Of a stretch of 64,000 nt of DNA, positions 1 to 64,000 are shown one piece after another. The stretch is from positions 96,001 through 160,000 of the IMG/VR virus record IMGVR_UViG_3300042291_000844. One strand, written 5' to 3'. The notes under the pieces are model-generated. The model saw nothing but the letters and a program-made list of their open reading frames with translations. It ran no database searches and was not told the DNA's origin. This DNA is from a virus. Its lineage: Duplodnaviria; Caudoviricetes. Numbering within the stretch: the stretch's first letter is position 1; each line of letters opens with the position of its first letter. A program made the position numbers and the translations under genes.

Positions 1-72
1 TGTCTTATCTTTAGATTTATCTGCTAATTTAGCAAAATCAGAATTTTTATACAAGTCTAATATACTAGCCAT
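1..72 (-). CDS. 5' part of a hypothetical protein running off the window (MASILDLYKNSDFAKLADKSKDKT...)
   Basis: ATG at 72, open frame to window edge, same orientation as neighbours. Confidence 0.5.
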   Translation of the reverse strand, partial: MASILDLYKNSDFAKLADKSKDKT

Positions 73-83
73 AATTTTCTTTC

Positions 84-284
84 CTATTGGTTAACTATTA
101 TTCTTTTTATAAATCTAAGAGTTTCACCTTTTTCTAATTTAAGCTTTTCTACTATATCAAGTTCAACCGGTAAATGAAAATAAGTAAATCCATCTCCATT
201 TGTATGTTCTAATAAAGCTACTACTGCTTCTTCCGATAAATTTGATTCTACAACTGTTTGGTTTACATCTAATAAATTATACAT
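84..284 (-). CDS. small acidic hypothetical protein, paralog of 299..514
   Basis: Shares LDVN..+ESN+.EE.V..L and RFIKR motifs with adjacent ORF. Confidence 0.7.
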   Translation of the reverse strand: MYNLLDVNQTVVESNLSEEAVVALLEHTNGDGFTYFHLPVELDIVEKLKLEKGETLRFIKRIIVNQ

Positions 285-298
285 AATTTTTCCTTTGT

Positions 299-514
299 TT
301 ATTCGTTTGTGTTTTCTACTCTTTTTATAAATCTAATACTTTCAGAATATTCTGCTGTTTTGAACTCATTTAATTGAGCTACATCACCAGGATAAAAATA
401 ATAATTCAATCCATCTGGAGAGATTTCTCTATTTATTAATTCTGTTACTTTTTCTTCAGTAATATTTGATTCAATGATATTATCATTTACATCAAGAATG
501 CTAATTTGTGCCAT
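299..514 (-). CDS. small acidic hypothetical protein, paralog of 84..284
   Basis: See paralog; preceded by TATTTATA motif at 537-544. Confidence 0.7.
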   Translation of the reverse strand: MAQISILDVNDNIIESNITEEKVTELINREISPDGLNYYFYPGDVAQLNEFKTAEYSESIRFIKRVENTNE

Positions 515-547
515 AGGTTTTTATTTGTTATATGCTTATAAATATCA

Positions 548-1681
548 TTAAGTATCAAAACGGACTAAAAAATTAAGATTATAATCCGGCAAGTTTTTTA
601 TTGGTTTTGGTAATTTAGCAACAACCAATAGATTATCATCGTCATCGTACAATCCAATTGTAGTGATATAAGTGGTTAAATAAGAACCAGTCGGGTCATT
701 TGATACATTTGTATAATAATCCTCCCACGAACCACTAACCGAACCAATAGACCCGCTAAAAAACTCTCTACGTGATATATCTAATACTTCTTTTATTTTT
801 CTAGTTCCTGCTGGGAATGAATTATTCACTCCTGTTATTTCAAAATCATACGAACCACTAATTAATACATTAACAGCAGTTGGATTTTGTGAATAATTAA
901 ATTCTCCGGTATTAGCAGAAATTAAAATTTCGGTTTCATATATTGTTTGAGTTGAACGATAATCTAATGAATATGAATCAAAAAGAATATCATCTGTCAT
1001 AACAATTAACCCATCATCATAAAATACGTTACCATGTACTTGTGTTTTTATATCAGTATTATCAAACGTTAATTTAGCCGTAAAATTAATTTTATTATTT
1101 TGAAAATCAATTGCAATTATAAAATACTCATCTTCATCACTATTATAAATTAATTGACAAGACCCATCATTCAAATCCATTATACCACCTGCTGATGCTG
1201 ATTTTACTTCGATATTATAAACACCAATTCCATCATTAATAGTTAAATACCCAACCCCATTATTATCTAAATCAAGACTAACTAATGTATATGAATTACC
1301 AACTTCTCTAATAATACCATATCCATCATCAAAAAAATCTAATCCACCTGCAGTTAATACAACACTTTCTTTTTTTATTTCTTCCCCAAATCTATTTCTA
1401 TCAATTGGTATTATCTGAAACGTATTAGGAAGTTGTCGTTCATATGCTAACTCTGCTAAATTTTCTGATGTACCAAATGTTGTAAAAGTATTACCATCAT
1501 GTGAATAGTATTTACTTTTCAATGAATTATATAATGCGTGAACTAAATTTGCTTCATCTACAAACAAACCAGTTTTATTTTCTACCTTTATAATAGGATA
1601 TTCACTTTCGCTGGTATTCCAAAGTTTGTATACATTGAACGACCTATTTGAAATATTTGATTTGGGTATTGATTTAAACAT
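548..1681 (-). CDS. putative virion/baseplate protein with tail-collar-like C-terminal domain
   Basis: C-terminal EFNYSQNPT...TYITTIGLYDDDDNLLVVAKL motif shared with 1799..3019; resembles P2 gpH/DUF3751-type collar domains. Confidence 0.55.
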   Translation of the reverse strand: MFKSIPKSNISNRSFNVYKLWNTSESEYPIIKVENKTGLFVDEANLVHALYNSLKSKYYSHDGNTFTTFGTSENLAELAYERQLPNTFQIIPIDRNRFGEEIKKESVVLTAGGLDFFDDGYGIIREVGNSYTLVSLDLDNNGVGYLTINDGIGVYNIEVKSASAGGIMDLNDGSCQLIYNSDEDEYFIIAIDFQNNKINFTAKLTFDNTDIKTQVHGNVFYDDGLIVMTDDILFDSYSLDYRSTQTIYETEILISANTGEFNYSQNPTAVNVLISGSYDFEITGVNNSFPAGTRKIKEVLDISRREFFSGSIGSVSGSWEDYYTNVSNDPTGSYLTTYITTIGLYDDDDNLLVVAKLPKPIKNLPDYNLNFLVRFDT

Positions 1682-1713
1682 AGTGAATTCCTTACCTATA
1701 TAAGTATTTTAAT

Positions 1714-1744
1714 AAACAAAAACCCAACTTTTTAGGGTTGGGTT
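1714..1744 (-). terminator. intrinsic terminator
   Basis: AACCCAAC/GTTGGGTT stem followed by TTTGTTT on minus strand after 1799..3019. Confidence 0.65.
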
Positions 1745-1798
1745 CGTTAAATATGTTATTTGGTTTTTGTTCTACGATACTCCCAAATAATTTTTTAA

Positions 1799-3019
1799 TT
1801 AGAAATCTAATTTAACCGCTATTAAAACTTCCTTATCAAACGATTTTGCAATCGGTTGTGAAGTTTTAGCAACTGCTAACATTTCGTTAGCATCGTTGTA
1901 TAGACCAATTGTTGTAATATATGTTTTTGGGTCTCTTTCAAATGTTGATTCAACAAATGAACCATCAGATGAACCACTTGTAAATGTTGGATTATTTGAG
2001 AAGTTAAATTCTCTATTTGTTGCCCTTACAAAGTAATGAGAGGTTGAAACGTTTTCAGTTCTTCTTGCTTCAAAATCTGCTCCACCCTTAATTGCATTAT
2101 ACAATAAGAAATGATTTTTACCTTCATATGCAACACCACTATAAATTGATTTTCCACCAACTGAACCACTATCTATTGATGTACCTATTTTTGAATGAAT
2201 TGCTGTGGGATTTAATACAATAAGACCCTGGTCTGGATAAAATAATCCAAATCCCCTACCATTTGTATCATATCTACCATCAATACTTGCTTCAGCATCT
2301 TGTCCTAAATTTAAAGAACCGGACACAACATAAAATAATCTACCTGCTTTACCAACAGTATCAGAGAATTTTTTACCACTATCATCAATAAATGTAGTTA
2401 TACCATTTGAACCACTTAGGGATAATTCCCAATTACCGGCATCCATTGTTTCTTTATATCTAGCTCTTGCTACGTTAATAACATAGATATCGCTAGAGTC
2501 ATGTAAACCTTCACCTGATTGGGAATCAAATGTGAAAAATTCGTCCGTTTGGTCTAATAAAATAGAACGATATTGTGCATATGTTGCTTTTGTTGCTAGA
2601 GTTGAATCTCCGTTAGAAAGGTCTAATGAAATTGAACCACTTGCATATTTGTGTCCATATGCTATTGCAAATTGAACATCTGTTGAACCAGATTTATATA
2701 CATCTAAATAATAATTTGAACTTGATGCTGCTGATTGAGTTGAAGATGTTGCATAATAATTTAAACTTCCTACATCACCACTCCAAAGTCCAGTCGTTAC
2801 AACTTCTACTTTACCTGTAATTTGGTCGAATTCGCCAAATCTTTTGTAAATACCAGTTGTAATTGAACCACCTTGTGCAGCTAATTTATCACCACCTGTC
2901 ACATATTGGTTTATAAGATTTGATAATTGCTCGGTAGTTATATTTCCATTACTAGCTTGTAAATACGCTGCTAATTCTGATGTTAAGTTTACTCCTGCTT
3001 GTCCTGTAATTTGTGCCAT
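1799..3019 (-). CDS. putative virion/baseplate protein with tail-collar-like C-terminal domain
   Basis: REFNFSNNPT...TYITTIGLYNDANEMLAVAK motif; G/S/T-rich beta composition. Confidence 0.55.
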   Translation of the reverse strand: MAQITGQAGVNLTSELAAYLQASNGNITTEQLSNLINQYVTGGDKLAAQGGSITTGIYKRFGEFDQITGKVEVVTTGLWSGDVGSLNYYATSSTQSAASSSNYYLDVYKSGSTDVQFAIAYGHKYASGSISLDLSNGDSTLATKATYAQYRSILLDQTDEFFTFDSQSGEGLHDSSDIYVINVARARYKETMDAGNWELSLSGSNGITTFIDDSGKKFSDTVGKAGRLFYVVSGSLNLGQDAEASIDGRYDTNGRGFGLFYPDQGLIVLNPTAIHSKIGTSIDSGSVGGKSIYSGVAYEGKNHFLLYNAIKGGADFEARRTENVSTSHYFVRATNREFNFSNNPTFTSGSSDGSFVESTFERDPKTYITTIGLYNDANEMLAVAKTSQPIAKSFDKEVLIAVKLDF

Positions 3020-3036
3020 ATTATTTTATTCTCCGT

Positions 3037-3660
3037 TTAAGCTATATAAGATACGGTCACAGGAATAGTTTGAGAACCACCTGTTTCGTTACCATATACT
3101 GTTATAGTTGTCTTAATAGTTTGTGTTGTATTTGGGTTAGGAATGAATGAGAACGTTAATCCTCTTTCTACTGCTGCAGTTGTTGTGATTTCATCGCCTA
3201 AGAATACCGGTATTGTACCCGTACCTGCTGCGATACCACTACCAACAATTGAACCTGCATTTTTATTTGCTAATACAATTGTATATCCTGACTGTCCGTT
3301 TCCACTTGGTGAGGTTGTTGGAGTTAAAGATACCTGACCACTTCTTTGGTTTACTGAAATTGAAGGAACACCAAATTCTACTTTAGGAATTTTAGTTGTA
3401 CCCTTTGGTAAAGTTACCAATTTGTATTTTAGAACTTGAGTTTCATCAGGAGATGCTTCAGTTACAGGAATCGCTCTGATTGCTGCATCATAATAAGCAG
3501 AACCCTTTGGGTGTGCTGGTTCATAAAGTGTGTAATCAATCTCATCATCACCTAATGCGAATTTAGTAATGTTAAGACCTTGCCCAGATGCTAATTTTTC
3601 TCTACCTTTCTTAGTAAGAATCGCATCAACTGTGATTTCGGAATTATCTAAGTATGCCAT
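3037..3660 (-). CDS. putative baseplate/tail-collar protein
   Basis: N-terminal AILTKKGREKLA...LNITKFALGD resembles the DUF3751/gpH N-terminus. Confidence 0.6.
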   Translation of the reverse strand: MAYLDNSEITVDAILTKKGREKLASGQGLNITKFALGDDEIDYTLYEPAHPKGSAYYDAAIRAIPVTEASPDETQVLKYKLVTLPKGTTKIPKVEFGVPSISVNQRSGQVSLTPTTSPSGNGQSGYTIVLANKNAGSIVGSGIAAGTGTIPVFLGDEITTTAAVERGLTFSFIPNPNTTQTIKTTITVYGNETGGSQTIPVTVSYIA

Positions 3661-3718
3661 AATTTTTGTATTTTCTTTTTTACTTTCGTATATAAATATA
3701 AGTATTTAATAATTTTCA

Positions 3719-6700
3719 TTAATCAACTACTAAAATTGGTTCTCCACTTCCTCTTCCTGTATCTGAAACTTTTAGTATATTCGGGTTAGTTGTGAATGTT
3801 TGAACCGGTGAACCACCTAAAATATTAGTTGTAGAGGTTTGTTTAGACCCATTAAAATAACTATTTTGTAATCCGGTTGATAAATCACCAGTATTTCTAT
3901 AATGGGTTGAGAAATAACCATTTAACGGAGTTACCTCTACAATATTACCACCAACTGTTGGAGTTGCACCATCCCAATCTAATATAGTAACTTTTGTTCT
4001 ATAAAAAGTAGTCGAAATTAATTCTGTTCCTAAACTTTTATCTAAAGCGTTTATGTTTTCAGGTATTTTTTTTGTATAACTTTCTTTTATTAAAAATACT
4101 TTATTTCTTTCTTTTATAAAATTACCCCAAACATCTCTATACGTTCTAATTACATTCCCATTAGAACCAAACAATCCAAATCCTGCAACCGATAAAGAAT
4201 TTTTATCTAATCCAACTTGAGTAAACTCAGTTTGGTCGTATTCACCTCGTATTGAACCTGTTATTGTAGCATCTATTGGTGCAAAAATACCACCCATTGT
4301 TTTGGTTGAATCAGTTGTAATTATTCCAAACACATTTGTAGTACTAAATGTATCTACTTCTCCATTATAAGAATTATTTGTTGCAACTAAATTTAAATCC
4401 CCTTGTGTTTGAATTTCAACGGAATATTGTGGGTTTGTTACATTTAAATCAATTGCGTTAGATGTAGAAATAAACGCATTTATATTTTGGTATGATGCAA
4501 ATTGATTTGTAGTTTCATTTGTATCAATAGTGACTTGATGTTGAATATTTACAGCAGTTGGTCTATTCCATTTAACTTTACTTCTTTCTAAAATATGTGG
4601 TTCAATTAATAAACCAGATGAAACCTTTGCCCTTGCAGGAACTAATGATTCTAATGTTTCAAAAAGTGATTTATCAATATATCTTACTAATTGAATATAT
4701 TCATGTGTATTTAAATCATATCTTTGGAAATAATAATTTCTTAAAGTAGTTAAATCTGAGTATGAATCGTTATATTCATCTGCAGGATTACCAATATAAT
4801 CATCTATATTAAATTCACCTAAAGAACGTAGAATATCCATATTCACTTCTTTCATAGGTGAGAAAAATAATCCCAATCTATCCGTATCTATTGGTGCTTG
4901 GTCATATGATTTTTTAGTTACTCTACTTTTATAGTTTAAATCGCCTGATAGGGTTTGTGTTTCAAAACGAAATTTATTTCCTACCGTCAATCCACTTGAA
5001 GGAACTTTTGCTGTTACAGTTCTTTCATATGGAATGTAATTATATGGATATGTCGTATTTGCAGTAAAATTAGAAGCAGTTGCAAAATTTGAGTACCCAT
5101 TATTGATAGAAACGTTTTTAATAGAACCAGATGGTACTGATGTAGAACCGGTAGTACTGATTGGATATTCAAAATCTAAACGGAATAATAAATCAACCGT
5201 CGATGCAGAAATATGTGAACCATCAATTGCATCAGGTAATAAAGTATGGTTATCAATACGAGATTCTGGTAATGGAGTTCTCCACAAACGGAATTCATCT
5301 AAAGCACCAGTTAATCCCTCACCGACATATAGTATAGAACCACTTTTCCAAGTAGTTGAACCAATTGGTAATGGGTCTGAAATTTTAATTACTTCATTTC
5401 GGATTCTTCCTTGAAATCCTTCTTTTAAATATAATTCAAACACTTCAGTAGTAGAACCAGTTCTTCTATTTAAAACAATATTTGTATATGCATCATTGTA
5501 GAATGGCATATAATCAGTAGATACTGATTGGGTTGAATTACTACCTGTAAATTTGAATTCTAATTTAGCAAGAGAACCCGTTCCTGGTACTAAATCTAAT
5601 TTCCATTTATCAGTTCTTAATAAACTTTGAGTAATACTACTTTGCAAAGTATTAATACTAAATTCAATTGCGTTAGGGAAATCAGTACCATTGGTATCGG
5701 AGTAATCTTTAAACGGAATTTGTAAGAATGAACCAGTTCCAAATTGTAAAGCACAGGTTCTATCATCAAACGTAAACGTTGTAGTTGCATCAGATGATGG
5801 GTCATTTGGCCCACCATATTCCATTATTGTTAACATGGATGATGGGACACCATAACAAGCCATTGCTGCACTTAATGCCCTTTTTGTACCCTTATGTTTT
5901 AATAGATATGGTAAGTTATTTAGTATTCGTCTCCATACTTGATGTTGACGAGATTTTCCACTCATTGATGATGAAGAAGACCCATCTGAATTCTTACCAA
6001 ATGCGTATTCCCATAGGTATTGTGATTGAACTCCCATATCGGCGTTCCAACCTAATGATTCTAACATATGATATATTAAATCATTACCAATACCATCTTC
6101 GTATTTGTGTTCTAATTTTTTAGATTGTGCAATTCCTTTTGTATATGACCATAGGGTATCAAAGTGTTGACCCATCATATTTAAAAATAAAACAAACTCA
6201 GCATTTTCAGCATCATTTGTAATATGTGCAGGAATATTATTTACTAATATATTTTTATTGTTGTAATCATATTGTTGTGCATCATCAATAATTCCACCAT
6301 ACCAATCAGTAACTTGTGAACTTGTTGGATTGTAATATGAATATGATGATGAATTAAAAAATGGATATGTTAACCCATTTGATGATGATGTAAATAAATA
6401 TTTTTCAAATCCATCAAATCCGGCTTTAACTTTATTTTTACTTTGAACGTGTTTTTGTAATTCTAACGATGATGTTACTGAACCAGATGCATATGATAAA
6501 CTACTTGATACAAAATTTATTTTATTATTATAAAATTCAATTAATTCAACTTTATATAAAAAGTTTTTAACTCTTTCTTCTGCTGATGAGTATTTTACAA
6601 AGTTAGACCACGCATAAGTTGAACCACTTTCATATTGAATATTTAAATTCTCTAATGAAAATTCACTTGAACTTACATATGAGTTAATTAAATCAGTAGA

Positions 6701-8830
6701 GGTATTAGAACCACTAGAAATTAAATCATCTAATATTTGATATCCAATTTCATCACCAATTGTTACATTAAAATTTGGTTTTAATGGAGTACACTCACTT
6801 TTTAATTCATCAATAATAGTAACTTGTTCTATTATAGGAATTGATTGAATTTTAGATATCCATAATTGTTGGTTAGGTTGTATCTCACGAGGAAGTGGTT
6901 CGTATAACTTTAAAACTAATGATTTTTGTTCTTTAGTTTTTGTACGATTACCAGTTTCTGCATCGGTTTTATATTCAGAAAAAGTTTCAGTATCAACTCC
7001 CCAAGTTGCAATTAATTTATTATCACCATCACCTAAGTGTAAATAGTGAGTTAAAAATTTAGAAATTTCTTCTTCTAATATTTTTTGGTCTAAGTTAATT
7101 TCAAACGCACTTCTAATATCGGCAATTACACTACCTCTTCGTAATTTTAAATCTCCTTTATCAAATAAAATGGAAATTCTTTCAATCTTACCTTCGGTTA
7201 ATTCATCACCTTCTGCATTAAACGGAACTAATAAAATTTCAAATTGAACCTTATCAGTATCTTCATTAAATTGATTTTGTGCTTTTCTTAAAACCTCTTC
7301 TACATTTAATGTAATTAAACCGGAAGGTGATAGTTTACCAAGTGCATATTGTTTATCATACTTTGAGACATACATCTCAATGTAGTTTGTATTAATTGAT
7401 TGCCAACTAATATCAAAATCAACATTAAATCCTTTAAAATCCGCACCTTTAATATTCTGCGGATAATTAATATGTGTAATATCTGGCCCTGGTAAATAGT
7501 ATTTATTAACTACATTAATTGTAATCTTTGTAGTTTGACCACTACCTGCTCTATCCGAACGAGGTTGTAAATAAACTACATAGTTACCAACTCCATTATA
7601 AAAATCATTTTTAGATAAAACAATCGAACCATTTGGGGATAGTGTACGTTGGGTAGAACCTAATGAATAGATAATCTCCGATGCGTTAACACTATTATAT
7701 GGTATGTTTAAATTATTATCACCTGCTATATTAAATTCAAAGGATATACCTTCAGTTCGTAATGTAGGTGCATCTGCAACGGGTATATTATCATTTGATT
7801 TTTTAGATACCGAAACATTAACTATTACATTATCAATTCCTGGTTCTAATTTAAAATCTAATCTATCATACTTAACACTATTTCCCCTTGTAATTACTTC
7901 ATATACAACTGCATGAGTTTGAGATGATAATCCATTTGAAGTAAATTGAATATAATTACCACCACTTAAATCAAACTCATTTCTACCAGATGTAACATTT
8001 CCAGTTACACCATTTGATGCACGATATGATATTAAATCATTTTGATAAACATCACCATTTATTTGTATCCTTGCAACCGCTTCGGGAAGTGGGTCAATTG
8101 GTACTGGAAATGTTTTTAAATCAAATTTTAATGTAGTACTTAATACAGCATCAGTTTCAGTACTTGCTTCTAATATATTTTGTTGAATAAAATTACCATC
8201 AATTAATTTTTCAACTATCAATTGATAATAAGTAAAGTATACTAAACTTTCATATACCTTTGGTCTTTCTTCCCTTTTTCTAATTACTGCGTTTGGATTT
8301 TGTGGGTCTGATTCGAATGTATAACCAACCACATCATCAAATGGAATTTCTACCGGGATTTGTTTTCTATTTTCTTTTTTTAAAGTATAAACTTTATAAA
8401 CATCTGAAGATTCTACTCCTGATTTTTGAAGTGTTATCTGTTTAGGAGTAAGTAACTCTTTTTGATTAAAGGTTAATTCAGTAGGGGTTGATTTTACATT
8501 TTGTATTACACCATCTACCAATACTATTCCATCTTGTGGATTAGATTGTATTCCTATTTCAACTACTAAATTTTGTGTATTGTATACGTTAGTTGGTGCA
8601 TAGGTACATGAACCATCATTATATGTAGCAGATGCATCATAATTACTAGCACGCGGGTCAGTACAACCAAATCTTGGTGAGATTGGATTTCCTCCACCAC
8701 CACCGGAAATATCACCACCTCCTCCACCTCCACCAAAGTTGTCATTCATTGCACCCAATGAACCACCATCTGGATTCATATTCCCTGAGGTATCGTATAG
8801 TAATAATTCTTTATTTGCCGGTGCTGCCAT
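3719..8830 (-). CDS. large baseplate wedge-like structural protein (1703 aa) with P2 gpI-like segment and LamG-like domain
   Basis: LPYLLKHKGTKRAL (gpI/gp7-like); GALDEFRLW (LamG-like); one GCTDP..A.NY..A...DGSC repeat; structural context. Confidence 0.6.
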   Translation of the reverse strand: MAAPANKELLLYDTSGNMNPDGGSLGAMNDNFGGGGGGGDISGGGGGNPISPRFGCTDPRASNYDASATYNDGSCTYAPTNVYNTQNLVVEIGIQSNPQDGIVLVDGVIQNVKSTPTELTFNQKELLTPKQITLQKSGVESSDVYKVYTLKKENRKQIPVEIPFDDVVGYTFESDPQNPNAVIRKREERPKVYESLVYFTYYQLIVEKLIDGNFIQQNILEASTETDAVLSTTLKFDLKTFPVPIDPLPEAVARIQINGDVYQNDLISYRASNGVTGNVTSGRNEFDLSGGNYIQFTSNGLSSQTHAVVYEVITRGNSVKYDRLDFKLEPGIDNVIVNVSVSKKSNDNIPVADAPTLRTEGISFEFNIAGDNNLNIPYNSVNASEIIYSLGSTQRTLSPNGSIVLSKNDFYNGVGNYVVYLQPRSDRAGSGQTTKITINVVNKYYLPGPDITHINYPQNIKGADFKGFNVDFDISWQSINTNYIEMYVSKYDKQYALGKLSPSGLITLNVEEVLRKAQNQFNEDTDKVQFEILLVPFNAEGDELTEGKIERISILFDKGDLKLRRGSVIADIRSAFEINLDQKILEEEISKFLTHYLHLGDGDNKLIATWGVDTETFSEYKTDAETGNRTKTKEQKSLVLKLYEPLPREIQPNQQLWISKIQSIPIIEQVTIIDELKSECTPLKPNFNVTIGDEIGYQILDDLISSGSNTSTDLINSYVSSSEFSLENLNIQYESGSTYAWSNFVKYSSAEERVKNFLYKVELIEFYNNKINFVSSSLSYASGSVTSSLELQKHVQSKNKVKAGFDGFEKYLFTSSSNGLTYPFFNSSSYSYYNPTSSQVTDWYGGIIDDAQQYDYNNKNILVNNIPAHITNDAENAEFVLFLNMMGQHFDTLWSYTKGIAQSKKLEHKYEDGIGNDLIYHMLESLGWNADMGVQSQYLWEYAFGKNSDGSSSSSMSGKSRQHQVWRRILNNLPYLLKHKGTKRALSAAMACYGVPSSMLTIMEYGGPNDPSSDATTTFTFDDRTCALQFGTGSFLQIPFKDYSDTNGTDFPNAIEFSINTLQSSITQSLLRTDKWKLDLVPGTGSLAKLEFKFTGSNSTQSVSTDYMPFYNDAYTNIVLNRRTGSTTEVFELYLKEGFQGRIRNEVIKISDPLPIGSTTWKSGSILYVGEGLTGALDEFRLWRTPLPESRIDNHTLLPDAIDGSHISASTVDLLFRLDFEYPISTTGSTSVPSGSIKNVSINNGYSNFATASNFTANTTYPYNYIPYERTVTAKVPSSGLTVGNKFRFETQTLSGDLNYKSRVTKKSYDQAPIDTDRLGLFFSPMKEVNMDILRSLGEFNIDDYIGNPADEYNDSYSDLTTLRNYYFQRYDLNTHEYIQLVRYIDKSLFETLESLVPARAKVSSGLLIEPHILERSKVKWNRPTAVNIQHQVTIDTNETTNQFASYQNINAFISTSNAIDLNVTNPQYSVEIQTQGDLNLVATNNSYNGEVDTFSTTNVFGIITTDSTKTMGGIFAPIDATITGSIRGEYDQTEFTQVGLDKNSLSVAGFGLFGSNGNVIRTYRDVWGNFIKERNKVFLIKESYTKKIPENINALDKSLGTELISTTFYRTKVTILDWDGATPTVGGNIVEVTPLNGYFSTHYRNTGDLSTGLQNSYFNGSKQTSTTNILGGSPVQTFTTNPNILKVSDTGRGSGEPILVVD

Positions 8831-8873
8831 TTATTATAATCCTTGTTTGTATAAATATGATTTTATCTATTAC

Positions 8874-10706
8874 TTATGTAAAATTTTGTAATGATTGAGT
8901 ATCGAACTGTCCTCCACCGCCGCCACCACCGAAACTACCATCATATCCTGCTCCACCACCGAATGTATTTCCACCACCGCCGCCACCGCCTGATATAGGA
9001 GTGCTTGGAGTAGTAGGTGTAGTTACCCCACCGCATGAACCTATAAATGTAACTCGTATATTCGGTCCTTCAGATATAGTATTTTCAACTGCACATATTT
9101 CTACTGATTGGCCGGGTAGTAATGAATGTATTGTTGCTGGTGCGCCTGATGAATCTTTATAAAATATAGGAACAGATGTTCCATTATTATAATTATATCC
9201 ATTATTATTATAGTATTGGTATCCATTATAGCCAGTTCCACCATACGAATCATATCCATTATATCCATATGGATTATAGGTATAATATGAATCATTTAAA
9301 ACCCTATATAATCCCGTTGTTAACACTTCTCTAATTTTTGGTACTTCTCTTACATCTCCACTAAATGAATCTATTATTTGATATGTAATTGTCAATGATT
9401 CATATTCTCTACCAAATACATTAGTTTGTTTATTACCATCGGCATCAGTAAATAGGATTCCACCTTCAGATGACCAAACATAGAATGTTTTTGTAAATGT
9501 TTTTGGTTTAGAAACATCTGCATAGGTACATGAACCATCATCCATAACTGCAAATTTATTATAATTTAAAGCGGATGAATCCATACAACCTTTAATCTTT
9601 TCAATTGGAGTTGCATCTGGTATTGGATTGTATTGGCATGAACCATCTGATTCAGTTGCCAATGGATTATAGTTCTTAGCGTTTCTATCAGTACACCCTC
9701 TAACTACTCCTTGTTTATTACCTATACCATTAGTCTCATTTGTATTAGAACTAATTATTGATTTTAAAATCTCTTTAGTAGCATCTAATGTAATTTGTTC
9801 TTCTTTTGTTAATATATTATCTTCTTGTATATCTTGTTTAGGTAAATAAAAACTTATAATTTGAATAAGTGAACTAATTATAAATTCTTTTATTTTAACT
9901 ATTGATAATTCTATTGGTTTTGCACTAGGAAGTGGTTTACCATAGTTAAGAGAAGTTATATTAGTATCTCTATTACCAATAAAATGTTTGGTAGTTTCAA
10001 TTAATTTTTCTCTGATTGTATTTATAAAATTTTCCCAATTTTGAATTTTAAATTCGGTTTGAATTAATTTTCTATATTGTTCTCCTTCTGCAATCGTTCC
10101 CTTTTGCATTAAGAATGATTTCAGAATATTTTCTACTTTTAATGATTGTATAAATGGTTCTACAAAATAAATTGTATCATCTTTAAATTGCCCATCTTTT
10201 AATAAAATATTTAATCTGATATCTAAATCTTCAATTGTATTTTCATTAACATCTTTTAATGGTAAAACTCTGATTTCAGTACGAGATGGTGAAATTTCAT
10301 GTATCCATAATTTATCCTTATCAACTGTTTCAGAACCAACTCTCCTATTTAATAGAGTTGTCTGAGTTTTAAATATACCATTAGAATATCCAGAATCTCT
10401 TACTAATTTTTCAGTATCAATAATATATTCTCTGGCACCATTTGTTTTTACATTAGATTTATTTTCACTAAAAATAAAATATTTTGTAATATTTACATCA
10501 TCTAAAAAAATGTATCTAACCAAATCTCCGTGCTCACCTTGTGGCAATAAATTATCACTAGAATCATACAATATAAATTCAATAGTATCGGCATCACCTA
10601 ACCCAAAGTAAGATTTGGCAACTTCTTTTTCAAAAATTGCTCTATCTTTACTATCAACTTTGTAGCCTTTTTTATCTACTATTTCTTTGAATTGATTTAT
10701 TGCCAT
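8874..10706 (-). CDS. putative virion protein with two GC(T/M)D..A.NY...A..DGSC repeats and Gly-rich tail
   Basis: GCTDRNAKNYNPLATESDGSCQY and GCMDSSALNYNKFAVMDDGSCTY. Confidence 0.55.
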   Translation of the reverse strand: MAINQFKEIVDKKGYKVDSKDRAIFEKEVAKSYFGLGDADTIEFILYDSSDNLLPQGEHGDLVRYIFLDDVNITKYFIFSENKSNVKTNGAREYIIDTEKLVRDSGYSNGIFKTQTTLLNRRVGSETVDKDKLWIHEISPSRTEIRVLPLKDVNENTIEDLDIRLNILLKDGQFKDDTIYFVEPFIQSLKVENILKSFLMQKGTIAEGEQYRKLIQTEFKIQNWENFINTIREKLIETTKHFIGNRDTNITSLNYGKPLPSAKPIELSIVKIKEFIISSLIQIISFYLPKQDIQEDNILTKEEQITLDATKEILKSIISSNTNETNGIGNKQGVVRGCTDRNAKNYNPLATESDGSCQYNPIPDATPIEKIKGCMDSSALNYNKFAVMDDGSCTYADVSKPKTFTKTFYVWSSEGGILFTDADGNKQTNVFGREYESLTITYQIIDSFSGDVREVPKIREVLTTGLYRVLNDSYYTYNPYGYNGYDSYGGTGYNGYQYYNNNGYNYNNGTSVPIFYKDSSGAPATIHSLLPGQSVEICAVENTISEGPNIRVTFIGSCGGVTTPTTPSTPISGGGGGGGNTFGGGAGYDGSFGGGGGGGQFDTQSLQNFT

Positions 10707-11791
10707 GCTAGTATTTTTCTTTTACTCATTTGTTTATTATAAACATAATAACAATATTGTTTACCAAATTTATGAATTAACTTTCCTATCCAATTATCGT
10801 TAGGTAGGATTCCAACTTCGTATGCCATATGTTCTGTCCACGGCTTTACCATTGTATAAATCCATTTTGTATATTGTGGTTTTGCTTTCATAAAGTTAAC
10901 CACATTCTTAGCCCACATCATATATCCTAAAACTAATGATGGGTCTTTCTTATACATCATTTCACCATATAATTCATCCGCGTTCCAAATATGTTGAGGT
11001 AAGAACCCTTGTTTGTAAAGTTCATTACAAATAATCTTTTTCTTTTTGGTATTGGCAAGTTGTGCTTGGGTGGCTGATGCACTTGCGGTTGCAGCAGCTG
11101 CTTGAGCCTGTGATGCTGTAATTTGAGCTTGTGCTAATAATTGTTGTGCGTTTGTAACTTGATTTTGTAATTCAATTGCCCTTGCATTTGCAGCTTCTAA
11201 TTGTGCAGTTAAATTCTTTTGTAATTCATCAAAGGTTTGTTTCTCGGCCTGTAATCCTCTAAGTTGTGCTTCTAATGAAACCCTCTCAATACCTTCTTTA
11301 ATACCCTTTGAAAGTGCATTCTGAAAATCTTGAATTAGTGAAACATATTTATTATTTGTAATTTGTGATTCGTTCTCTGCAGATGCTCTTAATAATCTCT
11401 CTACATCTATTTGAGTAGCCAATGCCTCATTTGCAGTATTTAGAGTTTCAATCTCAGCCAGGGCATCACTTAATTGTTTACTTAAATCAGTATTTTTTCC
11501 TAATGATTCATTATATAATGCTTCTAATCTATCGTATGTTTTTTGAGGAACAACTTTTGGTTGTGGTTTCGCAGGTGCTGCTATTAATTCATCAACAACT
11601 ACATTAACCGCCTTTTTTAATTGCTCTTCATTATATTTAGGTCTTTCAACATATCCAGATGTTTCACCATCAAAATCTTCAGCAGTGGGTTTGACATAAA
11701 AAGTATGATTACCTTGTTCGTTTTGAGAGGTAATCACAGCAGAACCACTTGATATTAATTCTGAAACTCTAAATTCGTTTTGTAATGACAT
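10697..11791 (-). CDS. coiled-coil protein with conserved C-terminal KKIIC..L...G...D..YG...GY..WA domain
   Basis: Long heptad-rich helix followed by Cys/Trp/Tyr C-terminal module. Confidence 0.55.
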   Translation of the reverse strand: MSLQNEFRVSELISSGSAVITSQNEQGNHTFYVKPTAEDFDGETSGYVERPKYNEEQLKKAVNVVVDELIAAPAKPQPKVVPQKTYDRLEALYNESLGKNTDLSKQLSDALAEIETLNTANEALATQIDVERLLRASAENESQITNNKYVSLIQDFQNALSKGIKEGIERVSLEAQLRGLQAEKQTFDELQKNLTAQLEAANARAIELQNQVTNAQQLLAQAQITASQAQAAAATASASATQAQLANTKKKKIICNELYKQGFLPQHIWNADELYGEMMYKKDPSLVLGYMMWAKNVVNFMKAKPQYTKWIYTMVKPWTEHMAYEVGILPNDNWIGKLIHKFGKQYCYYVYNKQMSKRKILAWQ

Positions 11792-11794
11792 ATC

Positions 11795-12859
11795 TTATTT
11801 CTCTATTGTAAACGTTAAATCTTTATCTGAAAAATATTCTATTACACCACTTCTATCTATTTTTATTTCAACATAATAACTTCTATTAGTTTCCCAATTC
11901 GTTAAATTTAATTTAAAATAATTTCCGTTACTATTACAACTTACTTTTGTATAATCACTAAATGGAACAATAACCTCATCAGTAATCACATCTTTAATTT
12001 GATAATAAGTTGTAGATGGTAAGTATTTTATATCGTTATATGCAAATGAATTTGAATAAGTTTTAAGTGGGTATTTTTCTCTAGCAAAAACTCCAATTTC
12101 AGGAGTACTTCCTACTTTATATTTTGTTTTTAATTTTTTAAATGTTACATGAATATCGTCAGATGTTAATTGAGTTAACGAACCTGTTACAAACGATTGG
12201 TCATTCCAACCAATTCTAACCTTTGGTTGATATATAGTGTTTGTTTCTTTTGCAAAGAATTTTAATTGGCCATAATCTTCCGTATCATTTTCTAATACAC
12301 TTGAATGTCTTAAAATTATACCCTCATTTGGTAAAGAACCTGATATCCAAGAAGTAAACATAGTTTTTACATTCATATTAATATCTGCACTTTGATAACT
12401 AAATGATTGTGATGTTGCCGAACCCGTCCACCACACGCCACCTTTACCATTATACGAGCCAGTTACACTACCTGTAATATATAATGCGTTTGTAATCCAA
12501 TCTATCCCAGTTGTTCTATGATTCCATGTAACACCGTCAGTTGATATATCATCAAAACGAGTACCGATTCCCATATCCCAACTTTGTGTAATTGGATTTG
12601 CATAGATTACATAATCCATTGGTATTTCATTTGCTTCACATTCTCTAAGAATTAATTCTGCAGAACTCATAGTAACCGCCCCACTAGCAAGAGATGCAGA
12701 AAGAGCAGTTGTTTCAAACTTTATTAGAGTATGAGCAACATCTTTTGAATTTCCATAATAAGTTTTAGAAATTTCTAATATTTCATCCAAACCAGTGTTT
12801 TGTGTTGGTTGTTGTAAATAGATTGTTGCATCTTTTGATGCTGTTAAAAAAGTATACAT
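11795..12859 (-). CDS. putative structural protein, DNRLRE/CBM96-like N-terminal domain
   Basis: ASKDATIY...P..NTG.DE.LEI motif; located between baseplate genes. Confidence 0.5.
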   Translation of the reverse strand: MYTFLTASKDATIYLQQPTQNTGLDEILEISKTYYGNSKDVAHTLIKFETTALSASLASGAVTMSSAELILRECEANEIPMDYVIYANPITQSWDMGIGTRFDDISTDGVTWNHRTTGIDWITNALYITGSVTGSYNGKGGVWWTGSATSQSFSYQSADINMNVKTMFTSWISGSLPNEGIILRHSSVLENDTEDYGQLKFFAKETNTIYQPKVRIGWNDQSFVTGSLTQLTSDDIHVTFKKLKTKYKVGSTPEIGVFAREKYPLKTYSNSFAYNDIKYLPSTTYYQIKDVITDEVIVPFSDYTKVSCNSNGNYFKLNLTNWETNRSYYVEIKIDRSGVIEYFSDKDLTFTIEK

Positions 12860-14877
12860 TAAACAACCCTCCCTTTAATATCTTTTGCTGGAAACTTAAC
12901 TTCAAATATTGATGGGTCTAATGATGGGTATACCATTTTACCTTTTGTTGCTTCTGCAATGTTATATGAATTACTTGAATATTGACCTAAACATTTATTT
13001 ACTATTTCACATTTTGGAACTGATTGAACTCCTTCTATTCCTGCAATTAATAATTCTAATTCACTTAGGTTAATTGCCATATTAAATGTCCAATCATCTA
13101 TATTAAAGTAATTTGTAATTTCATCAATACATCTTACCAATACTTCTCTTTTATTATATCCACTATAAGTTCTGATTTCAAAATCAACGCCAATGTTTAT
13201 AATATACCCATCCATTAAATTCACACCATCTGTCAACAAACGATATTCATTTAAATAAGTTTTAAGATTTTCTTTTAGTGCTTGGTTTGTTCCAATTTGT
13301 ACTAAATTCTTATTAGAATTATATCCTAAAATATATAAGTTAATTGCAAATGGATTATTCTTTTCGTTTGTATTATTTTTCTTCCCTACTAAAAATTTGT
13401 TAACCGCATCTTTAATTTCCATTTCACTCTTACCTTGTAAACTTGTTACAATACCTGTAAATTCGCTTAGGGTATCTGGATTTGCAAGAATAGATGATGG
13501 TGAGTTATTATCCAATTCTCCATCCGGTGCACAATATGCTTTAGCAATACCACCATACTTTGCAGGTAGTGATAGGGCTCTTACTTGATAATCTTTACGA
13601 GTTACTGCTCGGTTTTGAGAACCAAATGTTGCCAGGGCGTTTTCTCTGATTTCATCAATAGTTTCTGCACCTCTTGCTCCATTTGCTGCTGTTTCGTTTT
13701 CAACTGCGATTGAACCCTTAGCTACTCTATATACTGCCAATTCGTCTCCACTAAGTGAAATTGTATCTTCATCAAAGGAAACGTTTGTTATTCTATTTAT
13801 TTCACCTTTTGGAGTATTTGCCGAAATACCACCACCTACTAAATACGAAACTGTAATAGTAGTATTAGCAGGTGCCTGACCATAACTTTTTGTCTTTAAA
13901 AAGTTTGCAGGGTCAAATGATGCACCTAAATTATCTATTGATGAATTTAATCCCAATCCTACATTTTTGAAATTTGGTATAATGCTTTCATCAGATGAGG
14001 TAGAATTACCGCCCCCAAATACAATTGTTGTAGTATTATCTGGATTTACTTTTGTTACAAACCTACGAGAAGTTTTTATTAATTTTAAAACGTTTGCAAC
14101 TGAATCTTTAAACTGAACTAAATCCTTATCGGTTTGGTTTGATATAGGATAATCAACAAATACCATCTCTTGTGCAAGATATGGGACTTCATACCATTTA
14201 TTTCCATTACCATCTCTTACATCATATATTTGAATTATATTTGTTTCTGCTAAATCTATTTTTGAAAATTCTTGAGCACTTCCAAATGTAATATCTATTG
14301 TCTTTAATTCTGCGGAGATTGCATTAACATATTTTTTAACTAAATAAAAGGTAGGTTCACCATCATCATTTTTTCTATATATGGTAATCTCTCTCTCATC
14401 TTCAACACTAAAATCTAATAATTCAGTTGTTCTAAATAGTGTAGCCGTTGTATTTGCCTCCACTACCATTCCCTCTTTAATTCTAAGAAAATAATCAGAA
14501 TCAGGTCTATTATTCGGTCCTTGACCGGTTGCACGAACTAATTGATAAACTGATAATCTTACTAATGCGGGTGATGTTACTTTTGGTTTGTATCCTAAAT
14601 ATTGTGCAAGTGCGATAACATTTTCTTTATCCTCTGCATATAACATTAAGGATTCTTTTAATGTATCATCTATATAATACCCCAAAACATCTCCAATATA
14701 CGATGCCATTTCAATGAACATCATACCGGGTGAGGTTTCGTTAAAATCTGAATATGTTTGTGGGAAATAAGTTTTTGCGTACTCAATTAAGTTTTGACGG
14801 AAACCGGCAAAATCTTTATTAAGATATTTTATATCTCTACCTTGATTACTTTTTCTTGTTATACTATTTAATGCCAT
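12859..14877 (-). CDS. baseplate wedge subunit (T4 gp6-like / baseplate J family)
   Basis: YLNKDF..FR..LIEYAK.YFP.TY.DFN..SPG; GA..ETIDEIRENA; RAVT..DY. Confidence 0.85.
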   Translation of the reverse strand: MALNSITRKSNQGRDIKYLNKDFAGFRQNLIEYAKTYFPQTYSDFNETSPGMMFIEMASYIGDVLGYYIDDTLKESLMLYAEDKENVIALAQYLGYKPKVTSPALVRLSVYQLVRATGQGPNNRPDSDYFLRIKEGMVVEANTTATLFRTTELLDFSVEDEREITIYRKNDDGEPTFYLVKKYVNAISAELKTIDITFGSAQEFSKIDLAETNIIQIYDVRDGNGNKWYEVPYLAQEMVFVDYPISNQTDKDLVQFKDSVANVLKLIKTSRRFVTKVNPDNTTTIVFGGGNSTSSDESIIPNFKNVGLGLNSSIDNLGASFDPANFLKTKSYGQAPANTTITVSYLVGGGISANTPKGEINRITNVSFDEDTISLSGDELAVYRVAKGSIAVENETAANGARGAETIDEIRENALATFGSQNRAVTRKDYQVRALSLPAKYGGIAKAYCAPDGELDNNSPSSILANPDTLSEFTGIVTSLQGKSEMEIKDAVNKFLVGKKNNTNEKNNPFAINLYILGYNSNKNLVQIGTNQALKENLKTYLNEYRLLTDGVNLMDGYIINIGVDFEIRTYSGYNKREVLVRCIDEITNYFNIDDWTFNMAINLSELELLIAGIEGVQSVPKCEIVNKCLGQYSSNSYNIAEATKGKMVYPSLDPSIFEVKFPAKDIKGRVV

Positions 14878-14882
14878 TATTA

Positions 14883-15314
14883 TTATCCCCTAACTGTAAA
14901 AGTTATTTCTTGTGTTTCAATTGTATTTCCGACCGTAAACTGAATTGTCATATGTGCTGTGTGGTTATCCTTCATAGCATCAGTCATTTCTACATCAATT
15001 TCTTCAATATTAATATATGGTAACCAATAACTGACAGTTTGGGTAATTACATCTTGTAATTGTGATTCAAACGTATCATCCATTGGTTCAAACAAAAGTG
15101 ATTGTAACCCCGTACCAAACTCTGGTTGCATTACTCTTTCACCTTTTGCCGTTAATAGTAAATTTTTTAAATTTGCTTTTGCTTGTTCGAAAGATGTAAA
15201 GGCTTGTTCAAAATAACCAGTATTACCTCTTTTAATAGGTAAAGTTATTCCATACGCGTAAGAATCAAATTCTTGCGTATCCTTTACAATTTTACTACCA
15301 AGTACATAAGCCAT
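14883..15314 (-). CDS. baseplate wedge subunit, gp25/GPW-like
   Basis: NLKNLLLT.KGER.MQPEFG..L..LLFEP. Confidence 0.9.
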   Translation of the reverse strand: MAYVLGSKIVKDTQEFDSYAYGITLPIKRGNTGYFEQAFTSFEQAKANLKNLLLTAKGERVMQPEFGTGLQSLLFEPMDDTFESQLQDVITQTVSYWLPYINIEEIDVEMTDAMKDNHTAHMTIQFTVGNTIETQEITFTVRG

Positions 15315-15315
15315 A

Positions 15316-15948
15316 TTATTTCTTAAACCTCTTAACTAATTCCGAATTATCTCTATTTAAAATTCTGTCTAATCCTGCTAATCCAGTCGTAACACCTAAC
15401 CCACCTTTTTTAATACCACTTCCTCCCATATCACCATATCCCATTTTAGAAGCCATTTGACTTCTCATTGTTTCAATCCCACCTTGTGCTCCACCTCCGT
15501 ATGATATTGTTTCATCTATATCAGGTTCCGCATCCATATAATTTGGAATGTGTGAATTTGAGTAACCTTCATTTATTGGTTGTTCCATTTGGTAATTATC
15601 TAAAATAGATGAACCACCTCCCACTTGTCCCGCACTTCTTTGTGCAGAAGTAAATGGTTTTGTTTGATTTAGTATTTCATTTATAGTTGAATTTCTACTC
15701 AATTGTTTTACCGGTTGAACTTGTCTTACTTCTTCTTTAATAGTAGTAGTAGTTGTTCTATCTTTTTCCAATAATAGAGTTGCTAATTCAAACGGGTCAA
15801 CTTCTTCCAAAATATCCTTTTTAGGTTTTGGAGTACTCGTTTCGTTTAATAACTTACTAACTTCCTCCTTAATCATTTTAGGAAGCTGTTTCTTAATTTC
15901 TTGTTCTACAACTAATTTAATTAGTTGTGCTAATTTTTTAGAATCCAT
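15316..15948 (-). CDS. hypothetical protein (late-type promoter)
   Basis: 210 aa ORF; TATTTATA at 15972-15979. Confidence 0.65.
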   Translation of the reverse strand: MDSKKLAQLIKLVVEQEIKKQLPKMIKEEVSKLLNETSTPKPKKDILEEVDPFELATLLLEKDRTTTTTIKEEVRQVQPVKQLSRNSTINEILNQTKPFTSAQRSAGQVGGGSSILDNYQMEQPINEGYSNSHIPNYMDAEPDIDETISYGGGAQGGIETMRSQMASKMGYGDMGGSGIKKGGLGVTTGLAGLDRILNRDNSELVKRFKK

Positions 15949-16029
15949 TTTAAAAATATTTGTTAACTTACTATAAATATATGTTTTGAGTATTTTGCAT
16001 TTTTATAAAGGGTGTAACCCTAATTTATC

Positions 16030-17043
16030 TTATGCTTTTTTATTTTTTTGAGATGCGACTGCAGCTTTACCATTTTCATTTAATCTCCACATAGCAATGG
16101 TTGTATTATCAACATGGTTTGCTTGAATGACATTTTGAGAAAAATCACTAACCCATTTCCATCCAGTCCAAACTTGAATATGACCATATAATTTACCACC
16201 TAAATACCCCATAACAACTATATCACCCACTTGCCATTGTGCAGGATTTTTGGTATAGACTGAATTTATTTTTACTTTTTCGTTGTAATAAACTTTACCA
16301 CCTATGTTTCCTGCAAAAGATGCCCTACCACCACCGGTAGATGGGTCTTTGAATGAAAACCAATCTGCATTACCACTTATTCTACCTAATCCACTTACAC
16401 CCGTTAATGCAACTACAACCGATTGTGTACCTTGTGGACATAATCCATGTACACCTTTGATATAACCACTTCTTAAATTTCCATAATTAACTCTTGGATT
16501 TTTACCCAACTTAGGTGCCCATGCACCTGCAATTTTTAATAACTCATCTAAATTTTTATATCCACTCTTCAAATCCGTATCAGGTTCAAGTGGTTTAAGA
16601 ATTCCCTGGTCATAAAGTGCTTGGTCTATTTTTTCTGCTTTAGAATTATCTAACTGAGAAACCCTTGCACTACCACCTTCTAAATCATCTTCTACATACG
16701 GGTCTTCAAAAATCTTTTTACTAATTTTTTTAACATCTGGATTTATTATCTCTTGTACTTCGGGGTCATCTTTGTCCAATCCAATTTTAGACCAATCCAA
16801 TTTATCATATGCAGTTTTATTATCAGCAATTTGTTCTTCTGCATTAATCGGTGGGTTTGGTGGACTTGGCGATGCCGGTGGAATAGTATATCCAACAAAC
16901 GGAACTGCACCTGGCCCTGGTGTTAATAAGGGTGGATATAGAGATGTAGTTAAAAACATTCCTTGAATTGTAGGCAAGTGAGTTTGAATCGATGCAATCA
17001 ATTGGTCTAAAAATACTGCCGAATCATCTGTTGGTTTTGCCAT
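16030..17043 (-). CDS. putative peptidoglycan amidase (CHAP/NlpC-P60 superfamily C-terminal domain)
   Basis: Catalytic-type Cys (GLCPQGT) and His (YGHIQVWTG.KWVSDF.Q). Confidence 0.65.
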   Translation of the reverse strand: MAKPTDDSAVFLDQLIASIQTHLPTIQGMFLTTSLYPPLLTPGPGAVPFVGYTIPPASPSPPNPPINAEEQIADNKTAYDKLDWSKIGLDKDDPEVQEIINPDVKKISKKIFEDPYVEDDLEGGSARVSQLDNSKAEKIDQALYDQGILKPLEPDTDLKSGYKNLDELLKIAGAWAPKLGKNPRVNYGNLRSGYIKGVHGLCPQGTQSVVVALTGVSGLGRISGNADWFSFKDPSTGGGRASFAGNIGGKVYYNEKVKINSVYTKNPAQWQVGDIVVMGYLGGKLYGHIQVWTGWKWVSDFSQNVIQANHVDNTTIAMWRLNENGKAAVASQKNKKA

Positions 17044-17065
17044 TTTGTTTAACTATATTATAATT

Positions 17066-18313
17066 TTATTTTTTATCCACACAAGTTGGGGGAATTACAA
17101 ATCCAGAAATAGTTGATACTCTTGGAGTTTTTACAAAACATCCACATCCATTTCTATTGAATCCGCCACCACCGGTATTTCCTTCTATTGTAGTTATCTT
17201 ACCATCTTTTGATATTGCTGCTACAACTCCAATGTGATGTTCCTTACCTTCCGGCCCATATAACGCTGCAGCTCCTATTTTTGGAGTTTTACTATATGTT
17301 CCATTTTTTTTACCCCACGTCGCCCAATTCTTGCATGATGCAGCACCAGGAGGAGTTTTTAACCCCGCAGACTTCCACCAAGCAGTTACCGCAGCAGCAC
17401 ACCAGTAATATCCCTCACCTGTTGCTCGGACCTGTCCCTGATTATCTAAACCCGCTAATTGAACCATTATATCAATACGGCCAGGTTTACCCGGTGGGGT
17501 TTCTCCTCCCGCTTGATTTCCCCCATAGTTCAACCCCGCACCTTTATTTGCCTTTGTACCAGTTTCTAATATACCAACATCTTTTTTAGCAAATTCAACC
17601 ACCTTTAATCCAATAGGACATGAAGTATCAACATTACCATCAATTTTAACAGGTGTTGAATTTATAGGTTCTTTTGATTCTATTGAATTGGCTTGTTTTG
17701 TGTCAATTTCTTTTTGTGTTTTATCAACATATTCTCTAGCACCATCACGTTGTTCTTCTGTGGCGTTGGGGTTATTGATTGTTTCCGAGGCCCGTTTAAC
17801 TTCTTCTTTTTTTACCTCAATATCTTCTTCAGATAATTCATAAGGTTCTTCAAATACTTTGTTAGATGATGTAGGAGCAACATCCTCTATTGGGGTTATT
17901 AACGCCGGTTCTAAACTTTGTATATCAGTTGGTTGCCAAGTTCCTGGATTTGTAATCATACTACTAACTGTCGCAATATTTACAACTGCACCGGGAGATG
18001 GTATAATTGGAGGTGGGACTGCAGACATTGTAGCACCAGTCCAATATGATATAAACGCAGGCCCCATATTGGTAATGATAGGATGTTCACCCGATGGTTG
18101 TTGAAATGCGGTTGCAAGAATTCCGTTTAAGGTTGCCTCCATTAATTCAGTATTACCCTTTGCAACTGTAATACTATTGACGGTATCAAATCCTCTTTTA
18201 ACTGCCATATCATATTCTAATGTAAGTTTTTTTGCAAAATCACCATAGGAACTAATTCCTGCTTGGTTTTGCATATAACTCAACATATTTTGTTTGAATA
18301 TTTCTAATGACAT
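17066..18313 (-). CDS. baseplate-associated protein with C-terminal CHAP domain
   Basis: YYWCAAAV...W; HHIGVV; TIEGNT. Confidence 0.8.
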   Translation of the reverse strand: MSLEIFKQNMLSYMQNQAGISSYGDFAKKLTLEYDMAVKRGFDTVNSITVAKGNTELMEATLNGILATAFQQPSGEHPIITNMGPAFISYWTGATMSAVPPPIIPSPGAVVNIATVSSMITNPGTWQPTDIQSLEPALITPIEDVAPTSSNKVFEEPYELSEEDIEVKKEEVKRASETINNPNATEEQRDGAREYVDKTQKEIDTKQANSIESKEPINSTPVKIDGNVDTSCPIGLKVVEFAKKDVGILETGTKANKGAGLNYGGNQAGGETPPGKPGRIDIMVQLAGLDNQGQVRATGEGYYWCAAAVTAWWKSAGLKTPPGAASCKNWATWGKKNGTYSKTPKIGAAALYGPEGKEHHIGVVAAISKDGKITTIEGNTGGGGFNRNGCGCFVKTPRVSTISGFVIPPTCVDKK

Positions 18314-18314
18314 C

Positions 18315-19583
18315 TTATTCAGTAAAATTTAAAGTTGATTTGAATTTTTCCAATCTACCTTTAATATCGTTAAATGTACCTCTATTTTCAGGACCAGTTG
18401 CAGTTGGACCAGACGGGGTTTTAAATATTTGTGCATTAATAGCATCAATAAGTTCCTCTAATAATCCTTGAAGAGTATCACCTCTTACTAATGGTTCAGC
18501 ATCACTTTCGGTATTAAGATATATTTGTCCTTTACCACCTAAGATGTAAGTATTGTTATCATTTGTTGTAATTCTAACATCACCATTAAAATCTAAATCT
18601 GCACCAGCTTTACCATTATCAATTGACATTTTACCATCTGATATAAATCCGTAATTTCCTTTTGAATAGAAAATCAGTTCTTTAGATTTAGCAGAGATTA
18701 TAATTCTTTCAGAATTTACTAATAATTGGTCACTACCTTTTAATTCCGATGGATATGCTTCAAAATGAGTTGGTTTGGTTTCAAAATTTGAAGAACCACC
18801 ATCATCTATAATACCTGGTTGAAAATTTAATTTGTAATCACCTGATGTAATTGCAATAATTGTACCATCTTTATTTACATCTTCTTCCGTTAAAGACCCT
18901 TTTTTTAGTTTGTTAAGTGATTCACTATTTTGTCTATTTCTTAAAATAATAGTTGGTGCAAATTTTCTATCTTCACCATCACCATTATTATATCCACTAA
19001 AGCGAATTGATTGACCAAATCGTGATTGTATTACTTTATCACCTTCATATAATTTTAAGGGATTAACTTGTTGTTCTTTAAAATATTTACCTATTTCAGT
19101 TTTTCTATCATCAGTACCACTCCCTCCACTTGGCGTACCGGTAGCACTTACAGTACTAAGTTCATTAGTACCGCTTCCAGCTGGTTGAGTATGTGGATAT
19201 GTTTTAATATCTACATCTTTTCTAGCGTTACCTATATTAATATTTCCAGTGACCGTTCTTTTATAATGTAATTTACCTGCTACATCTATAAGTTGAACCG
19301 TCTCACCTACTAATGGAATACCTTCCTCTGGATTAAATGGTGGATATGCTTTGTTTTGTTTAGTAGCAGATGTAGCATCTTTTACTGGTCTTATTGCGGC
19401 GTATCCAATAGTAGATGTATTTTTTTGTTCTACTTCACTAAAATCATATTTAAGTAATAACTCACTTGTATCATCTAATATAATATCTACTACAATACCT
19501 ACTGTGTTACTTGCACTTCCTGCTGTAGATGTTGAGTTGGGATTGAATCCACTATTTGATATACTTAATCTACTATTAGCCAT
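18315..19583 (-). CDS. putative baseplate hub/central spike protein (gp5/gpV-like)
   Basis: N-terminal OB-like P.GETV; QSRFGQSIRF; C-terminal beta repeats and TPSGPT motif; position next to gp25 and amidases. Confidence 0.55.
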   Translation of the reverse strand: MANSRLSISNSGFNPNSTSTAGSASNTVGIVVDIILDDTSELLLKYDFSEVEQKNTSTIGYAAIRPVKDATSATKQNKAYPPFNPEEGIPLVGETVQLIDVAGKLHYKRTVTGNINIGNARKDVDIKTYPHTQPAGSGTNELSTVSATGTPSGGSGTDDRKTEIGKYFKEQQVNPLKLYEGDKVIQSRFGQSIRFSGYNNGDGEDRKFAPTIILRNRQNSESLNKLKKGSLTEEDVNKDGTIIAITSGDYKLNFQPGIIDDGGSSNFETKPTHFEAYPSELKGSDQLLVNSERIIISAKSKELIFYSKGNYGFISDGKMSIDNGKAGADLDFNGDVRITTNDNNTYILGGKGQIYLNTESDAEPLVRGDTLQGLLEELIDAINAQIFKTPSGPTATGPENRGTFNDIKGRLEKFKSTLNFTE

Positions 19584-19993
19584 TACTTCTTAATTTTTTG
19601 TTTTATCTCTTCTACTTCATTTGTTAACTCATCAACCTTAGCATCTTGTTCATCTTTTACCTCTAAGACAGTTATTTCAATTTCTCTTAATAATTGCTCC
19701 TTCTCTGCATCAGATAAAAATCCAACATCTCCTTCAGATTTTGAATTCGCACTAATTATTCTTTGTGCAATTGCTGCTAATTTTATTAGAGAATCATCGT
19801 TCCTAACCGATACATCGACTAGGTCTTTTATGATTGGGCCGATAACTGCCATATCACCCGCGTGACGAATAATATTTTTCATTTCTGCTATTAACTCAGA
19901 AATTCTTTTTCTTTTGTTTTGTTGGTTATCGTAGATGTCTTTAAACAATCCACTTAAATCCTTACCAGGAAATAACTCAAAATTTATACTCAT
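19583..19993 (-). CDS. conserved helical hypothetical protein (start moved to MSINFELF)
   Basis: Downstream ATG follows TATTTATA at 20016-20023; the upstream ATG lies inside a terminator. Confidence 0.65.
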   Translation of the reverse strand: MSINFELFPGKDLSGLFKDIYDNQQNKRKRISELIAEMKNIIRHAGDMAVIGPIIKDLVDVSVRNDDSLIKLAAIAQRIISANSKSEGDVGFLSDAEKEQLLREIEITVLEVKDEQDAKVDELTNEVEEIKQKIKK

Positions 19994-20031
19994 ATTTTTA
20001 TAATTAAGTTCACTATATAAATATAAGGAAT

Positions 20032-20059
20032 AAAAAAACCCCATTTTAGTGGGGTTTTT
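20032..20059 (-). terminator. intrinsic terminator
   Basis: AAAAACCCC/GGGGTTTTT stem with T-tract on minus strand. Confidence 0.75.
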
Positions 20060-20064
20060 CTCAA

Positions 20065-20169
20065 TTATGATTTCTTTTTATAATTTCCTTTTTTCTGCTG
20101 TTCTGATACTGTCTTTTTAGCAATTTTCTTTCGGTTCTTTTCTTTTACTTCTTTTTTTGTGGTTGCCAT
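20065..20169 (-). CDS. 34-aa Lys-rich basic peptide (MATTKKEVKEKNRKKIAKKTVSEQQKKGNYKKKS)
   Basis: Translated by hand; fills the gap between 20174 stop and terminator. Confidence 0.55.
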   Translation of the reverse strand: MATTKKEVKEKNRKKIAKKTVSEQQKKGNYKKKS

Positions 20170-20173
20170 TGCA

Positions 20174-21001
20174 TTATTCCTTTTCTAGTTTGTTTATAAT
20201 AATTTTTATTTTAGGGGTATATCCTTTAGGTAGTTTATTGATAATTCCTTTAAACGATTTGATTTTATGGTCGTAATAGTTTACCTCTAATATAGTTTCG
20301 GTTAAGTTCATTATAGTTTGAGATGATGTCCACATTTTAGGAGTATCCTTTCTCATATTCAATACACTATCTTTTTTAAAGAATTGTTTTCTTAATGCAA
20401 TACCTACTTGTTTCCAATTTGTAATTTTATCAATTATCTTTTCAGCACTTAATTTTCTCATTTTAGAACTTAAATACTTTTTACCATCCGAATAACCTGT
20501 GCCAACATAAACATGTCCGTGATTTGTTCTAACAACTGGACTCTCCGTATTTTGTAATTCTAATTGAGGTTTAAGGTTTGGTATATTTTCAACACTTACC
20601 ATTTGTTTAGGAGTAGAAATAAATGTATGACCACTTAATCCCTTTTTCTTATTACCCTTCCAAACTATTGTTGCTTTGATTGCTTCTTTAAGAGTTTTCT
20701 TTGAGAATATACTTCTCATCTTAGCACCATCCTCACCATATCCTCTCATATTTTGAATCAACTTTCCTTCCGCCTCATCGTATCCAACTAAAAGTGCTGA
20801 ATTAACTACTCCTAATCCATATTCGTTCATCCCCTCACTCCAATCAGTTACCTCATCGTGTAAATACGCAACTTCAACTCCATCAATTAATTCGTGGATT
20901 ACTTCTAATTTAGGATGATATCCTCTATCGCGATTCTTTGCTAAAATAAACTTATCATCTATTTCTTTAGAAACTATAATACATTCTTGTATGATATTCA
21001 T
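20174..21001 (-). CDS. Ntn-hydrolase (peptidase C45/choloylglycine hydrolase-like)
   Basis: N-terminal C.......ILAKNRD, EGMNEYGL, RTNH motifs. Confidence 0.7.
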   Translation of the reverse strand: MNIIQECIIVSKEIDDKFILAKNRDRGYHPKLEVIHELIDGVEVAYLHDEVTDWSEGMNEYGLGVVNSALLVGYDEAEGKLIQNMRGYGEDGAKMRSIFSKKTLKEAIKATIVWKGNKKKGLSGHTFISTPKQMVSVENIPNLKPQLELQNTESPVVRTNHGHVYVGTGYSDGKKYLSSKMRKLSAEKIIDKITNWKQVGIALRKQFFKKDSVLNMRKDTPKMWTSSQTIMNLTETILEVNYYDHKIKSFKGIINKLPKGYTPKIKIIINKLEKE

Positions 21002-21055
21002 TTTAGGTGTTCGTATGAGTTGGTTACAAATCTCTATAATAAATATAGTTATAAA

Positions 21056-21079
21056 TAAAAAAAGGAGATAAACTCCTTT
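21056..21079 (-). terminator. intrinsic terminator
   Basis: AAAGGAG/CTCCTTT stem plus T-tract after carbamoyltransferase. Confidence 0.6.
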
Positions 21080-21094
21080 CTTATTAATTGTATT

Positions 21095-22810
21095 CTATTT
21101 TATTTTTTTCTTAACGATATAGTTGTTAAGAACTAACGTATCCATATCACAATCTAAAAACGTATCTATTGCATCTTTAGGGGTGTTTACAATGGTCTTA
21201 TCTTTAACATTGAATGATGTATTCAAAACGATTGGATACCCATTATCTTGTTCTAATTGCATAAGCAAGGAATATACTCTACGATGTTGTTTAAAATTTA
21301 AAGTTTGTATTCTTGCAGAACCATCTATATGTGTAATAGCAGGTAGATTTTTTATATGTTCCTCTTTTACTTGAACTACCTGATTCATATAAGGAACTAA
21401 TGGTTTGTAATCAAAGTATTTTAACCTGTCTTCCTCTTTTACAATCGGAGCGAATGGTCTAAATCCTTCTCTTTTTTTAATTACCTTATTTACCCTTGCT
21501 TTCATTTGAGGGTCTCGCGGGTTAGCAAATATAGAACGATTACCGAGTGCTCTTGAACCAAATTCCATTCTACCCTCGTACCAACCGATAACGTTACCAT
21601 TTGTAATTTCTCTAGAAATAGTTTTAACAATCTGCGAATGATTCTTAAATTCATACCATACTTCATTTTCATAGTTTTTTAATTCAGTTTCAATTTCATC
21701 ATTAGTATTAAACGTACCTAAATACGGATTTGTATTTGCAACTCTAACGGCAGATTCGTTATGGGTATAATAGTAATGTAATGCACACCCAATAGCAGAA
21801 CCTGCATCAGATGGAGCAGGTGGAATCCACAATTGCTTATAACCAGTATTTTTTAGAATCTTACCATTTGCAGTTCCGTTATATGCACAGCCACCACTTA
21901 GGCACAAATTATTTGTTGCCCTAATAGCAAACATTTTATTTAATAATCTAAAAAATAGAAATTCGTATTGATGTTGAATTGTTGCTGCTAAATCTTTATG
22001 TTCTTGTGTTAATTCATCCTCTGGTAATCTATTCGGAAGTTCAAACAACTCCGCTAATTTTTCATTAAACATTGAATTGTTTGAATAATCATATGTAAAA
22101 TAATTCATATTGATTTCAAACCCACCATCTTCCGTTAATTTATATAATTGCTTAAATTTATTTAAATACGTTTCTGACTTGCCATATGGTGCTAATCCCA
22201 TTACTTTATACTCACCTTCATTTGGTTTAAATCCTAAGAAAGCGGTCATTGCAGAGTATAACATTCCTAATGAATGTGGGAATTTAATATTTTGTAATTT
22301 TGTAATATTCTTACCTTCTGCAAATGCTAAAACAGTAGTTTCCCATTCACCCACCCCATCTACTGATAATATGGTTGCCCTTTCAAATGGAGATGTATAA
22401 TAAGAATATGCTATATGTGATAGATGATGGTCACCATATGCTAAGATTATATTTGGATTTGTAATCTCATATATTTTAGATTCAATTTCTTTGGCTTGTG
22501 CTTTATTTGAATCAATAATAGATTTTCGTTTAAAGAAATTAACCAATCCACCTCGTTTAGTAGATTCTTCAATTCTCTCTAATTTTAATTTAGGGTTTTC
22601 GTAAAAGGTAACAACTGATATATCATTACCTGTTATTTTATTATCCTTATACAACCAATTAATAGCATTAGTTGGAAACGTAGCATCGTGTTTTACTCCT
22701 GTAAAACGTTCTTCCTCCATTGCACCGATAACTACTCCATCTAATATTAATGCTGCTGAGGAATCGTGATAACCACATGCTATACCTAAAATATATTTTT
22801 TATTCATCAT
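21095..22810 (-). CDS. carbamoyltransferase (NodU/CmcH/TobZ family)
   Basis: YHDSSAA, EEERF, HHLSH, DGVGE, EGEYKVMGLAPYG, GPR-like FGSRALGNRS, LNTSFN. Confidence 0.95.
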   Translation of the reverse strand: MMNKKYILGIACGYHDSSAALILDGVVIGAMEEERFTGVKHDATFPTNAINWLYKDNKITGNDISVVTFYENPKLKLERIEESTKRGGLVNFFKRKSIIDSNKAQAKEIESKIYEITNPNIILAYGDHHLSHIAYSYYTSPFERATILSVDGVGEWETTVLAFAEGKNITKLQNIKFPHSLGMLYSAMTAFLGFKPNEGEYKVMGLAPYGKSETYLNKFKQLYKLTEDGGFEINMNYFTYDYSNNSMFNEKLAELFELPNRLPEDELTQEHKDLAATIQHQYEFLFFRLLNKMFAIRATNNLCLSGGCAYNGTANGKILKNTGYKQLWIPPAPSDAGSAIGCALHYYYTHNESAVRVANTNPYLGTFNTNDEIETELKNYENEVWYEFKNHSQIVKTISREITNGNVIGWYEGRMEFGSRALGNRSIFANPRDPQMKARVNKVIKKREGFRPFAPIVKEEDRLKYFDYKPLVPYMNQVVQVKEEHIKNLPAITHIDGSARIQTLNFKQHRRVYSLLMQLEQDNGYPIVLNTSFNVKDKTIVNTPKDAIDTFLDCDMDTLVLNNYIVKKKIK

Positions 22811-23561
22811 CTATATCGTCTTCGGTTAAATCAATTTTTGAAATATCAACCCAAAATGGTTCACTTCTAACTGTGAAATCTCCGGTTTCTAAATAATCAT
22901 TTAACATTTTTTTCTGATGTTGTTTCATCACATTTACAACCTTTGTAATATAATGAGTCTTACAATCTGTCATCTCTCTTATAAGTAGATATAAATGTTT
23001 CTTATTAAAATTTTCTATAAATTCACTTCTACGGAATAATTCTAATACTGCATCTGCAATTTGTATATCTCTTTTTTTATTAAAAATAGTAGTAAGATGT
23101 TTATCCCAATACAATAACATTAGGTCTTTGAATTCTCTAAACTCACTACCTTCCTCTACTTCATAAAAATCATTCTCCGGATTCCAACTTTCTGGCATAT
23201 CGGATATCAATGCATTTTGTTTCCAACGTTTGTAGTTACCATTATTTTTTAAAATCAAATGATTCTTTGCAATAATAGTAAAATATGAAAATGCTCTTCC
23301 CTTACCTTCTTGAAACATATGCATTTTCTCTACTAATGTAGATACAACTTCAGTTTGAATATCTTTTTTAGGAACATCAAAATATGAAAATTTAAAAGTG
23401 TTAATTACATTTTCTGCTAATTTCTCAAAAGGTGCTTTAATTTTTTCTTCGTAAAGTTTACTACGTTTTACGGGGTCTTTCAATTTATTATACTCTACGA
23501 TTGCATCTTGTGCAGGTGTACCGAAATATATTTTTGATTTTGGTTTTCTTTGTTTTGCCAT
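22800..23561 (-). CDS. phage sigma factor, T4 gp55-like late sigma
   Basis: FKFSYF...K.HMF..GKGRAFSYFTIIAKN resembles gp55 region 2; acidic C-terminus. Confidence 0.65.
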   Translation of the reverse strand: MAKQRKPKSKIYFGTPAQDAIVEYNKLKDPVKRSKLYEEKIKAPFEKLAENVINTFKFSYFDVPKKDIQTEVVSTLVEKMHMFQEGKGRAFSYFTIIAKNHLILKNNGNYKRWKQNALISDMPESWNPENDFYEVEEGSEFREFKDLMLLYWDKHLTTIFNKKRDIQIADAVLELFRRSEFIENFNKKHLYLLIREMTDCKTHYITKVVNVMKQHQKKMLNDYLETGDFTVRSEPFWVDISKIDLTEDDIDDE

Positions 23562-23569
23562 TTTGGTAA

Positions 23570-23833
23570 TTATAATATTTCGTTTAGATTTTCAACAATT
23601 GTTTTTAATTCGGTAAAAGTTGCACCAACTTCATCATCAGATTCAAATGAACCGCGAGTATCGATGTTCTTTAAATTCTCTAATGCATTAGATACTTTAA
23701 ATTTAACTTCTAATGTAGTTTCTACGAGAGTGTCTTCTAATTCCTCATTTTGTCTCAGCAAATTGAATATACCGATAGTAAATGTTATATTTAACACTAC
23801 TGAAATCAGTAAAATGATGTAAATGTATGTCAT
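23570..23833 (-). CDS. small membrane-anchored coiled-coil protein
   Basis: N-terminal hydrophobic helix. Confidence 0.6.
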   Translation of the reverse strand: MTYIYIILLISVVLNITFTIGIFNLLRQNEELEDTLVETTLEVKFKVSNALENLKNIDTRGSFESDDEVGATFTELKTIVENLNEIL

Positions 23834-23842
23834 AGGTTGTTT

Positions 23843-24097
23843 TTATGCTTCTCCCATTGGTCCGTAATAGATTCCTAACTTAGAATCATCATCAGATGTT
23901 TGAGTATTTGCTTTTTTTATATTGTTTTCTAATTGTTTTACTTTTAATTGAACTTTTTCATACCATTCTTTTTCTGATAATATACCTTTATCTATTAAAA
24001 GATTTACAAGGGTATCGATTACAATACTATGATTTAAAGTGTGTTGTTCTATCTGTTGAAGAATCAATTTCTTCTGCTCCTTTTTGGTTAATTTCAT
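23843..24097 (-). CDS. hypothetical protein
   Basis: 84 aa ORF; overlaps 3' end of 24027..24317. Confidence 0.55.
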   Translation of the reverse strand: MKLTKKEQKKLILQQIEQHTLNHSIVIDTLVNLLIDKGILSEKEWYEKVQLKVKQLENNIKKANTQTSDDDSKLGIYYGPMGEA

Positions 24098-24317
24098 TTA
24101 TTAAATCTTTTATAGTAAAATTATTAGTTTCATCTAAGTTACCAAATGCTTTTTTAATTGATTCTTCATGATAACCCAATGCAGCTGCTAATCTTGCACA
24201 TATAGTTTTAAATTCAAAAATATTCAATTCATCTGGTATTGTAAATTCTATTTCGGATGCTTCTCTTGCATGTTCAATGTAATCATCATCGGTGTACTTA
24301 AATATTAGTTTGGCCAT
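24027..24317 (-). CDS. hypothetical protein
   Basis: 96 aa ORF in operon. Confidence 0.6.
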   Translation of the reverse strand: MAKLIFKYTDDDYIEHAREASEIEFTIPDELNIFEFKTICARLAAALGYHEESIKKAFGNLDETNNFTIKDLINEINQKGAEEIDSSTDRTTHFKS

Positions 24318-24327
24318 ATTGTTGTTT

Positions 24328-25323
24328 TTAGTTTCTATTTATTTTTTTTGTAATATCTCTTGTATAATTGTTATCGTGAAAAAATTCATCAAATAGTGAA
24401 TCATTTTTTATATACCCATCCTTACACATTAAATCAAACATATAATCTGGTAATGTCTTAGAAATCCAATCATTTGATACATCATTAGAATCAAACATAT
24501 CTAACACAAATTTTTTAATTCCATTTACTATTTCAATTTTTTTATCAAAATAAATTTGATTCTCACTTGGGTCTTCATTTATAAACTCACCATTAATAAT
24601 ATCAATATAGGTGCCAACTTTATCAGTTAATACTGATTCTAAAAATATTATATTATCTTTTAATTTATGAGTTTCAAAATCATAAAATCCTTTAACATCT
24701 TCTAATAAGGGATTTCCTTTATAAGTAATATACCTACCTTTAAATTTTAATCCATATGCTTTTTCTATATTGTATTGTGTTGTTCCTTGATAACCAGTAT
24801 CAACCATCAATACATTTTTAGAATCTCCAATAACTTCCGTTATATATTTTTTATACTCATCTCGTGTTATTTTAGATTTTTGTATTATTTCTTTTAAATA
24901 CAAATCTAAATTTGGTAATGTCTCATTACTATCTACTATTACATCGTTTTCAATAATTGGACTTATGCCAAATCTACGTTTTAATAAATTAGATAGTTTT
25001 CCATTATATCGATGTAAATCAAAAGTTCTAAATATATCAGTAGTATTAAAAATTGAAACTATTGTTGATAATGTACGAGATGTTTTAAAATATACTGATT
25101 GTGGTAAATTATATTTCTCTCTAAATAATTCGTAGATTTCTTGTAAAAATAATCCTTCTCTTGAATTAAAAAGAATTTTGTCAGAATCACCTATTTCGGT
25201 TTTTAACCAATCAAAATAATTGAATAACAATGGGCCGTAGTAAATGTATCCTAAATCTTCTAATGAGGTTATACTTATCCAATCTCCTCTATCTAATAAT
25301 AATTTAGTTTGATGGCTTATCAT
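24328..25323 (-). CDS. HAD-associated domain protein of the type found in polysaccharide biosynthesis loci
   Basis: YYGPLL..YF.WL, LFNSREG.FL, SR, VDTGYQGTTQ motifs. Confidence 0.55.
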   Translation of the reverse strand: MISHQTKLLLDRGDWISITSLEDLGYIYYGPLLFNYFDWLKTEIGDSDKILFNSREGLFLQEIYELFREKYNLPQSVYFKTSRTLSTIVSIFNTTDIFRTFDLHRYNGKLSNLLKRRFGISPIIENDVIVDSNETLPNLDLYLKEIIQKSKITRDEYKKYITEVIGDSKNVLMVDTGYQGTTQYNIEKAYGLKFKGRYITYKGNPLLEDVKGFYDFETHKLKDNIIFLESVLTDKVGTYIDIINGEFINEDPSENQIYFDKKIEIVNGIKKFVLDMFDSNDVSNDWISKTLPDYMFDLMCKDGYIKNDSLFDEFFHDNNYTRDITKKINRN

Positions 25324-25760
25324 TGTATTCCTATTACTTTAAATGATGGTATACCTAATTCAACCCACATATCTATTATTCGCTCATCATCATCATACGC
25401 ACAAAAAACGTTTTCTTTAATTTCAGTTTCATATATTTTTCTTTTAAAATCAGGTGCTTTTAAAAAATTATTTTCCCAACTTCTCATATATAATTTATCA
25501 TATGATATATCGTACTTTTGTAACCACTCTTTAGTAACCTTTCTAGTGGATTCAGGTCGACCTGTTAATATAATAACTTCAACCCCATTTTCTTTATAGT
25601 TCTTTGCCAATTCAATCATTGGTAAATTAGGTTCATCCATTATCATAGTTTTAGATGAATGGACAATATCCCAATCTAATTTTCCGTTTTCTTTCTTTGC
25701 TAATTCAAATCGTTTATTACTTAAAGACAAAGTATTATCTATATCAATTATTACTATCAT
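25320..25760 (-). CDS. HAD phosphatase, T4 PNK 3'-phosphatase-like
   Basis: DIDNTL (motif I), LTGRP, LYMR, YDDD. Confidence 0.8.
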   Translation of the reverse strand: MIVIIDIDNTLSLSNKRFELAKKENGKLDWDIVHSSKTMIMDEPNLPMIELAKNYKENGVEVIILTGRPESTRKVTKEWLQKYDISYDKLYMRSWENNFLKAPDFKRKIYETEIKENVFCAYDDDERIIDMWVELGIPSFKVIGIQ

Positions 25761-26956
25761 AATTCTCTTAAACCTTGTTTTTCATAACTTACAGGTACTT
25801 TGATTCCGGTATTACATCCATTACAATTATCACAAAATGTAATATATCCTAAATCGGTATAACCTAAATCAAATTTAATTAACTCTTCATTTGATATTTC
25901 ATTTAAAGTAACAAAATCATTATCACTTAAAGGGAATAAGTTTGTTCTTACTGCTGAGGTATTAAGATGACAATAATAAAACTTACCATCATTCAATCCT
26001 CTAAATGGTGCAGTACAACTATCAAAGTGTTTAATTAGTTTATCTATTTCTAAATTCTTTTTAACTCTTAAATCTCCAAAATCATACCATTCTATTTCAT
26101 TTCTAACATAATGTTTAATGTCATAATTTTTATATTCCTCAATAGTACGCATAACTTTATTTTTAAGTTTAGGTAATTTATCTGAATAATTACTTATACT
26201 TAAAATAACATCACTATCTTTTAATAATTCTAGAGTACTTTCTTTTGGAATAACTGTACCATTAGTAGTGATTATAAATTTATCTAATTTATCTATATGA
26301 TTTAATAAAATATGTTGGATTATATTTTCAATATCTGGATGTAGGAATGGTTCTCCGCCAACTAAATGAAACACACTTACAAAATCTACAACTTTAAAAT
26401 ATGAATCTATATCAGTTATAATAGTTGATAAATTTCTATGATTTGGGTTATCATAATGTGGTATAAACATATTACAATGTGAACACGCTAAGTTACATCT
26501 TTCAGTTACCAATACATCCGTTTGAAATATATGAACTAAATTCTTATGCATTAACGGCCAAATTCCTGCTATGTGTTTGTATGTAGTATGGGTTACATTA
26601 CATTCATCCAAATACTTTGTATATCGTTGTCTATATTCATCCGTTGTAATAATAACCTTTTCATCGCCTTTAAATTCATCAATATGAATTAATTTTATAT
26701 TCCTTCTATCACTTTTATAATATTTGGCTTCTCGATAATAAGAACTTATTTCATTTAAATTATTTATAATCGTACTATTTTTTACATCGTGGTCAACAAT
26801 ATATTTTATTTTTAATGCACCACTCCCAAACAAAAAATCTATACTTCTAATAAATTGGACACACTCTTTACTTGCACCAAATAAAACATATTCAGTTTCG
26901 ATATCCCAATTAGATATAAATTGTTTAAAATTATGTAATTCTGGATTATAAATCAT
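25757..26956 (-). CDS. radical SAM protein with N-terminal Rossmann-like region
   Basis: CNLACSHC; GGEPFLHP; TNG; C-terminal CxxC.C. Confidence 0.9.
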   Translation of the reverse strand: MIYNPELHNFKQFISNWDIETEYVLFGASKECVQFIRSIDFLFGSGALKIKYIVDHDVKNSTIINNLNEISSYYREAKYYKSDRRNIKLIHIDEFKGDEKVIITTDEYRQRYTKYLDECNVTHTTYKHIAGIWPLMHKNLVHIFQTDVLVTERCNLACSHCNMFIPHYDNPNHRNLSTIITDIDSYFKVVDFVSVFHLVGGEPFLHPDIENIIQHILLNHIDKLDKFIITTNGTVIPKESTLELLKDSDVILSISNYSDKLPKLKNKVMRTIEEYKNYDIKHYVRNEIEWYDFGDLRVKKNLEIDKLIKHFDSCTAPFRGLNDGKFYYCHLNTSAVRTNLFPLSDNDFVTLNEISNEELIKFDLGYTDLGYITFCDNCNGCNTGIKVPVSYEKQGLREL

Positions 26957-26963
26957 AATTTAC

Positions 26964-27581
26964 TTATAGGATTTTTCCTCCTTGTTCAATTAAACTTTGT
27001 GCTTTTTTATACTTTACAAATTCAGTAGTACCATCTTTTAATTGTACCATCACCATCTCATTTCTACCATAAGTTTTTGGTGCAATATAAGTTGTTGAAT
27101 ATCTACGATTTGGATTTGTAATTAGAATTCCATTTAGGTGGTCAATTTCATGTTGTGCAACAACACATTCCATTAATCCTAAATCATTAAAAAATTCTTC
27201 GGAATCTTTCCAATCACCTAATTCATTATCAGGAGAAAATACAACCGTCCCTAAATTATCACATTCGACTGTAATCTTCTTTGCACGGATTGTTTTAACA
27301 GGACTCTTCATTGTTTTATCAATTGACAAACATTGTTCTACATACGCAACTGAATCCTGTGAGTATTCTACAATTTTTGGGTTGATTAATACTAATGGGT
27401 CTTTTACATTAATTATACATGCTCTAACATCTAATCCTAATTGATTAGCGGATAAACCAATACCACCGAACTTAACTAATCCACTTGCTAATATAGTGGA
27501 AATTGATTCAATATCGGCAGGTGTGAATTTTGTTTCACTAATTGGTTTTGATAATTTTAATTTGTCTTTTACTATGTTCAT
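26964..27581 (-). CDS. def: peptide deformylase
   Basis: GIGLSANQ, EQCLS, QHEIDHLNG. Confidence 0.95.
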   Translation of the reverse strand: MNIVKDKLKLSKPISETKFTPADIESISTILASGLVKFGGIGLSANQLGLDVRACIINVKDPLVLINPKIVEYSQDSVAYVEQCLSIDKTMKSPVKTIRAKKITVECDNLGTVVFSPDNELGDWKDSEEFFNDLGLMECVVAQHEIDHLNGILITNPNRRYSTTYIAPKTYGRNEMVMVQLKDGTTEFVKYKKAQSLIEQGGKIL

Positions 27582-27586
27582 TTTAA

Positions 27587-27802
27587 TTATTTTCTTAATG
27601 GATGATATGGATTTATATAATTTGGTTTAAAATATTCATCAGTATATTCTAACTCATCTGGAAATATGGATAATTGTTTACCATATTCATTTTTAGGTTC
27701 TACTAATTTGTTTGCTAACTTTCTAACTTTCTCACCCAATTCATAATTATTTGGTGTTTCGTTTATTAATGAAAGTGGAATTTCAATCGTTAATTTATTC
27801 AT
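27587..27802 (-). CDS. hypothetical protein
   Basis: 71 aa ORF downstream of a host-type promoter. Confidence 0.6.
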   Translation of the reverse strand: MNKLTIEIPLSLINETPNNYELGEKVRKLANKLVEPKNEYGKQLSIFPDELEYTDEYFKPNYINPYHPLRK

Positions 27803-27828
27803 ACTATTTATTTTAAAATATTATCTTA

Positions 27829-27860
27829 CAAAGATACAACATTTTTTTGATAAAACCAAA
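27829..27860 (-). promoter_or_regulatory. Bacteroidota housekeeping-sigma promoter
   Basis: TTTG-N20-TATCTTTG. Confidence 0.85.
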
Positions 27861-27869
27861 TAATTTTCA

Positions 27870-28115
27870 TTATTTGAATTTAGATAATGTTTTTTCGTTA
27901 CTTTTTGTCTTTGCTTTCTTTGCTTCTTTGGTTTGGGTCTGTATTAATTTCATTCGTTGTGTCCACGCAGGTTTGTATTTAAATTCAACTGATATTGGAC
28001 CATTAGCAAATTTAGTTTTATCATATTTCCAAATAGAAATACATTCATCATCTTCATAGACGTGTTCAAATTTTAATGGTTTATCTTTTACGGATGGTTC
28101 TGGTTTCTTTGCCAT
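27870..28115 (-). CDS. hypothetical protein
   Basis: 81 aa ORF in operon. Confidence 0.6.
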   Translation of the reverse strand: MAKKPEPSVKDKPLKFEHVYEDDECISIWKYDKTKFANGPISVEFKYKPAWTQRMKLIQTQTKEAKKAKTKSNEKTLSKFK

Positions 28116-28124
28116 ATAATAAAT

Positions 28125-29300
28125 TTAAAATGAAAAAAATTGATTTACCTTTTCGGTATCTACTCTATTCCCTAATCGTAGTTCACCAATAGGTTTTAAT
28201 AATTCTTCATACCCAACAATACTCTCACCTGTATACTCATGACAATATGATGCTCTTTGTTTTATTGTTTTATATACATCTGAATGGTCATTGTTATTAA
28301 TTCTAACCTTTCCATTGAATAAGGTTGGTTTCCAATTATCAGTATGATGATTTCTATAAATTCCTAATGCAGGATTGATAGTTTTGGTATAAAATTTACC
28401 ACCAATACTTTTTAATATACCACCACAAAATTCTGATATTTTACTTCCAATACCCATACCTTGATAATCTGGGTGTACTACGATTCTACTTTCTCTAAAC
28501 ACTTTAAATCCACCATTCTTTCCTAAGTGTCTACCTATAACGTTTATCCCAATAGGTTTATTGTTCCACTCAAACAAAAGAAATATATAAGTGCGATTTA
28601 CACTCTCCGTTAGATAATGATGTTTTTTGAAGAAGTCAAAAGTTTGAGGTTCGACCCTACTAACTTGTAAAGAGATTTCAGGTCTTCCGAGCCGAAGATA
28701 GTCAGGCCTTTCGAGCCCGCCTCCTTTTAATGGGGTATAAATCCAATCCGGCATTATCCATTCCATAATATCAAAATGACAAGATGCTAGTATAACCTTT
28801 TTCTTTTCTCTACGAATATATTTTTGTAATGCTAAACTCATTGCCTTAGCAACATCTCTATCCACTACTGATGTATATTCATCTACTAAAATAGTTTCAC
28901 CCTCTTTTGATGATGCAACTAAATACGCAAGATACGCACGATATTGTTCTCCGTTACTTAATAAACGAAAAGGTCTTAACCATGTCGGAACTGATGATAA
29001 TCCAATTGATGTTAGGACTCTACTTGCCTCCTCTGGTTCTAACCAATCAAAATTTGAAATAAGGGGTTTATCTACATCAAACTCAATAGTTTTAATACCA
29101 CCTAATTCTTTTAAGATTGTGGATTTACCACTGCCACTTCCGCCATATATCACACCTATATTCCATTCAAACGAATTAAGACCATCGATATCCATTGGTA
29201 TGGTTACGCTGGTCTCTTCTCTATTTTGAATATCAAACGCATCATACACATATTCGGTGTACTTATCATTTTGTATTTTTGATGTAAGTGTAATATTCAT
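28125..29300 (-). CDS. ABC-type ATPase fused to GNAT acetyltransferase
   Basis: GGSGSGKST, LSNGEQ.R, LVDEYTS; C-terminal SRIVVHPDYQGMGIG. Confidence 0.85.
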   Translation of the reverse strand: MNITLTSKIQNDKYTEYVYDAFDIQNREETSVTIPMDIDGLNSFEWNIGVIYGGSGSGKSTILKELGGIKTIEFDVDKPLISNFDWLEPEEASRVLTSIGLSSVPTWLRPFRLLSNGEQYRAYLAYLVASSKEGETILVDEYTSVVDRDVAKAMSLALQKYIRREKKKVILASCHFDIMEWIMPDWIYTPLKGGGLERPDYLRLGRPEISLQVSRVEPQTFDFFKKHHYLTESVNRTYIFLLFEWNNKPIGINVIGRHLGKNGGFKVFRESRIVVHPDYQGMGIGSKISEFCGGILKSIGGKFYTKTINPALGIYRNHHTDNWKPTLFNGKVRINNNDHSDVYKTIKQRASYCHEYTGESIVGYEELLKPIGELRLGNRVDTEKVNQFFSF

Positions 29301-29301
29301 A

Positions 29302-29628
29302 TTAAATAAATTTATTTATCAATCCCAATAGTATGTACGATAGTTTATATCCTACAAATGCACCTATTGCTGATGGAAATGGAAATATTATTAGTTTTCC
29401 AAAATCAGTTACATATTTAGGTCTATTTACAATTCTACCCATAAAGGTATAATACGTTATGTACCCTATTAGTACTGCAATATCTGCTCGAGTTGCAATG
29501 AATACAACTAACATTGCACCTAAAAATCCAAAAATGAAATTATCTCTTACACCTTCCCATATTTCTTGTGTAGTACAATCTTTCCATTCTTTAATTATCT
29601 TATCTATTTTAGCTCTTTGCTTTCCCAT
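29302..29628 (-). CDS. small membrane protein
   Basis: Three hydrophobic segments. Confidence 0.6.
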   Translation of the reverse strand: MGKQRAKIDKIIKEWKDCTTQEIWEGVRDNFIFGFLGAMLVVFIATRADIAVLIGYITYYTFMGRIVNRPKYVTDFGKLIIFPFPSAIGAFVGYKLSYILLGLINKFI

Positions 29629-29633
29629 TCTAT

Positions 29634-30755
29634 TTAATTACTTAGGGGTGCTTTAATTTTTGGATGTGATTCATATCCTATTAATTCAAAACAATCAGGT
29701 CTATAACTTTTAAGTTTTTCATCTAAAGTTTTTTCACCCAATCTTTCTTTAACCAACTGATGTTGATACCAATTCCTTTCCGTTATTTGAATTTTCGGTA
29801 AGTTATACGGGGTTCTACTGATTTGTTCTTTTGCCTGTTCAATATGGTTTTTATATAAATGAACATCTCCTAAGTTTCCAATCAATTCATCTGGCACCAT
29901 ATTAACTTCCTTTGCAATAATCTCCAATAGTAATCCATAAGAAGCAATATTAAATGGTAATCCTAAAAATGTATCAACACTTCTTTGATTCCACATTAAA
30001 GATATAGACCTCTTTGGGGTTGGTGTATAATATGAATTATCAAAATCAGGTAGTTTGTTCGGGTCAAAGAATCTTTCCATACCTGTTTCATAATTGTTAT
30101 TGAACCAAATATTATATCGTCTCTCATCACTCAATTCACTTGTATAAACTTGGAATCCATAATGACAAGGTGGTAGTACCATTTGGTCTAACTCACCCAC
30201 ATTCCAAGCAGATACCATCAATCTTCTACTATCAGGATTTGTTTTGAGTTCGTTGATTAGGTTTTGGATTTGGTCAATCGTTTCGGATTGGAGATAAAAT
30301 CCATCAGTTCCATCCGTATTTCCTTCTACCCAAGTATCACCTTTCCAACTTCTCCATTGTTTTCCATAGATTGGTCCTAAATCTCCCCATTGTTTAGCAA
30401 ACTCATTATTGGTTTTGACCTCTTTGATAAATTCTTCTTTTGTAAGTTGTCCTCCTACATCCATTGATGTTTTGGCTGCATAATTTTTATATGCATCACC
30501 ATCCCAAATATGACAATCGTAATCCAATAAGAACTTGATGTTAGTATCACCTCTTAAAAACCATAGGAGTTCGGTTACGATAGAGTTCCAATGCATCTTC
30601 TTTGTAGTAAGTAAAGGAAATCCTTCACTCATCTTATGACGTATCTGATGACCAAATTCTGATATAGTACCAGTTCCGGTTCTATCTTTTTTCTCTACAC
30701 CAAACGCAATGATATCACTAAGTAATTGTTGATACTTTTTATCTAATGTATTCAT
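29634..30755 (-). CDS. thyA: thymidylate synthase
   Basis: DRTGTGT, ELLWFL.G.TN, LPPCH, QRSVD.FLG.PFN. Confidence 0.98.
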   Translation of the reverse strand: MNTLDKKYQQLLSDIIAFGVEKKDRTGTGTISEFGHQIRHKMSEGFPLLTTKKMHWNSIVTELLWFLRGDTNIKFLLDYDCHIWDGDAYKNYAAKTSMDVGGQLTKEEFIKEVKTNNEFAKQWGDLGPIYGKQWRSWKGDTWVEGNTDGTDGFYLQSETIDQIQNLINELKTNPDSRRLMVSAWNVGELDQMVLPPCHYGFQVYTSELSDERRYNIWFNNNYETGMERFFDPNKLPDFDNSYYTPTPKRSISLMWNQRSVDTFLGLPFNIASYGLLLEIIAKEVNMVPDELIGNLGDVHLYKNHIEQAKEQISRTPYNLPKIQITERNWYQHQLVKERLGEKTLDEKLKSYRPDCFELIGYESHPKIKAPLSN

Positions 30756-31027
30756 TAAGCAATTGCTTTTACTTTTGTAAAATTAAAACTTCTCCAACCT
30801 GTTTTTTCTACATCCCAAACTGTAATTAAATCTGATTCAACTACGTTTCCATTTTCATCTAACTTAACAACCTTATCAGTTTTAGGATGAAACTCTTGTG
30901 GGATTTTACTAATTAGTTTTGTACATAACATCGTCCTATCAGTACCATCTGCTTTTGTAAAGGTTACCGATACTACTTCCGTTTGTAATTTTTCTACTAA
31001 TTCATGTTTTGTAATAATTAATTCCAT
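30755..31027 (-). CDS. WYL-like SH3 beta-barrel protein (DUF2693-like)
   Basis: VTFTKADGT.RTM.CT...VWDVEK.GWRSF. Confidence 0.8.
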   Translation of the reverse strand: MELIITKHELVEKLQTEVVSVTFTKADGTDRTMLCTKLISKIPQEFHPKTDKVVKLDENGNVVESDLITVWDVEKTGWRSFNFTKVKAIA

Positions 31028-31398
31028 TTTTCCTTTATTTTTATTGTTTTTAAATCGTTTCGTTGTTTAAATTCTCTTTCGGTTTCTCTATCATAGCGTT
31101 CTTTGAATTGTGAAATTCTAACAAACTCTTCGTATGCTTCTCTATGATAATGTTTGATATGTTCTATTCCTAGTTCATATCTGAATATGGTTTCTTCATA
31201 TCTTAATTCTTTATAATCGAACCCATCTCCTTGAACTTTTATTTCAAGTTGTAATGAATCAATTGTACGTTGTAATGAATCTATATTATTATAACTAATT
31301 GTAGTAATTTGCTTTTCCGATGAATTTCTACTCAATCCATATGCAATTATTATAATTATTATTACTAATATTATAGCTAATATATTTGTAGTTCTCAT
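31018..31398 (-). CDS. membrane-anchored hypothetical protein
   Basis: N-terminal TM helix then coiled coil. Confidence 0.6.
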   Translation of the reverse strand: MRTTNILAIILVIIIIIIAYGLSRNSSEKQITTISYNNIDSLQRTIDSLQLEIKVQGDGFDYKELRYEETIFRYELGIEHIKHYHREAYEEFVRISQFKERYDRETEREFKQRNDLKTIKIKEKWN

Positions 31399-31399
31399 A

Positions 31400-31684
31400 T
31401 TATTTTATTTGTATATATTCTGAACGTTTATACTCTTTTTTTAGTTGGTAATCCAATTTCCAATTTTTAATAATTTCTTCTGCTTGAAATTTATTTTGAA
31501 ATGGATAATCACCCGATACCCATACTTTAAAAGGCAATGTACCCATACTTGTTCTGAACCACACTTTTTGTTGTGGTTGGTACATTCGGGTTCCGTTGAC
31601 AACAAAAGTTTCTATTCTATACTTTGGTTTTGCTTCTAATGTTACCACTCCCAATAACATTAGTACTATTAATAGTTTTTTCAT
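31400..31684 (-). CDS. secreted hypothetical protein
   Basis: MKKLLIVLMLLGVVTLEA signal peptide. Confidence 0.65.
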   Translation of the reverse strand: MKKLLIVLMLLGVVTLEAKPKYRIETFVVNGTRMYQPQQKVWFRTSMGTLPFKVWVSGDYPFQNKFQAEEIIKNWKLDYQLKKEYKRSEYIQIK

Positions 31685-31692
31685 ATCAAAAG

Positions 31693-31724
31693 CTAAGATA
31701 CGAAAAAAATCTTAGAATACCTAA
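31693..31724 (-). promoter_or_regulatory. Bacteroidota-type promoter (variant)
   Basis: TTAG-N20-TATCTTAG. Confidence 0.65.
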
Positions 31725-33110
31725 TTATTTTCTAAGATTTTCTAAACGAAGAATTTCATCTTTAATTTTCTGATTATATGGATTCCATTTTATATTATCC
31801 AATAACCACTTACGATAGTAGGGTGGAATGGATGCTACCGGTTTGTTTGAATACTTACCAAATGTCATATAAATCTTTTGTATCTCCCCCTCTTCATTTC
31901 GTTGTTCTGATAAATTGATACCACCCTCTAAATGGATTCCAATTTCATGCATTGGGATACCTGTAAGTTTCTTTTTATTTTCACCATACAATTCCCATAT
32001 ACCATCCTCATCTTCTTTATAGTAAAGAGATTCTACCTTACCGAACTTATCAACTGCTCCAACAAAATCCACAACTAAACAATTTTGTTTATTATCGTGA
32101 ATACGAGTTCCTCTCCCCACAAACTGATACCACCACGAAATTGATGCAGTAGGTCGACCTGTGATTAAACAATCTAATTCTGGATAATCAAATCCAACGG
32201 TCAATACATTCACCTGAACAATAACTCTAATTTTTTGATTACGAAATTCTTCAATGATTCGATTACGTTCTCCGGTTGGAGTTTCTCCATGTACTACTGC
32301 TGCAGATGGAATCTTTCCTGCTAATTGGGTTGCTTGTTCAATGGTTGGTACTGCAATTAATATTGATTTTCTATCTTGTAGTTCTCTAACTTTCTTTACA
32401 ATTTTATCTTGTAGGTTTTGATTCTCATATGCACGTGCAATGGAATCATTTGTATATTCAGCACCAGATGAATTATATACTAATGCTCCGGTATCAAAAT
32501 CATACGATTGATATTCTAATGGAGTCCAAAACCCCATCTTTACAATTTCTTCAATTTGAGAAACGTGAATGATATGTTTAAAAAATGTTCCGTGTTTAGA
32601 CCGATTCGTTAACATTACCAATTTAGAATATGGACCAGTCTCACCCATATTGGTTTGTAGTTTAAGTGGAGTTGCAGTTAAACCCAATACGTGAGTTGCC
32701 TTCATTCCATCTATAAACTTTCTTAGTTGACCATTCTTATCTCTTGGATATCTATCACACTCATCTATAATAACTTTGGTAATTCCTAATTCTCTGAACT
32801 TCCAAGCAATGTTTATGATAGAACCGATTGTTGCATAAGTAATATCACCAATCTCTTTCTCACCCATTGATGCAGAATAGATTGATGCCTTACCACCTAA
32901 GTTAATAAGTTTATTGTAGTTTTGTTCTAATAATTCTTTTGAAGGTTGAATAACCAATACCTTTTCGTTAATACCCTTTGCGATATAGGCAATAACAATT
33001 GACTTACCGAATGCAGTAGGTGCAACGATAATTGATGGTGCCATTTTTGGTGTATTAAAAAACTCAATACCAATAGCAACTGGTTCTAACTGATAATCTC
33101 TTAATTTCAT
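31725..33110 (-). CDS. superfamily 2 DExD helicase (UvsW/RadD-like)
   Basis: APTAFGKS, IIDECD, LTATP, LTVGFDYP, QFVGRGTR. Confidence 0.95.
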   Translation of the reverse strand: MKLRDYQLEPVAIGIEFFNTPKMAPSIIVAPTAFGKSIVIAYIAKGINEKVLVIQPSKELLEQNYNKLINLGGKASIYSASMGEKEIGDITYATIGSIINIAWKFRELGITKVIIDECDRYPRDKNGQLRKFIDGMKATHVLGLTATPLKLQTNMGETGPYSKLVMLTNRSKHGTFFKHIIHVSQIEEIVKMGFWTPLEYQSYDFDTGALVYNSSGAEYTNDSIARAYENQNLQDKIVKKVRELQDRKSILIAVPTIEQATQLAGKIPSAAVVHGETPTGERNRIIEEFRNQKIRVIVQVNVLTVGFDYPELDCLITGRPTASISWWYQFVGRGTRIHDNKQNCLVVDFVGAVDKFGKVESLYYKEDEDGIWELYGENKKKLTGIPMHEIGIHLEGGINLSEQRNEEGEIQKIYMTFGKYSNKPVASIPPYYRKWLLDNIKWNPYNQKIKDEILRLENLRK

Positions 33111-33230
33111 CTAAAAAAATAATTCAGTCAAAATTATACCCAATAGAGTAAGGATTCCTCCAACTACTGCTATTGATGTGAAATTTTCTGAATCTTCAAC
33201 CTGTTGTTTTGTTTTTCCTTGATTTTCCAT
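33111..33230 (-). CDS. 39-aa membrane peptide (MENQGKTKQQVEDSENFTSIAVVGGILTLLGIILTELFF)
   Basis: Translated by hand; exactly fills uvsE-helicase gap. Confidence 0.6.
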   Translation of the reverse strand: MENQGKTKQQVEDSENFTSIAVVGGILTLLGIILTELFF

Positions 33231-33231
33231 A

Positions 33232-34125
33232 TTATTTTATAAAAGGTAATATTGCTAATTCTTTTGCTTTGGCCTCAACCATAATATCTACATTGTTACC
33301 ATATGTGTTAGGTAATGAATTAATATAAAGTGAATGGGCTTGTGGTTTTTCTTTTGGGTTATTTTCGTGTAATGCTTTTGATTCTGAGTAATGTACTACC
33401 GGGGTAATATCCTTTGGCCAAGTTGTGATTGCTAACTCTAACGCTTGTTGTTCTGATAAATCACCAGTACAAAATTGGTGGTGGTGATAATCAAAAACAA
33501 TAGGAATACCGATTGCATTATGGACATACATAAGGTCTTTAACCGAATACATAGATGTCTTGTCATCATTCTCAATTGTTAACCGCTTACGAACCGATGG
33601 GGAGAGTCTTTTGAAGTTAGTGATAAATCTATCTAATGCAGATTTTTTATCTCCGTAAACACCATTACAATGGATATTAATCTTATTATAAGGAGTTTTA
33701 GATAATCCCATCATATCGAATATCTTACCATGCAATTCTAAATCAGCAAGTGTTTTTAATACAACTGATTCGTTGGGTGAAACCAATACGTTGAATGGAC
33801 CAGGATGTGATGTAATACGCATATTATGGAATTTAGCAAAAAGACCAGCTTTTTTTAATTCCCACTTAATCTCTTTGTAATCTTTTAATTGAGTGATATC
33901 AATATGGTCGCCCCACGGGATAAGAGCAGATGATAAACGAAATAATTTAATTCCGTTCATTCTATTCCATTCTAAAATCTTAATAATATCTTTGGAGTTA
34001 AGTAGAGCTAGTTCGGAAACATAATCCATACCTTTGGCTTGGAATGTCCGGTTAACCATACTTCGGTTAGTGGTTACTTTCTTACCCATACTCATATTAA
34101 TACAAGCATATCCTAAATTCATCAT
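33232..34125 (-). CDS. uvsE: UV-damage endonuclease
   Basis: LGYACIN, FRLSS, HPGPF, IENDD, FDYHH, HYSE, EAKAKE. Confidence 0.95.
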   Translation of the reverse strand: MMNLGYACINMSMGKKVTTNRSMVNRTFQAKGMDYVSELALLNSKDIIKILEWNRMNGIKLFRLSSALIPWGDHIDITQLKDYKEIKWELKKAGLFAKFHNMRITSHPGPFNVLVSPNESVVLKTLADLELHGKIFDMMGLSKTPYNKINIHCNGVYGDKKSALDRFITNFKRLSPSVRKRLTIENDDKTSMYSVKDLMYVHNAIGIPIVFDYHHHQFCTGDLSEQQALELAITTWPKDITPVVHYSESKALHENNPKEKPQAHSLYINSLPNTYGNNVDIMVEAKAKELAILPFIK

Positions 34126-34147
34126 TCTAATACAATTTGTTGTTATA

Positions 34148-34179
34148 CAAATATACGAAATATATCTGATAATACCAAA
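34148..34179 (-). promoter_or_regulatory. Bacteroidota housekeeping-sigma promoter
   Basis: TTTG-N20-TATATTTG. Confidence 0.85.
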
Positions 34180-34578
34180 TTATTTATCATATAATTTATT
34201 TATTATATGGGTTGAGCTGAAGCCTTCCATCTTAGGGAAATATACGATTTCACCTACATATTCACTTCCTACAATTCGTTTACTCCTATATTCTTCTCCA
34301 ATAACCATAATGGCCGGTCTCATTGTTTTAAGGTGGGTTTCTAATTGTTCATCGGAATCAAATATTACAACTCTATCAACATATTTAATAGCTTCTAATA
34401 AGGTGATTCTACTTACAATATTATTTATAGGTCGTTGTTCTCCTTTTAATTCAGTAACCCTCTTATCACCATCAACCCCAACAACTAGGAAATCACCTAA
34501 TTCAGCTGCCCTCTTTAATAGTTGAATATGTCCTAAATGAACAATATCAAACGTACCATTTACCCAAACTTTTATCAT
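34180..34578 (-). CDS. nucleotidyltransferase, RfaE domain II / TagD-like cytidylyltransferase
   Basis: GTFDIVHLGH, KG..RPIN, GFSST. Confidence 0.9.
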   Translation of the reverse strand: MIKVWVNGTFDIVHLGHIQLLKRAAELGDFLVVGVDGDKRVTELKGEQRPINNIVSRITLLEAIKYVDRVVIFDSDEQLETHLKTMRPAIMVIGEEYRSKRIVGSEYVGEIVYFPKMEGFSSTHIINKLYDK

Positions 34579-34949
34579 AACAAATCATTTGGTGTTTTTC
34601 TATAAATTCGATATGAATCCGAATCAAAGTGTTCCGTACTTACCTCATATACAACTCCCTTTTCTTGTAAGGAAGTAAGTTGGTGAGGTGTTCCCTTTTC
34701 AATATAAACTGAATCACCTTCATTTAGGATTTCTTTTTTTATTATACCGATTTTGGTATCAATCCATTGGAACTCAAATCTTCCGTCTTGAATATACCAC
34801 GATTCGTTTTTAAGCATATGATAGTGCATTGAAAACTTATCACCCTTTTCTGCAAACACTAAGAGTTTGCCACAATATTGTGCATCGTTATGAACCCATA
34901 GTTCGTATCCCCACGACTTTTGTACTTTTGTTGGTCTTGTTATTATCAT
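34575..34949 (-). CDS. cupin, sugar-isomerase-like (start moved to MIITRPT)
   Basis: K.WGYE.W, SMHYH..K.ESW, H; ATGA overlap with iscA stop. Confidence 0.8.
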   Translation of the reverse strand: MIITRPTKVQKSWGYELWVHNDAQYCGKLLVFAEKGDKFSMHYHMLKNESWYIQDGRFEFQWIDTKIGIIKKEILNEGDSVYIEKGTPHQLTSLQEKGVVYEVSTEHFDSDSYRIYRKTPNDLL

Positions 34950-35269
34950 ACTGCGAAAGATTCTCCACATCCACATGTACGGGATGCATTTGGGTTTATA
35001 AATTCAAATCCCTTACCATTCAATCCATCTGAGAAATTTAATTCTGTTCCGAAAAGATATAATAATGATTTGTTGTCTACTAAAATTTTTACTCCTTTAT
35101 CTTCGGCCAGAGTATCACCTGTGTGTTGGTCGGTATCAAATGAAAGGTCATATGCTAATCCACTACATCCACCCCCCTTAACGGATACTCTGACGTAGGG
35201 AGTTTTAAATCCACTTTCTTCAATAAGTGAACTTAGTTTCTTAGCTGCTGTTTCTGATACTGTTACCAT
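34946..35269 (-). CDS. iscA: A-type Fe-S cluster carrier (HesB/IscA)
   Basis: GGGCSGL.Y and TCGCGESF. Confidence 0.95.
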   Translation of the reverse strand: MVTVSETAAKKLSSLIEESGFKTPYVRVSVKGGGCSGLAYDLSFDTDQHTGDTLAEDKGVKILVDNKSLLYLFGTELNFSDGLNGKGFEFINPNASRTCGCGESFAV

Positions 35270-35271
35270 TG

Positions 35272-36474
35272 TTAATAAGTTTTAGTTTCGAAATCAGTTG
35301 GATATTGAGATGGTTTTATATATTTAATCCAATAGTTAACTGCGTTTTGGTCATTTATCCATTTTGATTTATCAACCCAATCAAACCCAATTACTGCGTA
35401 GTAAGGTTTATAATCTCTAATTATTTGTGCTCTATTTGGATGGGCAACGACTTCATCTATCAACCCATCTCCATCCGTATCATATCCATCTACTTTACCA
35501 TCACCATCGTAATCAATTGGTCTCTTTGAATAATCAGGTTGTAAATTAGATAATTCATCATTAGAGTTATCTACCAATGGATTATCAAATGGTGGTTCAT
35601 ATAATCCTGTTTGTTGATTATTTTCCACCATATCACCTAAAATATCTTCCTTTGTAGAATTTTTTCCACTATCTTTGTATATTTTATAATTTTTTTCTAC
35701 TAAGGGTTCTTTCTCGCCATACATATTTTTCTTACCAATCAATCCGTTGAATGCAATGATAAGTGCAACTGCAAGTGGGTCAAACACAAATACTATAATG
35801 AATATAAAAAATTTAACAACGGAGTTAAGTGGTACGTTAAACGCTTCTGCCACAAAACGAAATCCACCAACTTCTTTTTCTAATTCAATATTATTGTTTT
35901 TAATAACATTTATAGAATCTAACGCTGCGTTATTTTTTATAGTTAATTCATCAATTCGTTTTGATATAGAAGTAATTTCTTTATCTGCAGAACGAATCAT
36001 CTGAGATACTCTAGATGTAGATGTGTTCTTATCAATTTGTTTAGATAAGTTACTTTCTTGTGAATTACGGATATTTTGTTGATTAGTTAATTGAGTGGTG
36101 TATCGTAATATCTCCCCATCATTCTTAGTGATTTGAGTTTGATAGACCGCAATATCCCTGTCTACTTTTTGTAATCCTAAATTTTGTTGTTGGAAAGCAT
36201 TAGAAAGATATCCAAAAATACCGGCAGAGGTAATCAACATAAGTATACCTACGGCACTTGTTAGATACCATTTATTAAACCCACTAATATCTTCCCACTT
36301 TTGTTTTAGATAAGTAGCAGCAACCAATTTAGCAAATTCTAATGAACCCGCCATTACCATTACTGCCGTTGATGCTCCAGCAAATAAAACACCCAATCCC
36401 GTTACTGAAAAGTACGCAGCACATCCAGCAACGATTACTGCTGATAATCCGACTAAATACTTTAACCAATTCAT
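35272..36474 (-). CDS. membrane protein with long coiled coil and acidic tail
   Basis: Three N-terminal TM helices, coiled coil, VFDPLAV TM, DxDGDG repeats. Confidence 0.65.
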   Translation of the reverse strand: MNWLKYLVGLSAVIVAGCAAYFSVTGLGVLFAGASTAVMVMAGSLEFAKLVAATYLKQKWEDISGFNKWYLTSAVGILMLITSAGIFGYLSNAFQQQNLGLQKVDRDIAVYQTQITKNDGEILRYTTQLTNQQNIRNSQESNLSKQIDKNTSTSRVSQMIRSADKEITSISKRIDELTIKNNAALDSINVIKNNNIELEKEVGGFRFVAEAFNVPLNSVVKFFIFIIVFVFDPLAVALIIAFNGLIGKKNMYGEKEPLVEKNYKIYKDSGKNSTKEDILGDMVENNQQTGLYEPPFDNPLVDNSNDELSNLQPDYSKRPIDYDGDGKVDGYDTDGDGLIDEVVAHPNRAQIIRDYKPYYAVIGFDWVDKSKWINDQNAVNYWIKYIKPSQYPTDFETKTY

Positions 36475-36475
36475 T

Positions 36476-36655
36476 TTACGATAAATCTACGATGTTTGTT
36501 GTTAGTTCTACTAATTTTTCAATTTCATTTGATAACTTAACGGCTTCTGCTTGATTAGCAGGGCGTTCACCCTTTAACATTTCTGCGATAACTTTAGCTC
36601 TTTTAGTAATTGCTTCTAAATTTTCTTGAGCTCTCATTTTGTATTCTGGTTTCAT
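36476..36655 (-). CDS. 59-aa helical hypothetical protein
   Basis: Translated by hand (MKPEYKMRAQENLEAITKRAK...); follows TATTTATA at 36678. Confidence 0.65.
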   Translation of the reverse strand: MKPEYKMRAQENLEAITKRAKVIAEMLKGERPANQAEAVKLSNEIEKLVELTTNIVDLS

Positions 36656-36737
36656 AATTTGTATTTAAATGTACACCTATAAATATGTCGGATATAAAAA
36701 AGAGGTAATTTTATATATTTATATATTACTAAATTGG

Positions 36738-37382
36738 TTATATTAGGGATTTTGAAAATGGAATGGTATTACTTTCATTTTTAATAAATTCTGAGTAGGG
36801 TTTCCAATCTATTCCCCTTTGAATGTATTGTAACTCTGCATTACATCTACTTTCAATATCAACATTACTTATATCTATTGTTTTAGAATAGTGTCCGGTC
36901 ATCCACCAAAAATTACCAGAGTACATTATATTTGTAGGATTACTTACTGTTTCTAATAAAACACCATAGGTATTAAACGTATTGCTATTTAAAACATTAA
37001 ATACATTATCAATATACTGAATATTGTATAATTGCATCACATTTCTCCATCGGATGGATTCGGAATCCATTTGTTTGGTTACTCCCTTTGTGTGTAGGTA
37101 AAAAATATAATCATTATTATTAAATGATTGTTTATCTTTTTCTATTAAATTTAATGTTACAAATTCATTACCCATTAATTTAATATCACCAATTATAATT
37201 TTTGAATCATATTCATAAATTAATTTGATTATATCATCTACTGAATTATTATTTTCTGATATTGAGATACCAATAGTTAATGAGTATGGTTGATTAATAT
37301 ATTTTTTTATTAATGCAAGTTGTTCATGTATTATAGATTCAACCCCCTCTATTGCATAGATGTGATAATATATCCGTATCAT
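36738..37382 (-). CDS. putative glycosyltransferase-like protein
   Basis: RIYYHI, E..TL, FYLHTKG, YSGNFWW motifs; ends KSLI. Confidence 0.55.
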   Translation of the reverse strand: MIRIYYHIYAIEGVESIIHEQLALIKKYINQPYSLTIGISISENNNSVDDIIKLIYEYDSKIIIGDIKLMGNEFVTLNLIEKDKQSFNNNDYIFYLHTKGVTKQMDSESIRWRNVMQLYNIQYIDNVFNVLNSNTFNTYGVLLETVSNPTNIMYSGNFWWMTGHYSKTIDISNVDIESRCNAELQYIQRGIDWKPYSEFIKNESNTIPFSKSLI

Positions 37383-38425
37383 ATTAAATTCGTATGGGTA
37401 GTATCAATAAATTCGTATAGGTTATGAAATAGATTTGTATTTCTACCTATCTTATTAAATTCTTTTTTAAATAATTCATGTTCTGGGTGATTAGAATCCC
37501 AAACTTGTTTTAATTTAAATTCCGCTTCAGAAAATGTTCCCCAATTAGTTATTTTACCAAAAAAAACATTTACCTTTTTGCCAAAAATAGAATACATTAT
37601 ATTATAAAAGGTTTCCATTTCCATATAGTTACTATCTTGAACAACAAACGAAGTTTTTACCCATTGTAGTGTTTTTATTGTAGAAATAAAATTTAAATTA
37701 TTTATTAAGGTATCCCATTTACCACCCAATCTTGTTTTGTTTTCATATGTATCACGTGTTCCCGCATCTATTGATATTTCGCAACTTGTTACATACTTAT
37801 GAACATTTGGCATACTATCCCACATTTCCTTTGTCCACATTGAGGCATTAGTATGTAAATGTATTCTTGTTAGTTTTGGATATTTTTTTGGATTAAAATT
37901 TTTTAAATAATTTCTAAACCCAACCGAAACGAATGGGTCACCCGTACCTGTAATATATAAAGTTTTTACGTTTGCTGAATAATGGGTATCAATTTCATCT
38001 ATTGTTTTTTCAATTCGTTCTATGCCTTTACTACTTTCAACAATTAAATCTACCCTACACGATGGACATTTATAATTACAAGTCCTATCAAAATTCATTA
38101 AAATTCTGGTCGGTGTAGTCGGTTCAACAATTGGAGTTGTATACTTTGAATTTGATTTTAATGTAATTGGACCGGATACATCTCCATATTTTAATAATCT
38201 ACTTAAATATGGACACAATTCTTTGTTACAATATTTAAACGAACCATCTAAAATAGAATTTCTAATATCTAAAATAGGTTCACTATTAAAAGCATCTTTT
38301 AATGGAATTTCATTAAGTTTAATTTCGTTTGGTAACCACGATGGACAACAAACAAAACCAACATTATTATGTATTTCTAATGATGTAAACGGAACACTAC
38401 AACTATATTGTTTTAAATCTATCAC
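37379..38425 (-). CDS. radical SAM protein with N-terminal auxiliary Cys cluster
   Basis: C..PF...CC; CNYKCPSC; GDPF; ends TNLI; GTG start. Confidence 0.9.
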   Translation of the reverse strand: MIDLKQYSCSVPFTSLEIHNNVGFVCCPSWLPNEIKLNEIPLKDAFNSEPILDIRNSILDGSFKYCNKELCPYLSRLLKYGDVSGPITLKSNSKYTTPIVEPTTPTRILMNFDRTCNYKCPSCRVDLIVESSKGIERIEKTIDEIDTHYSANVKTLYITGTGDPFVSVGFRNYLKNFNPKKYPKLTRIHLHTNASMWTKEMWDSMPNVHKYVTSCEISIDAGTRDTYENKTRLGGKWDTLINNLNFISTIKTLQWVKTSFVVQDSNYMEMETFYNIMYSIFGKKVNVFFGKITNWGTFSEAEFKLKQVWDSNHPEHELFKKEFNKIGRNTNLFHNLYEFIDTTHTNLI

Positions 38426-39078
38426 TATATCAATCCATTTATTTTTTTATCTAATCTTACTTTTTTGTAAGGCGAATTAATCCATTCATCAATACAAAAT
38501 TGATTATATTTTATCTTACAATATTCATTTAAACGTTTTATCGTTTCAATATCTTTATCAACAAATATATCTTCATAATAAAATAATGGGTATCCTTTAT
38601 TCGAGATAGATTTCAGAATCAGAGATTGGGATTCTAAATGACTAGTTAATCCTACTATATGATGTTCATCTAATTCATTTAAATCATAATACTTAGGTTT
38701 ATGCCAGTATGGAGAAACTGTTCTATTTTTTGATAATCTAATATGATAAACCAACGATTCGGCTTGTAATCGTTTATCCTTTCTTTCTAATACTATTATT
38801 TTATCAAAAAAAGAATAGAACCAATCCCAATATTCTTCTACATTTTTAAAAGATTCATATGGATAATTATCACTATCTATAAATGTTTTTAATAATACAT
38901 TTTTTTTATTTGTTATAGTATCATATGTTTTTAGTTTGTCGTCTCTATCCGGATTTATAAAATTAAATGGTTCAAAAAAAGTATTATATTTTTTGTGTTC
39001 TTTAGTTAAACAACAATTTAAATAATAAAATATTGAGGTGGAGCCACTCCTACCATTACACACAATTGCAATCCTCAT
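38425..39078 (-). CDS. sulfotransferase-like (Stf0/P-loop)
   Basis: GRSGSTS PAPS-binding loop; L.R.D...Q..S; YED; ends NGLI. Confidence 0.75.
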   Translation of the reverse strand: MRIAIVCNGRSGSTSIFYYLNCCLTKEHKKYNTFFEPFNFINPDRDDKLKTYDTITNKKNVLLKTFIDSDNYPYESFKNVEEYWDWFYSFFDKIIVLERKDKRLQAESLVYHIRLSKNRTVSPYWHKPKYYDLNELDEHHIVGLTSHLESQSLILKSISNKGYPLFYYEDIFVDKDIETIKRLNEYCKIKYNQFCIDEWINSPYKKVRLDKKINGLI

Positions 39079-39593
39079 ATAATATTAAATTTTGACTGTT
39101 TTTTTGAAAACCATATAACTAAAACATCTCTCTTACCTGATGTTACTTTTTTAATTTCATGTATATCTTTTCCACCATTAAATACAACATAATCTCCTTC
39201 ATTTTTTAACGATACGCTTTCATCATTTATATACATTTCGCCACCTGTAAAATCGGATGACAATAAAATACTGACGGTCTTGTGTGTTGTAAATCTATCT
39301 TTATGTTTTTTAGCATAACCATTTTCACCATATATTAATCTATGCATTATGTATAAATTATCAATAGGTTCTTCAAATTTATTACAAATAAATTTATTTA
39401 AATTTTTATTTTCTAAAGTATAAACCCAACTATTATCTGGAAAAAGAGAGACACCATCATCTTTTTTAAGATGTGTGGCAAAATATAATTGAGGATGGGA
39501 TGCTTTTATATATGCTAAATCATCTTCATTCATTATTCGGGTAGTATCTAATTCAGATTTTAAAAAACCTAAATCATCGATTGATAGTTTCAT
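39075..39593 (-). CDS. 2OG-Fe(II) oxygenase
   Basis: H.D (KHKD), GGE, HE+..V..G.R; ends FNII. Confidence 0.85.
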   Translation of the reverse strand: MKLSIDDLGFLKSELDTTRIMNEDDLAYIKASHPQLYFATHLKKDDGVSLFPDNSWVYTLENKNLNKFICNKFEEPIDNLYIMHRLIYGENGYAKKHKDRFTTHKTVSILLSSDFTGGEMYINDESVSLKNEGDYVVFNGGKDIHEIKKVTSGKRDVLVIWFSKKQSKFNII

Positions 39594-40222
39594 ATGATTT
39601 TATTTATTTTATTCTTAAATTCTACAATTGGTTCATCTACATTTAAAAATTTATGTAATTTAATATAAAAATCATAACAACCTCGTGCACCAGGATGCCA
39701 ATCTATTACATCGCCACCTTCATCTGCAATAGAAGTTACTTTTATTAATTCTACAAACTTTTTTGTTTTTTCATAAAAATCATCGTTCCAGGTCACAAAA
39801 ATTGGTTCATATTTTTTATAAAAATATTTTAATTTTTTAATAAATAATATTTCAGAATCCCTATCCCCATTATACCAATGTTCAGTTTCTTTGACCCTTA
39901 GTTCTAATAGTTTTTTAGCAAACGATTTATCACTATACCATTCCCAATTTAAATATTTTAAGTTGTGATTTGTATCTCTTTCCCCAAAATATCTTCGTGG
40001 GAATCTACCGGGTGCAGTAAAGACTATAACTAATCTATCACCTTCTACATAATTTGGTATATTTCCAGTTTGATATAATATAGAATTATTATCAGACCCA
40101 AATTTTCCCAATTTAATAATATTATAATGATTAGATAAATAGTCTGTCCAGTGTGTTTCTGGTAAATCCCAATCTACAAAACTATCACCACAAATGTATA
40201 TGTTATTTTTTTTGGTTAACAT
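39590..40222 (-). CDS. SGNH/GDSL-like hydrolase or acyltransferase
   Basis: GDSF block I, N, DWHP block V; ends NKII. Confidence 0.7.
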   Translation of the reverse strand: MLTKKNNIYICGDSFVDWDLPETHWTDYLSNHYNIIKLGKFGSDNNSILYQTGNIPNYVEGDRLVIVFTAPGRFPRRYFGERDTNHNLKYLNWEWYSDKSFAKKLLELRVKETEHWYNGDRDSEILFIKKLKYFYKKYEPIFVTWNDDFYEKTKKFVELIKVTSIADEGGDVIDWHPGARGCYDFYIKLHKFLNVDEPIVEFKNKINKII

Positions 40223-40788
40223 TATATAATAGTTTTATTTGATTTTAATTTAGGATAATCAAAATCAGTTTCTGTCATCCAAATATTTAATGCGTACCTT
40301 ATCCCGTTGGTTACCGGTAAAACCCCATGGTATGTATCAGACCCATTAAATGAAATACTATCACCTAATTTTAAATCACACAATGTCAGACCAGTTAGTG
40401 TTTCAAAATCATAAGGAGGATTCACATCTTCAGTTAAAGCAAATTGTCCACCGATAAAATTATCAGAAAGAACAATTACTGTAGTTAATTCGCTTGATTT
40501 ATCCTTATGTAGATTAAGATATCTACCATCATAATATGAAGTTAGACTGATATTAAAATTCTTTAAATTAAATGATAGGTAATCAAACCATAATTTAAAG
40601 TTTCCGTTTTTATAATTATCGGTTAATAAATTAATTATTCTTTTTTTAAATTCTTCATCATACATTCTTCTACAATCCCAATGTTCGGTTGAACTATATG
40701 AAAAGGGTTCACCAAATTTAAGACAAAAATTAATTATATCGTTGGCGGTTTCTCTATTACAAAAATTATTATTTATGGTATAATTCAT
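40222..40788 (-). CDS. 2OG-Fe(II) oxygenase
   Basis: LHKD, GGQF, HGV.PV..G.RY; ends KTII. Confidence 0.85.
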   Translation of the reverse strand: MNYTINNNFCNRETANDIINFCLKFGEPFSYSSTEHWDCRRMYDEEFKKRIINLLTDNYKNGNFKLWFDYLSFNLKNFNISLTSYYDGRYLNLHKDKSSELTTVIVLSDNFIGGQFALTEDVNPPYDFETLTGLTLCDLKLGDSISFNGSDTYHGVLPVTNGIRYALNIWMTETDFDYPKLKSNKTII

Positions 40789-41606
40789 AATAGATGTGAT
40801 TTTTTTGGTTTATTATATACTAATAAATTGCCGTTATTTATAAATTTATATAATTCATCGGCAATTAATTTATATCCATTATTGCTTGGATGTTTACCTG
40901 CTGTAGTACTTATCCAATTATTACCATCCTCCCATACATCTTTTCTATTAGTATCAATTAATAAGTTTGCCATTGTTTTATTTTGATAACCCCAATATTT
41001 ATCACTCTCTATTAAATCGGTTTTATCAACTAACTTATGGATATTTCTATTAATCATTATATCAAACGCGTCACAAAAAAGATATCTGATTCCTAATTCT
41101 TTAAATATAAATTGAAGATGTAAAATATAGTTTTGATTCACTATATCATAGTAAGTATCATTGAATAAATTACCTATGTAATAATCTCTAAAATTTTTCT
41201 CCGCCCTATTATAGTTTATATTATCACTATTAACTCCATCAAAAATATATTTTAAAAGGTGTTCTTTACTTTTATATCGTTTGCCCCAAATAAAAAAATC
41301 ATCTTCAGTAGGGAAAAAAGGTAATGAATCCCGTAAAGATGATGACCACATAATAACAACAAAATCATCTTGAGTGATGATTTCGTTTTTTAATTGATAC
41401 GATACTGCGTTAAATATTGCATTATTTGAAAATGCCCCAACTCCATTATTTTTAACTTCACATTTTAATAGTTCTGATAAGTGTTTAGGCCAACAATATT
41501 TTTGTCTTATTAGTGTTCTTTGTTCAAAATCATCCGTACTATATTCATCTTCAACATTTCCACCAACCCCCTCAGTCCAACTATCTCCAAATGTAAACAA
41601 TTTCAT
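40785..41606 (-). CDS. SGNH/GDSL-like hydrolase or acyltransferase
   Basis: GDSWTEG, SN..I, HPS..GY..IA; ends SHLL. Confidence 0.75.
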   Translation of the reverse strand: MKLFTFGDSWTEGVGGNVEDEYSTDDFEQRTLIRQKYCWPKHLSELLKCEVKNNGVGAFSNNAIFNAVSYQLKNEIITQDDFVVIMWSSSLRDSLPFFPTEDDFFIWGKRYKSKEHLLKYIFDGVNSDNINYNRAEKNFRDYYIGNLFNDTYYDIVNQNYILHLQFIFKELGIRYLFCDAFDIMINRNIHKLVDKTDLIESDKYWGYQNKTMANLLIDTNRKDVWEDGNNWISTTAGKHPSNNGYKLIADELYKFINNGNLLVYNKPKKSHLL

Positions 41607-41617
41607 AATGCATAATA

Positions 41618-41761
41618 TTAAAGATGTGTTTCTTTAATTTTAGCTACAAGTTCTTGAAATGCAGTTGATATTTTTGTTTTTACAACGGTCGATAATGGAG
41701 CAATAACTGTCTTAATAACTGTTAATGGTCTTTCTTCTCTAATTTTTGGTGTCTTTGCCAT
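41618..41761 (-). CDS. 47-aa basic peptide (MAKTPKIREERPLTVIKTVIAPLSTVVKTKISTAFQELVAKIKETHL)
   Basis: Translated by hand; directly downstream of the ATP-grasp-Hint gene. Confidence 0.6.
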   Translation of the reverse strand: MAKTPKIREERPLTVIKTVIAPLSTVVKTKISTAFQELVAKIKETHL

Positions 41762-41796
41762 AATATTTTTTTATTTTAATTTAAATTATATACTAA

Positions 41797-43287
41797 TTAT
41801 AGTTTGGGTGGTGGTATTCCCTGGTCACAGGTTGGACAAAAAGGAGCACAACCATACCCACCACAATAATAAGAACCACAACCCCAACAACTATTATGCA
41901 TTACACTAAATATTCCATCTCCAATATCCACTAAGAATAAATCGCCGGGTGCAAAATCTAATGAATATATTGTTTTGTATTCAAACACCATTTCTAAATT
42001 TGTAATTGTAATTGTTGTTAATTCATTTGTATTTATATCAGTTACAACTAATTTATCTCCAACATATAAACTATTTACTTTTTCAAATCTAGTTGCGGTT
42101 GAATCTTTTTCTTCAATATAATATGTACATCCAGGTGCATCTGTCCAAGTTTTACCATCTTCTAATGTTATTTTTATCATAATCACTTCTGCCGATTGCG
42201 ATACCATACCTATTAATTCAGATTGTAATGATGTTAATGTATCATTTGATTGTTGTAACGTACTATCCCAACCATATGTCACAATTTCATTTGTAAAAGA
42301 TTTAGCTTCATTTTCATTTGAATCTACAAAATTTATAGAACGAATATAATCGCCTAATTGTATGGTGGTAACATTTGTTAATGTACCATCGTAGTTTAAG
42401 ATATTTGAATCATCATCGGTATGATAATCACTCTCAGTTTTACCTATTTCTTTTGTAATATATTTATATCTTGTTTTTTGATTTAATTTTTTGGTGCCAG
42501 TAACAAATTCATCAGCGGTAAACGAAATCGGTATTATTGAAGATTGTGTGTATCCACCCATATTAATAATATCTAAATTTGAACCATATATAATATCAAT
42601 TCCTCTTATAATTGAGTATCTACCGTCTACCAAATTATCTTCTGAAAATATAAATTCTTGAATTAAATAATTACTTTCAGCTGAGTTTATTGTATCATTT
42701 AATTCAGTATTATTTGAAACTGTATATAATGCGGGGTATTGTGTTCCATCATATTGGGGATAACGATACTTTATTAATAGGTTTGGATTTGTAGTAGTGG
42801 TATAATCTACTTCATCTAATGTATTTAAATTTAACGTATCAGATGTATACTTTGTTTTTGGAATATACTCTGAATCTTTCATTAAATTAAAAAATTCAAA
42901 TTTATCAGCACAATACGTTTCATCTACTAATGCAGTTGTATCAAATGCTTGTCTTAAAATAAATTTAGTATCAGTATCTTCTATAAATGGTACAGTAACC
43001 GAACCCGCTGGTACAATATGGCCAGTATACGTTATATTATTTTCTGCACATTTTTCTTGTAATATTTGTAGAAATCTATGTGGTTGATTTAATGGTTTGA
43101 ACGCATCACCTTCCGTCCATATATAATGGAACTCAGTAATATTATTAGCATTTAACATATCAAATAACGTAGTGTAATCTAATAAATCAGCACCCTCATT
43201 ATAAATTGTGGTATTTGTATTTATTTCTAAAAACTTAACCGAACCATTTTTTTGTAGATAATCACTACCAATTATTGTTGCTTTCAT
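41797..43287 (-). CDS. permuted ATP-grasp-like domain + Hint domain + C-terminal six-Cys peptide
   Basis: N-terminal D...FLEINTN then DK, PKT, K, LIQEFI; Hint blocks (ILNYDG...IQLGD; VNSLYVGD; IYSLDF...MHN); tail SCWGCGSYYCGGYGCAPFCPTCDQGIPPPKL. Confidence 0.7.
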   Translation of the reverse strand: MKATIIGSDYLQKNGSVKFLEINTNTTIYNEGADLLDYTTLFDMLNANNITEFHYIWTEGDAFKPLNQPHRFLQILQEKCAENNITYTGHIVPAGSVTVPFIEDTDTKFILRQAFDTTALVDETYCADKFEFFNLMKDSEYIPKTKYTSDTLNLNTLDEVDYTTTTNPNLLIKYRYPQYDGTQYPALYTVSNNTELNDTINSAESNYLIQEFIFSEDNLVDGRYSIIRGIDIIYGSNLDIINMGGYTQSSIIPISFTADEFVTGTKKLNQKTRYKYITKEIGKTESDYHTDDDSNILNYDGTLTNVTTIQLGDYIRSINFVDSNENEAKSFTNEIVTYGWDSTLQQSNDTLTSLQSELIGMVSQSAEVIMIKITLEDGKTWTDAPGCTYYIEEKDSTATRFEKVNSLYVGDKLVVTDINTNELTTITITNLEMVFEYKTIYSLDFAPGDLFLVDIGDGIFSVMHNSCWGCGSYYCGGYGCAPFCPTCDQGIPPPKL

Positions 43288-43347
43288 AAATGTTTATTTT
43301 TTTCTGGATGTACCTATAAATATATTAAAATTGAATTTAAGACCATT

Positions 43348-43650
43348 TTAAATAATACTAGGATTTTTTTTAATTTCAAGTGGTTCTAAATAATTAGAAT
43401 CAACTTCATTCCATTTTTTTAATCCACATGCATTATAAGTTGTTGAAAATACTTTTTTATTCAATGGACACCCACATTCACCACAATACGCACTCCATTT
43501 TAATCCTTTTATTACTTCTTTTCTATAATCACACCCTAAACAAACATCAAGTCTTAATTTAGCTAATTCCTCTTGTTTTGGTGTGGGGTTTAAAGAAATT
43601 TTCCAAGCATCAAATATTTCTTTATAATTAATTATAGGTTTAGGTATCAT
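43348..43650 (-). CDS. small Zn-binding protein, DUF6171-like
   Basis: RL.VC..C...C..CGC...K...C...KW; ends PSII. Confidence 0.7.
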   Translation of the reverse strand: MIPKPIINYKEIFDAWKISLNPTPKQEELAKLRLDVCLGCDYRKEVIKGLKWSAYCGECGCPLNKKVFSTTYNACGLKKWNEVDSNYLEPLEIKKNPSII

Positions 43651-43651
43651 A

Positions 43652-44389
43652 TTATATTAATGTTTTATTATTTTTTTGAATATCGTAATAATCATAAATA
43701 TCATTATATTTTTTGATGAAATCATCATTCATTTTTAAATTACAATCAAAATGTTGACTTCCATTTAAGTTTTCCATTTTAAATGGTTTATCTGTTTTAT
43801 TAGATACCCATTCCTCTAATTCTGTAAAATTTCCAAATTCAAACCATTTTATTTTTGGGTTATTATTATGCCAAAATGATATTGGCCTGAATAATATTAA
43901 TAACATATTTTCCAGATAATCGTCCAAATACTTTTGAATTCCATTTCTTTTTGCAAATTCTTTAATTACTAAAATTTGAGAAGTTAGTGATATTAAATCT
44001 AAATCTTTAAAAAATAATATATCATCCATATTTAATTTTTTTAGTATATTTACTAATTCGTTTGGATATTTTAGATGTTCCATTTCGACCATATCAATTA
44101 TATGTTTCCATAATGAAATAAATCGTTCATATCTATTTCGTTTAATTGTTATGATATCATACTCATTCCCAAATTTTAATAGTAATAAATCTAATCTTTC
44201 GTGAAGATGTACCATATTATCTGCGAGCGATTCATTACTCAAAGTTAAATTAATGGGTATATGGTAATTATCTACAAATGATTGGTCAAAATGTTCAATT
44301 TTAAATCCACTTCTTAAACATGATATATAAAATGAAGTGGATGCACATCTTGGTAATGATATAAATAAAAATTTATTCTCTACTAACAC
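43652..44389 (-). CDS. sulfotransferase-like protein
   Basis: FISLPRCASTS PAPS loop; RN.YERFIS.W; ends KTLI. Confidence 0.75.
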   Translation of the reverse strand: MLVENKFLFISLPRCASTSFYISCLRSGFKIEHFDQSFVDNYHIPINLTLSNESLADNMVHLHERLDLLLLKFGNEYDIITIKRNRYERFISLWKHIIDMVEMEHLKYPNELVNILKKLNMDDILFFKDLDLISLTSQILVIKEFAKRNGIQKYLDDYLENMLLILFRPISFWHNNNPKIKWFEFGNFTELEEWVSNKTDKPFKMENLNGSQHFDCNLKMNDDFIKKYNDIYDYYDIQKNNKTLI

Positions 44390-45027
44390 TATATTAACGA
44401 TTTTTGGTTTTTAATAAAATCAAATCCAACATTACCTGCCATAACAATTCTATCTAAGGTTGATTCCGATGCACTATGTGGTGAATGGGGCATATCTGCC
44501 TCCATTATAATTAAATCATCTTCTTCCGGCATTATCCAATATTCCGTATTATCTTTTCCTTTAAAACATAATACCCCATCATCACCATTCATTACATCTG
44601 GCATTTGAATATAATAAACGTATGTATAATGTGGAATAAAGTCTTTATTTTTTTTATTAATTTCAGTATGTATATGATATTTTTCATCATTATAAAACTC
44701 TTCTTGTACTGGATTTTTAGAACGAACAACGTTGACCCAAGCATCTGTATTAATCTTATTATAATTTATACCGGTTTCATTATAAATTTCTTTACATTTA
44801 TTAATACCAATTTGAATTATTTCATCTAATTTTGTTTCTACCTTAATATCACCAATAAAATTTAAATGTTCATTCCATTCTTTTTTATAACCAAACCCAT
44901 CAGTTTTAACATTAGGCTGGGATTCTATAATAGAATATGCCTCTTTTAAAAACAATTGTTTATCACTTATTCGATTTAATTTTACTTTCCAAATATAAGT
45001 TGTCTCATCAAAAAATATCTTTTCCAT
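44389..45027 (-). CDS. putative 2OG-Fe(II) oxygenase (TIGR02466-like)
   Basis: AWVN, H.H, YVYY+.MP, H, R+V.AGN; ends KSLI. Confidence 0.75.
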   Translation of the reverse strand: MEKIFFDETTYIWKVKLNRISDKQLFLKEAYSIIESQPNVKTDGFGYKKEWNEHLNFIGDIKVETKLDEIIQIGINKCKEIYNETGINYNKINTDAWVNVVRSKNPVQEEFYNDEKYHIHTEINKKNKDFIPHYTYVYYIQMPDVMNGDDGVLCFKGKDNTEYWIMPEEDDLIIMEADMPHSPHSASESTLDRIVMAGNVGFDFIKNQKSLI

Positions 45028-45033
45028 AATTTT

Positions 45034-45639
45034 TTATATTAAAGTAGTTTGGGTTTTAAGGTATTTTTTATTTATATCTAAAAAATAAAAATTAGAACAA
45101 AACACAATCCGTTCAGTATTTGAGTTTATATTAGTTTCTGCACGATGTAACAAATTTGCATCAAATATTAATAAATCACCTACGTTTGGTAAGATTGAAA
45201 ATTCTTCGCCATTTTCATCTTTAAATATTAAATGTCCTTCTTTGTCATTTAAATTATTTGGCATTTTACTATAATAAGTTAATGTATAATCTGGTGTTTG
45301 TTTTATAAAACTTGTTGATATTTTTGAATTATGTCTATGAAAACCGGAATAACTATTATTATTTTTACTAATAAAAATCCATTCATTTGTATTATAAAAA
45401 AATGGTTTGTTAACTAAGTAAAACATAGAGTCTATGATATTCTGTCTAACAATATTTATATTTTTAGAATTTACTTGCACATACGATTGTATACCAGGTG
45501 TTTCTGGGGTTGGGTGACTTACATTCTGACTAATTTCAATAGAATACCATAATTCTTTTGATAATTGTTCATTATCTATTCCTTCTATGCGTTTTCTATA
45601 TATAATTATATTTTCACCTAATTTTATTTCCTCTAACAT
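45034..45639 (-). CDS. putative 2OG-Fe(II) oxygenase (TIGR02466-like)
   Basis: FH.H, TYY..MP, GDLLIF...L.H, RI...N; ends TTLI. Confidence 0.75.
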   Translation of the reverse strand: MLEEIKLGENIIIYRKRIEGIDNEQLSKELWYSIEISQNVSHPTPETPGIQSYVQVNSKNINIVRQNIIDSMFYLVNKPFFYNTNEWIFISKNNNSYSGFHRHNSKISTSFIKQTPDYTLTYYSKMPNNLNDKEGHLIFKDENGEEFSILPNVGDLLIFDANLLHRAETNINSNTERIVFCSNFYFLDINKKYLKTQTTLI

Positions 45640-45645
45640 ATTATA

Positions 45646-46281
45646 TTAATTTAGTTTTTTATAAAATATATCAGCTAATTCTTTATGACCTACTTCAGAA
45701 AAATGGGCATCGTTAATTACGCCATTAGTTTCATCTTGTAATCTATTTAATAAAGTTCCCACATACCAATCTGTTGGTAGTAATTGTTTTTTAAGATGAA
45801 CATCAGTACATAAAGCAAAGGGTGACCAAAAAATAACTTTAATGCCTTTTAATTTAAATATAGTACTAAGTAATTTAGACCAATTAACTATTTCATCCCA
45901 ATATAACCTACTCATTCTATTAATCCGAATTTGCTCTAATGTATTGATATCGATAAATTTATACGATTCTAACTCTGAAACTGAATTTCTGATAGTACTC
46001 CATTTATTATTTTTTTCTAACCTAAAACGAGATGGTTCTGTCCAACCTATAATAACAATATCTCTAGTATTGATAGAATCTATGTTAGTAATGATAGACT
46101 CAAAGATAGTATTATTATCAACACCCCCATTACCACATTGGTTAACTTCCATATCTAGCATTGTAGATAGGTAGTGAGAAAATATTTTTGGTTGATATCC
46201 TTTGTATTCTTTATATTTAATACCCAATCCATACATCTTTTCCCATGTTGTAGAAAACGAATCACCAAATACCCAAATCAT
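45646..46281 (-). CDS. SGNH/GDSL-like hydrolase or acyltransferase
   Basis: VFGDSFS, DN.TI, D.HFS..GH..LA. Confidence 0.75.
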   Translation of the reverse strand: MIWVFGDSFSTTWEKMYGLGIKYKEYKGYQPKIFSHYLSTMLDMEVNQCGNGGVDNNTIFESIITNIDSINTRDIVIIGWTEPSRFRLEKNNKWSTIRNSVSELESYKFIDINTLEQIRINRMSRLYWDEIVNWSKLLSTIFKLKGIKVIFWSPFALCTDVHLKKQLLPTDWYVGTLLNRLQDETNGVINDAHFSEVGHKELADIFYKKLN

Positions 46282-46841
46282 AAAAGATTTTGTTTTGTTG
46301 AATTTGTTTTAACTAATGACACCCAATTTACTAATGAATACCTAATCCCATTCACTACTGGCGTTACTCTATGCAGTAATCTTGAATTAAAAATATATAA
46401 TGTCCCAATTTTATTTTCTATTGGTACAATCTCACCTTTAATGTTTTTTATTTCTAATAGACCGCCTTCGTATGCATTGTTTAACTGAATTACTATTGAT
46501 GTAAATCTATTTCTATATATGGTACCAGTACTATCGGTATGCCAATCAAAGTACTCACCTTCTTTATACTCAGTAAATTGAAATGGTCCAAGTCCCGTAA
46601 CTTCCATACCATTTATATTAAAGGTTTTTCTTAATTTATTTGTTAATCTGTCATTTAAAAATTCTAAATTAGATATCCAGCCAATCGATGATTTTCTATT
46701 TGTTTTATTATGTGGAGTATTAGAATCATCACCATATACTTTAGCATCTGATAATGATAATTCATTTTTACATTTGTTTAAAAGCAACTCACACTCTTCG
46801 GGTGATAGGAAATTTTCAAATATGTCTATATTGTCAATCAT
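46278..46841 (-). CDS. 2OG-Fe(II) oxygenase, prolyl-hydroxylase-like (start moved to MIDNIDIF)
   Basis: WHTD, YEGG.L, LHRVTPV..G.RYS; ends QNLL. Confidence 0.9.
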   Translation of the reverse strand: MIDNIDIFENFLSPEECELLLNKCKNELSLSDAKVYGDDSNTPHNKTNRKSSIGWISNLEFLNDRLTNKLRKTFNINGMEVTGLGPFQFTEYKEGEYFDWHTDSTGTIYRNRFTSIVIQLNNAYEGGLLEIKNIKGEIVPIENKIGTLYIFNSRLLHRVTPVVNGIRYSLVNWVSLVKTNSTKQNLL

Positions 46842-46862
46842 ATATATAAATATATAAATAAT

Positions 46863-46894
46863 AAAAAAAAGGGTCACCGAAATTGATGACCCTT
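46863..46894 (-). terminator. intrinsic terminator after hsp20
   Basis: AAGGGTCA/TGACCCTT stem plus T-tract. Confidence 0.75.
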
Positions 46895-46913
46895 ATCATT
46901 TTTTTAAATTAGA

Positions 46914-47294
46914 TTATCCAATTTTGATTTGAACTTTCTTTGGTTTTGCTTCATCGTATTTGTCAGTTGTAATGATTAATAAACCATTATCAAATTTAGC
47001 TTCCGATTTAGTTCCATCATAATCCTTACCAAGTGTAAAAGTTAAATCAATATCCGTAACTAATGAAGAACTGGTTTCTTCTTTTTTTGATTTAATTAGC
47101 ATCTGAGTTTCAGTAACTTCCAATTTAATGTTCTTTGGATTGTGGCCCAATACATTTAGAGTTAATTGATACTTCCCATCTTCCAATACCTTACCCTCAT
47201 ATCTATTGAAAGATGAATAGGTTGATGTAGAATTCCAAGTTGGTAATTCGGATTCAAATAAATCCAATAAGTTTGTAATGTTTGCTGTGTACAT
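46914..47294 (-). CDS. small heat-shock protein (Hsp20/alpha-crystallin)
   Basis: Y.L..NV.G..PKNI.L, A.FDNGLL.I, V.I C-terminal motif. Confidence 0.9.
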   Translation of the reverse strand: MYTANITNLLDLFESELPTWNSTSTYSSFNRYEGKVLEDGKYQLTLNVLGHNPKNIKLEVTETQMLIKSKKEETSSSLVTDIDLTFTLGKDYDGTKSEAKFDNGLLIITTDKYDEAKPKKVQIKIG

Positions 47295-47358
47295 AATTTT
47301 TTTATTTTAGTTAAACAATACCTTTAATATTACAATTGTTATACCAAAGGGTACTTTA

Positions 47359-47402
47359 TGACATATTGTCAGTATTTTAAAATCTTATTTGACAACTTGT
47401 CA
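47359..47402. promoter_or_regulatory. two TGACA-N3-TGTCA palindromes upstream of hsp20 (candidate operators)
   Basis: TGACATATTGTCA at 47359-47371 and TGACAACTTGTCA at 47390-47402. Confidence 0.55.
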
Positions 47403-47403
47403 G

Positions 47404-48063
47404 TTAGAAAGGTTTAGTATCTTCCCATTGTTTGTTCTCCTGTCTACAACTCATATGGTCAGCCCAATGTAGAATGTATGGTAGGTCGGTTTTTAACCTC
47501 ATCTCGGGACGGAAACTGATAAAGTAAGGTTTAGTACCTTCGTTGTATAATCCGTCTGCTAACATAATCCCAATCATCTCCTTTTCGGAATAGGTAATAC
47601 CATATTGGTTAAGTAACCACAACGCCCTATGTGTTACATCCATATAATGATTCTCTCCATTAATCTTAAACAATGCACCTTGGTTCTTTTTATGCCAATC
47701 AGACCCCTCCTCTACATAATGAGGTTGACCCTTCACTCCTAACTTACCCAAATCATGATGGAAGGCTGCGAAGAATAATTCCTCATCGGTAAAATCTACT
47801 TTGATTCCACCCTCCTCATAAATCTTTTTCATCTTATACGCGTTTCGGGCAACGTTCATCACGTGGTCTAAATATCCACCAACATAAGCAGAGTGATAAT
47901 GTTCTTTACTACTTGCAGGGGCCAGAACTAATTCAGTTCCTAATTCCTCTTGTGAATACATGAACTTTAATTTCTCTAAACGTTCACCACTAAATACTTT
48001 ACTCAATGCCTCAATGAATTTATCATAATTCTTTTGTAGGTCTTCTGCTGAATAGTTTTTCAT
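47404..48063 (-). CDS. HD-domain phosphohydrolase
   Basis: H.H.AY.GGYLDH, FHHDLGK, HWAD. Confidence 0.85.
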   Translation of the reverse strand: MKNYSAEDLQKNYDKFIEALSKVFSGERLEKLKFMYSQEELGTELVLAPASSKEHYHSAYVGGYLDHVMNVARNAYKMKKIYEEGGIKVDFTDEELFFAAFHHDLGKLGVKGQPHYVEEGSDWHKKNQGALFKINGENHYMDVTHRALWLLNQYGITYSEKEMIGIMLADGLYNEGTKPYFISFRPEMRLKTDLPYILHWADHMSCRQENKQWEDTKPF

Positions 48064-48073
48064 AATTTATATT

Positions 48074-48421
48074 TTAATCTTCAATTTCTTGTCCTGTTAA
48101 TGCCCTATATAGAATTTCTAATTGTTCTTCACTCTCACAATATCCCAACCCAACCGCATCTCCAATTTCAACTATATAACTTCCCTTTGGTAATTCCATA
48201 TGTTTCCATTCATCGTTTATAGATGATATTAAACAAGGTGCATCTTCGGATGGATTATCCTTCGGTAGTGGTAATACATAATAGTACATTCCACTTGGAG
48301 CAGATTCTTCATCATCACCCTCTTCTGCCATTTCATCTACCTTTTCCCATCCCTGTCTTTCAAATGTATCTTCAGTTATAGGTGTTTCTGGAAATTCTAT
48401 TGGGGTTTCTTCTATACTCAT
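48074..48421 (-). CDS. acidic hypothetical protein
   Basis: 115 aa ORF in operon. Confidence 0.6.
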   Translation of the reverse strand: MSIEETPIEFPETPITEDTFERQGWEKVDEMAEEGDDEESAPSGMYYYVLPLPKDNPSEDAPCLISSINDEWKHMELPKGSYIVEIGDAVGLGYCESEEQLEILYRALTGQEIED

Positions 48422-49023
48422 TCTAAAACTATTTTAGTATATAAAATTATTTTTGATTCATAATGATATGTTTTTAATACTAATGTATCACCAATCATAT
48501 TACCGGTTGGTGATATTATTGTATTTATTTCACCTGTCCTATCATCACTATAAGATGCTGGATTTGTGGTTGGAACTAATGCAGTTACATTTGATATTAA
48601 TGCTGGTAAATTTACAATAGTATATTGACCTGTAAAATAGTTTATATATGATTTTGTTATTGTTGCAATTGTATCACCTTTATTAAGATGCCAATACAAA
48701 TTACTTTCCCATTCTATTTTTTCTACTGGTTTATTTGGTATTTTACCATTTAATAAAATTCTACCGGTAACTCTATATGATTGTTGCTGAGGATTTGGTA
48801 TTAATTTTATATGATAGTAACCTTTTGTATCCTTTGCAACTGAACGTAATCCATCTCTTGTTAATACAGAATCTATTGATATTGTGTATTTATTAACTAT
48901 TATTGGTGTGGTATTTGTTTTTGTTTGAACCTCTGGCCCCCATTGTGAAATAGGAGTGGGTATATCATCTTTACTGCAAGCAGTAAATAGTAAAGAACTT
49001 AATACTAACCATTTGATTCTCAT
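48418..49023 (-). CDS. lipoprotein (start moved to MRIKWL)
   Basis: Lipobox LFTAC followed by SKDD. Confidence 0.7.
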   Translation of the reverse strand: MRIKWLVLSSLLFTACSKDDIPTPISQWGPEVQTKTNTTPIIVNKYTISIDSVLTRDGLRSVAKDTKGYYHIKLIPNPQQQSYRVTGRILLNGKIPNKPVEKIEWESNLYWHLNKGDTIATITKSYINYFTGQYTIVNLPALISNVTALVPTTNPASYSDDRTGEINTIISPTGNMIGDTLVLKTYHYESKIILYTKIVLE

Positions 49024-49505
49024 AACAATTTGTTTAAGATTGATTCCCAAGTCGGATATTCATTCCATTCCTTTGTTTCATATGCCCAACCAAATTTAAG
49101 TAACTCACCTTTGAACTCTCCGGCCCCATTCTTAATTCGGTCATCAATTAGGTAATCACCTGTCAATAAGTCTTTTCGGTGGGTAACCATCATTTTTTTA
49201 TGAAAGAGATTTCCAAAGTGGTACTCAATCCAATATCGTTTGTCAGTTGAAGCATCAGGGTTTCCCCACGGTGCTGCGGTTGCGATGAACATTTCATACT
49301 TTCCACTCTCGGCCAATTTCTTAACAGCCTCAATTGCTCCTTCGTATGGAGGTGGGTTTCTGAATATACCAGGAATATGGTCAGGACATTTTTTGTATTT
49401 ATCAACTAAGTGTGGGTGGAGTTCAAACCACTTATCAAACTCGGCTTTTAAATCTACTAAAACGCCATCCATGTCTATGTAAAGAATCTTTTTGTTGTTG
49501 TTCAT
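49020..49505 (-). CDS. 5'(3')-deoxyribonucleotidase (NT5C-like HAD)
   Basis: YIDMDGVL, TAAPW, LIDD. Confidence 0.9.
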   Translation of the reverse strand: MNNNKKILYIDMDGVLVDLKAEFDKWFELHPHLVDKYKKCPDHIPGIFRNPPPYEGAIEAVKKLAESGKYEMFIATAAPWGNPDASTDKRYWIEYHFGNLFHKKMMVTHRKDLLTGDYLIDDRIKNGAGEFKGELLKFGWAYETKEWNEYPTWESILNKLL

Positions 49506-49543
49506 AATGTTAATTGTTGTTATTATCTCTCTTTCTTATACAA

Positions 49544-49575
49544 TAAAGATACGAAGAATAATTGAATTTTCCAAA
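49544..49575 (-). promoter_or_regulatory. Bacteroidota-type promoter
   Basis: TTTG-N20-TATCTTTA. Confidence 0.8.
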
Positions 49576-49631
49576 TTTTAGGTAAGTTATTTCCAAACTA
49601 ATTTTAAGTATAATGTATAACTCATTGATTA

Positions 49632-50858
49632 TCAATTGAAAGAGTATTTAACCCAGCTCCCACCTATTTTCTTATATCCATTTATTTGAGAGTCGTGGAA
49701 ATTCTCAGCCACTATATCTAATACCCCGTCCTTATCTACATCATCTACTTTAAAGGTACTCCAACCATATTTGTCCGATTGACCATACACACCCCCACCA
49801 TCTAATGAATCGTTGAAATATGAGGGGTCTAATGAGTAACCATTCGTGGTCTTTATATAAGTAACTAACTTAGTTTGTATTTGGTCTTTATCCGCCCTAA
49901 GTTCTACTATATCCAAATCGCCATCTGAATCTAAATCTATAAACTCAACATCAACACAAAATGGAAATTCGGTATGTTTTTTGAATTGTATAGTTTTAGA
50001 ATTTACAAACGTATTATTATTAAAAATAAGTGTAGTATTTCCATACACATCATTCCCACCTATTAATATATCATCTTTACCATCTTTGTCTATATCTAAT
50101 ATTTCATAGACCAAAATTGCCGATGTATAATTATTTAATTCAATATTTGATTTTATAAAATTTCCTTTACCATCCCCATACCAAACAAATGTTGCAGTAA
50201 CAACATCTACATTTCCATCCCCATTTAAATCACCTGTGGCACCATTATGAAACCAATATTTATTTGGGTTTGGTATAGTGAGGTATTCAAATTTGTTTGT
50301 GGGGGTTGATAATAGTACATTAAAGTTTCCAGTATAATCACCAATAACTCGTTCATCCACTCCTAATATTACAAAATCAGGTTTACCATCTTTATTAATA
50401 TCAGTTTTTAAAACTTTATGTGCAGTACTTCCAAATGTATTACCATTAATATAAGTTGTATCTGAATAGAAGTTTTTATTATCTCCTTTATTTACATACC
50501 ATCGTATTCCTTTATAACCAGATAACCCATTACTATATGAGGTAAGAATATCTATAAACCCATCACCATTAATATCAGAATAGGATTGTCCTGCACCATA
50601 ATCACCCTTCTCATCGTTGTTTAATATTTTTTTAGCAGAATTTAATTCAATGTTATAATACCACATAAAAAATATCCCAGATTTTTGATTAAGATATGAT
50701 TGTGAATATAGGGTATCTACTTTTTTGACAACAATAGGGGGTTCTATTGGTTTTGGTTGTGGTATATCCTCTTTGCTACAACTAGCTAAAATTAGGAGGG
50801 GTAGTAGTAAAATAGGTAAGTAGTGCTTCAGATTTTTCTTTTTCAAATTGTTTTTCAT
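49632..50858 (-). CDS. FG-GAP/VCBS-repeat lipoprotein
   Basis: Lipobox LASC+SKED; repeated D.NGDG..D motifs. Confidence 0.85.
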   Translation of the reverse strand: MKNNLKKKNLKHYLPILLLPLLILASCSKEDIPQPKPIEPPIVVKKVDTLYSQSYLNQKSGIFFMWYYNIELNSAKKILNNDEKGDYGAGQSYSDINGDGFIDILTSYSNGLSGYKGIRWYVNKGDNKNFYSDTTYINGNTFGSTAHKVLKTDINKDGKPDFVILGVDERVIGDYTGNFNVLLSTPTNKFEYLTIPNPNKYWFHNGATGDLNGDGNVDVVTATFVWYGDGKGNFIKSNIELNNYTSAILVYEILDIDKDGKDDILIGGNDVYGNTTLIFNNNTFVNSKTIQFKKHTEFPFCVDVEFIDLDSDGDLDIVELRADKDQIQTKLVTYIKTTNGYSLDPSYFNDSLDGGGVYGQSDKYGWSTFKVDDVDKDGVLDIVAENFHDSQINGYKKIGGSWVKYSFN

Positions 50859-51216
50859 TTATTTTAAGGTTTAATTTTTTTGCAATTTCCATTCCGCGAT
50901 TCCACGCATCTAATTCATTTAAGAACTGACCCATCATAAATTCTTTTGGGTGGTCGGTATCATCAATGTTTTTATATGCATTACATCCAATATTAGTTGC
51001 CGGTTGTAGGACGTGACCACATTCATGCAATAGGGCATATAAACCATTATTATTTAAATCATAATTATGGTGTATTGTTATACGACGTGTAAAGTGTCCC
51101 ATAAACAAAGTAGAATCACTCAATATAACATCAACTCCCTTTGTATCAGAAATCCAATCAACTACTTTTTGAAATTGTATTGGAAACTTACGATTTTTAA
51201 ATTTATATTTACCCAT
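50782..51216 (-). CDS. HExxH metallopeptidase-like (ImmA/IrrE-like)
   Basis: ALLHECGH; E.DAW. Confidence 0.65.
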   Translation of the reverse strand: MGKYKFKNRKFPIQFQKVVDWISDTKGVDVILSDSTLFMGHFTRRITIHHNYDLNNNGLYALLHECGHVLQPATNIGCNAYKNIDDTDHPKEFMMGQFLNELDAWNRGMEIAKKLNLKINEKQFEKEKSEALLTYFTTTPPNFS

Positions 51217-51224
51217 AGTGTATT

Positions 51225-51602
51225 TTAATATTTTATTCCGTGTCTTTCTTCAAACTTATCTTTAACCATTTGTGCAGATTTTATATAACCTTTATCATCT
51301 AACATTTGGTATGCTAATCTATCTGCCTCAACCTCTTCTTCTGCAGAATTATTCTTTGTTAATCCATGCCCCAATATGAAGTGGGCAACTTCGTGTGCTT
51401 CAATCCATTTTAGAATATGTTTATTTAATTTTTGTTCACCATCAATTAACATCAATTTTTCAGATATATTAGCGGGTATCATAAACCCAAATCCATATGA
51501 TTCAAATAATGGTTTAACAACTGAATAACGAAAATCATCAGAGCCAATTATATTGACAATGATATCATTACCAAATTCACTTCTAAATTGTTTCGTTTTC
51601 AT
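51225..51602 (-). CDS. HExxH metallopeptidase-like (start moved to MKTKQF)
   Basis: AHEVAH; E.EAD. Confidence 0.65.
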   Translation of the reverse strand: MKTKQFRSEFGNDIIVNIIGSDDFRYSVVKPLFESYGFGFMIPANISEKLMLIDGEQKLNKHILKWIEAHEVAHFILGHGLTKNNSAEEEVEADRLAYQMLDDKGYIKSAQMVKDKFEERHGIKY

Positions 51603-51960
51603 AAAATAAGTTATATTCGTTTTCCTTTGCATAAGCAATAACTTCATATGGGTGAGTGTGATAATCACATCCCATATTATAGTATCGTGTCATCCAAGCC
51701 GGAGATTGTAAATAATGTTGATATTCGTGAATAAGAGTACGAACTAAATCCTCGATAGATTTGATATTTTTCCAATATACAATCAATTCATTTTCATCAG
51801 AACAATACTCACCGATTAAATCAGGTTCGTCTGCATCTGAGTAAGGGGAATCCTCAATTGATAAGTACGGAAATGATTCTTGATATTTAGAATACCCATA
51901 GTGTTTACATATCTTATCATAGTAAACATTAACTATATTTGTAATATCTTTCTTAGTCAT
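51583..51960 (-). CDS. HExxH metallopeptidase-like
   Basis: TLIHEYQH; HPYE..A. Confidence 0.7.
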   Translation of the reverse strand: MTKKDITNIVNVYYDKICKHYGYSKYQESFPYLSIEDSPYSDADEPDLIGEYCSDENELIVYWKNIKSIEDLVRTLIHEYQHYLQSPAWMTRYYNMGCDYHTHPYEVIAYAKENEYNLFYENETI

Positions 51961-51966
51961 ATAAAG

Positions 51967-51998
51967 CTAATATACGAACAATTATTGGTATTACCAAA
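51967..51998 (-). promoter_or_regulatory. Bacteroidota-type promoter
   Basis: TTTG-N20-TATATTAG. Confidence 0.75.
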
Positions 51999-52039
51999 TA
52001 TTTTTTGATGTTTTTTCGAACCAATTGATAATCAATTAG

Positions 52040-52762
52040 TTAGCGAGTAGGGTTACTTTTTTCCTTAAATTCTTCGTATGCATCTAATAGGGCATCTACA
52101 ACTGGGTGACGGTGGTTTGTAAGTAGAGTCTGAGAATCCATATCCTTAATTTTCTTTGCTGCGGTTACTAAGAATTTGAATCCACTATCTCCTCTATATT
52201 TTAAATCTACTTGTTGTGAATCGCCACATACTACCATCTTGCTCCTCAATCCCAAGCGAGATGTAATCATTTCCATTTGGTCATTAGTGCAGTTTTGTGC
52301 TTCATCTACAATAATGAATGCATCTAAGAAAGTTCTACCTCTCATAAATGCAAGGGGTACAATTTCAACTTCACCACTTTCTAATATTTTATCAATCTTT
52401 TCTTTATTGTATAATTGATAAAAATTGGAATAGATTGGTTGCATCCACGGCTCCATCTTTTCTCTAAGGTCACCGGGTAAGAAACCGATTTCCTCCTTAC
52501 TAACTGTCGGACGAGTAATGATAATTTTGTTTATGGATTTTTTAAAAAGTAAATCTAAAGCTACCTGGCATGCCAAAAGTGTCTTACCACTTCCAGCCTT
52601 ACCACTTAAAATGGTAATTGCATTATTTAGGATTTTATCTTTAGCTTCTTTTTGTTCTTCGTTAAGAGTTAATTGAAATTTTATTGGACTCTTAGGTCTT
52701 TGTTTTAGGTCTTTGATATTTTCTGTAATCTCTTTATGCTTTGATGATGAATTATCCGCCAT
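52040..52762 (-). CDS. phoH: PhoH-like ATPase
   Basis: GKAGSGKT, GFLPGDL.EK, AFMRGRTF, DEAQN, GD..Q.D, RHP. Confidence 0.95.
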   Translation of the reverse strand: MADNSSSKHKEITENIKDLKQRPKSPIKFQLTLNEEQKEAKDKILNNAITILSGKAGSGKTLLACQVALDLLFKKSINKIIITRPTVSKEEIGFLPGDLREKMEPWMQPIYSNFYQLYNKEKIDKILESGEVEIVPLAFMRGRTFLDAFIIVDEAQNCTNDQMEMITSRLGLRSKMVVCGDSQQVDLKYRGDSGFKFLVTAAKKIKDMDSQTLLTNHRHPVVDALLDAYEEFKEKSNPTR

Positions 52763-52781
52763 AAGTTTTTTGTTATAAAAG

Positions 52782-53141
52782 TTAAATTAATTTTCTTACC
52801 TCTTTTTTTTTCTGAATAGGTTTTCTTGTATTTTGGATGTCTTCTTTATATTTGACTATCTTTGCACATATTTCATATTCTTCCTTTTCTTGAAACCAAT
52901 TTTTACAATGGTCTAATGCTTCAATAAAATCACTCTTAGGTACGATTGAAATTGCACTAGCATTTGGATGAACTAATATAGCAACTTCACTCAATCCTTT
53001 TTTTGCTGCCCTATAAATATTTGTTGAAACTTGATTCATCACTTCGAACCCACGTTTTTCTAAAAAACGAGCAACCCTTATATTGTTATTAGGGTCTAAA
53101 TATTTTTTCCAATCAAGTGTAGTAAAAGTTCTGCTTTTCAT
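52782..53141 (-). CDS. hypothetical protein with UVR-like E.YE.CA motif
   Basis: EKEEYEICAKI. Confidence 0.55.
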   Translation of the reverse strand: MKSRTFTTLDWKKYLDPNNNIRVARFLEKRGFEVMNQVSTNIYRAAKKGLSEVAILVHPNASAISIVPKSDFIEALDHCKNWFQEKEEYEICAKIVKYKEDIQNTRKPIQKKKEVRKLI

Positions 53142-53190
53142 GATGAAATTATTAGATTACTATTAAATATCAGTTACTAAAAGTTTTAGA

Positions 53191-54117
53191 TTATCGTATG
53201 TTATAATAATCATTTCGAAATTGTATTTGTGAATTATGTCCATCGTTATAATATCCTGGCCCATAGTAATCAGTTGGGTAATATACTCCACCATTTCTAT
53301 ATCCGCCATATGAATAATCGGGTGTATAGTTAGAAGGGGTGTATGGTGGTGATGGTGGTTCTGGTGGCGATGGTTCTGATTGAGGTGGTGGTATGATATT
53401 CAAACTCTTATCTGATGGTCTTGTTATAATTATTTCTTTAGGTTTAAGAGTATCAGATGTTATTGCAATTGCAAATTCTTTATCATTAAGTGTTTGTTTT
53501 AGGTAATCACTCCACCCCATACCAAAAGTTCCTTGTGGGTCATGAGTAGTTATATAAGTACCAATCCCGTCAATTGGATATATAGGGTCACTAATTATTT
53601 TACCTGATTCAGTATTTCTAAATCCATCAGTAAAGACTACCAACCATTGAATATGTAACAACATTTCTTCAATTGTTGCAATCGTTTTTATAACTTTTGT
53701 TTCTGAATAAAGTTCTCCTATTGATAATTTATTTATCCTGTGATGGTTTTTTAATTCACCATAATCCATTGGTATTATTGGAACTGTAAATTTATTAAAA
53801 TATGGGTTACCATCTTCTTTTGCTTTTAATAATTTTTCTTTAAAAGGGTCGGATGTCCATTCTTCTACAAACCCTTCTTCCTCATCGTAAAATTGAACAA
53901 TAAAATTAAAATCAACATATGGATATAGATTAGGGTCTAATACATTTAATTTATCAAGTGGATATGTTTTAAAATCAAGATAATTAGTTGTTCTATCTTT
54001 TCCATATTTACGCACGTATCCTTCCTCCTTTGAATAAAATGTTTTTATATTATTCAAATCGGTGGTTGTTTGTGCCGGATAAGTGTTTCGTAAATTTTCT
54101 AATCGAGTATAATCCAT
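53191..54117 (-). CDS. hypothetical protein with Pro/Tyr-rich C-terminus (late-type promoter)
   Basis: 308 aa ORF; TATTTATA at 54121-54128. Confidence 0.6.
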   Translation of the reverse strand: MDYTRLENLRNTYPAQTTTDLNNIKTFYSKEEGYVRKYGKDRTTNYLDFKTYPLDKLNVLDPNLYPYVDFNFIVQFYDEEEGFVEEWTSDPFKEKLLKAKEDGNPYFNKFTVPIIPMDYGELKNHHRINKLSIGELYSETKVIKTIATIEEMLLHIQWLVVFTDGFRNTESGKIISDPIYPIDGIGTYITTHDPQGTFGMGWSDYLKQTLNDKEFAIAITSDTLKPKEIIITRPSDKSLNIIPPPQSEPSPPEPPSPPYTPSNYTPDYSYGGYRNGGVYYPTDYYGPGYYNDGHNSQIQFRNDYYNIR

Positions 54118-54145
54118 ATCTATAAATATGGATATATCAAAAATA

Positions 54146-54355
54146 TTATTGTGGAGGGTCTTCTACTATTTCTGCTTCTTCGATTGTTCTGCAGAAAATA
54201 TAGGTAGCATTTTTTGTTCTAAACGCGGAATCACAATTTAACCATTCCTTTATTGGGGCAACATCAGGTATTCGCTCGATTGGGTATTCTGCTACAACTT
54301 GATATAGATTATCATTTATTTTTTGTATGGGAAAGGGTATTCCTGAGTTACGCAT
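54146..54355 (-). CDS. hypothetical protein
   Basis: 69 aa ORF, coupled to upstream stop. Confidence 0.6.
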   Translation of the reverse strand: MRNSGIPFPIQKINDNLYQVVAEYPIERIPDVAPIKEWLNCDSAFRTKNATYIFCRTIEEAEIVEDPPQ

Positions 54356-54534
54356 TATTTATTGTATTCTTTGAATCCAACGATAACAACCATTACCAAC
54401 ATCAATGCACCAAATATTTCTAATAGAGATGCTTGATTAGTTGGGTGGAGGTGTCCATCATATACATATACTGCTAGGGTTAGCAATAGTATAGTAAGGA
54501 TTCCTTTTAAGTAATTTGAAAATGATTCGTTCAT
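54355..54534 (-). CDS. 59-aa two-helix membrane protein
   Basis: Translated by hand (MNESFSNYLKGILTILLLTLAVYVY...); TAATG coupling at 54355. Confidence 0.65.
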   Translation of the reverse strand: MNESFSNYLKGILTILLLTLAVYVYDGHLHPTNQASLLEIFGALMLVMVVIVGFKEYNK

Positions 54535-54545
54535 AATTTATAATT

Positions 54546-55661
54546 TTAATGTGAATCTTCTACATTATGTTTTTCTGCAAAGATTAAATAATCTGGGTTA
54601 ATAACTTTTGCAATCTTTTGTCTTTCGCCGGTTTGGTGTTTGATTACAATTCCTTCCTCTGGTACTTTTGTATTTGGAATAAAATTATTGAATGTGTATT
54701 TATCTTGTACTTCTTGTGACCAACTTCCGTAGTGTAAAATTTCTACATAAGGTAATTCCAAAATATCTTTAATCAGTAACCTAGCATTAATAACACTTAA
54801 ATACTCACTATTCTCTTTTACATCGAATCCTACGAACTTAATCTCCGTTAACCCATAATCATATCCCTTTTGGATTCCCGCTCCGTAAATCTCACCATAT
54901 AAGGTAATACCATCACCAATCTCCGGCTCCATTGTATTACTCTTAACATAATCCCACAACTTATTTTTGATATCGTATTTCCTTTCAATATCATACCAAA
55001 CATTGGTATCATAGAATCCTTGAGAATCAGAGCCTTTCTCTACATTATGTGAACCAACTACAAATTCATATTCAGTCCATTTGTTACCAAACAACTTTTT
55101 AATTCTATCTAATATAGATAATTTAGTTTTCTTAACAATACCATAACGAGCATTTGTTCCGTGAATCTTACGAGTAATTTCCACAGTGTCATCTTCAGTA
55201 AACATTCCCGGTACATTTTTTAAGTTAGGAAACTTATAGTAGACATGAAAGTGTGGGTTATCTTGATAACGAATCTTTCTACCACTTGCTAATTGAACCA
55301 TTTTAACTGGTGGTTCATATTTGTAAATACCTAAATAATCCATCATATCATCACCTTCACTAACGATTGGTGTTAACGTATATGGAATAATTAAAGATTC
55401 ACTATAAACTCCTCTTAACTTAACAGTTCTAACCCTACCACCATTACGAAGATAATTGGTTACTCCTAATTTTTCGGATAAATCAAATGGAATTACCGCA
55501 TCGGTTGTTGCACATATTACTAACTCACCAACATTATGAGCATCTTTTTTTACTATACAATTCCAACCACCAACTACTGCTAATTCAATATTATCAGCTC
55601 CTTCGATTGGTTTGATTTCATTTATTGTTGCAACGTAGCAAACTGAATTATTATTTTCCAT
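54546..55661 (-). CDS. RNA ligase, DRB0094/Rnl2 family with N-terminal OB domain
   Basis: I.PI.GAD.IE; motif I KIHGTN; YGEI.G; FDV; EGIV; AKVI...YL. Confidence 0.9.
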   Translation of the reverse strand: MENNNSVCYVATINEIKPIEGADNIELAVVGGWNCIVKKDAHNVGELVICATTDAVIPFDLSEKLGVTNYLRNGGRVRTVKLRGVYSESLIIPYTLTPIVSEGDDMMDYLGIYKYEPPVKMVQLASGRKIRYQDNPHFHVYYKFPNLKNVPGMFTEDDTVEITRKIHGTNARYGIVKKTKLSILDRIKKLFGNKWTEYEFVVGSHNVEKGSDSQGFYDTNVWYDIERKYDIKNKLWDYVKSNTMEPEIGDGITLYGEIYGAGIQKGYDYGLTEIKFVGFDVKENSEYLSVINARLLIKDILELPYVEILHYGSWSQEVQDKYTFNNFIPNTKVPEEGIVIKHQTGERQKIAKVINPDYLIFAEKHNVEDSH

Positions 55662-55665
55662 CTTC

Positions 55666-56178
55666 TTATAATTTTACTTCAAATCTATTTTTCATTTGTT
55701 CTAACTTTTCAGCAGGAACTCCATGTTGATTTACTCCACCATGTCTATTCTCTACAATAATAGTAAATACCATATAACCATACTTTTCAGCTAACTTAAA
55801 ATATTCTTCCATCTCCCATTCTTGAGTAAATGTATTTGATACTACAATCTCTGGATAGAATTGTGGATTGACTTCGTTATCTTTCATACGAATTTCGACT
55901 TGTTCTTTACACCACTTATGTGCATCTTTTATTTTAGAACCATCAAAATTATAGTTTCCTTCTTTATTATAAAAGAATTTATCTGCTTCACAAATTGCAT
56001 ATTCGTTCCAAATGAAACCTGCTAATGTTGATTTACCACTTCCCGGCAAACCCCTTACTAATGTTAATATTTTTGGTATCATATATTTTATTTCTTGTTT
56101 ATCAATAAACTCTTTTATAGCTTGTCGTTTTTCATCATTGAATACATCTTCCAATTTAATTTCTTGTTTAGTTTCCAT
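55666..56178 (-). CDS. P-loop polynucleotide kinase-like (AAA_33)
   Basis: RGLPGSGKST, EAD, VSNTFT..WE, HGVP. Confidence 0.85.
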   Translation of the reverse strand: METKQEIKLEDVFNDEKRQAIKEFIDKQEIKYMIPKILTLVRGLPGSGKSTLAGFIWNEYAICEADKFFYNKEGNYNFDGSKIKDAHKWCKEQVEIRMKDNEVNPQFYPEIVVSNTFTQEWEMEEYFKLAEKYGYMVFTIIVENRHGGVNQHGVPAEKLEQMKNRFEVKL

Positions 56179-56184
56179 ACCATT

Positions 56185-56838
56185 TTATCTATAATTTTCA
56201 ACTATTTCGTGGTGGTCAAATGTAAACATACTTTTGATTGGTTGTTTATTCATCAATCTTAATATCTCACTCATTTCAATTGGATACAATTCGTTTCCAT
56301 CACATCCCACATCCATCATTTTACCCGAACCAATTCGTTTATCAGCCGGAAAGTGAACGTGTCCATGCAAATGGATAGCTCCCCTAGCCATATTATCCCA
56401 ACTTGCTATTGGAAAGTGCATTAGAGCGAATCTTTGTTCTCCCATTAAAGGAGTCCCTACATTCCACTTAACAACTAAGTTTAAGTATTTGTTTACGGAA
56501 CTAAATAACTTTTGACAACCTTCTTTATCACTTTCAATGTGATGGTCGTGGTTACCGGTAATGATGTGAACATTTTTACAAAAAATGCTATCTCTGAATT
56601 TTTGTATTTGTTCGAATCCTCCAAAACTCCAATCACCTAAATGGAAAAGGATATCATCCTGTTCAACCTTTTCGTTGATGTTAGCAATAAGGTGTGAGTT
56701 CATTTGTTCCAATGATATGAATTCTCTACACGTTACGGGGTCTGACCATTGGGTTGTAGATGAGCATATATTAGCATGGTTGTAGTGGGTATCACTTGTG
56801 AACCATAACCTTTGTCCTTTGTTTAGATTTAATTTCAT
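56185..56838 (-). CDS. calcineurin-like metallophosphoesterase
   Basis: SDTH, LGD, GNHD, HFP, HGHVH. Confidence 0.9.
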   Translation of the reverse strand: MKLNLNKGQRLWFTSDTHYNHANICSSTTQWSDPVTCREFISLEQMNSHLIANINEKVEQDDILFHLGDWSFGGFEQIQKFRDSIFCKNVHIITGNHDHHIESDKEGCQKLFSSVNKYLNLVVKWNVGTPLMGEQRFALMHFPIASWDNMARGAIHLHGHVHFPADKRIGSGKMMDVGCDGNELYPIEMSEILRLMNKQPIKSMFTFDHHEIVENYR

Positions 56839-56854
56839 AACCTTTTCTTATAAC

Positions 56855-56886
56855 CAAATATACAAAAAAAACCTCACATTACCAAA
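56855..56886 (-). promoter_or_regulatory. Bacteroidota housekeeping-sigma promoter of the RNA-repair operon, overlapping a terminator-like hairpin (56864-56904)
   Basis: TTTG-N20-TATATTTG. Confidence 0.8.
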
Positions 56887-56908
56887 TAATTTATGAGGTT
56901 TTTTATAG

Positions 56909-56982
56909 TGGACCAGATAGGATTCGAACCTATGACCTCAACATTATGAGTGTTTTGCTCTAACCAACTGAGCTACAAGTCC
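56909..56982 (-). tRNA. tRNA-Ile2/Met (CAT)
   Basis: Cloverleaf, anticodon CAT, GGTTCGAATCC. Confidence 0.9.
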
Positions 56983-57120
56983 ATTATCGTTTAATCTAAC
57001 GATAAAATCTGATATCGTTTCTTTCAACGATAAAAAATAAGCAGGTGTGGAATCACCTACTTATATAGTGAATGAGAAACATATGAATCTCTTGCGGCTA
57101 TATCACCAAAGCCCATAAGG

Positions 57121-57234
57121 TGCCGGAGGAAGGATTGGTTACCTACACGATTTCCTTACGGAGTAATCAACTTTTTACAAAGTCACGTCTCAAGGTTTAC
57201 TACCCAAAGGGAATGCTCTTTCCGCCACTCCGGC
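57121..57234 (-). ncRNA. atypical tRNA-like element
   Basis: GCCGGAG/CTCCGGC-A acceptor stem, expanded D region, GTA in an 8-nt loop, long variable arm, non-canonical T loop. Confidence 0.55.
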
Positions 57235-57250
57235 ATATATCTTTTTTTTG

Positions 57251-57324
57251 TGGAGGATATCGGAGTCGAACCGATGACCCTCTGCGTGCAAGGCAGATGC
57301 TCTAGCCAACTGAGCTAACCCCCC
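57251..57324 (-). tRNA. tRNA-Ala (TGC)
   Basis: Cloverleaf with G3:U70. Confidence 0.95.
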
Positions 57325-57337
57325 ATAAAATTTAACG

Positions 57338-57423
57338 TACCAGAGGTGGGAGTCGAACCCACACGAGCGATTTATGCTCAATAGATTTTAAGTCTATCGT
57401 GTCTACCATTCCACCACTCCGGC
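57338..57423 (-). tRNA. tRNA-Leu (TAA)
   Basis: Class II cloverleaf. Confidence 0.95.
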
Positions 57424-57439
57424 ATTTATTCTAATTATC

Positions 57440-57874
57440 CTAATTTAGTTTACTTAATATTACCCCATTAAGTTTAGTATGATTATCATCTGGATTTATT
57501 AATATATCGATTTTATTTTTCCATCGCGGATTCATTAAATCCCTAACGTAGTAAACTCCATTGTATTTTCCAGCATTTGACACTCTTACTTTTTCACCAA
57601 ATTTAAATTTCTTTTTTATATCTCTACTTACTGCAATCACTCTATGTTTTTTAGGATTATCCTCATCTAATTCAAAGCCACTAGCCGTTTCTAACGGAGT
57701 ATCATCAGTTTGTAAAGGGTCAATTGTATATGTAGTCATCGTAACAACAAATTTCTTAATTTCCTTAACAACCTCTTCCTTTACCATAGTTTCGATTTTG
57801 AATGGATTGGGTGGGGTTACATTTGATGGTAGGATTACCGCAGTAATTAATAATATCAATATTAATCTTTTCAT
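57440..57874 (-). CDS. secreted 3D-domain (MltA/RlpA-like) protein
   Basis: Signal peptide; T.Y, TASG, IAVS.D, V.D, IDI. Confidence 0.8.
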   Translation of the reverse strand: MKRLILILLITAVILPSNVTPPNPFKIETMVKEEVVKEIKKFVVTMTTYTIDPLQTDDTPLETASGFELDEDNPKKHRVIAVSRDIKKKFKFGEKVRVSNAGKYNGVYYVRDLMNPRWKNKIDILINPDDNHTKLNGVILSKLN

Positions 57875-57913
57875 AATTTACATTTATGGTTAATAATAAC
57901 TATTACACTTTTG

Positions 57914-57987
57914 TGATTCGGAAAGGATTCGAACCTTTGGCCTATTCATTAGAAGTGAATTGCTCTATCCAACTGAGCTACCGAACC
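57914..57987 (-). tRNA. tRNA-Arg (TCT)
   Basis: Cloverleaf. Confidence 0.95.
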
Positions 57988-57991
57988 ATTG

Positions 57992-58065
57992 CGGACTGTA
58001 CGGGACTCGAACCCGTGAACTCCACCGTGACAGGGTGGCATGATAACCAACTTCACCAACAATCC
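57992..58065 (-). tRNA. tRNA-Asp (GTC)
   Basis: Cloverleaf. Confidence 0.95.
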
Positions 58066-58183
58066 AAATTTTCGGAACTTATGGATTTTCGCCACCAAAA
58101 TCTCTTTTCTCAATTGGCCTCATTGAGTGAGTGTTATCGCGTAATTCGTCATTCCTAATCTAAGGTAATTAATCTTAGATTTG

Positions 58184-58256
58184 AGCCTCCTATCGGAATC
58201 GAACCAATGACCTACTGATTACAAATCAGTTGCTCTACCTGCTGAGCTAAGGAGGC
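58184..58256 (-). tRNA. tRNA-Thr (TGT)
   Basis: Cloverleaf. Confidence 0.95.
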
Positions 58257-58265
58257 TTATGTTTG

Positions 58266-58337
58266 TACTCCCAACGGGATTCGAACCCGTATTACTACCG
58301 TGAAAGGGTAGTGACCTAACCATTAGTCGATAGGAGC
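58266..58337 (-). tRNA. tRNA-Glu (TTC)
   Basis: Cloverleaf. Confidence 0.95.
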
Positions 58338-58356
58338 ATATAATTTTATAACAATG

Positions 58357-58388
58357 TAAAGATACGAAGAATATTCCACATATCCAAA
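58357..58388 (-). promoter_or_regulatory. Bacteroidota-type promoter internal to the tRNA array
   Basis: TTTG-N20-TATCTTTA. Confidence 0.8.
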
Positions 58389-58389
58389 T

Positions 58390-58851
58390 TTAATTGTGTA
58401 TTTTTACTAAGTGGTCAGCAGCATAAGTTGCTATTGGCCCTAATGATTTATATCTTACTGAATACCCCATACCTTCAACCATACCCACTGCTTGTCTAAA
58501 CACTTCGTTAGATTTAAAGCGTGGGTCTGGGTTCAAGTCAATATCAATCCACTTAGGTTTTGGAATACCAGCCTCGCGTAATTCTTCGGCAGTTTCAATT
58601 GCAAACCAAACTTCTTGTAATAATCTAACTGAACGGATTCTTTCTCTTTCACTATTCCATCTTCTATACAATACATGTGCACCCTTTCCTTTTCTATATA
58701 AGGCAACTACGATTGCATAAATAGTTTTGTTACCTGAATTTTGTGAATCACAACCAATTAAGATTTCTGCATCGGTATTCGTAATCATATATTCTTTGAT
58801 ATATGAAATCAATTCCACTTCTTCTGCCGTATACAATTTTTTATAAACCAT
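58390..58851 (-). CDS. RNase H-like YkuK/DUF458 family protein
   Basis: LIGCDSQ, EV..AIE.A, IDID.N, KS.G..A.YAADH. Confidence 0.85.
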   Translation of the reverse strand: MVYKKLYTAEEVELISYIKEYMITNTDAEILIGCDSQNSGNKTIYAIVVALYRKGKGAHVLYRRWNSERERIRSVRLLQEVWFAIETAEELREAGIPKPKWIDIDLNPDPRFKSNEVFRQAVGMVEGMGYSVRYKSLGPIATYAADHLVKIHN

Positions 58852-58871
58852 AATTTTACCTTTTTATTTTG

Positions 58872-58946
58872 TACCCATAGTAGGACTCGAACCTACAATT
58901 GTGTGGTGTCTAAAGCCACTGCGTATTCCAATTCCGCCATACGGGT
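58872..58946 (-). tRNA. tRNA-Leu (TAG), lacking long variable arm
   Basis: Leu-type D arm (TGGCGGAATTGG), TAG anticodon, short variable loop, C31:A39 mismatch. Confidence 0.75.
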
Positions 58947-58955
58947 ATATTTCAG

Positions 58956-59041
58956 CAGAGAGTGAGGGGCTCGAACCCTCGCGGCTTTAACACCCTAACG
59001 ATTTAGCAAACCGTCCCCTTCACCAACTTGGGTAACTCTCT
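58956..59041 (-). tRNA. tRNA-Ser (GCT)
   Basis: Class II cloverleaf, G73. Confidence 0.95.
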
Positions 59042-59043
59042 AT

Positions 59044-59120
59044 TGGGGTGATTAATGGGATTCGAACCCATACTATCAGTACCACAAACTGACGTGCTGA
59101 CCATTAACACTATAAACACC
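59044..59120 (-). tRNA. tRNA-His (GTG)
   Basis: G-1, C73 and encoded CCA. Confidence 0.95.
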
Positions 59121-59125
59121 ATATG

Positions 59126-59195
59126 TTGCGTGTTTGAGGTTTGAACTCAATTGGTCATCCTTATGAGAGATAACTCTTTTCCACTAAGCCACGCA
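59126..59195 (-). tRNA. tRNA-Met (CAT), divergent
   Basis: CAT anticodon; weak D and anticodon stems; GAGTTCAAACCTC T arm. Confidence 0.7.
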
Positions 59196-59200
59196 ATGTG

Positions 59201-59272
59201 AGGCGGGTATTGGATTCGAACCAATGTTAAAGGTTTTGCAGACCTCCTCCTAACCACTCGAGACAACTCGCC
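59201..59272 (-). tRNA. tRNA-Cys (GCA)
   Basis: Cloverleaf, U73. Confidence 0.95.
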
Positions 59273-59337
59273 ATTATTTGTTGTTCACTTTTTTTGTTTG
59301 TTCACCGATAGTGAACACTCTAAATTTGTGAACATTG

Positions 59338-59410
59338 TAGTTCCATAAGGACTCGAACCCTAACTTTTTCATCCGTAGTGAAAGGTGCTATCCAATTACA
59401 CCATAGAACT
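59338..59410 (-). tRNA. tRNA-Arg (ACG)
   Basis: Cloverleaf. Confidence 0.9.
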
Positions 59411-59416
59411 ATTTTG

Positions 59417-59487
59417 CACCCCCTGAAAGATTCGAACTTTCATCTGCGGTTTTGGAGACCGATATGCTACCATTGCACCAAAGAGAT
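59417..59487 (-). tRNA. tRNA-Trp (CCA)
   Basis: Cloverleaf, G73. Confidence 0.9.
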
Positions 59488-59585
59488 AATTAATCAAGAA
59501 GATAGCCAGAAATTAGTGACGTCAAATCTCTTTAAGCTATATGAACTATCTTCTTGTTAGGATTGGTTAATTACTCCAATCTTCG

Positions 59586-59659
59586 TTGGTAATGCGGGAT
59601 TCGAACCTGCCACCTTCTCGGTATCAGCGAGATGCTCTAACCAAATGAGCTAATTACCA
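59586..59659 (-). tRNA. tRNA-Ile (GAT)
   Basis: Cloverleaf. Confidence 0.95.
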
Positions 59660-59721
59660 ATTTTCCTCACTTCTCCGGCTTATTGGACCGGATGCCATAT
59701 AGGGAGTGTGAGGAAACTCCG

Positions 59722-59797
59722 TAGGGTAAGCAGGATTCGAACCTGCGTGCTCTTCGTCCCAAACGAAGCGAGATAAACCGGACTCCTCTATTACCCT
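59722..59797 (-). tRNA. tRNA-Pro (TGG)
   Basis: Cloverleaf. Confidence 0.95.
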
Positions 59798-59803
59798 ATG
59801 TTG

Positions 59804-59877
59804 TGAACCCGAATGGACTCGAACCATTGACTCCCTCATTAAAAGTGAGGTGCTCTAACCAACTGAGCTACGGATTC
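59804..59877 (-). tRNA. tRNA-Lys (TTT)
   Basis: Cloverleaf. Confidence 0.95.
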
Positions 59878-59882
59878 AATTG

Positions 59883-59955
59883 TGGGACCTAATGGAATCG
59901 AACCATTTCCTTTGGATTTTCAGTCCAACGTACGCACCAGCTATACCAAAGCCCC
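59883..59955 (-). tRNA. tRNA-Phe (GAA)
   Basis: Cloverleaf. Confidence 0.95.
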
Positions 59956-59961
59956 TAATTG

Positions 59962-60043
59962 TGAGAGTAGAAGGACTCGAACCTCCGAACTCGAATGAGA
60001 ACTGATTTACAGTCAGTTGCAATTGCCGCTATGCGATACTCCC
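59962..60043 (-). tRNA. tRNA-Tyr (GTA)
   Basis: Class II cloverleaf. Confidence 0.95.
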
Positions 60044-60048
60044 AATTG

Positions 60049-60122
60049 TAGAAGATATAGGATTCGAACCTATGACCCTTTGGATGTAAACCAAATGCTC
60101 TAACCAACTGAGCTAATCTTCT
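60049..60122 (-). tRNA. tRNA-Val (TAC)
   Basis: Cloverleaf. Confidence 0.95.
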
Positions 60123-60127
60123 ATGTG

Positions 60128-60199
60128 TTACTCGAATAGGATTCGAACCTATACTACATCAGTCAAAGTGAGGTATGCTAACCATTACACCATCGAGCA
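60128..60199 (-). tRNA. tRNA-Gln (TTG)
   Basis: Cloverleaf, one anticodon-stem mismatch. Confidence 0.9.
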
Positions 60200-60206
60200 A
60201 TTTATG

Positions 60207-60278
60207 AGCGGATGATAGGAATCGAACCTACGTCTCCTACTTGGAAGGAAGGAGTAATAACCATTATACGACATCCGC
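60207..60278 (-). tRNA. tRNA-Gly (TCC)
   Basis: Cloverleaf, U73. Confidence 0.95.
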
Positions 60279-60296
60279 ATGTCAAAGAACCAATTG

Positions 60297-60368
60297 AGGG
60301 AAGGGAGAATTTCGAAATCTCGACCTGATGATTAACAGTCATCTGCTCTGCCTCTGAGCTACCATCCC
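60297..60368 (-). tRNA. tRNA-Asn (GTT)
   Basis: Cloverleaf. Confidence 0.9.
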
Positions 60369-60375
60369 ATAAACG

Positions 60376-60409
60376 AAAAAACCCTTAACTTTTTTATCAG
60401 TTAAGGGTT
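60376..60409 (-). terminator. intrinsic terminator immediately 5' of the tRNA array (candidate attenuator)
   Basis: AACCCTTAACT/AGTTAAGGGTT 11-bp stem then TTTTCGTTT; tRNA-Asn begins a few nt later. Confidence 0.75.
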
Positions 60410-60439
60410 CTTAAAATATTGTTATAAAATTTTTACATT

Positions 60440-60562
60440 CTATCCACGTTTTACATCCCTTAACTTACTTCTATCCTCAATCATATTGAAGACACGATTG
60501 CCACCCCAAGCACATTTCTGTGTCGGTAGATAACTAAGCGTATGTATTGTTAAAGTTGCCAT
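60440..60562 (-). CDS. 40-aa putative leader peptide MATLTIHTLSYLPTQKCAWGGNRVFNMIEDRSKLRDVKRG
   Basis: Translated by hand; TACTTATA motif 4 nt upstream; contains AAGTTAAGGG complementary to the terminator 5' arm. Confidence 0.65.
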   Translation of the reverse strand: MATLTIHTLSYLPTQKCAWGGNRVFNMIEDRSKLRDVKRG

Positions 60563-60621
60563 TGTGTATAAGTATATTAAAAACTAATTTATGTTTGTTT
60601 TTGTGTTAATAAAATAAAAAA

Positions 60622-60690
60622 AAGTAACTCATCTTCAATATGCACCATCCATGTCATGCACTGGTTGACAAAAGCCTCGATAAATTACTT
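60622..60690 (-). ncRNA. small closed RNA structure followed by T-tract
   Basis: 12-bp terminal helix AAGTAATTTATC/GATGAGTTACTT; internal TGCA/TGCA pairing. Confidence 0.45.
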
Positions 60691-60699
60691 AATATTTTT

Positions 60700-61585
60700 T
60701 AAAAAAAAATCTGGATGAGAATACTCCATCTTGTGAACCAGCTTTATAAGGGTTATTGGTTACCTTAATTTCCACTACCTTTTGAGTAGTACCGATTCAA
60801 TGTGGGTAAGTAATGCCTACCAATCATAAAGTTACAACCTACTCTCTTTTTACTCCGCCACTTCGAATCTGCCGACCCGATTCACACCTCGCGATGCTAG
60901 AAGTTTTTCGAAAGAATCACATTTACCTTGAGAGTATTTGTGGCAGTGAACGACTCACTACTATGTACACACCTTTCACTTGCAACTGGTAACCACTTTT
61001 TCTTTTATTTTTATTTGATTTTCACCATTGAAAGTAAAAGTTTTGGTTTGTAGAAGAATTCAAGTAGTGGATTACCACTAGCTCCGTTCCATTTTGAAGA
61101 ACGGAATACTATACTACTCGATACGATATCCCTATCGTCATATTTTAAGTCCACTTCATATCTAAACCTTTGGTAAGGTAAAGATAAGGATAATAACAAC
61201 ACCACTTGTACATCATCTTACCTTTCGATTTTAAGTAAACTTTCATATTGAATCACGCAATGATATGGAGAGATTAAGTCCGTACTTCTTGCAATAACTC
61301 TATGGATTATTCTTATTGGTGTCCCCACCTCAACTGAACTTCTACCTAGCCCAGTCATTAAACCATTTCACTACGGAGTTACCCTCACTAATCAGGTCTA
61401 ATGATATTCCACTTGCATACTCAAGCTCCATTCCTTTCGGTCTGAAACCGCAAATTAATTAACCAACTAATTCACTTTATCCTACTTTCGTAGTTTATTT
61501 AACCACCATATGCGGCGGGTATGTACTATGTACCACAAGGATACTATGTACAATATGTTTCGATAATTTAAAGAACTTTTTTTTG
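60700..61585 (-). ncRNA. large structured non-coding RNA, GOLLD-like candidate
   Basis: About 0.9 kb without a credible ORF, GC above genome background, many hairpins, own promoter (61592) and 3' hairpin plus T-tract, beside tRNAs. Confidence 0.55.
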
Positions 61586-61591
61586 TTAAGT

Positions 61592-61623
61592 CAAAGATAC
61601 GAAATCTTTTTCACTTTTCCAAA
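61592..61623 (-). promoter_or_regulatory. Bacteroidota housekeeping-sigma promoter
   Basis: TTTG-N20-TATCTTTG. Confidence 0.85.
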
Positions 61624-61697
61624 TTTATTTTAAACTTTTTTTTGTTATGTCTAATACCGAGTATCTTTCATCGCCTTTAAGTTTAGAACTAACTTTG

Positions 61698-61729
61698 TAA
61701 AGATACGAAAACATTTTCACATTTCCAAA
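61698..61729 (-). promoter_or_regulatory. Bacteroidota-type promoter (tandem copy)
   Basis: TTTG-N20-TATCTTTA; spacer nearly identical to the 62005 copy. Confidence 0.8.
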
Positions 61730-61801
61730 TCTTTTTTTAATTATTTTTTGTGATATTATATATAAGTATATAAAAATATACCAAACGTAAAATAATCATT
61801 G

Positions 61802-61873
61802 TAGCGGGTGAAGGATTCGAACCTCCGACCTATAGGTTATGAGCCTACCGAGCTACCACTGCTCTAACCCGCA
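61802..61873 (-). tRNA. initiator-type tRNA-fMet (CAT)
   Basis: 1:72 mismatch, TAGAGCAGTGGTAGCTCG D arm, CAT anticodon. Confidence 0.9.
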
Positions 61874-61896
61874 ATATAATTTTAAAGAACATAAAA

Positions 61897-61998
61897 CAAA
61901 GTAAGATAATGATATCCGGCGTTATAGTTTACCACTTATGGTTGGACTTCACACATTCGGTTTTATTAGATGTTGGCTTCAACCACTATCTTATTTTG
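61897..61998 (-). ncRNA. about 100-nt closed structured RNA at the transcription start
   Basis: 14 of 15 bp terminal helix CAAAATAAGATAGTG/CATTATCTTACTTTG; starts 7 nt after the -7 box. Confidence 0.45.
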
Positions 61999-62004
61999 TT
62001 AAGT

Positions 62005-62036
62005 CAAAGATACGAAAACATTTTCATATTTCCAAA
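62005..62036 (-). promoter_or_regulatory. Bacteroidota housekeeping-sigma promoter
   Basis: TTTG-N20-TATCTTTG. Confidence 0.85.
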
Positions 62037-62049
62037 TCTTTTTTAATAT

Positions 62050-62496
62050 TTATTTTACTTTGTAAGATAATCCCAATCCTAATGTAAAATCATCACCAAT
62101 TAAATTACCAATTCCCCATAAATTTATAACACTACTTGGTCTTAGTGGATTGTACATTATAAGAAAATTTGGTTTATTACCATTAAGTGTAGGTTGTAAT
62201 CCAAACCCAATAATCGCCTTATCCTCTTTTACTTGTCTAAGAACACCAAACTTCATATTATCAGATACATTTCCTGTTTTGGTATTAACTCCCGGAGGAA
62301 TTACAATTCCACCATTTTGTCCACCATATTCACCATACGGAAGTCCCGCATAAAATCCCCATCCTTTTTTCATAAATCCACCTGTAATATATCCATCAGA
62401 TGGTCCACCCTTGCGGGTAGCGGTTATAAACCACTCTTGCCCTTTTGCAGTAATACTTATTCCGAGTATTAAAGCCATCACTAATAATTTTTTCAT
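62050..62496 (-). CDS. secreted protein, possible small outer-membrane beta-barrel
   Basis: Signal peptide; alternating beta strands; C-terminal LGLGLSY. Confidence 0.6.
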   Translation of the reverse strand: MKKLLVMALILGISITAKGQEWFITATRKGGPSDGYITGGFMKKGWGFYAGLPYGEYGGQNGGIVIPPGVNTKTGNVSDNMKFGVLRQVKEDKAIIGFGLQPTLNGNKPNFLIMYNPLRPSSVINLWGIGNLIGDDFTLGLGLSYKVK

Positions 62497-62807
62497 AGTG
62501 CCTTTACGCTCTTTGTTTTTTCAAGAGAATCCTCTCTTGCCCATTTTTGTTTTAAAATATCTATTTTTTTAATTGTTAGGATTTTACCTTTAAGTGAGGC
62601 AATCTCCTTCGAAACCTTTTCGGTCCGAACCGTGCGTGCAGCGAAATCATCTTCGGTGATTTCAATCAATTCTTTTTTTCGATTAAGAACTGATATTTCC
62701 TTTTGGATTTTTTCTACCGCTTTACCATCATTAATCAATGAAGGGTCGATAGAATTACCAATACTATTAAAAAATAATAATATGGGTAAGGTAAGTTTTT
62801 CTAACAT
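62493..62807 (-). CDS. coiled-coil hypothetical protein
   Basis: 104 aa; TATTTATA at 62837-62844. Confidence 0.6.
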   Translation of the reverse strand: MLEKLTLPILLFFNSIGNSIDPSLINDGKAVEKIQKEISVLNRKKELIEITEDDFAARTVRTEKVSKEIASLKGKILTIKKIDILKQKWAREDSLEKTKSVKAL

Positions 62808-62890
62808 TTGTAATCAATAGTTAAAAGTGTAACACATATAAATACATTATTATATATTTTTAATTAAATATATAACAATAATTTATTAAG

Positions 62891-63266
62891 TGGTGGAGGT
62901 GGAGGGAGTCGAACCCTCGTCCAAATACGGATTTAATAAACTTCATTCACAAGCTTAGTTAGTTTTTCTTAACTAACAAAATATTCGGTTGGTTCTTCAC
63001 CATCGGCAACCGATAAACAATAGGTGATTCGATTTTGGGTTCAATCACTTTTCTACCTTTGTACACATTCTTTTTAAAGTCCCACGATGTGTGCGGGAGG
63101 GATTAGGCTGCTATAGCGTAATCAGCACCAACGAAAGACATTACATCTTCGAAGGTCATTGTAGATAATTCTACGTCGTTTATTGTTCGATAGGTATTTA
63201 CGGATTTCCATCTAACCCGGCTTGCAACTTACCAACTCATCGTACCTGTCAAAACCAGGCACCCCC
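62891..63266 (-). ncRNA. ssrA: tmRNA
   Basis: 5' GGGGGTGCCTGGTTTTGACAG; 3' GGGTTCGACTCCCTCCACCTCCACCA; G3:U; tag ORF ending YAIAA-stop at 63103. Confidence 0.95.
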
Positions 63267-63268
63267 AT

Positions 63269-63955
63269 TTATTTTTTATTCAAAGAACGTTTAATTAAAT
63301 TCTGAACCTTTTCATTTCTCAAATCAATATACAACATTATAGTTGCCCGATATTCATTTGAGTAATTATACACATTATGATAATGATATGAATTAAAATA
63401 ATATGCTTTACCTACTTCTAATCTTTTTCTAAATATATTCTTAAACCAATCGGGTCTATGAAATCTCTTCCACCATTTAAACTCTGCGGAATCTACTACA
63501 CAATATTCAAACTTTTCTGGTACTATAATTGGAATTTGAATTGTCAGTTCCCACTCCTCTTGCCCGTGTTCTAATACATGCGAGTGCCAAACTAAAGATT
63601 GTTTAGGTGCGATTCGCATCACCCTAGCTCTACTATCTAATTGGTTACCACTAATGTTTGCACATATCTCATACATATAAGGTACTATCGATTTCAATTC
63701 AGTTTTCTGAAAGTCGTATTGTTCCGTACCATCTTCGTACATATCTTTATACAAACTTCCATCGGAACTAATCAATGATATCCCACTCCATGCTTTACGA
63801 TACTTTCTTCGTACTTGCCAAAAGTTAGTTCTATAATCTTTGAATTTGTATTTGTTTTTTAACAACCCATATTCATCAATTAATTTATCTAAATCAATAT
63901 CAATGTCCAATTCTAAAAATGGAATACTTTTTAGTTGTTGTATAAGTTCATTCAT
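63269..63955 (-). CDS. Asp/Asn beta-hydroxylase-like 2OG-Fe(II) oxygenase (start moved to MNELIQQ)
   Basis: R.RVMRIAP...L.WH.H; Y.FNS..YH.V.N...E.R; the upstream ATG overlaps a tRNA. Confidence 0.75.
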   Translation of the reverse strand: MNELIQQLKSIPFLELDIDIDLDKLIDEYGLLKNKYKFKDYRTNFWQVRRKYRKAWSGISLISSDGSLYKDMYEDGTEQYDFQKTELKSIVPYMYEICANISGNQLDSRARVMRIAPKQSLVWHSHVLEHGQEEWELTIQIPIIVPEKFEYCVVDSAEFKWWKRFHRPDWFKNIFRKRLEVGKAYYFNSYHYHNVYNYSNEYRATIMLYIDLRNEKVQNLIKRSLNKK

Positions 63956-63967
63956 ATTAATTAATTG

Positions 63968-64000
63968 CTGTAAGAGATGGATTCGAACCACCACGATGCG
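63968..64000 (-). tRNA. 3' part of a tRNA (probably Ser, G73), truncated by window edge
   Basis: GGTGGTTCGAATCCATCTCTTACAG T arm and acceptor strand. Confidence 0.75.

Follow-up and report, generated by a model that had tools for sequence, protein, structure and literature searches.

A C-terminal tag shared by enzymes of unrelated folds in a giant-phage gene cluster

Results

One tag shared by nearly all proteins of a single gene cluster

Enzymes of unrelated folds encoded in one giant-phage gene cluster share a short tag at the extreme C-terminus; the tag is selected at the protein level, strictly terminal, confined to this system and always found together with a central protein (GRASP) that does not itself carry it. 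In the window (the whole stretch of DNA analysed, 64,000 nucleotides), a protein was scored as tagged when it ended in [LI][LI]-COOH, and the other open reading frames (ORFs) of at least 50 aa served for comparison. The ending was found in 12 of the 14 cluster ORFs versus 4 of the 63 others (26964, 34575, 49020 and 52782; Fisher p = 4e-9), and the 12 tagged cluster ORFs are all on the minus strand, between 36738 and 46877 (Table 1). A first-pass annotation had listed their C-termini as KSLI, TNLI, NGLI, FNII, NKII, KTII, SHLL, PSII, KTLI, KSLI, TTLI and QNLL, and all twelve read as it stated. Its count of 12 tagged among the 13 proteins of at least 100 aa that flank the ATP-grasp-Hint gene was reproduced, with the exception ending in KKLN, and its "about five" tagged proteins elsewhere in the window correspond to the four given above. 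The terminal codons are as varied as had been claimed (CTA, TTA, TTG and CTT for Leu; ATA, ATT and ATC for Ile), and six of the 12 tags have Ser or Thr at position -3. In the gene of the exceptional protein, the -1 frame after a run of six A residues reads KKTKLI followed by a stop, and the same A6 state is present in contigs from other lake-water runs.

The assertion that the carriers have unrelated folds was borne out by Pfam for the five 2OG oxygenases and the radical SAM enzyme, the latter falling just under the curated cut-off. The SGNH assignment of the 273-aa protein corresponds to weak GDSL/DUF6071 matches, the sulfotransferase assignment is based on an ESM Atlas feature search (0.96, Sulfotransfer_2 clusters), and the DUF6171-like label on the 100-aa Cys protein serves only as a lead. 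Furthermore, the PF13640 domain of the oxygenase that ends in FNII stops 10 residues short of the C-terminus. When a position weight matrix (PWM) of the last eight residues was trained on loci other than the window, ranks 1-10 in the window were all cluster genes.

Table 1. Features of the tagged gene cluster and one tagged gene outside it
Feature	C-terminus	Position	Strand	Evidence
214-aa protein, no family assigned; last gene of the operon	SKSLI	36738..37382	-	homologues in 4 loci all end LI; PWM 9.8
Radical SAM enzyme	HTNLI	37379..38425	-	Pfam PF04055, E 3.4e-6
ST1, 217-aa P-loop sulfotransferase-like protein	INGLI	38425..39078	-	48/48 homologues tagged
2OG-Fe(II) oxygenase	KFNII	39075..39593	-	Pfam PF13640
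210-aa protein, no family assigned	INKII	39590..40222	-	sequence read
2OG-Fe(II) oxygenase	SNKTII	40222..40788	-	Pfam PF13640
SGNH/GDSL-like hydrolase	KKSHLL	40785..41606	-	weak Pfam GDSL/DUF6071; 44/49 homologues tagged
Conserved 47-aa ORF, untagged	KETHL	41618..41761	-	directly after ATP-grasp-Hint gene; tblastn
Central untagged protein (GRASP): ATP-grasp, Hint and Cys tail		41797..43287	-	fold, alignment, tail census
100-aa Cys-rich zinc-finger-like protein	KNPSII	43348..43650	-	always directly upstream of central gene
ST2, sulfotransferase-family protein	KNNKTLI	43652..44389	-	78/78 homologues tagged; Atlas match to Sulfotransfer_2 clusters
2OG-Fe(II) oxygenase	KNQKSLI	44389..45027	-	Pfam PF13640; highest PWM score in window
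2OG-Fe(II) oxygenase	TQTTLI	45034..45639	-	Pfam PF13759
211-aa SGNH-like protein, lone untagged enzyme	YKKLN	45646..46281	-	12/19 homologues tagged
2OG-Fe(II) oxygenase, prolyl-hydroxylase type	TKQNLL	46278..46877	-	Pfam PF13640, E 7.6e-14; 89/91 homologues tagged
119-aa protein outside cluster, good tag	EVRKLI	52782..53141	-	PWM rank 11 in window

The tag in related phages

The comparison set consisted of 80 related phage contigs, with 530 non-redundant cluster genes and 605 flanking genes; these uncultured giant phages, from lakes and the sea, form a large group and have genomes of 238-316 kb. Across the 80 loci, the ending was carried by 509 of the 530 cluster genes versus 66 of the 605 flanking genes (p = 5e-214), and 96% of the 530 cluster proteins end in [LIVM][LIVM]. 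The cluster proteins fall into 33 families unrelated by BLAST, 30 of which are tagged, and small membrane proteins make up most of the untagged ones. The first-pass annotation had proposed an undescribed recognition signal common to unrelated folds; the 30 tagged families agree with this, and no published description of a shared C-terminal tag of this kind was found in the literature searched. The tagged enzymes of the relatives also include halogenases and methyltransferases.

The full motif, K-x-x-K-[ST]-L-I-COOH, is longer than the [LI][LI] first noted and is borne on an extension of 10-17 residues. Its positions are occupied across the loci by K(-7) in 50%, K(-4) in 54%, T/S(-3) in 58%, L(-2) in 78% and I(-1) in 71%; position -3 is also often K (16%) or N (10%), and neither acidic nor aromatic residues are preferred at -2 or -1. 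K[ST]L[IL] is terminal in 157 cluster proteins and internal just eight times, and extra residues never displace the motif. The tag is retained in clusters whose ATP-grasp-Hint protein shares only 21-33% identity with that of the window. Individual families show the same pattern: for the oxygenase at 40222, 56 of 59 homologues were tagged, with the other three ending in VI; for the radical SAM enzyme, 19 of 24, the remainder ending in LM or IE; and for the 100-aa Cys protein, 62 of 71, the rest ending in LM or VI. The tail consensus of ST2 is IYDYYDlPK..KTLI. Tagged versions of the 100-aa Cys protein occur in the distant contexts L098, L100, L102, L104 and L107 as well.

In a complete relative of 288.7 kb, all high PWM scorers lie within 31.6-54.4 kb, and they include a B12-radical SAM enzyme and a 119-aa protein encoded outside the cluster proper; a tagged SGNH homologue with a weaker score is encoded 210 kb away. 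Among the proteins of the complete phage G003, the homologue of the window's 119-aa protein scores highest by PWM and ends in KSKKTLI; an untagged homologue is encoded in L104 two genes upstream of the central gene, beside a Zn100-like gene.

Selection at the protein level

Nucleotide-level selection could in principle produce such an ending as a by-product, either through AT-rich start/stop coupling or through an A/U-rich site at which ribosomes land to translate the next gene. Many junctions are indeed ATGA or TAATG, and at the last position ATA makes up 78% of Ile codons, an excess over the 46% in the background. However, in the comparison that the first-pass annotation had itself proposed, flanking genes with ATGA or TAATG junctions were tagged in just 16-17% of cases, as against 96-98% in the cluster; over all three junction classes (no overlap, TAATG and ATGA) the tagged share was 94-98% for cluster genes and 8-17% for flanking genes. 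The tag was present on 50 of the 53 cluster genes separated by more than 60 nt from the next gene, and on all 23 that have no gene downstream. The four carriers in the window described as not overlapping the next start were likewise verified, as the gene at 36738 ends the operon and the others are followed by gaps of 60 nt (43348), 1 nt (43652) and 6 nt (45034). In addition, Leu codon usage at -2 is no different from the background, A/U-only codons could not give the Thr/Ser preference at -3, substitutions in the tag are conservative (LM, VI, LF and FI), and genes relocated elsewhere in the genome keep the tag. Because the ending depends neither on start/stop overlap nor on the distance to the next gene, is written in background Leu codons and follows relocated genes, these data strongly support a protein-level signal, as had been claimed, and an origin in AT-rich junctions is scarcely credible.

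The central protein and the 47-aa ORF

The tagged sets always co-occur with the central protein, which was tagged in 0 of 79 cases and is diverse (579 clusters at 90% identity, 325 at 50%). The protein is 496 aa long (AF2 pLDDT 90.3) and consists of a permuted ATP-grasp ligase (residues 1-282), a Hint domain (approximately residues 286-467) and a tail of 31 aa that contains six Cys and a single Lys. Sequence searches of Pfam and the PDB gave no match for the ATP-grasp domain; structurally, residues 1-282 adopt an ATP-grasp fold that aligned by VIA-align to YgiC (Z 10.1, 201 residues aligned), GspS (Z 9.2) and eukaryotic glutathione synthetases (Z 8.4-8.7), with ArgX-LysW and RimK matching at Z 6.2-6.4 and TTLL also at lower Z. 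The YgiC, GspS and glutathione synthetase relatives act on peptide or acid carboxylates. Across 109 sequences of 20-88% identity, E21, N23, R112, D122 and R228 are invariant and K173 is nearly so; their putative roles as Mg/ATP-binding residues are read from the LEINTN motif rather than from structural superposition.

The Hint fold matched the Hedgehog autoprocessing domain and BIL domains (Foldseek E 4e-8; VIA Z 14-16). Its terminal His-Asn pair (H464 and N465) shows no variation in an alignment of 32 sequences and is kept in 90% or more of the set of 109. The position that corresponds to residue 1 of several inteins, model residue 289, is an invariant His and not a Cys, Ser or Thr nucleophile, so only C-terminal cleavage is expected. 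The Cys tails are hypervariable: there are 55 distinct tails, all with exactly one Lys, which is penultimate in 44, and 29 of the 55 have neither Asp nor Glu. The 47-aa ORF has a homologue at the same spot in most related loci by tblastn, and counterparts of 43-50 aa follow distant ATP-grasp-Hint genes, ending in KHL in L102 and KHM in L107.

Discussion

Docking, degradation or ligation

The distribution of the tag suggests that the tagged enzymes assemble on one scaffold, and we infer the docking itself, as well as its partner, from that distribution. K-x-x-K-[ST]-L-I-COOH would be a recognition tag on a short flexible extension that requires a free C-terminus and marks the interchangeable enzymes of one phage peptide-modification system. 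Each enzyme would dock through it, transiently and non-covalently, on a shared partner by which the substrate is presented. For this partner the untagged central protein is the strongest candidate, perhaps in combination with the 47-aa peptide; the central protein would be able to release its hypervariable six-Cys tail by C-terminal cleavage. Any enzyme fold could then join the pathway by gaining the tag, reversing the usual leader-peptide logic. That the tag recruits interchangeable tailoring enzymes by docking to the central precursor/ligase protein has, in our judgement, about an even chance of being right. However, it should be noted that the 100-aa Cys protein is always beside the central gene and is itself tagged, so there is no simple split between enzymes and one scaffold.

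Alternatively, the tag could be read by a protein of the host or by a different phage protein. No PDZ, TPR or S41 domain was detected in the related phage genomes; PDZ_2 and PDZ_6 gave no match above the cut-off in a set of five related phage records that includes two complete genomes, although a divergent or host-encoded PDZ domain may be involved, and TPR_8, a single TPR model, gave none in five phage records. Since half of the window tags are without Ser or Thr at -3, the core signal may be just Lys and an aliphatic pair, and such a signal could be recognised by a protease or chaperone as well. The tag might be a degradation or chaperone signal through which a C-terminus reader of the host, such as ClpXP, Lon or FtsH, limits how long these enzymes last or controls their folding. 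Basic and then aliphatic C-terminal residues loosely resemble bacterial degrons, such as the known ssrA LAA and MuA RRKKAI, and with no classical C-terminus reader found to be phage-encoded there is room for a host reader; but a general host degron is expected neither on all, and almost only, one pathway's enzymes over 30 families and very deep divergence, nor in step with the occurrence of a single phage protein, and other phage enzymes in the same genomes are untagged. A degradation or chaperone signal is an improbable reading.

A covalent role is possible as well, because the nearest folds of the ATP-grasp domain (GspS, glutathione synthetase and YgiC, then RimK, ArgX/LysX and TTLL) are carboxylate-activating catalysts and not passive receptors, and its catalytic-type residues, including the E-x-N motif, are invariant. 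Several such ligases activate a peptide or protein C-terminus. The tag might be a ligation handle whose C-terminal carboxylate is activated by the ATP-grasp domain and joined to an amine of the Cys-rich peptide, which would place the peptide covalently on defined proteins; the strictly terminal position of the tag fits this, as do the one Lys per Cys tail and the frequent absence of an internal carboxylate partner. Against it, the reaction would be stoichiometric, with one 496-aa protein spent per event, we know of no reason why a dozen catalysts should each be given a tethered peptide, and the ligase could equally well join the peptide's two ends, its C-terminal carboxylate and N-terminal amine, in a head-to-tail cyclisation. 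We consider ligation unlikely, whether its acceptor amine would be the single conserved Lys of the peptide or the alpha-amine freed by Hint cleavage in cis. If true, it would be a ubiquitin-like but mechanistically unrelated appending of a variable peptide module to a defined protein set. A parallel is offered by the LysW/LysX carrier system, RimK and tubulin-tyrosine ligase, where the ATP-grasp ligase has a defined C-terminal protein tail as its substrate, and the LysW partner is a small zinc-finger protein; however, their tails are acidic (EDWGE, EE), whereas the phage tail is basic/aliphatic and on a dozen enzymes, with ligation hypothetical.

Comparison with known terminal signals

Short C-terminal labels on unrelated enzymes are textbook knowledge in eukaryotes (PTS1, PDZ ligands and the CIA tripeptide), but we know of none on a set of biosynthetic enzymes from bacteria or phages. 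PTS1 (SKL-COOH type, read by the TPR protein PEX5) is likewise a strictly C-terminal signal of 3-4 residues with a basic and aliphatic end and a free carboxylate, found on many enzymes of unrelated folds; the phage tag differs in ending [ST]-L-I with the basic residue at -4 and not -2, outside the [SAC]-[KRH]-[LM] consensus, and in its phage setting with no TPR match and no known compartment. Microcompartment and encapsulin cargo peptides similarly bring several enzymes of one pathway to the same place by a short shared terminal peptide, but theirs are amphipathic helices of 10-20 residues or GSL-type motifs, not necessarily at the extreme terminus, and are accompanied by a shell gene. The tag might by analogy be an address into a compartment or virion, and the large genomes of these giant phages are in keeping with this; but no shell or receptor gene was recognised among the cluster genes, and virion packaging would have no obvious use for radical SAM and 2OG enzymes, which need cytoplasmic cofactors. 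An address of this kind is thus very unlikely.

Class I PDZ ligands resemble the tag in their hydrophobic last residue with a free carboxylate: the pattern [ST]-x-aliphatic-COOH is seen in 58% of tags across the loci and in six of the 12 window tags, which implies recognition of a free C-terminus, although the conserved Lys at -4 and -7 are outside the PDZ rule. Bacterial PDZ proteins are mostly periplasmic. The CIA targeting tripeptide of eukaryotic cytosolic Fe-S proteins also brings unrelated folds to a single machine, but its [LIM]-[DES]-[WF]-COOH form is not that of the phage tag, and the tagged set includes enzymes without metal cofactors (sulfotransferases, SGNH hydrolases and methyltransferases). 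RiPP systems, in which a leader is bound by RRE domains, present a comparable problem, since many interchangeable tailoring enzymes must find one ribosomal precursor with a hypervariable core; here, however, the polarity is reversed, with the shared element on the enzymes, the "leader" would be a 465-residue ligase-Hint protein, and no RRE domains were seen.

Implications

One label is thus carried by at least 30 enzyme families over very deeply diverged giant-phage gene clusters, and it provides a simple sequence handle for all members of the pathway in a genome, even those encoded far from the cluster. If the tag docks enzymes to the precursor, it would constitute a plug-and-play rule by which a peptide substrate could recruit any catalyst, would account for how rapidly clusters exchange enzymes, and could be of use in engineering, with approximately 12 appended residues bringing an enzyme to a chosen scaffold. 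The product made from the hypervariable Cys-rich peptide becomes a testable question.

A C-terminal ending shared by the enzymes of the tailoring cluster

The tailoring cluster comprises 15 closely packed open reading frames (ORFs) on one strand of the window. Pfam searches identified five 2OG-Fe(II) oxygenases and one radical SAM enzyme among the products and matched a further product weakly to GDSL/SGNH hydrolases, and a feature search grouped the sulfotransferase-family protein ST2 with viral clusters of that family; for the 100-aa Cys-rich protein, DUF6171 is a lead only. The first-pass annotation had proposed that nearly all enzymes of this cluster share an [LI][LI] ending, and the counts bear this out. 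Twelve of the 13 cluster enzymes of at least 100 aa carry it (KSLI, TNLI, NGLI, FNII, NKII, KTII, SHLL, PSII, KTLI, KSLI, TTLI and QNLL), and the ending is rare elsewhere in the window (4 of 63 other ORFs of at least 50 aa; Fisher p = 4e-9). The codons that specify it vary among the window's carriers, and four carriers (at 36738, 43348, 43652 and 45034) do not overlap the next start, both as originally described. The GenBank phage collection yielded no near match and no match at the protein level. Searches of Pfam, PHROGs and PDB sequences returned zero matches for the central ATP-grasp-Hint protein, both sulfotransferase-like proteins, the 47-aa peptide and the 214-aa, 210-aa and 119-aa proteins; the 100-aa Cys-rich protein had a single match in these searches, one PHROG of unknown function.

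Coordinates of the features discussed, for the window and for G003, a complete relative
Feature	Sequence	Coordinates	Strand	Length
Tailoring cluster	window	36738-46877	-	15 ORFs
Cupin	window	34575-34976	-	
47-aa ORF, directly 3' of central gene	window	41618-41761	-	47 aa
Central protein	window	41797-43287	-	
100-aa Cys-rich protein	window	43348-43650	-	100 aa
ST2, sulfotransferase-family protein	window	43652-44389	-	245 aa
Site with A6 run and -1-frame tag, SGNH-like gene	window	45641-45670	-	
SGNH-like gene	window	45646-46281	-	
5'-nucleotidase-like protein	window	49020-49505	-	
119-aa protein	window	52782-53141		119 aa
308-aa protein	window	53191-54117	-	308 aa
B12-binding radical SAM enzyme	G003	31643-33472		609 aa
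Tryptophan halogenase	G003	47112-48353		413 aa

Conservation of the tagged cluster in related loci

With the central gene as query, 80 related IMG/VR loci were retrieved (57-84% identity, contigs up to 316 kb); the central-protein family divides into 579 clusters when grouped at 90% identity and has 325 representatives at 50%. ORFs were called in all loci, duplicates were removed, and the cluster was taken as the genes contiguous with the central gene. Across the 80 loci, 509 of 530 cluster genes end in [LIVM][LIVM], compared to 66 of 605 flanking genes (p = 5e-214), and the borders of the tagged cluster are sharp. In L064, L074 and L075, where it lies at ~7-18 kb, the entire tagged block has the reverse orientation with respect to the conserved phage backbone (HD, Hsp20, membrane protein and UvdE), showing that the cluster moves as one block. 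Near position ~45637 of the window, related-phage contigs of two other runs match to the exact gene boundary and then diverge wholly, which suggests that whole genes are exchanged at cluster gene junctions.

By BLAST, the cluster proteins group into 33 unrelated families; in 30 of these, half or more of the members carry the tag. The 21 untagged proteins include eight with close-variant ends (KSFI, KSLF, NKIF and LKFL) and seven small membrane proteins. Tagged families beyond those of the window include a tryptophan halogenase in G003, a complete 288.7-kb relative, which also encodes a tagged B12-binding radical SAM enzyme ~13 kb upstream of its cluster; these two enzymes fit with the conserved Trp/Tyr of the Cys-rich peptide of the central protein being modification sites. 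Tyr-ending proteins located 3' of some clusters proved tail-fibre-like and unrelated. No description of a shared enzyme tag, or of a protein laid out like the central one, emerged from literature searches.

The tag is still present beside relatives of the central protein that are 21-33% identical to that of the window; three further distant relatives, with context too short or without DNA, were left out of this comparison. L098 carries 12 contiguous genes with the tag ending, mostly KK[ST]L[IL], and L100, L101, L102, L104 and L107 encode tagged proteins of the 2OG oxygenase, methyltransferase, SET-domain and small Cys-rich types. Extra families are brought in by the distant contexts (SET-domain, methyltransferase and glycosyltransferase-like proteins), in which neighboring sugar-nucleotide enzymes are untagged and, in most, a tagged Cys-rich protein of 88-108 aa adjoins the central gene. 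The 47-aa ORF is likewise kept in most related loci, where it is Lys/Thr/Ser-rich and mostly ends in K-x-K-H-L, and an ORF of 43-50 aa lies at the same place in most distant contexts; its product could act as a second substrate or as a subunit of the ligase.

Selection of the tag at the protein level

AT-rich start/stop coupling, offered with the original proposal as its alternative, fails to explain the ending. Among genes with no overlap, a TAATG junction or an ATGA junction to the next gene, 94, 96 and 98% of cluster genes are tagged, compared to 8, 17 and 16% of flanking genes in the same genomes, so that coupled junctions outside the cluster fall far below those within it. Furthermore, where the next gene lies more than 60 nt away, the tag is present in 50 of 53 cluster genes, and it is present in all 23 that have no downstream gene. 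Codons for the penultimate Leu approximate intragenic use (TTA 0.67 vs 0.63, TTG 0.16 vs 0.14, CTA 0.12 vs 0.10), and the preference for Thr or Ser at -3 is not obtainable from A/U-only codons. ATA is over-used in the final position, in part owing to ATGA overlaps, which dictate a terminal A, but this bias does not produce the motif. A nucleotide-level artefact is thus essentially excluded.

The SGNH-like gene encodes the one untagged enzyme of the 13. Its in-frame end is YKKLN; past the A6 run, however, the -1 frame contains a perfect tag, KKTKLI-stop, with the usual TTAATATAATATG junction preserved. An identical A6 state, free of indels, is present in contigs of other lake-water runs, and the site is therefore not an error of one assembly; a one-base loss may have become fixed, or slippage may occur in reading the site. 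Homologues of the product are tagged in 12 of 19 cases.

Sequence and placement of the motif

The most frequent residues of the tag are K at -7 (50%) and -4 (54%), T/S at -3 (58%), L at -2 (78%) and I at -1 (71%), and an aromatic residue is frequent around -11. The strict form of the motif, K[ST]L[IL], is terminal in 157 cluster proteins, internal only eight times and never followed by extra residues at the end, so the free carboxylate looks to belong to the signal. The Pfam domain of the 2OG oxygenases stops 10-17 residues short of the C-terminus, which places the tag on an added extension.

When a weight matrix for the eight C-terminal residues was trained on loci other than the window, cluster genes took ranks 1-10 in the window and the 119-aa protein rank 11. 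In G003, all nine high scorers lie within 31.6-54.4 kb; among them are the B12-radical SAM enzyme and the homologue of the 119-aa protein, both outside the cluster proper. Although encoded 210 kb from the cluster, a homologue of the SGNH-like protein of the window has kept an NKLI end, with a weaker matrix score. The label goes with the protein and not with the operon. The window's 5'-nucleotidase-like protein and cupin terminate in LL, as does every homologue found, but score low on the full matrix; this conserved ending is probably unrelated to the tag. The 308-aa protein, adjoining the tagged 119-aa protein, has a Pro/Tyr/Gly-rich low-complexity tail (PPEPPSPPYTPSNY...). Such a tail could be modified by oxygenases of the prolyl hydroxylase type and by tyrosine sulfotransferases, and the protein is a possible additional substrate.

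Architecture of the central protein

AF2 modeled the central protein at pLDDT 90.3 from a 109-sequence alignment; a 32-sequence alignment gave an unusable model (pLDDT 47). Residues 1-282 match ATP-grasp ligases, namely YgiC, glutathionylspermidine synthetase and eukaryotic glutathione synthetase (Z 8-10), followed by TTLL, ArgX and RimK (Z 6-6.5), and an E-x-N motif at the N-terminus is consistent with circular permutation of this domain. Residues 286-467 form a Hint domain similar to Hedgehog autoprocessing and bacterial intein-like domains (Foldseek E 4e-8; VIA Z 14-16). Intein position 1 aligns to the invariant His289, and the C-terminal His-Asn is invariant in close relatives and at least 90% conserved in the wider family; hence, only C-terminal cleavage is expected. 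The hypervariable Cys-rich peptide after His-Asn spans 20-80 aa, and all 55 distinct peptides in the loci contain exactly six Cys and exactly one Lys, with the Lys penultimate in 44 and no acidic residue in 29. Among the distant representatives listed (P0121-P0270), at least 20 have a second Hint domain, starting CF.AGT, after the peptide or directly after His-Asn; a peptide between two self-cleaving Hint domains could be a layout for a thioester and a cyclic product. The central protein itself is tagged in 0 of 79 cases.

Putative function of the tag

An adjoining small heat-shock protein was considered as the reader of the tag and was rejected: it belongs to the conserved phage backbone and not to the cluster, and the groove of such proteins binds I-x-I motifs, a pattern unlike the tag. 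Searches of five related phage records with PDZ_2, PDZ_6, TPR_8 and Peptidase_S41 gave nothing over the cut-off. Every soluble enzyme of the pathway bears the label, and hardly any other protein does, irrespective of fold and of genomic position. Across very deep divergence the label accompanies the same central protein, a distribution that favors recruitment over degradation or packaging as its role. A covalent role, in which the ligase would join tagged C-termini to the Lys or new N-terminus of the peptide, is unlikely. Reading of the tag by a host protease or chaperone is about as unlikely, and targeting to a compartment or the virion is more improbable still.

As a recruitment signal, the tag would bring the enzymes to the protein that bears the presumed substrate peptide, which is the central protein, and the fold class of its N-terminal domain binds carboxylates. 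A complex prediction for residues 1-469 of the central protein (109-row alignment) with the last 32 residues of ST2 (42-row alignment), run without controls, speaks neither for nor against binding (score 0.08, mark 0.32). Taken together, we consider the chances about even that the tagged enzymes dock on the central protein.

Follow-up and report, generated by a model that had tools for sequence, protein, structure and literature searches.

A portable island of C-terminally tagged tailoring enzymes around an ATP-grasp-like/Hint protein in an uncultivated jumbo phage

In a giant phage from lake water, about fifteen modifying enzymes surround a putatively self-cleaving protein with a cysteine-rich end, all within a portable block of 10 kb. 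What do these enzymes act on, and what holds them together? We analysed a 64,000-nt stretch of this phage (the window; IMG/VR record IMGVR_UViG_3300042291_000844, positions 96,001 to 160,000), in which positions 36738-46860 contain one copy of a modular island that occurs as a unit in uncultivated jumbo phages. The genes are all on the minus strand and, as the original prediction had stated, closely packed. Hsp20/HD genes flank them on one side and a membrane protein gene on the other. The features, in the direction of transcription, are:

46869-46894 (-): hairpin and T-run resembling an intrinsic terminator, downstream of the preceding Hsp20 gene; upstream boundary of the island
46845-46852 and 46853-46860 (-): two TATTTATA promoter motifs in tandem, 3 and 11 nt upstream of the Ox1 ATG (46841)
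46278-46841 (-): Ox1, P4H-like 2OG-Fe(II) oxygenase (PF13640, E = 7.6e-14); ends NLL
45646-46281 (-): SG1, SGNH-type protein, by profile alignment to SG2; as written ends YKKLN
45034-45639 (-): Ox2, 2OG-Fe(II) oxygenase (PF13759, E = 2e-6); ends TLI
44389-45027 (-): Ox3, 2OG-Fe(II) oxygenase-like (PF13640, E = 8.2e-5, 23.9 bits against a cut-off of 27); ends SLI
43652-44389 (-): ST2, putative sulfotransferase-fold protein with PRCASTS loop at residues 13-19; ends TLI
43348-43650 (-): Zn, 100-aa protein with six invariant Cys (CxxC...CxxCxC...C); ends SII
43315-43322 (-): TATTTATA promoter motif, 27 nt upstream of the start of the Hint gene
42424-43287 (-): anchor protein residues 1-288, putative divergent ATP-grasp-like domain, by Foldseek and family invariants
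41893-42423 (-): anchor residues 289-465, Hint fold, His289 at intein position 1 and terminal His464-Asn465
41797-41892 (-): anchor residues 466-496 and stop, 31-aa tail with six Cys, Tyr/Gly/Pro-rich; ends PPPKL
41618-41761 (-): s47, conserved 47-aa Lys-rich protein, no Cys, not listed in the original prediction; ends KETHL
40785-41606 (-): SG2, SGNH/GDSL-like protein, weak GDSL Pfam matches; ends HLL
40222-40788 (-): Ox4, 2OG-Fe(II) oxygenase (PF13640, E = 3.3e-7); ends TII
39590-40222 (-): SG3, SGNH-type protein (GDS ... DWHP), aligning by profile to SG2; ends KII
39075-39593 (-): Ox5, 2OG-Fe(II) oxygenase (PF13640, E = 1.7e-6); ends NII
38425-39078 (-): ST1, sulfotransferase-like, GRSGSTS loop, weak profile matches; ends GLI
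37379-38425 (-): radical SAM enzyme of twitch-domain type, CNYKCPSC (CxxxCxxC) and profile match; ends NLI
36738-37382 (-): A214, last island gene, no family match, only in 5 loci; ends SLI

The gene block is real, and it is a conserved, movable module. About 290 metagenomic phage loci, forming three clades (A, B and C), keep the ATP-grasp-like/Hint gene beside changeable enzyme sets, and although identity between the clades is only about 25-30%, this gene still adjoins tagged enzymes (see below) in all three. The synteny of the island is conserved in 80 loci, and in some loci the entire island is inverted or placed differently with respect to the flanking genes. An enzyme set occurring independently of the ATP-grasp-Hint gene would have counted against the original prediction; the set is almost never found apart from it. 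All 80 Hint-seeded loci carry the enzymes. Seeding with the Cys protein gave 70 new loci, all with the Hint gene, and seeding with ST2 gave 64, of which 59 have it. In three loci a tagged ST2 stands alone, no Hint gene lying within 6 kb of it.

Most of the proposed enzyme identities are supported. Four of the five predicted 2OG-Fe(II) oxygenases (Ox1, Ox2, Ox4 and Ox5) exceed the Pfam gathering score, with Ox3, found in 67 of 80 clade-A loci, slightly below it. For Ox1, whose nearest cultured-phage relatives are cyanomyovirus oxygenases (about 30% identity), we prefer the ATG at 46841 to the listed GTG at 46877 because the GTG version would overrun the promoter. The three SGNH-like proteins also hold: SG2 aligns with SG1 at an hhalign probability of 99.4%, and G6, S8, G53, N56 and H193, representing the SGNH blocks (GDS-Ser, Gly, Asn, His), are invariant in the SG1/SG3 alignment. 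The radical SAM enzyme is identified by its CxxxCxxC motif and a match to the twitch-domain family NF033640 of NCBIfam (E = 1.5e-15, residues 8-303), its PF04055 match being just below the cut-off (E = 3.4e-6, 27.8 bits). The two predicted sulfotransferases are tentatively supported as sulfotransferase-fold proteins; ST1 has weak profile matches only, to the CurM and NodH sulfotransferases (E = 0.026 and 0.12), and aligns with ST2 at an hhalign probability of 77%. What had been called a Zn finger is a protein with six invariant Cys that matched no named family. A214 had no match of any kind in PHROGs, NCBIfam or Pfam (at E up to 1), and its glycosyltransferase-like assignment is not supported. 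Consistent with the original prediction, tblastn with the relatives' APS kinase and Pfam searches of further ORFs revealed no PAPS-synthesis gene in the window. Relatives carry APS kinase, cytidylyltransferase-like and DUF2061 genes at the island head (28 clade-A, 36 clade-C and 13 clade-B loci); their islands also include a Trp halogenase (E = 1e-88, 38 loci) and a methyltransferase, both tagged.

Nearly every island enzyme ends in [ST/KN]-[LI]-[LI]-COOH. This tag is found on 12 of 14 island genes against 5 of the 65 other genes of the window, and the flanking genes lack an [LI][LI] end. Within orthologue families the tag is all-or-none (e.g. 79/79, 77/77, 81/81; for Ox1, 81/81), and it is preserved through synonymous codons and across every type of gene junction. 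In SG1, one extra A in the A6 run at 45655-45660 yields ...YKKTKLI-stop; its tag therefore appears to be hidden by a frameshift or sequencing error. A complete 288.7-kb relative has 21 tagged ORFs, 8 of them within its 8-kb island and the remainder at about chance level. The tag may serve as a common docking handle by which the enzymes are recruited to the anchor protein. The [LI][LI] end could instead be a handling signal (e.g. a degron or packaging signal), with each enzyme acting on host targets of its own in take-over or defence and the Hint gene being merely linked. The great differences in enzyme content among close relatives fit this idea, as does the lone tagged ST2 beside replication genes in loci L191 and L203. 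It is nevertheless highly improbable given the adjacency of the Hint gene to tagged enzymes in three such divergent clades, the movement of the island as one unit, and the single Hint copy of each complete genome, located inside its sole tagged cluster.

The anchor protein, of roughly 500 aa, comprises an ATP-grasp-like domain, a Hint domain and a variable Cys/aromatic-rich tail. Its N-terminal domain is tentatively classified as a divergent ATP-grasp-like domain. Residues E21, N23, R112, D122 and R228 are invariant across the family (68 diverse relatives). The best, though weak, leads for residues 1-288 are the YgiC/YjfC peptide-spermidine ligases and RimK: Foldseek returns YjfC/YgiC with E = 1e-4 but TM of 0.26/0.32, and the RimK profile weakly matches two of the 68 family members (E = 0.055). 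The ExN region also weakly matches biotin carboxylase (E = 1.4), and no Pfam model matches the window protein. In contrast to those ligases, the anchor carries its invariant E-x-N N-terminally, as a permuted fold would, and the similarity is marginal.

Splicing or N-terminal cleavage by an intein requires a Cys or Ser nucleophile at position 1. The anchor, which shows the Hint beta-fold, has His289 there, invariant in 48 close relatives, which rules out a splicing intein or a Hedgehog-type transferase. At the other end, H464-N465 is invariant in clade A, and HN is kept in at least 90% of the 68 diverse relatives. With His replacing the N-terminal nucleophile, the Hint domain is predicted to cut at its C-terminal Asn only. 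The residue following HN is variable (S, G, T, A, P), which leaves Asn cyclisation as the sole basis for the predicted cleavage. The BIL-Ubl-BIL (BUBL) loci of Tetrahymena and the bacterial intein-like/pretoxin-HINT proteins differ from this arrangement: the window protein has a single Hint domain without N-terminal nucleophile and without ubiquitin-like or toxin cargo, fused to the ATP-grasp-like domain inside an enzyme island.

The original prediction was that the enzymes could all act on one substrate, most simply the Hint-released peptide. The tail is less conserved than the domains in clade A (0.55 vs 0.75), and its length and pattern are hypervariable across the whole family. ST2 and the Cys protein track this tail. 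One or both occur in 80 of 80 clade-A loci, in 55 of 58 clade-C loci and in L094, whereas in the tail-less clade B they are found in 0 and 6 of 56 loci, respectively; in the tail-bearing clades the Cys protein always adjoins the Hint gene. This co-variation may stem from a single evolutionary event. Clade B nonetheless retains the 47-aa gene and runs of tagged oxygenase, ST1, radical SAM, SGNH and methyltransferase genes. Since most enzyme types persist where there is no tail, the tail cannot be the substrate of the whole set. The original prediction is thus partly supported: the tie between the island and the Hint gene and the link of ST2 and the Cys protein to the tail stand, but the released peptide as the one substrate of all the enzymes does not. 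The Trp count in the tail does not track the presence of the halogenase.

Another candidate substrate is the 47-aa protein. s47 has tblastn matches in 79 of 80 clade-A loci, and at least 34 of 56 clade-B loci have, behind the Hint gene, a 44-50-aa ORF with a KH[LSM] end. The gene is absent from the clade C loci; the protein is therefore not a universal substrate. It could be a carrier in small-molecule synthesis, resembling the LysW/LysX amino-group carrier or scaffold-peptide (pearlin) pathways: the ATP-grasp domain would attach an amino acid or amine to the C-terminus of a carrier (the 47-aa protein with its invariant KHL end, or the end of the anchor itself), the tagged enzymes would tailor the attached group, and the product would be released. 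Such a scheme would account for clade B needing no Cys-rich tail, and it is consistent with the fixed C-terminus of the 47-aa protein behind the Hint gene in clades A and B, with the nearest structural relatives of the N-terminal domain, which ligate peptide C-termini to amines, and with the halogenase, several oxygenases, methyltransferase and sulfotransferase, which match amino-acid-derived natural products. However, clade C has no 47-aa gene, no release protease is seen, and the scheme leaves the Hint domain and the hypervariable Cys-rich tail without a reason. We regard the scheme as distinctly improbable.

The best reading, to which we give an even chance, is a RiPP-like, protein-anchored tailoring system with the tag as recruitment handle. 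It starts from the observed gene content, synteny, tag, folds and co-variation, from which we infer cleavage, docking, substrates and products as follows. The tailoring enzymes around the anchor are expressed late and vary from island to island; those of the window are 2OG oxygenases of prolyl-hydroxylase type, putative PAPS-type sulfotransferases, SGNH acyl hydrolases/transferases and a radical SAM enzyme. These would dock by their [LI][LI] tails on the anchor, the putative ATP-grasp-type domain of which falls in a class of binders of peptide C-termini, and would modify ribosomally made substrates bound there. Asn cyclisation at HN would then free the tail, making a dedicated leader protease unnecessary. 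ST2 and the six-Cys protein would be devoted to the tail, whereas the target of the remaining enzymes would be shared by all clades: the anchor itself or the 47-aa protein. In a more specific version, which seems unlikely, a self-cleaving leader protein carries the core and recruits the toolbox by [LI][LI]-COOH, and the ligase domain caps or head-to-tail cyclises the released six-Cys peptide. If so, the phage would release at lysis a hydroxylated, sulfated, halogenated, knotted peptide of conotoxin- or cyclotide-like character, and the handle on the enzymes would be a new logic for modified peptides, the reverse of leader-peptide/RRE recognition.

The island has a terminator and late-type promoters of its own. 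The terminator at 46869-46894 precedes the first TATTTATA copy of the island, and 12 of the 14 window copies in this orientation are intergenic, 3-40 nt ahead of a start codon, supporting the earlier proposal that this motif heads two operons, at 46845 and 43315. The motif likewise precedes the baseplate operon (15979) and occurs at further intergenic sites. Late-type promoters shared with the baseplate operon fit equally well with decoration of the virion. In this reading, the tagged enzymes would target structural proteins or surface glycans of new particles late in infection, and the Hint protein would itself be a virion or fibre part, with its Cys-rich end an exposed, fast-evolving binding tip. 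Some family members, such as L094, have, after the Cys-rich region, a C-terminal domain with an SDxRLKxNI... signature, recognised by eye, which we take to be that of a tail-fibre intramolecular chaperone.

Arrays of dioxygenases and halogenases in cyanophages are the closest precedent. To our knowledge, the phage oxygenase/halogenase arrays of marine and freshwater habitats have been unexplained since about 2007-2010, and no substrate has ever been identified. In the cyanophage arrays of the Syn9 gp49-58 type, several unrelated 2OG oxygenases occur in runs with Trp halogenases, and bacterial versions add sulfotransferases and PAPS synthesis; they have been read as peptide modification or secondary metabolism, with no substrate known (Iyer, Abhiman, de Souza, Aravind 2010, PMC2938197). 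The island resembles them in its phage-borne run of unrelated 2OG oxygenases and, among its relatives, in the Trp halogenases. In a cyanophage, the related oxygenases lie directly behind tail-fibre genes and a tail assembly chaperone. Bacterial oxygenase/sulfotransferase/PAPS operons adjoin phage tail-collar proteins (Iyer et al. 2010, PMC2938197). Both are again in keeping with virion decoration. The window island, in contrast, is not beside structural genes. The cyanophage enzymes checked lack the [LI][LI] end, neither a Cys-rich tail nor a 47-aa gene has been described for their arrays, and no homologue of the ATP-grasp/Hint protein was found in 50,697 cultured phage records. An ATP-grasp-like domain with invariant catalytic-type residues would be odd in a fibre, glycans are not acted on by Trp halogenases or radical SAM enzymes, and the island-specific tag would be left unexplained. 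Virion decoration is thus, in our judgement, improbable.

Like RiPP clusters, the anchored tailoring system that we favour joins a conserved N-terminal part to a variable C-terminal "core" rich in Cys and aromatic residues, and it draws on an interchangeable assortment of radical SAM, halogenase, oxygenase, methyltransferase and sulfotransferase enzymes. It differs from them in that the "leader" is a 465-aa two-domain protein that would be removed through self-cleavage at the Hint domain instead of proteolysis, and one clade is without any core peptide. No RRE domain was detected, and recognition appears reversed, the tag being on the enzymes. The island looks like a new route to a modified peptide or protein, with the enzymes not all dependent on that peptide. 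A docking tag would be a new portable way to assemble tailoring enzymes on a substrate, and product release by the Hint domain would be a protease-free leader removal. The island offers testable candidates in the putatively self-cleaving anchor, the Cys-rich tail, the 47-aa partner and the two-residue mark, which singles out the enzymes of the system in raw sequence. Several hundred related loci with differing enzyme sets form a natural library for study, and the Trp halogenase, methyltransferase and APS-kinase module added in these relatives fit peptide-tailoring chemistry.

Genes in the window lie on the minus strand throughout, at about 30% G+C. A gp6-like baseplate wedge protein and a helicase, with Cellulophaga phi17:2/phi4:1 and a crAss-like gut phage as closest matches, assign it to the large phages of Bacteroidota-type hosts; related contigs are up to 250-335 kb long. 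In the block 36738-46877 there are 14 ORFs of 100 aa or more, and a megablast search with the island returned no match. All five 2OG-Fe(II) oxygenases (Ox1-Ox5) named in the original prediction are backed by Pfam, four above the curated cut-off and the fifth (44389-45027) slightly below it. The predicted radical SAM enzyme carries CxxxCxxC and matches a twitch-domain radical SAM model (E-value = 1.5 × 10-15). Three SGNH-type proteins had been claimed: SG2 exhibits weak GDSL matches, and SG1 and SG3 align with SG2 in profile comparison (probability 99.4%), with invariant Ser, Gly, Asn and His blocks; profile searches of PDB sequences with SG2 and SG1 were uninformative. In profile searches the sulfotransferase-like ST1 matches the sulfotransferases CurM and NodH weakly, and its profile is also weakly linked to that of the second such protein, ST2. 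The proposed "Zn finger" stands as a 100-aa protein with six invariant cysteines (hereafter the Cys protein) and matches no named family, and the glycosyltransferase-like call, presumably meant for 36738-37382, lost its support, with no matches. A 47-codon ORF (41618-41761) between the Hint gene and SG2 had been overlooked.

In the direction of transcription the promoter motif of these operons reads TATTTATA. The window contains 14 copies so oriented, 12 of them intergenic and 3-40 nt ahead of a start codon. Since the same motif heads the operon of the baseplate wedge gene (15979), the earlier label "late-type" is fair by association. Read with transcription, a T4-type late promoter would be TATAAATA; it was rejected, as copies in that orientation are mostly intragenic. 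As a recurrent intergenic motif of this phage, TATTTATA is often lengthened to ATATTTATAGGT..ACAT; it corresponds to the T4 late motif only as its reverse complement. Because a terminator and two copies precede ATG 46841, we prefer this start for Ox1 over the listed GTG 46877. The sites are as follows.

46869-46894, hairpin terminator directly ahead of the two TATTTATA copies preceding ATG 46841
43315-43322, minus strand, third TATTTATA copy, 27 nt ahead of the Hint gene
544, 3698, 8857, 15979, 20023, 21057, 36685 and 54128, minus strand, first base of further TATTTATA sites

The Hint protein (41797-43287, 496 aa) exhibits a Hint fold with His289 at intein position 1 and Asn465 as the terminal asparagine. 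A search of 1.84 billion representative proteins gave 275 related clusters; HN is kept in at least 90% of 68 diverse family members, and E21, N23, R112, D122 and R228 are invariant. A search of 185,579 prokaryote species, one genome per species, gave no relative of the Hint protein, and the Hint, Cys and ST2 proteins were not found in cultured phages. Foldseek matches residues 1-288 to E. coli YjfC/YgiC (E-value = 10-4, a weak lead), which are cited as peptide-spermidine ligases (Pederick et al. 2023, as cited in PMC12568646). Weak matches to RimK, for the N-domain of two Hint relatives, and to the ExN region of biotin carboxylase were also obtained. The N-terminal domain is here treated as ATP-grasp-like, a provisional assignment.

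Beyond HN the family takes four forms. The first is a Cys-, Trp-, Tyr- and Gly-rich tail of 20-66 aa (31 aa with six cysteines in the window). In the second, another complete Hint, starting CFxAGT, comes after such a tail; in the third, the tail precedes a domain with an SDxRLKxNI signature, spotted by eye, which we take to be that of tail-fibre intramolecular chaperones. In the fourth the tail is absent, leaving just one or two more Hints ending HNK. In clade A, to which the window belongs, the tail is less conserved than the domains (consensus fraction 0.55 versus 0.75). Proteins of 600-910 aa at L238-L317 (e.g. L240:10001-12265) carry two or three tandem Hints directly after Hint1 and end in HNK; their order is Hint1, PT-HINT and an intein splicing domain, with nothing between to splice or release. 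The Hint-segment-Hint order of longer relatives resembles that of BIL-Ubl-BIL loci, in which BIL2 transfers the upstream domain onto a lysine (PMC8616854).

A terminal [LI][LI]-COOH, referred to here as the tag, ends 12 of the 14 island proteins versus 5 of 65 other minus-strand ORFs in the window, about 3% being expected by composition. The two exceptions are the Hint protein and SG1 (45646-46281). Adding one A to the A6 run at 45655-45660 (region 45641-45660) would let SG1 end in ...YKKTKLI-stop, which suggests that this only untagged enzyme is not genuinely so and that its tag is hidden by a frameshift or a homopolymer sequencing error. Orthologue families are all-or-none for the tag (81/81, 79/79, 77/77, 73/73, 60/60 and 38/38), and the Hint gene and flanking families lack it altogether (0/80, 0/39 and 0/38). 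In a complete relative the tag occurs on 21 of 380 ORFs, eight of them inside the 8-kb island, the remainder being near chance level. Synonymous codons vary (TTA, TTG, CTA and CTT for Leu; ATA, ATT and ATC for Ile), and the tag is kept at ATGA overlaps, TAATG overlaps, short gaps and gaps above 60 nt; selection therefore acts on the protein. An origin as a DNA by-product of ATGA overlaps was rejected, given the longer gaps, the TAATG overlaps, the terminal genes and the many codons. That the tag is an unrelated handling signal on independent enzymes seems to us quite improbable. A general trait of phage oxygenase arrays was likewise rejected for the cyanophage examined, whose related oxygenases lack the tag.

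Synteny across related phages was found in 80 IMG/VR loci with a Hint protein 57-84% identical to that of the window: the order Ox1 ... Ox3, ST2, Cys protein, Hint, 47-aa gene, (SG2), Ox4, (ST1), (radical SAM) recurs, other members being present or absent from locus to locus. In three loci the island as a whole is flipped between unchanged flanking genes, and elsewhere it occupies the opposite side of an HD/Hsp20 pair; the island therefore is a module behaving as a cassette. Complete 288-kb relatives carry one Hint gene apiece.

L064, L074 and L075 (and L002, L003, L054-L057), islands inverted or relocated past the HD/Hsp20 pair

The enzyme set was also sought apart from the Hint gene, gene contexts of distant relatives being taken from IMG/VR pattern scans. 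All 70 new loci reached from the Cys protein as seed contain the Hint gene. With ST2 as seed, 59 of 64 new loci had it and three did not: there a lone tagged ST2 adjoins SbcCD-like and primase genes, and no Hint gene occurs within 6 kb; the other Hint-less loci are interrupted by contig ends. The original prediction was right in seeing one tailoring system tied to the Hint gene. Downstream of the lone ST2, which comes after an SbcCD-like fusion and primase, L191:7000-12700 and L203:7000-12200 hold about 5 kb nearly devoid of ORFs above 60 aa on both strands.

Clade C (the "IEHN" group, 58 distinct loci) has a Cys-rich tail in all, with the order Hint, Cys protein, ST2, tagged enzymes and no 47-aa gene. 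At L094, whose Hint protein is about 28% identical and has the chaperone-type end, the order is APS kinase, transferase, DUF2061, Cys protein, Hint, ST2. In clade B (56 distinct loci) further Hints begin 0-12 residues past Hint1, hence without the Cys-rich tail; the 47-aa gene (end KH[LSM]) and runs of tagged oxygenase, ST1, radical SAM, SGNH and methyltransferase genes are kept, but ST2 is missing from all 56 loci, one locus has the halogenase and six have a short untagged Cys protein. Thus the tail is accompanied by ST2 and the Cys protein, and the ATP-grasp/Hint body by the remaining toolbox. We weight this co-variation modestly, as it may stem from a single evolutionary event. Since tail-less clade B keeps most of the toolbox, the Hint-released peptide proposed as the single substrate is wrong or at least incomplete. 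A carrier-borne small-molecule pathway employing the 47-aa protein, kept in clade B and missing from clade C, appears rather unlikely.

Tagged families beyond the window include a flavin Trp halogenase (PF04820, E-value = 10-88, 38 loci), a methyltransferase, further oxygenases, a GDSL protein and several without assigned function. A tie between halogenase presence and the number of tail Trp residues was rejected (3.0 versus 2.8); the CWCP/CWCS difference tracks phylogeny. No PAPS gene was found in the window. APS kinase (PF01583) exceeds the Pfam cut-off in all five large relatives searched. In 28 clade-A, 36 clade-C and 13 clade-B loci its gene shares the strand of the Hint gene and is located 0.9-6.5 kb upstream of it. 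Next to the kinase gene, downstream, come a cytidylyltransferase-like gene (HxGH, ISGTxIR) and a DUF2061 membrane protein gene. The cytidylyltransferase-like protein, a small nucleotidyltransferase, may be a minimal sulfate adenylyltransferase.

L005:5997-6586, APS kinase, cytidylyltransferase-like and DUF2061 genes at the island head
L043:5870-7151, the same set
L094:8651-9664, the same set, found in many other loci

Gene context thus gives good support to sulfation as a probable real chemistry of the system, and with halogenase and PAPS module in relatives peptide-type chemistry is better supported than the original prediction could know.

Iyer et al. (2010, PMC2938197) described arrays in cyanophages that combine as many as ten unrelated dioxygenases with Trp halogenases, as well as bacterial operons in which such oxygenases occur together with sulfotransferases and PAPS synthetases, and interpreted them as peptide modification. 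The island is the same kind of system; its ATP-grasp/Hint anchor, variable Cys-rich tail, 47-aa partner and universal enzyme tag are new relative to these, and none of the four was found in cultured phages. We give about even chances to a protein-anchored, RiPP-like tailoring system, in which we infer cleavage, docking and every modification. The anchor protein would present substrates, the [LI][LI] end would dock enzymes to it, and Asn cyclisation at HN would free the tail where a tail exists. Decoration of the virion would fit the late-type promoters, the fibre-chaperone-like ends of some Hint relatives and the cyanophage context; we hold it to be unlikely. There is a real chance that the island embodies a novel logic of recruitment and release.

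A second radical SAM protein of the window (25757-26956) has its best NCBIfam matches among SPASM-type peptide maturases (ScmE, CcpM, PapB and WgkB; E-values 10-9 to 4 × 10-12, every one under cut-off). With it, at 26964-27581, 25320-25760 and 21095-22810, stand genes for a peptide deformylase, a HAD phosphatase and a NodU/CmcH-type carbamoyltransferase, and the region may be a second tailoring locus. At L094 a carbamoyltransferase lies 1.3 kb upstream of the Hint module. Some genomes also carry a second, shorter untagged six-Cys paralogue of about 77-80 aa (L055:3840-4058, L043:18258-18467).

Follow-up and report, generated by a model that had tools for sequence, protein, structure and literature searches.

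A phage protein family joining an ATP-grasp ligase domain, a Hint domain with a conserved His-Asn end and a polymorphic cysteine-rich tail: candidate self-processing carriers

Introduction

Can a phage enzyme carry, at its own C terminus, a peptide that it would modify and then set free? The question is raised by a single gene of a large uncultured lake-water phage (Caudoviricetes), located in the window analyzed here, which is a stretch of 64,000 nucleotides corresponding to positions 96,001 to 160,000 of IMG/VR record IMGVR_UViG_3300042291_000844. An earlier note, made by a model from the sequence, had interpreted this gene as a self-releasing precursor, in which a circularly permuted ATP-grasp enzyme is followed by a Hint domain and by a short peptide with six cysteines. 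We have evaluated this interpretation using a structure model, structure comparison, residue counts over relatives and gene neighborhoods, and found it to be partly supported: the three-part anatomy of ATP-grasp, then Hint, then six-Cys tail is borne out by the AF2 model and by structure comparison, while some of the details require revision.

Results

The open reading frame of the ligase-Hint-tail precursor (41797..43287, minus strand) starts with ATG, has its stop codon at 41797-41799 and encodes a 496-aa protein, the C-terminal end of which reads VMHN followed by SCWGCGSYYCGGYGCAPFCPTCDQGIPPPKL and the stop. The junction between HN and the tail is encoded by codons 41893-41895 (Asn) and 41890-41892 (Ser). 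The gene is real. Its relatives, 579 close and about 275 distant, are all of viral or metagenomic origin, and ligase, Hint and cargo remain fused in hundreds of proteins at 22-88 % identity. The design is not peculiar to one phage but recurs in several hundred phage proteins. In the literature, we found no description of a phage design with ATP-grasp, Hint and Cys-rich tail. Searches with the 496-aa query itself matched no Pfam family at E values up to 10, the Hint models and GSP_synth included, returned nothing beyond a match of 0.25 in PHROGs (single sequence), and gave no match in the PDB (single query) or, by tblastn, in 50,697 phage records. A scan of 185,579 prokaryote genomes, the reach of which is confined to close relatives, detected no cellular relatives. 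In three metatranscriptome libraries there are contigs that correspond to relatives of the gene (about 85-92 % identity); they were not counted as evidence of expression, because DNA carry-over is possible.

The AF2 model, calculated from a deep alignment (pLDDT 90.4, pTM 0.85), is composed of three parts. The first two of these are connected by a variable linker (residues 283-288; 42424..42441, minus strand), which was delimited by its column entropy (1.68, the highest apart from the end of the tail) and by pLDDT, which dips to 67 in the block of residues 281-290. The second part, residues 289-465 (41893..42423, minus strand), was assigned as a Hint domain by Foldseek, VIA-align, a profile search of the PDB, hhalign and residue counts. 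The 48 top Foldseek matches in the PDB are all Hint, intein, BIL or hedgehog domains, with the hedgehog structure 1AT0 ranking first (E 5.5e-8, TM by target 0.74). In VIA-align the domain was superimposed on such structures with Z from 16.2 to 13 and an rmsd of about 2.0-2.4 A over 135-150 residues, residues 289..465 of the model falling on 1..440 of the Mtu RecA intein and residues 289..466 on 258..401 of hedgehog. The family profile matched the KlbA intein in the PDB (E 1.7e-9), and hhalign of the query Hint against the classical Hints present in longer relatives gave a probability of 99.1 % (E 1e-18). The Hint fold proposed in the earlier note was thus recovered by the AF2 model with Z 16 and a Foldseek E value of 5.5e-8.

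The catalytic residues of this domain are one-sided, as had been proposed. Position 1 is His289 (codon 42421-42423), which VIA-align places opposite residue 1 of the Mtu RecA intein and Cys258 of hedgehog; in hhalign to the classical Hints of relatives, residue 289 stands opposite Cys1, and HN opposite HN. Among 117 distant representatives (22-55 % identity), over which residue counts were made, position 1 is H in 31, K in 18, G in 12, L in 11, I in 9 and S in 9, so that a Cys, Ser or Thr nucleophile is not conserved. The block-B TxxH motif is also absent, the aligned query positions 382-387 being TDAPGC, and there is no conserved Thr or His at this place in the family. On the other hand, His464 is kept in 110 and Asn465 in 115 of the 117, both are invariant in the close clade, and HN is nearly the sole strongly conserved pair of the Hint domain across these relatives. 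The residue that follows HN is variable: it is A in 26, P in 15, V in 10, Y in 10 and S in 6 of the representatives, also G, and S, G, A, T, D or P in the close clade, the query having Ser466. A free N-terminal Ser, which had been put forward as a feature of the product, is therefore not a property of the family. A splicing intein was rejected on the grounds of the missing Cys1, the missing TxxH and the variable +1 residue. Without a position-1 nucleophile and TxxH, only the C-terminal reaction would be possible for the query Hint, and the retention of HN supports the earlier reasoning that such a pattern permits Asn cyclization and C-terminal cleavage only. Since HN is kept while the other catalytic residues have been lost, its conservation is hard to explain without a function in Asn cyclization, and we infer from it that the Hint domain cleaves at N465-S466 and releases the tail.

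The tail (residues 466-496; 41800..41892, minus strand), which was defined from the sequence and from family counts, comprises 31 aa with six Cys, including CxC and CxxC spacings, and a single Lys (K495). Its computed reduced mass is 3231.7 Da, and it was modeled by AF2 at low confidence (pLDDT < 50). Members of the close clade share the Cys framework and several aromatic positions. Between subfamilies, the region after HN cannot be aligned, and it varies in length from 0 to >200 aa and in content from 0 to 16 Cys. Cargos mostly have 6 or 8 Cys; an even number was counted in 91 cases and an odd one in 6, which is suggestive of disulfides. The second recurrent element is lysine: all 69 cargos of 20-90 aa contain at least one and 46 of them exactly one, the frequency of K in cargos is 14.7 % after the last Cys versus 2.2 % before it, and each of the 120 close tails has exactly one K, which lies among its last 5 residues. 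Conserved Asp or Glu residues are absent from the tail alignments. We considered and rejected positive selection on the tail, as a crude Nei-Gojobori estimate for the close clade gave dN/dS values of 0.18 (tail core) and 0.54 (downstream of the last Cys), with no nonsynonymous excess. The expectation that homologues keep HN and an early cysteine while the peptide varies is supported. Within the close clade, the tail core is under purifying selection and is not hypervariable.

Several relatives extend beyond the cargo or lack it. Five of them have a Cys-rich cargo flanked by HN and by Cys1 of a classical Hint, and nine have it ahead of a motif resembling the Peptidase_S74 self-cleavage site. 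Peptidase_S74, a module characteristic of tail fibres and spikes, was detected by Pfam in 8 of 83 members (e.g., P0168). Judged by these motifs, such cargos are bracketed by two putative self-cleaving junctions. Pfam PT-HINT was matched in 19 of the 83 relatives (2.6e-21), the matches lying in extra C-terminal Hints and outside the domain that these relatives have in common with the query. Another 12 relatives possess a Hint directly or at most 7 residues after HN, without a Cys-rich cargo, and 6 have a Cys-free tail, which in five of them is 3-7 residues long.

The first part of the protein, residues 1-282 (42442..43287, minus strand), was assigned as an ATP-grasp amide-ligase domain of the YgiC/GspS type by AF2, VIA-align and residue counts. 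The closest structures were YgiC with ADP (7UKA, Z 9.9, model 1..280 on chain 94..378), GspS (2IO7, Z 9.2, model 2..282 on 311..609) and 3K1T (Z 9.1), accompanied by eukaryotic glutathione synthetases (Z 8.0-8.6, model residues 1-283), and all non-Hint matches with Z of at least 5.7 are ATP-grasp enzymes. RimK matched at Z 6.3 and 5.6, compared to 9.9 for YgiC. The domain is without the approximately 95 N-terminal residues that are present in YgiC. Its near-invariant residues are D9 (114 of the 117 representatives), E21, N23, R112, D122, K173 and R228 (116 each), together with T24, D104 and Y125; D9, E21 and N23 we take to be Mg ligands by analogy with D318, E330 and N332 of GspS. Local hhalign of the domain with the single E. 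coli YgiC sequence was collinear but weak (E 0.012, probability 3.7 %), and it is in this weak alignment that D9, E21 and N23 stand opposite the YgiC motif RLD...LLENN; a search with GSP_synth (PF03738) gave no match to the nearest related virus record. The sequence link to YgiC being weak, the assignment as a ligase rests on the fold and the motif.

The presence of the ExN motif at the N terminus of an ATP-grasp fold, as noted previously, was upheld by the superpositions on YgiC and GspS, but the suggestion of a new circular permutation was rejected, because VIA-align finds the domain order to be collinear with both enzymes. The permutation is consequently the one already known for the clade of GspS, YgiC and eukaryotic glutathione synthetase, the last of which has been described as permuted relative to classical ATP-grasps (Polekhina et al. 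1999, cited in PMC2213659). YgiC and YjfC have been described as peptide-spermidine ligases (Pederick et al. 2023, as cited in PMC12568646), with which the RefSeq product name agrees. By analogy with YgiC and GspS, the chemistry expected of the ligase domain is the joining of a carboxylate and an amine.

The gene is flanked by a set of conserved or frequent neighbors, all on the minus strand. Directly downstream, a 47-aa ORF (41618..41761) was identified by synteny and complex prediction as a conserved partner; it occupies the +1 position in 79 of 83 loci and is also found beside distant relatives in loci L003-L005. The predicted complex of this protein with the ligase scored 0.83, compared to 0.31 for the best control. 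Of 80 solved complexes, 58 attain the mark set for this score, as do 2 of 110 mismatched pairs; at least 74 % of contacts recur between the runs, and the pLDDT of the partner is 72 or higher. In the predicted complex, the 47-aa protein packs on the back of the ATP-grasp sheet, remote from the catalytic face, which makes a structural subunit likelier than a substrate. The 47-aa protein is thus probably, according to the model, a small structural subunit of the ligase, and its candidacy as a substrate or precursor was rejected on the basis of the same interface.

Directly upstream lies a gene for a 100-aa protein with CxxC/CxxCxC motifs (43348..43650; -1 in 74 of 77 loci), which has no Pfam match and a weak Atlas lead to DUF6171, carried by 15 % of members. 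It is followed by a gene for a 245-aa sulfotransferase-like protein (43652..44389; -2 in 64 of 76 loci), with no Pfam match and an Atlas lead to the Sulfotransfer_2 cluster (score 0.96, 182 shared features). On the other side, the 273-aa SGNH/GDSL-like (DUF6071-like) protein (40785..41606; +2 in 48 of 82 loci) matches Pfam DUF6071 and Lipase_GDSL, both below threshold, and the 188-aa 2OG-Fe(II) oxygenase (40222..40788; +3 in 54 of 78 loci), of which the island contains several copies, matches Pfam 2OG-FeII_Oxy_3 above the cut-off (31.6 bits). Synteny with the sulfotransferase-like, SGNH-like and 2OG-oxygenase genes is conserved. These neighbors may, as the earlier note suggested, tailor the tail. 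The surroundings of one relative contain a Trp halogenase and an APS kinase.

Discussion

We favor, with moderate confidence, the interpretation that this gene encodes a self-processing carrier, consisting of a ligase, a C-terminally cleaving Hint domain and a polymorphic Cys-rich cargo that is probably modified by the ligase. The proposal has the following elements: (i) Asn465 would cyclize to a succinimide, breaking the N465-S466 bond; (ii) this cleavage would free a peptide of approximately 3.2 kDa; (iii) the six Cys would pair into three disulfides after leaving the reducing cytoplasm, e.g., at lysis; (iv) the ligase would probably act on the tethered cargo, at the C-terminal carboxylate or at the single lysine, the aminobutyl side chain of which is similar to the amine of the polyamines that YgiC and GspS use; and (v) the fused enzyme would act in place of a RiPP leader and remove itself. 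Several observations speak against it: the query gives no Pfam, PHROGs or PDB assignment by sequence, the sequence link to YgiC is weak, relatives without a Cys-rich cargo still keep the ligase residues, the tail is modeled at low confidence and the 47-aa partner is predicted to bind away from the catalytic face, and there is no signal peptide, so that the disulfides could form only upon lysis or with the help of a dedicated oxidase. A more far-reaching form of this proposal, which we regard as rather unlikely in its full extent, is an enzyme-as-leader route, where a GspS-like ATP-grasp with its 47-aa subunit ligates the tethered cargo and the Hint domain frees the product, the phage thereby making polymorphic cystine-stabilized peptides that are released at lysis as effectors or signals. 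The ligation could then be a head-to-tail closure of the backbone, or an acylation or amidation at the terminal Lys or carboxylate, and the product might be cyclotide-like.

It is possible, if somewhat doubtful, that the Hint domain frees a Cys-rich cargo as in pretoxin-Hint toxins and that the ATP-grasp enzyme has nothing to do with this cargo, the fusion serving co-expression, stoichiometry or delivery and the product of the ligase being, for example, a peptide-polyamine conjugate or another modified phage or host protein. All ligase residues are kept in relatives without a Cys-rich cargo, so the ligase need not depend on it; the polymorphic cargo after Hint mirrors PT-HINT, to which the extra Hints of relatives match in Pfam (2.6e-21); and the 47-aa partner, predicted to sit away from the catalytic face, is uninformative about the tail. 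However, the ligase-Hint-cargo fusion holds in hundreds of proteins despite divergence down to 22 % identity (range, 22-88 %), the single Lys near the end of the cargo agrees with an amide ligase's requirement for an amine or carboxylate as a handle, and neither a trafficking or secretion domain of polymorphic toxins nor an immunity-like gene was identified.

We consider it improbable that the tail stays attached, with HN being structural or very slow to react and the tail forming a permanent metal-binding or disulfide knob with a docking or regulatory role. The Cys framework and aromatic positions conserved under purifying selection in the close clade, as well as the CxC and CxxC spacings, would be compatible with such a knob, but HN has been kept over very deep divergence while every other catalytic residue of the Hint domain was lost, cargo sequence, length and Cys number differ wildly by subfamily, unlike a fixed metal site, the even Cys parity (91 versus 6) fits disulfide pairs and not Cys4 or Cys3His sites, and some cargos are followed by a second self-cleaving module. 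Decoration of the virion or surface, in which the ligase would join the peptide, via Lys or a carboxylate, to a phage structural or cluster protein as an adhesin-like knob, is very improbable: the Peptidase_S74-like motif after the cargo of nine distant relatives (Pfam-confirmed in 8 of 83 members), the polymorphism of the cargo, like that of receptor-binding tips, and a ligase chemistry that couples carboxylates to amines would suit it, but no acceptor protein was identified and the gene lies in an island of oxygenases and sulfotransferase-like and SGNH-like enzymes, not among structural genes.

If the Hint domain frees the tail, as in the self-processing carrier that we favor, the family, which has several hundred members on lake and marine jumbo-phage contigs, would represent a large source, so far undescribed, of disulfide-rich peptides encoded by phages, the production of which would require neither signal peptide nor leader protease nor separate precursor gene. 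It would also (i) extend the logic of pretoxin-Hint from bacterial polymorphic toxins to phages, (ii) provide a natural Hint domain specialized for C-terminal cleavage only, and (iii) present an amide ligase and its presumed substrate in one polypeptide, where their relation can be tested. The polymorphism of the cargo suggests an arms-race function, such as that of an effector, adhesin or signal, and a self-releasing carrier could serve as a natural scaffold for peptide production. Should the tail stay attached, the finding would reduce to an unusual domain fusion.

Among known systems, BIL and PT-HINT domains (2LWY, 6Y75/6TMM) have the same Hint fold as the query (Z 15.8-16.0) and, like it, are not mobile inteins and are located directly N-terminal to a variable C-terminal module, which they are thought to free by autoproteolysis, not splicing. 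The query Hint differs in having no Pfam Hint match, no position-1 nucleophile and no TxxH, in being fused to an ATP-grasp ligase instead of a toxin-trafficking region, in carrying a small disulfide-type peptide instead of an enzyme toxin, and in belonging to a phage-encoded family. The hedgehog Hog domain (1AT0) is similar in that a Hint is used for a one-sided self-cleavage that matures the adjacent signaling module; Hog, however, cuts at its N-terminal Cys via a thioester and has no terminal Asn, whereas the polarity of the query is opposite, without Cys1 and with HN kept.

For the ligase, YgiC/YjfC and the GspS/trypanothione synthetases (7UKA, 7UK6, 2IO7, 2VPM) are the best fold matches (Z 9.9, 9.2, 7.5) and share with the query the collinear order in which the D...ExN metal motif precedes the ATP-binding lysine. 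In contrast to YgiC, which has about 95 more N-terminal residues, the query has a separate 47-aa protein that is predicted to lie on the sheet, and the Arg located two residues before the first Asp of YgiC (RLD) is Gly, Ala or Ser in the query family. Eukaryotic glutathione synthetase has the permuted order of the query but is much larger, acts on small-molecule substrates and has neither a Hint domain nor an appended peptide. Graspetides of the microviridin type likewise combine an ATP-grasp enzyme, a short ribosomal peptide and candidate tailoring enzymes in one cluster; their ligases, however, are RimK-like and work in trans on a leader-core precursor, whereas in the query the enzyme itself would be the "leader," removed by Hint, and they need conserved pairs of Asp/Glu with Thr/Ser/Lys, whereas the tails of the query family are without a conserved acidic residue. 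Finally, the query tail, with six Cys in 31 aa, would be comparable to knottin- and cyclotide-like mini-proteins if these Cys paired in a defined disulfide connectivity.

Gene, phage, and family

The ligase-Hint gene occupies 41797..43287 (minus strand), and its product of 496 aa, read from an ATG start, consists of an ATP-grasp ligase domain (residues 1 to 282), a Hint domain (289 to 465), and a 31-residue tail (41800-41892, minus strand, from the ORF translation). The protein ends in ...GIFSVMHN-SCWGCGSYYCGGYGCAPFCPTCDQGIPPPKL-stop, with the codon of Asn465 at 41893-41895 (minus strand) and that of His289 at 42421-42423, exactly where the earlier note had placed it. The surrounding genes all lie on the same strand, many with ATGA overlap. 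Single-sequence searches of Pfam, PHROG, and PDB gave no match, nor was any found among 50,697 deposited phage genomes, and scanning one genome from each prokaryote species yielded no close cellular relative. A word-indexed search returned 579 proteins of 490 to 500 aa, the best 120 of which share 65 to 88% identity, an exhaustive representative search gave 275 clusters of relatives, down to about 22% identity, and IMG/VR holds 93 loci with relatives; this is a conserved phage gene under selection.

The source is a large myovirus-like phage with baseplate wedge, RNA ligase, carbamoyltransferase, and radical-SAM genes; near-identical DNA is present in several lake-water metagenome runs, and contigs reach 238 kb with the protein itself and 324 kb with its relatives. 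The best deposited-phage matches of the helicase at 31725-33110 (minus strand) are csAssE-Sib, Bacteroides BS-TP2, and Cellulophaga phi17:2 and phi4:1 (34 to 38% identity), all four being Bacteroidota phages. The NodU/CmcH-like carbamoyltransferase (21095-22810, minus strand; PHROG 1601, E 9.8e-114) and the radical-SAM protein (25757-26956, minus strand) are encoded 15 to 20 kb from the ligase-Hint gene in the same transcriptional direction.

Hint domain

An alignment of 29 close homologues gave an AlphaFold model with a pLDDT of only 46, while a deeper one of 133 sequences, including distant representatives, gave a pLDDT of 90.4 and a pTM of 0.85, only residues 469-496 being poorly defined. 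The Hint fold proposed in the earlier note was borne out by structure and profile comparisons: (i) Foldseek against PDB returned 48 consecutive matches with this fold, including hedgehog 1AT0 (E 5.5e-8), BIL 2LWY, BIL2 6Y75, and the Mtu RecA mini-intein; (ii) VIA-align, a search independent of Foldseek, matched residues 285-466 to Hint structures at Z 16.2-13 (rmsd about 2.0-2.4 Å), the register (289..465 to Mtu RecA intein 1..440; 289..466 to hedgehog 258..401) putting His289 at the catalytic Cys1 position and Asn465 at that of the terminal Asn; (iii) the family profile matched the KlbA intein at E 1.7e-9; and (iv) hhalign matched the domain to the classical Hints of longer relatives (probability 99.1%, E 1e-18), with Cys1 opposite residue 289 and HN (His464-Asn465) opposite HN.

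The intein N-S acyl shift requires Cys1 or Ser1 and the block-B His, whereas cleavage of the C-terminal junction requires only the terminal Asn, aided by the penultimate His. Across 117 distant representatives (22 to 55% identity), position 1 shows no conserved nucleophile (H31/K18/G12/L11/I9/S9) and the block-B TxxH positions are without conservation, and 110 retain His464 and 115 Asn465, in agreement with the non-nucleophilic position 1, replaced block-B His, and intact HN first seen in the one protein. Homologues had also been expected to keep HN-[SC] while the peptide varies; HN and a Cys a few residues further on (106 of 117) are indeed kept and the peptide is variable, but the residue directly after Asn465 changes freely (A, P, V, Y, S, and others). 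Our main argument is that only the HN pair has been retained over such divergence, from which we infer that the domain is selected for cutting at its C-terminal junction.

ATP-grasp ligase domain

After the Hint structures, the best VIA-align matches were ATP-grasp enzymes, all of one clade: YgiC with ADP (model 1..280 to chain 94..378, Z 9.9), E. coli glutathionylspermidine synthetase, GspS (2..282 to 311..609, Z 9.2), 3K1T (Z 9.1), eukaryotic glutathione and homoglutathione synthetases (Z 8.0-8.6), Cp1B (Z 7.7), and trypanothione synthetase (Z 7.5). Weaker matches, at about Z 6 and confined to residue 50 onward, were classical RimK, LysX, and TTLL enzymes. Of the permuted ATP-grasp with an N-terminal ExN read earlier from the sequence, the fold is thus borne out; a fresh circular permutation is ruled out, since the order is collinear with YgiC and GspS and the N-terminal ExN is the known arrangement of the clade. 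The permutation of eukaryotic glutathione synthetase is credited to Polekhina et al. (1999), as it appears in the reference list of PMC2213659.

Sequence support for the domain is thin: Pfam gave no match, and local hhalign against E. coli YgiC was weak but collinear (E 0.012), with D9...E21-x-N23 opposite the YgiC motif RLD...LLENN. The phage domain starts at YgiC residue 94, about 95 residues being missing. Since D9, E21, N23, R112, D122, K173, and R228 are each kept in 114 to 116 of the 117 representatives, activity of the enzyme is almost certain. Both by RefSeq product name and according to Pederick et al. (2023, as cited in PMC12568646), YgiC and YjfC are peptide-spermidine ligases, and the phage ligase would be expected to join a carboxylate to an amine through an amide bond at the expense of ATP.

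Tail, cargo, and proposed mechanism

Tails of the close clade share the framework C-W-C-[PS]-W-x-Y-C-G-x-[WY]-C-x-S-x-[WY]-C-x-x-C, after which come a variable end and K-[LIFVA]; those of the window and of locus L006 are variants one residue longer. Crude Nei-Gojobori estimates between genome pairs (the window and the homologues in L006-L085) gave a dN/dS of 0.18 for the enzyme domains (dN 0.09, dS 0.52; 0.18 in both), 0.18 for the tail core (0.20 and 1.10), and 0.54 after the last Cys (0.42 and 0.79). Purifying selection acts on the tail core, and because its dS and dN (41800-41892 and homologues) are each roughly double the values for the enzyme domains in the same genome pairs, the data hint at tail cassettes swapped by recombination rather than at positive selection. 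In record 25 of a metatranscriptome contig set (X8), both flanks match and 41759-41860 does not.

In the mechanism that we propose, the precursor would fold, Asn465 would cyclise, and a peptide of 3231.7 Da would part from its 52.8-kDa carrier; cleavage as such at Asn465 we consider probable. The six cysteines of the freed peptide would pair outside the reducing cytoplasm. Cargo Cys counts are even in 91 cases (six 32 times, eight 38 times, ten 11 times) and odd in 6, at least one of these being a parsing artefact, and this parity reads as a signature of disulfide pairing and speaks against a fixed metal site. The part after HN is not alignable between subfamilies. Among the 115 representatives that keep the terminal Asn, it is a plain tail in 89, a classical Hint beginning CF[VI]AGT... 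in 17 (at most 7 residues from HN without Cys-rich cargo in 12, after a Cys-rich tail in 5), and in 9 a Cys-rich cargo leading into a motif that resembles the self-cleavage site of Peptidase_S74; of 83 members, 8 have Peptidase_S74 according to Pfam and 19 match PT-HINT or intein models. In some relatives the Cys-rich segment thus has a putative self-cleaving junction on either side, as expected of an excised product, and that the tail instead stays attached as a knob appears unlikely.

Four relatives of 741-754 aa (P0230, P0244, P0250, and P0259) carry two tandem classical Hints directly after the conserved HN, with linkers of 4-7 residues (KELT, KVLQPVT, YSHNQF, and FKYSS) and without Cys-rich cargo. 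In six others (P0123, P0130, P0131, P0122, P0129, and P0133), a post-cargo classical Hint has ...C..C.GG before it and a terminal K-rich stub after it (HN|KK, HN|KKF, or HN|AKKF); its excision with ligation would restore an ordinary tail end (...GG-KK), and its +1 residue (Lys, Ala, or Val) is unusable by canonical splicing.

The ligase, in turn, would act on the tethered cargo, at its C-terminal carboxylate or single Lys, the side chain of which can be likened to the aminobutyl amine found in the clade's polyamine substrates; the fused enzyme would then be a self-removing leader. All 69 cargos of 20-90 aa have at least one Lys (exactly one in 46), Lys makes up 14.7% of residues beyond the last Cys, 2.2% of those preceding it, and 5.3% of those in the enzyme domains, and all 120 close tails have exactly one, at most 5 residues from the end (K495 here). 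This step is more weakly inferred than cleavage and we put it forward tentatively; the ligase residues are also kept in relatives without any Cys-rich cargo, which counts against it. Somewhat less probable still is a ligase unrelated to the cargo, the Hint domain releasing a polymorphic effector in the manner of pretoxin-Hint proteins. That the ligase joins the cargo to virion proteins is very improbable.

Partner and neighborhood

Directly after the ligase-Hint gene, in 79 of 83 loci, lies an ORF of 47 aa (41618..41761, minus strand), which also adjoins the genes of three distant relatives, downstream, on unrelated contigs, and is well conserved (..ERP...IK....P[LI]S..[LV]KTK...AF..VV..IK.KHL). 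Complex prediction with the ligase-Hint protein scored 0.83 against 0.31 for the best control, a mark that 58 of 80 solved complexes attained, compared with 2 of 110 mismatched pairs; runs had at least 74% of contacts in common, with a partner pLDDT of at least 72. The prediction supports, without proving, binding to the ligase domain. Confident contacts fall on strand positions 6/8/10/12 and 223/225/.../233, which alternate with D9 and R228 and so place the partner on the sheet face opposite the active site, and a few contacts reach the Hint domain. A role as ligase substrate is therefore disfavored; the partner is probably a small structural subunit, which may replace part of the missing N-terminal region.

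Gene order is conserved over the 85 loci with the ligase-Hint gene (position 0, 85/85): a sulfotransferase-like gene, the assignment being only an Atlas lead (-2, 64/76), a 100-aa CxxC protein (-1, 74/77), the 47-aa ORF (+1), an SGNH/DUF6071-like gene (+2, 48/82), and a 2OG-Fe(II) oxygenase (+3, 54/78). The 100-aa protein (43348-43650, minus strand), the most constant upstream neighbor, has CxxC and CxxCxC motifs and may act as a redox or metal-binding partner; no Pfam family matches it, and Atlas offered only a DUF6171 lead in 15% of members. In the relative at locus L002 (324-kb contig), Trp halogenase, APS kinase, GT25 glycosyltransferase, and carbamoyltransferase genes lie within 8 kb. Given the abundance of Trp and Tyr in the tails, such neighbors would suit peptide tailoring; they would suit glycan or metabolite chemistry just as well and serve as context only. 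L002:1-7900, upstream of the homologous gene, also holds DUF2061 and two 2OG oxygenases, and tails of this clade have 3-4 Trp. Most flanking ORFs within 36738-46877 (minus strand) have a pair of aliphatic residues at the C terminus (..II, ..LI, ..LL), in many cases where an ATGA overlap occurs (e.g., 38425, 39075, 39590, 40222, 40785, 43348, 43652, 44389, 45034, and 46278); the C-terminal pair of the ligase-Hint protein is KL.

Comparison with known systems

We found no description of an ATP-grasp-Hint-Cys-peptide fusion in literature or library entries. The phage Hint would work like BIL and PT-HINT domains, yet it matches no curated Hint model, and it fails the criteria for inteins. In fold and motifs the ligase agrees with the YgiC/GspS clade, but it lacks a significant sequence match and is shorter at the N terminus. 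To conclude, we rate the ligase-Hint protein as a combination of two known kinds, a Hint-released polymorphic cargo and a GspS-type ligase, which would be categorically new only if the ligase carries out chemistry on its own tail.
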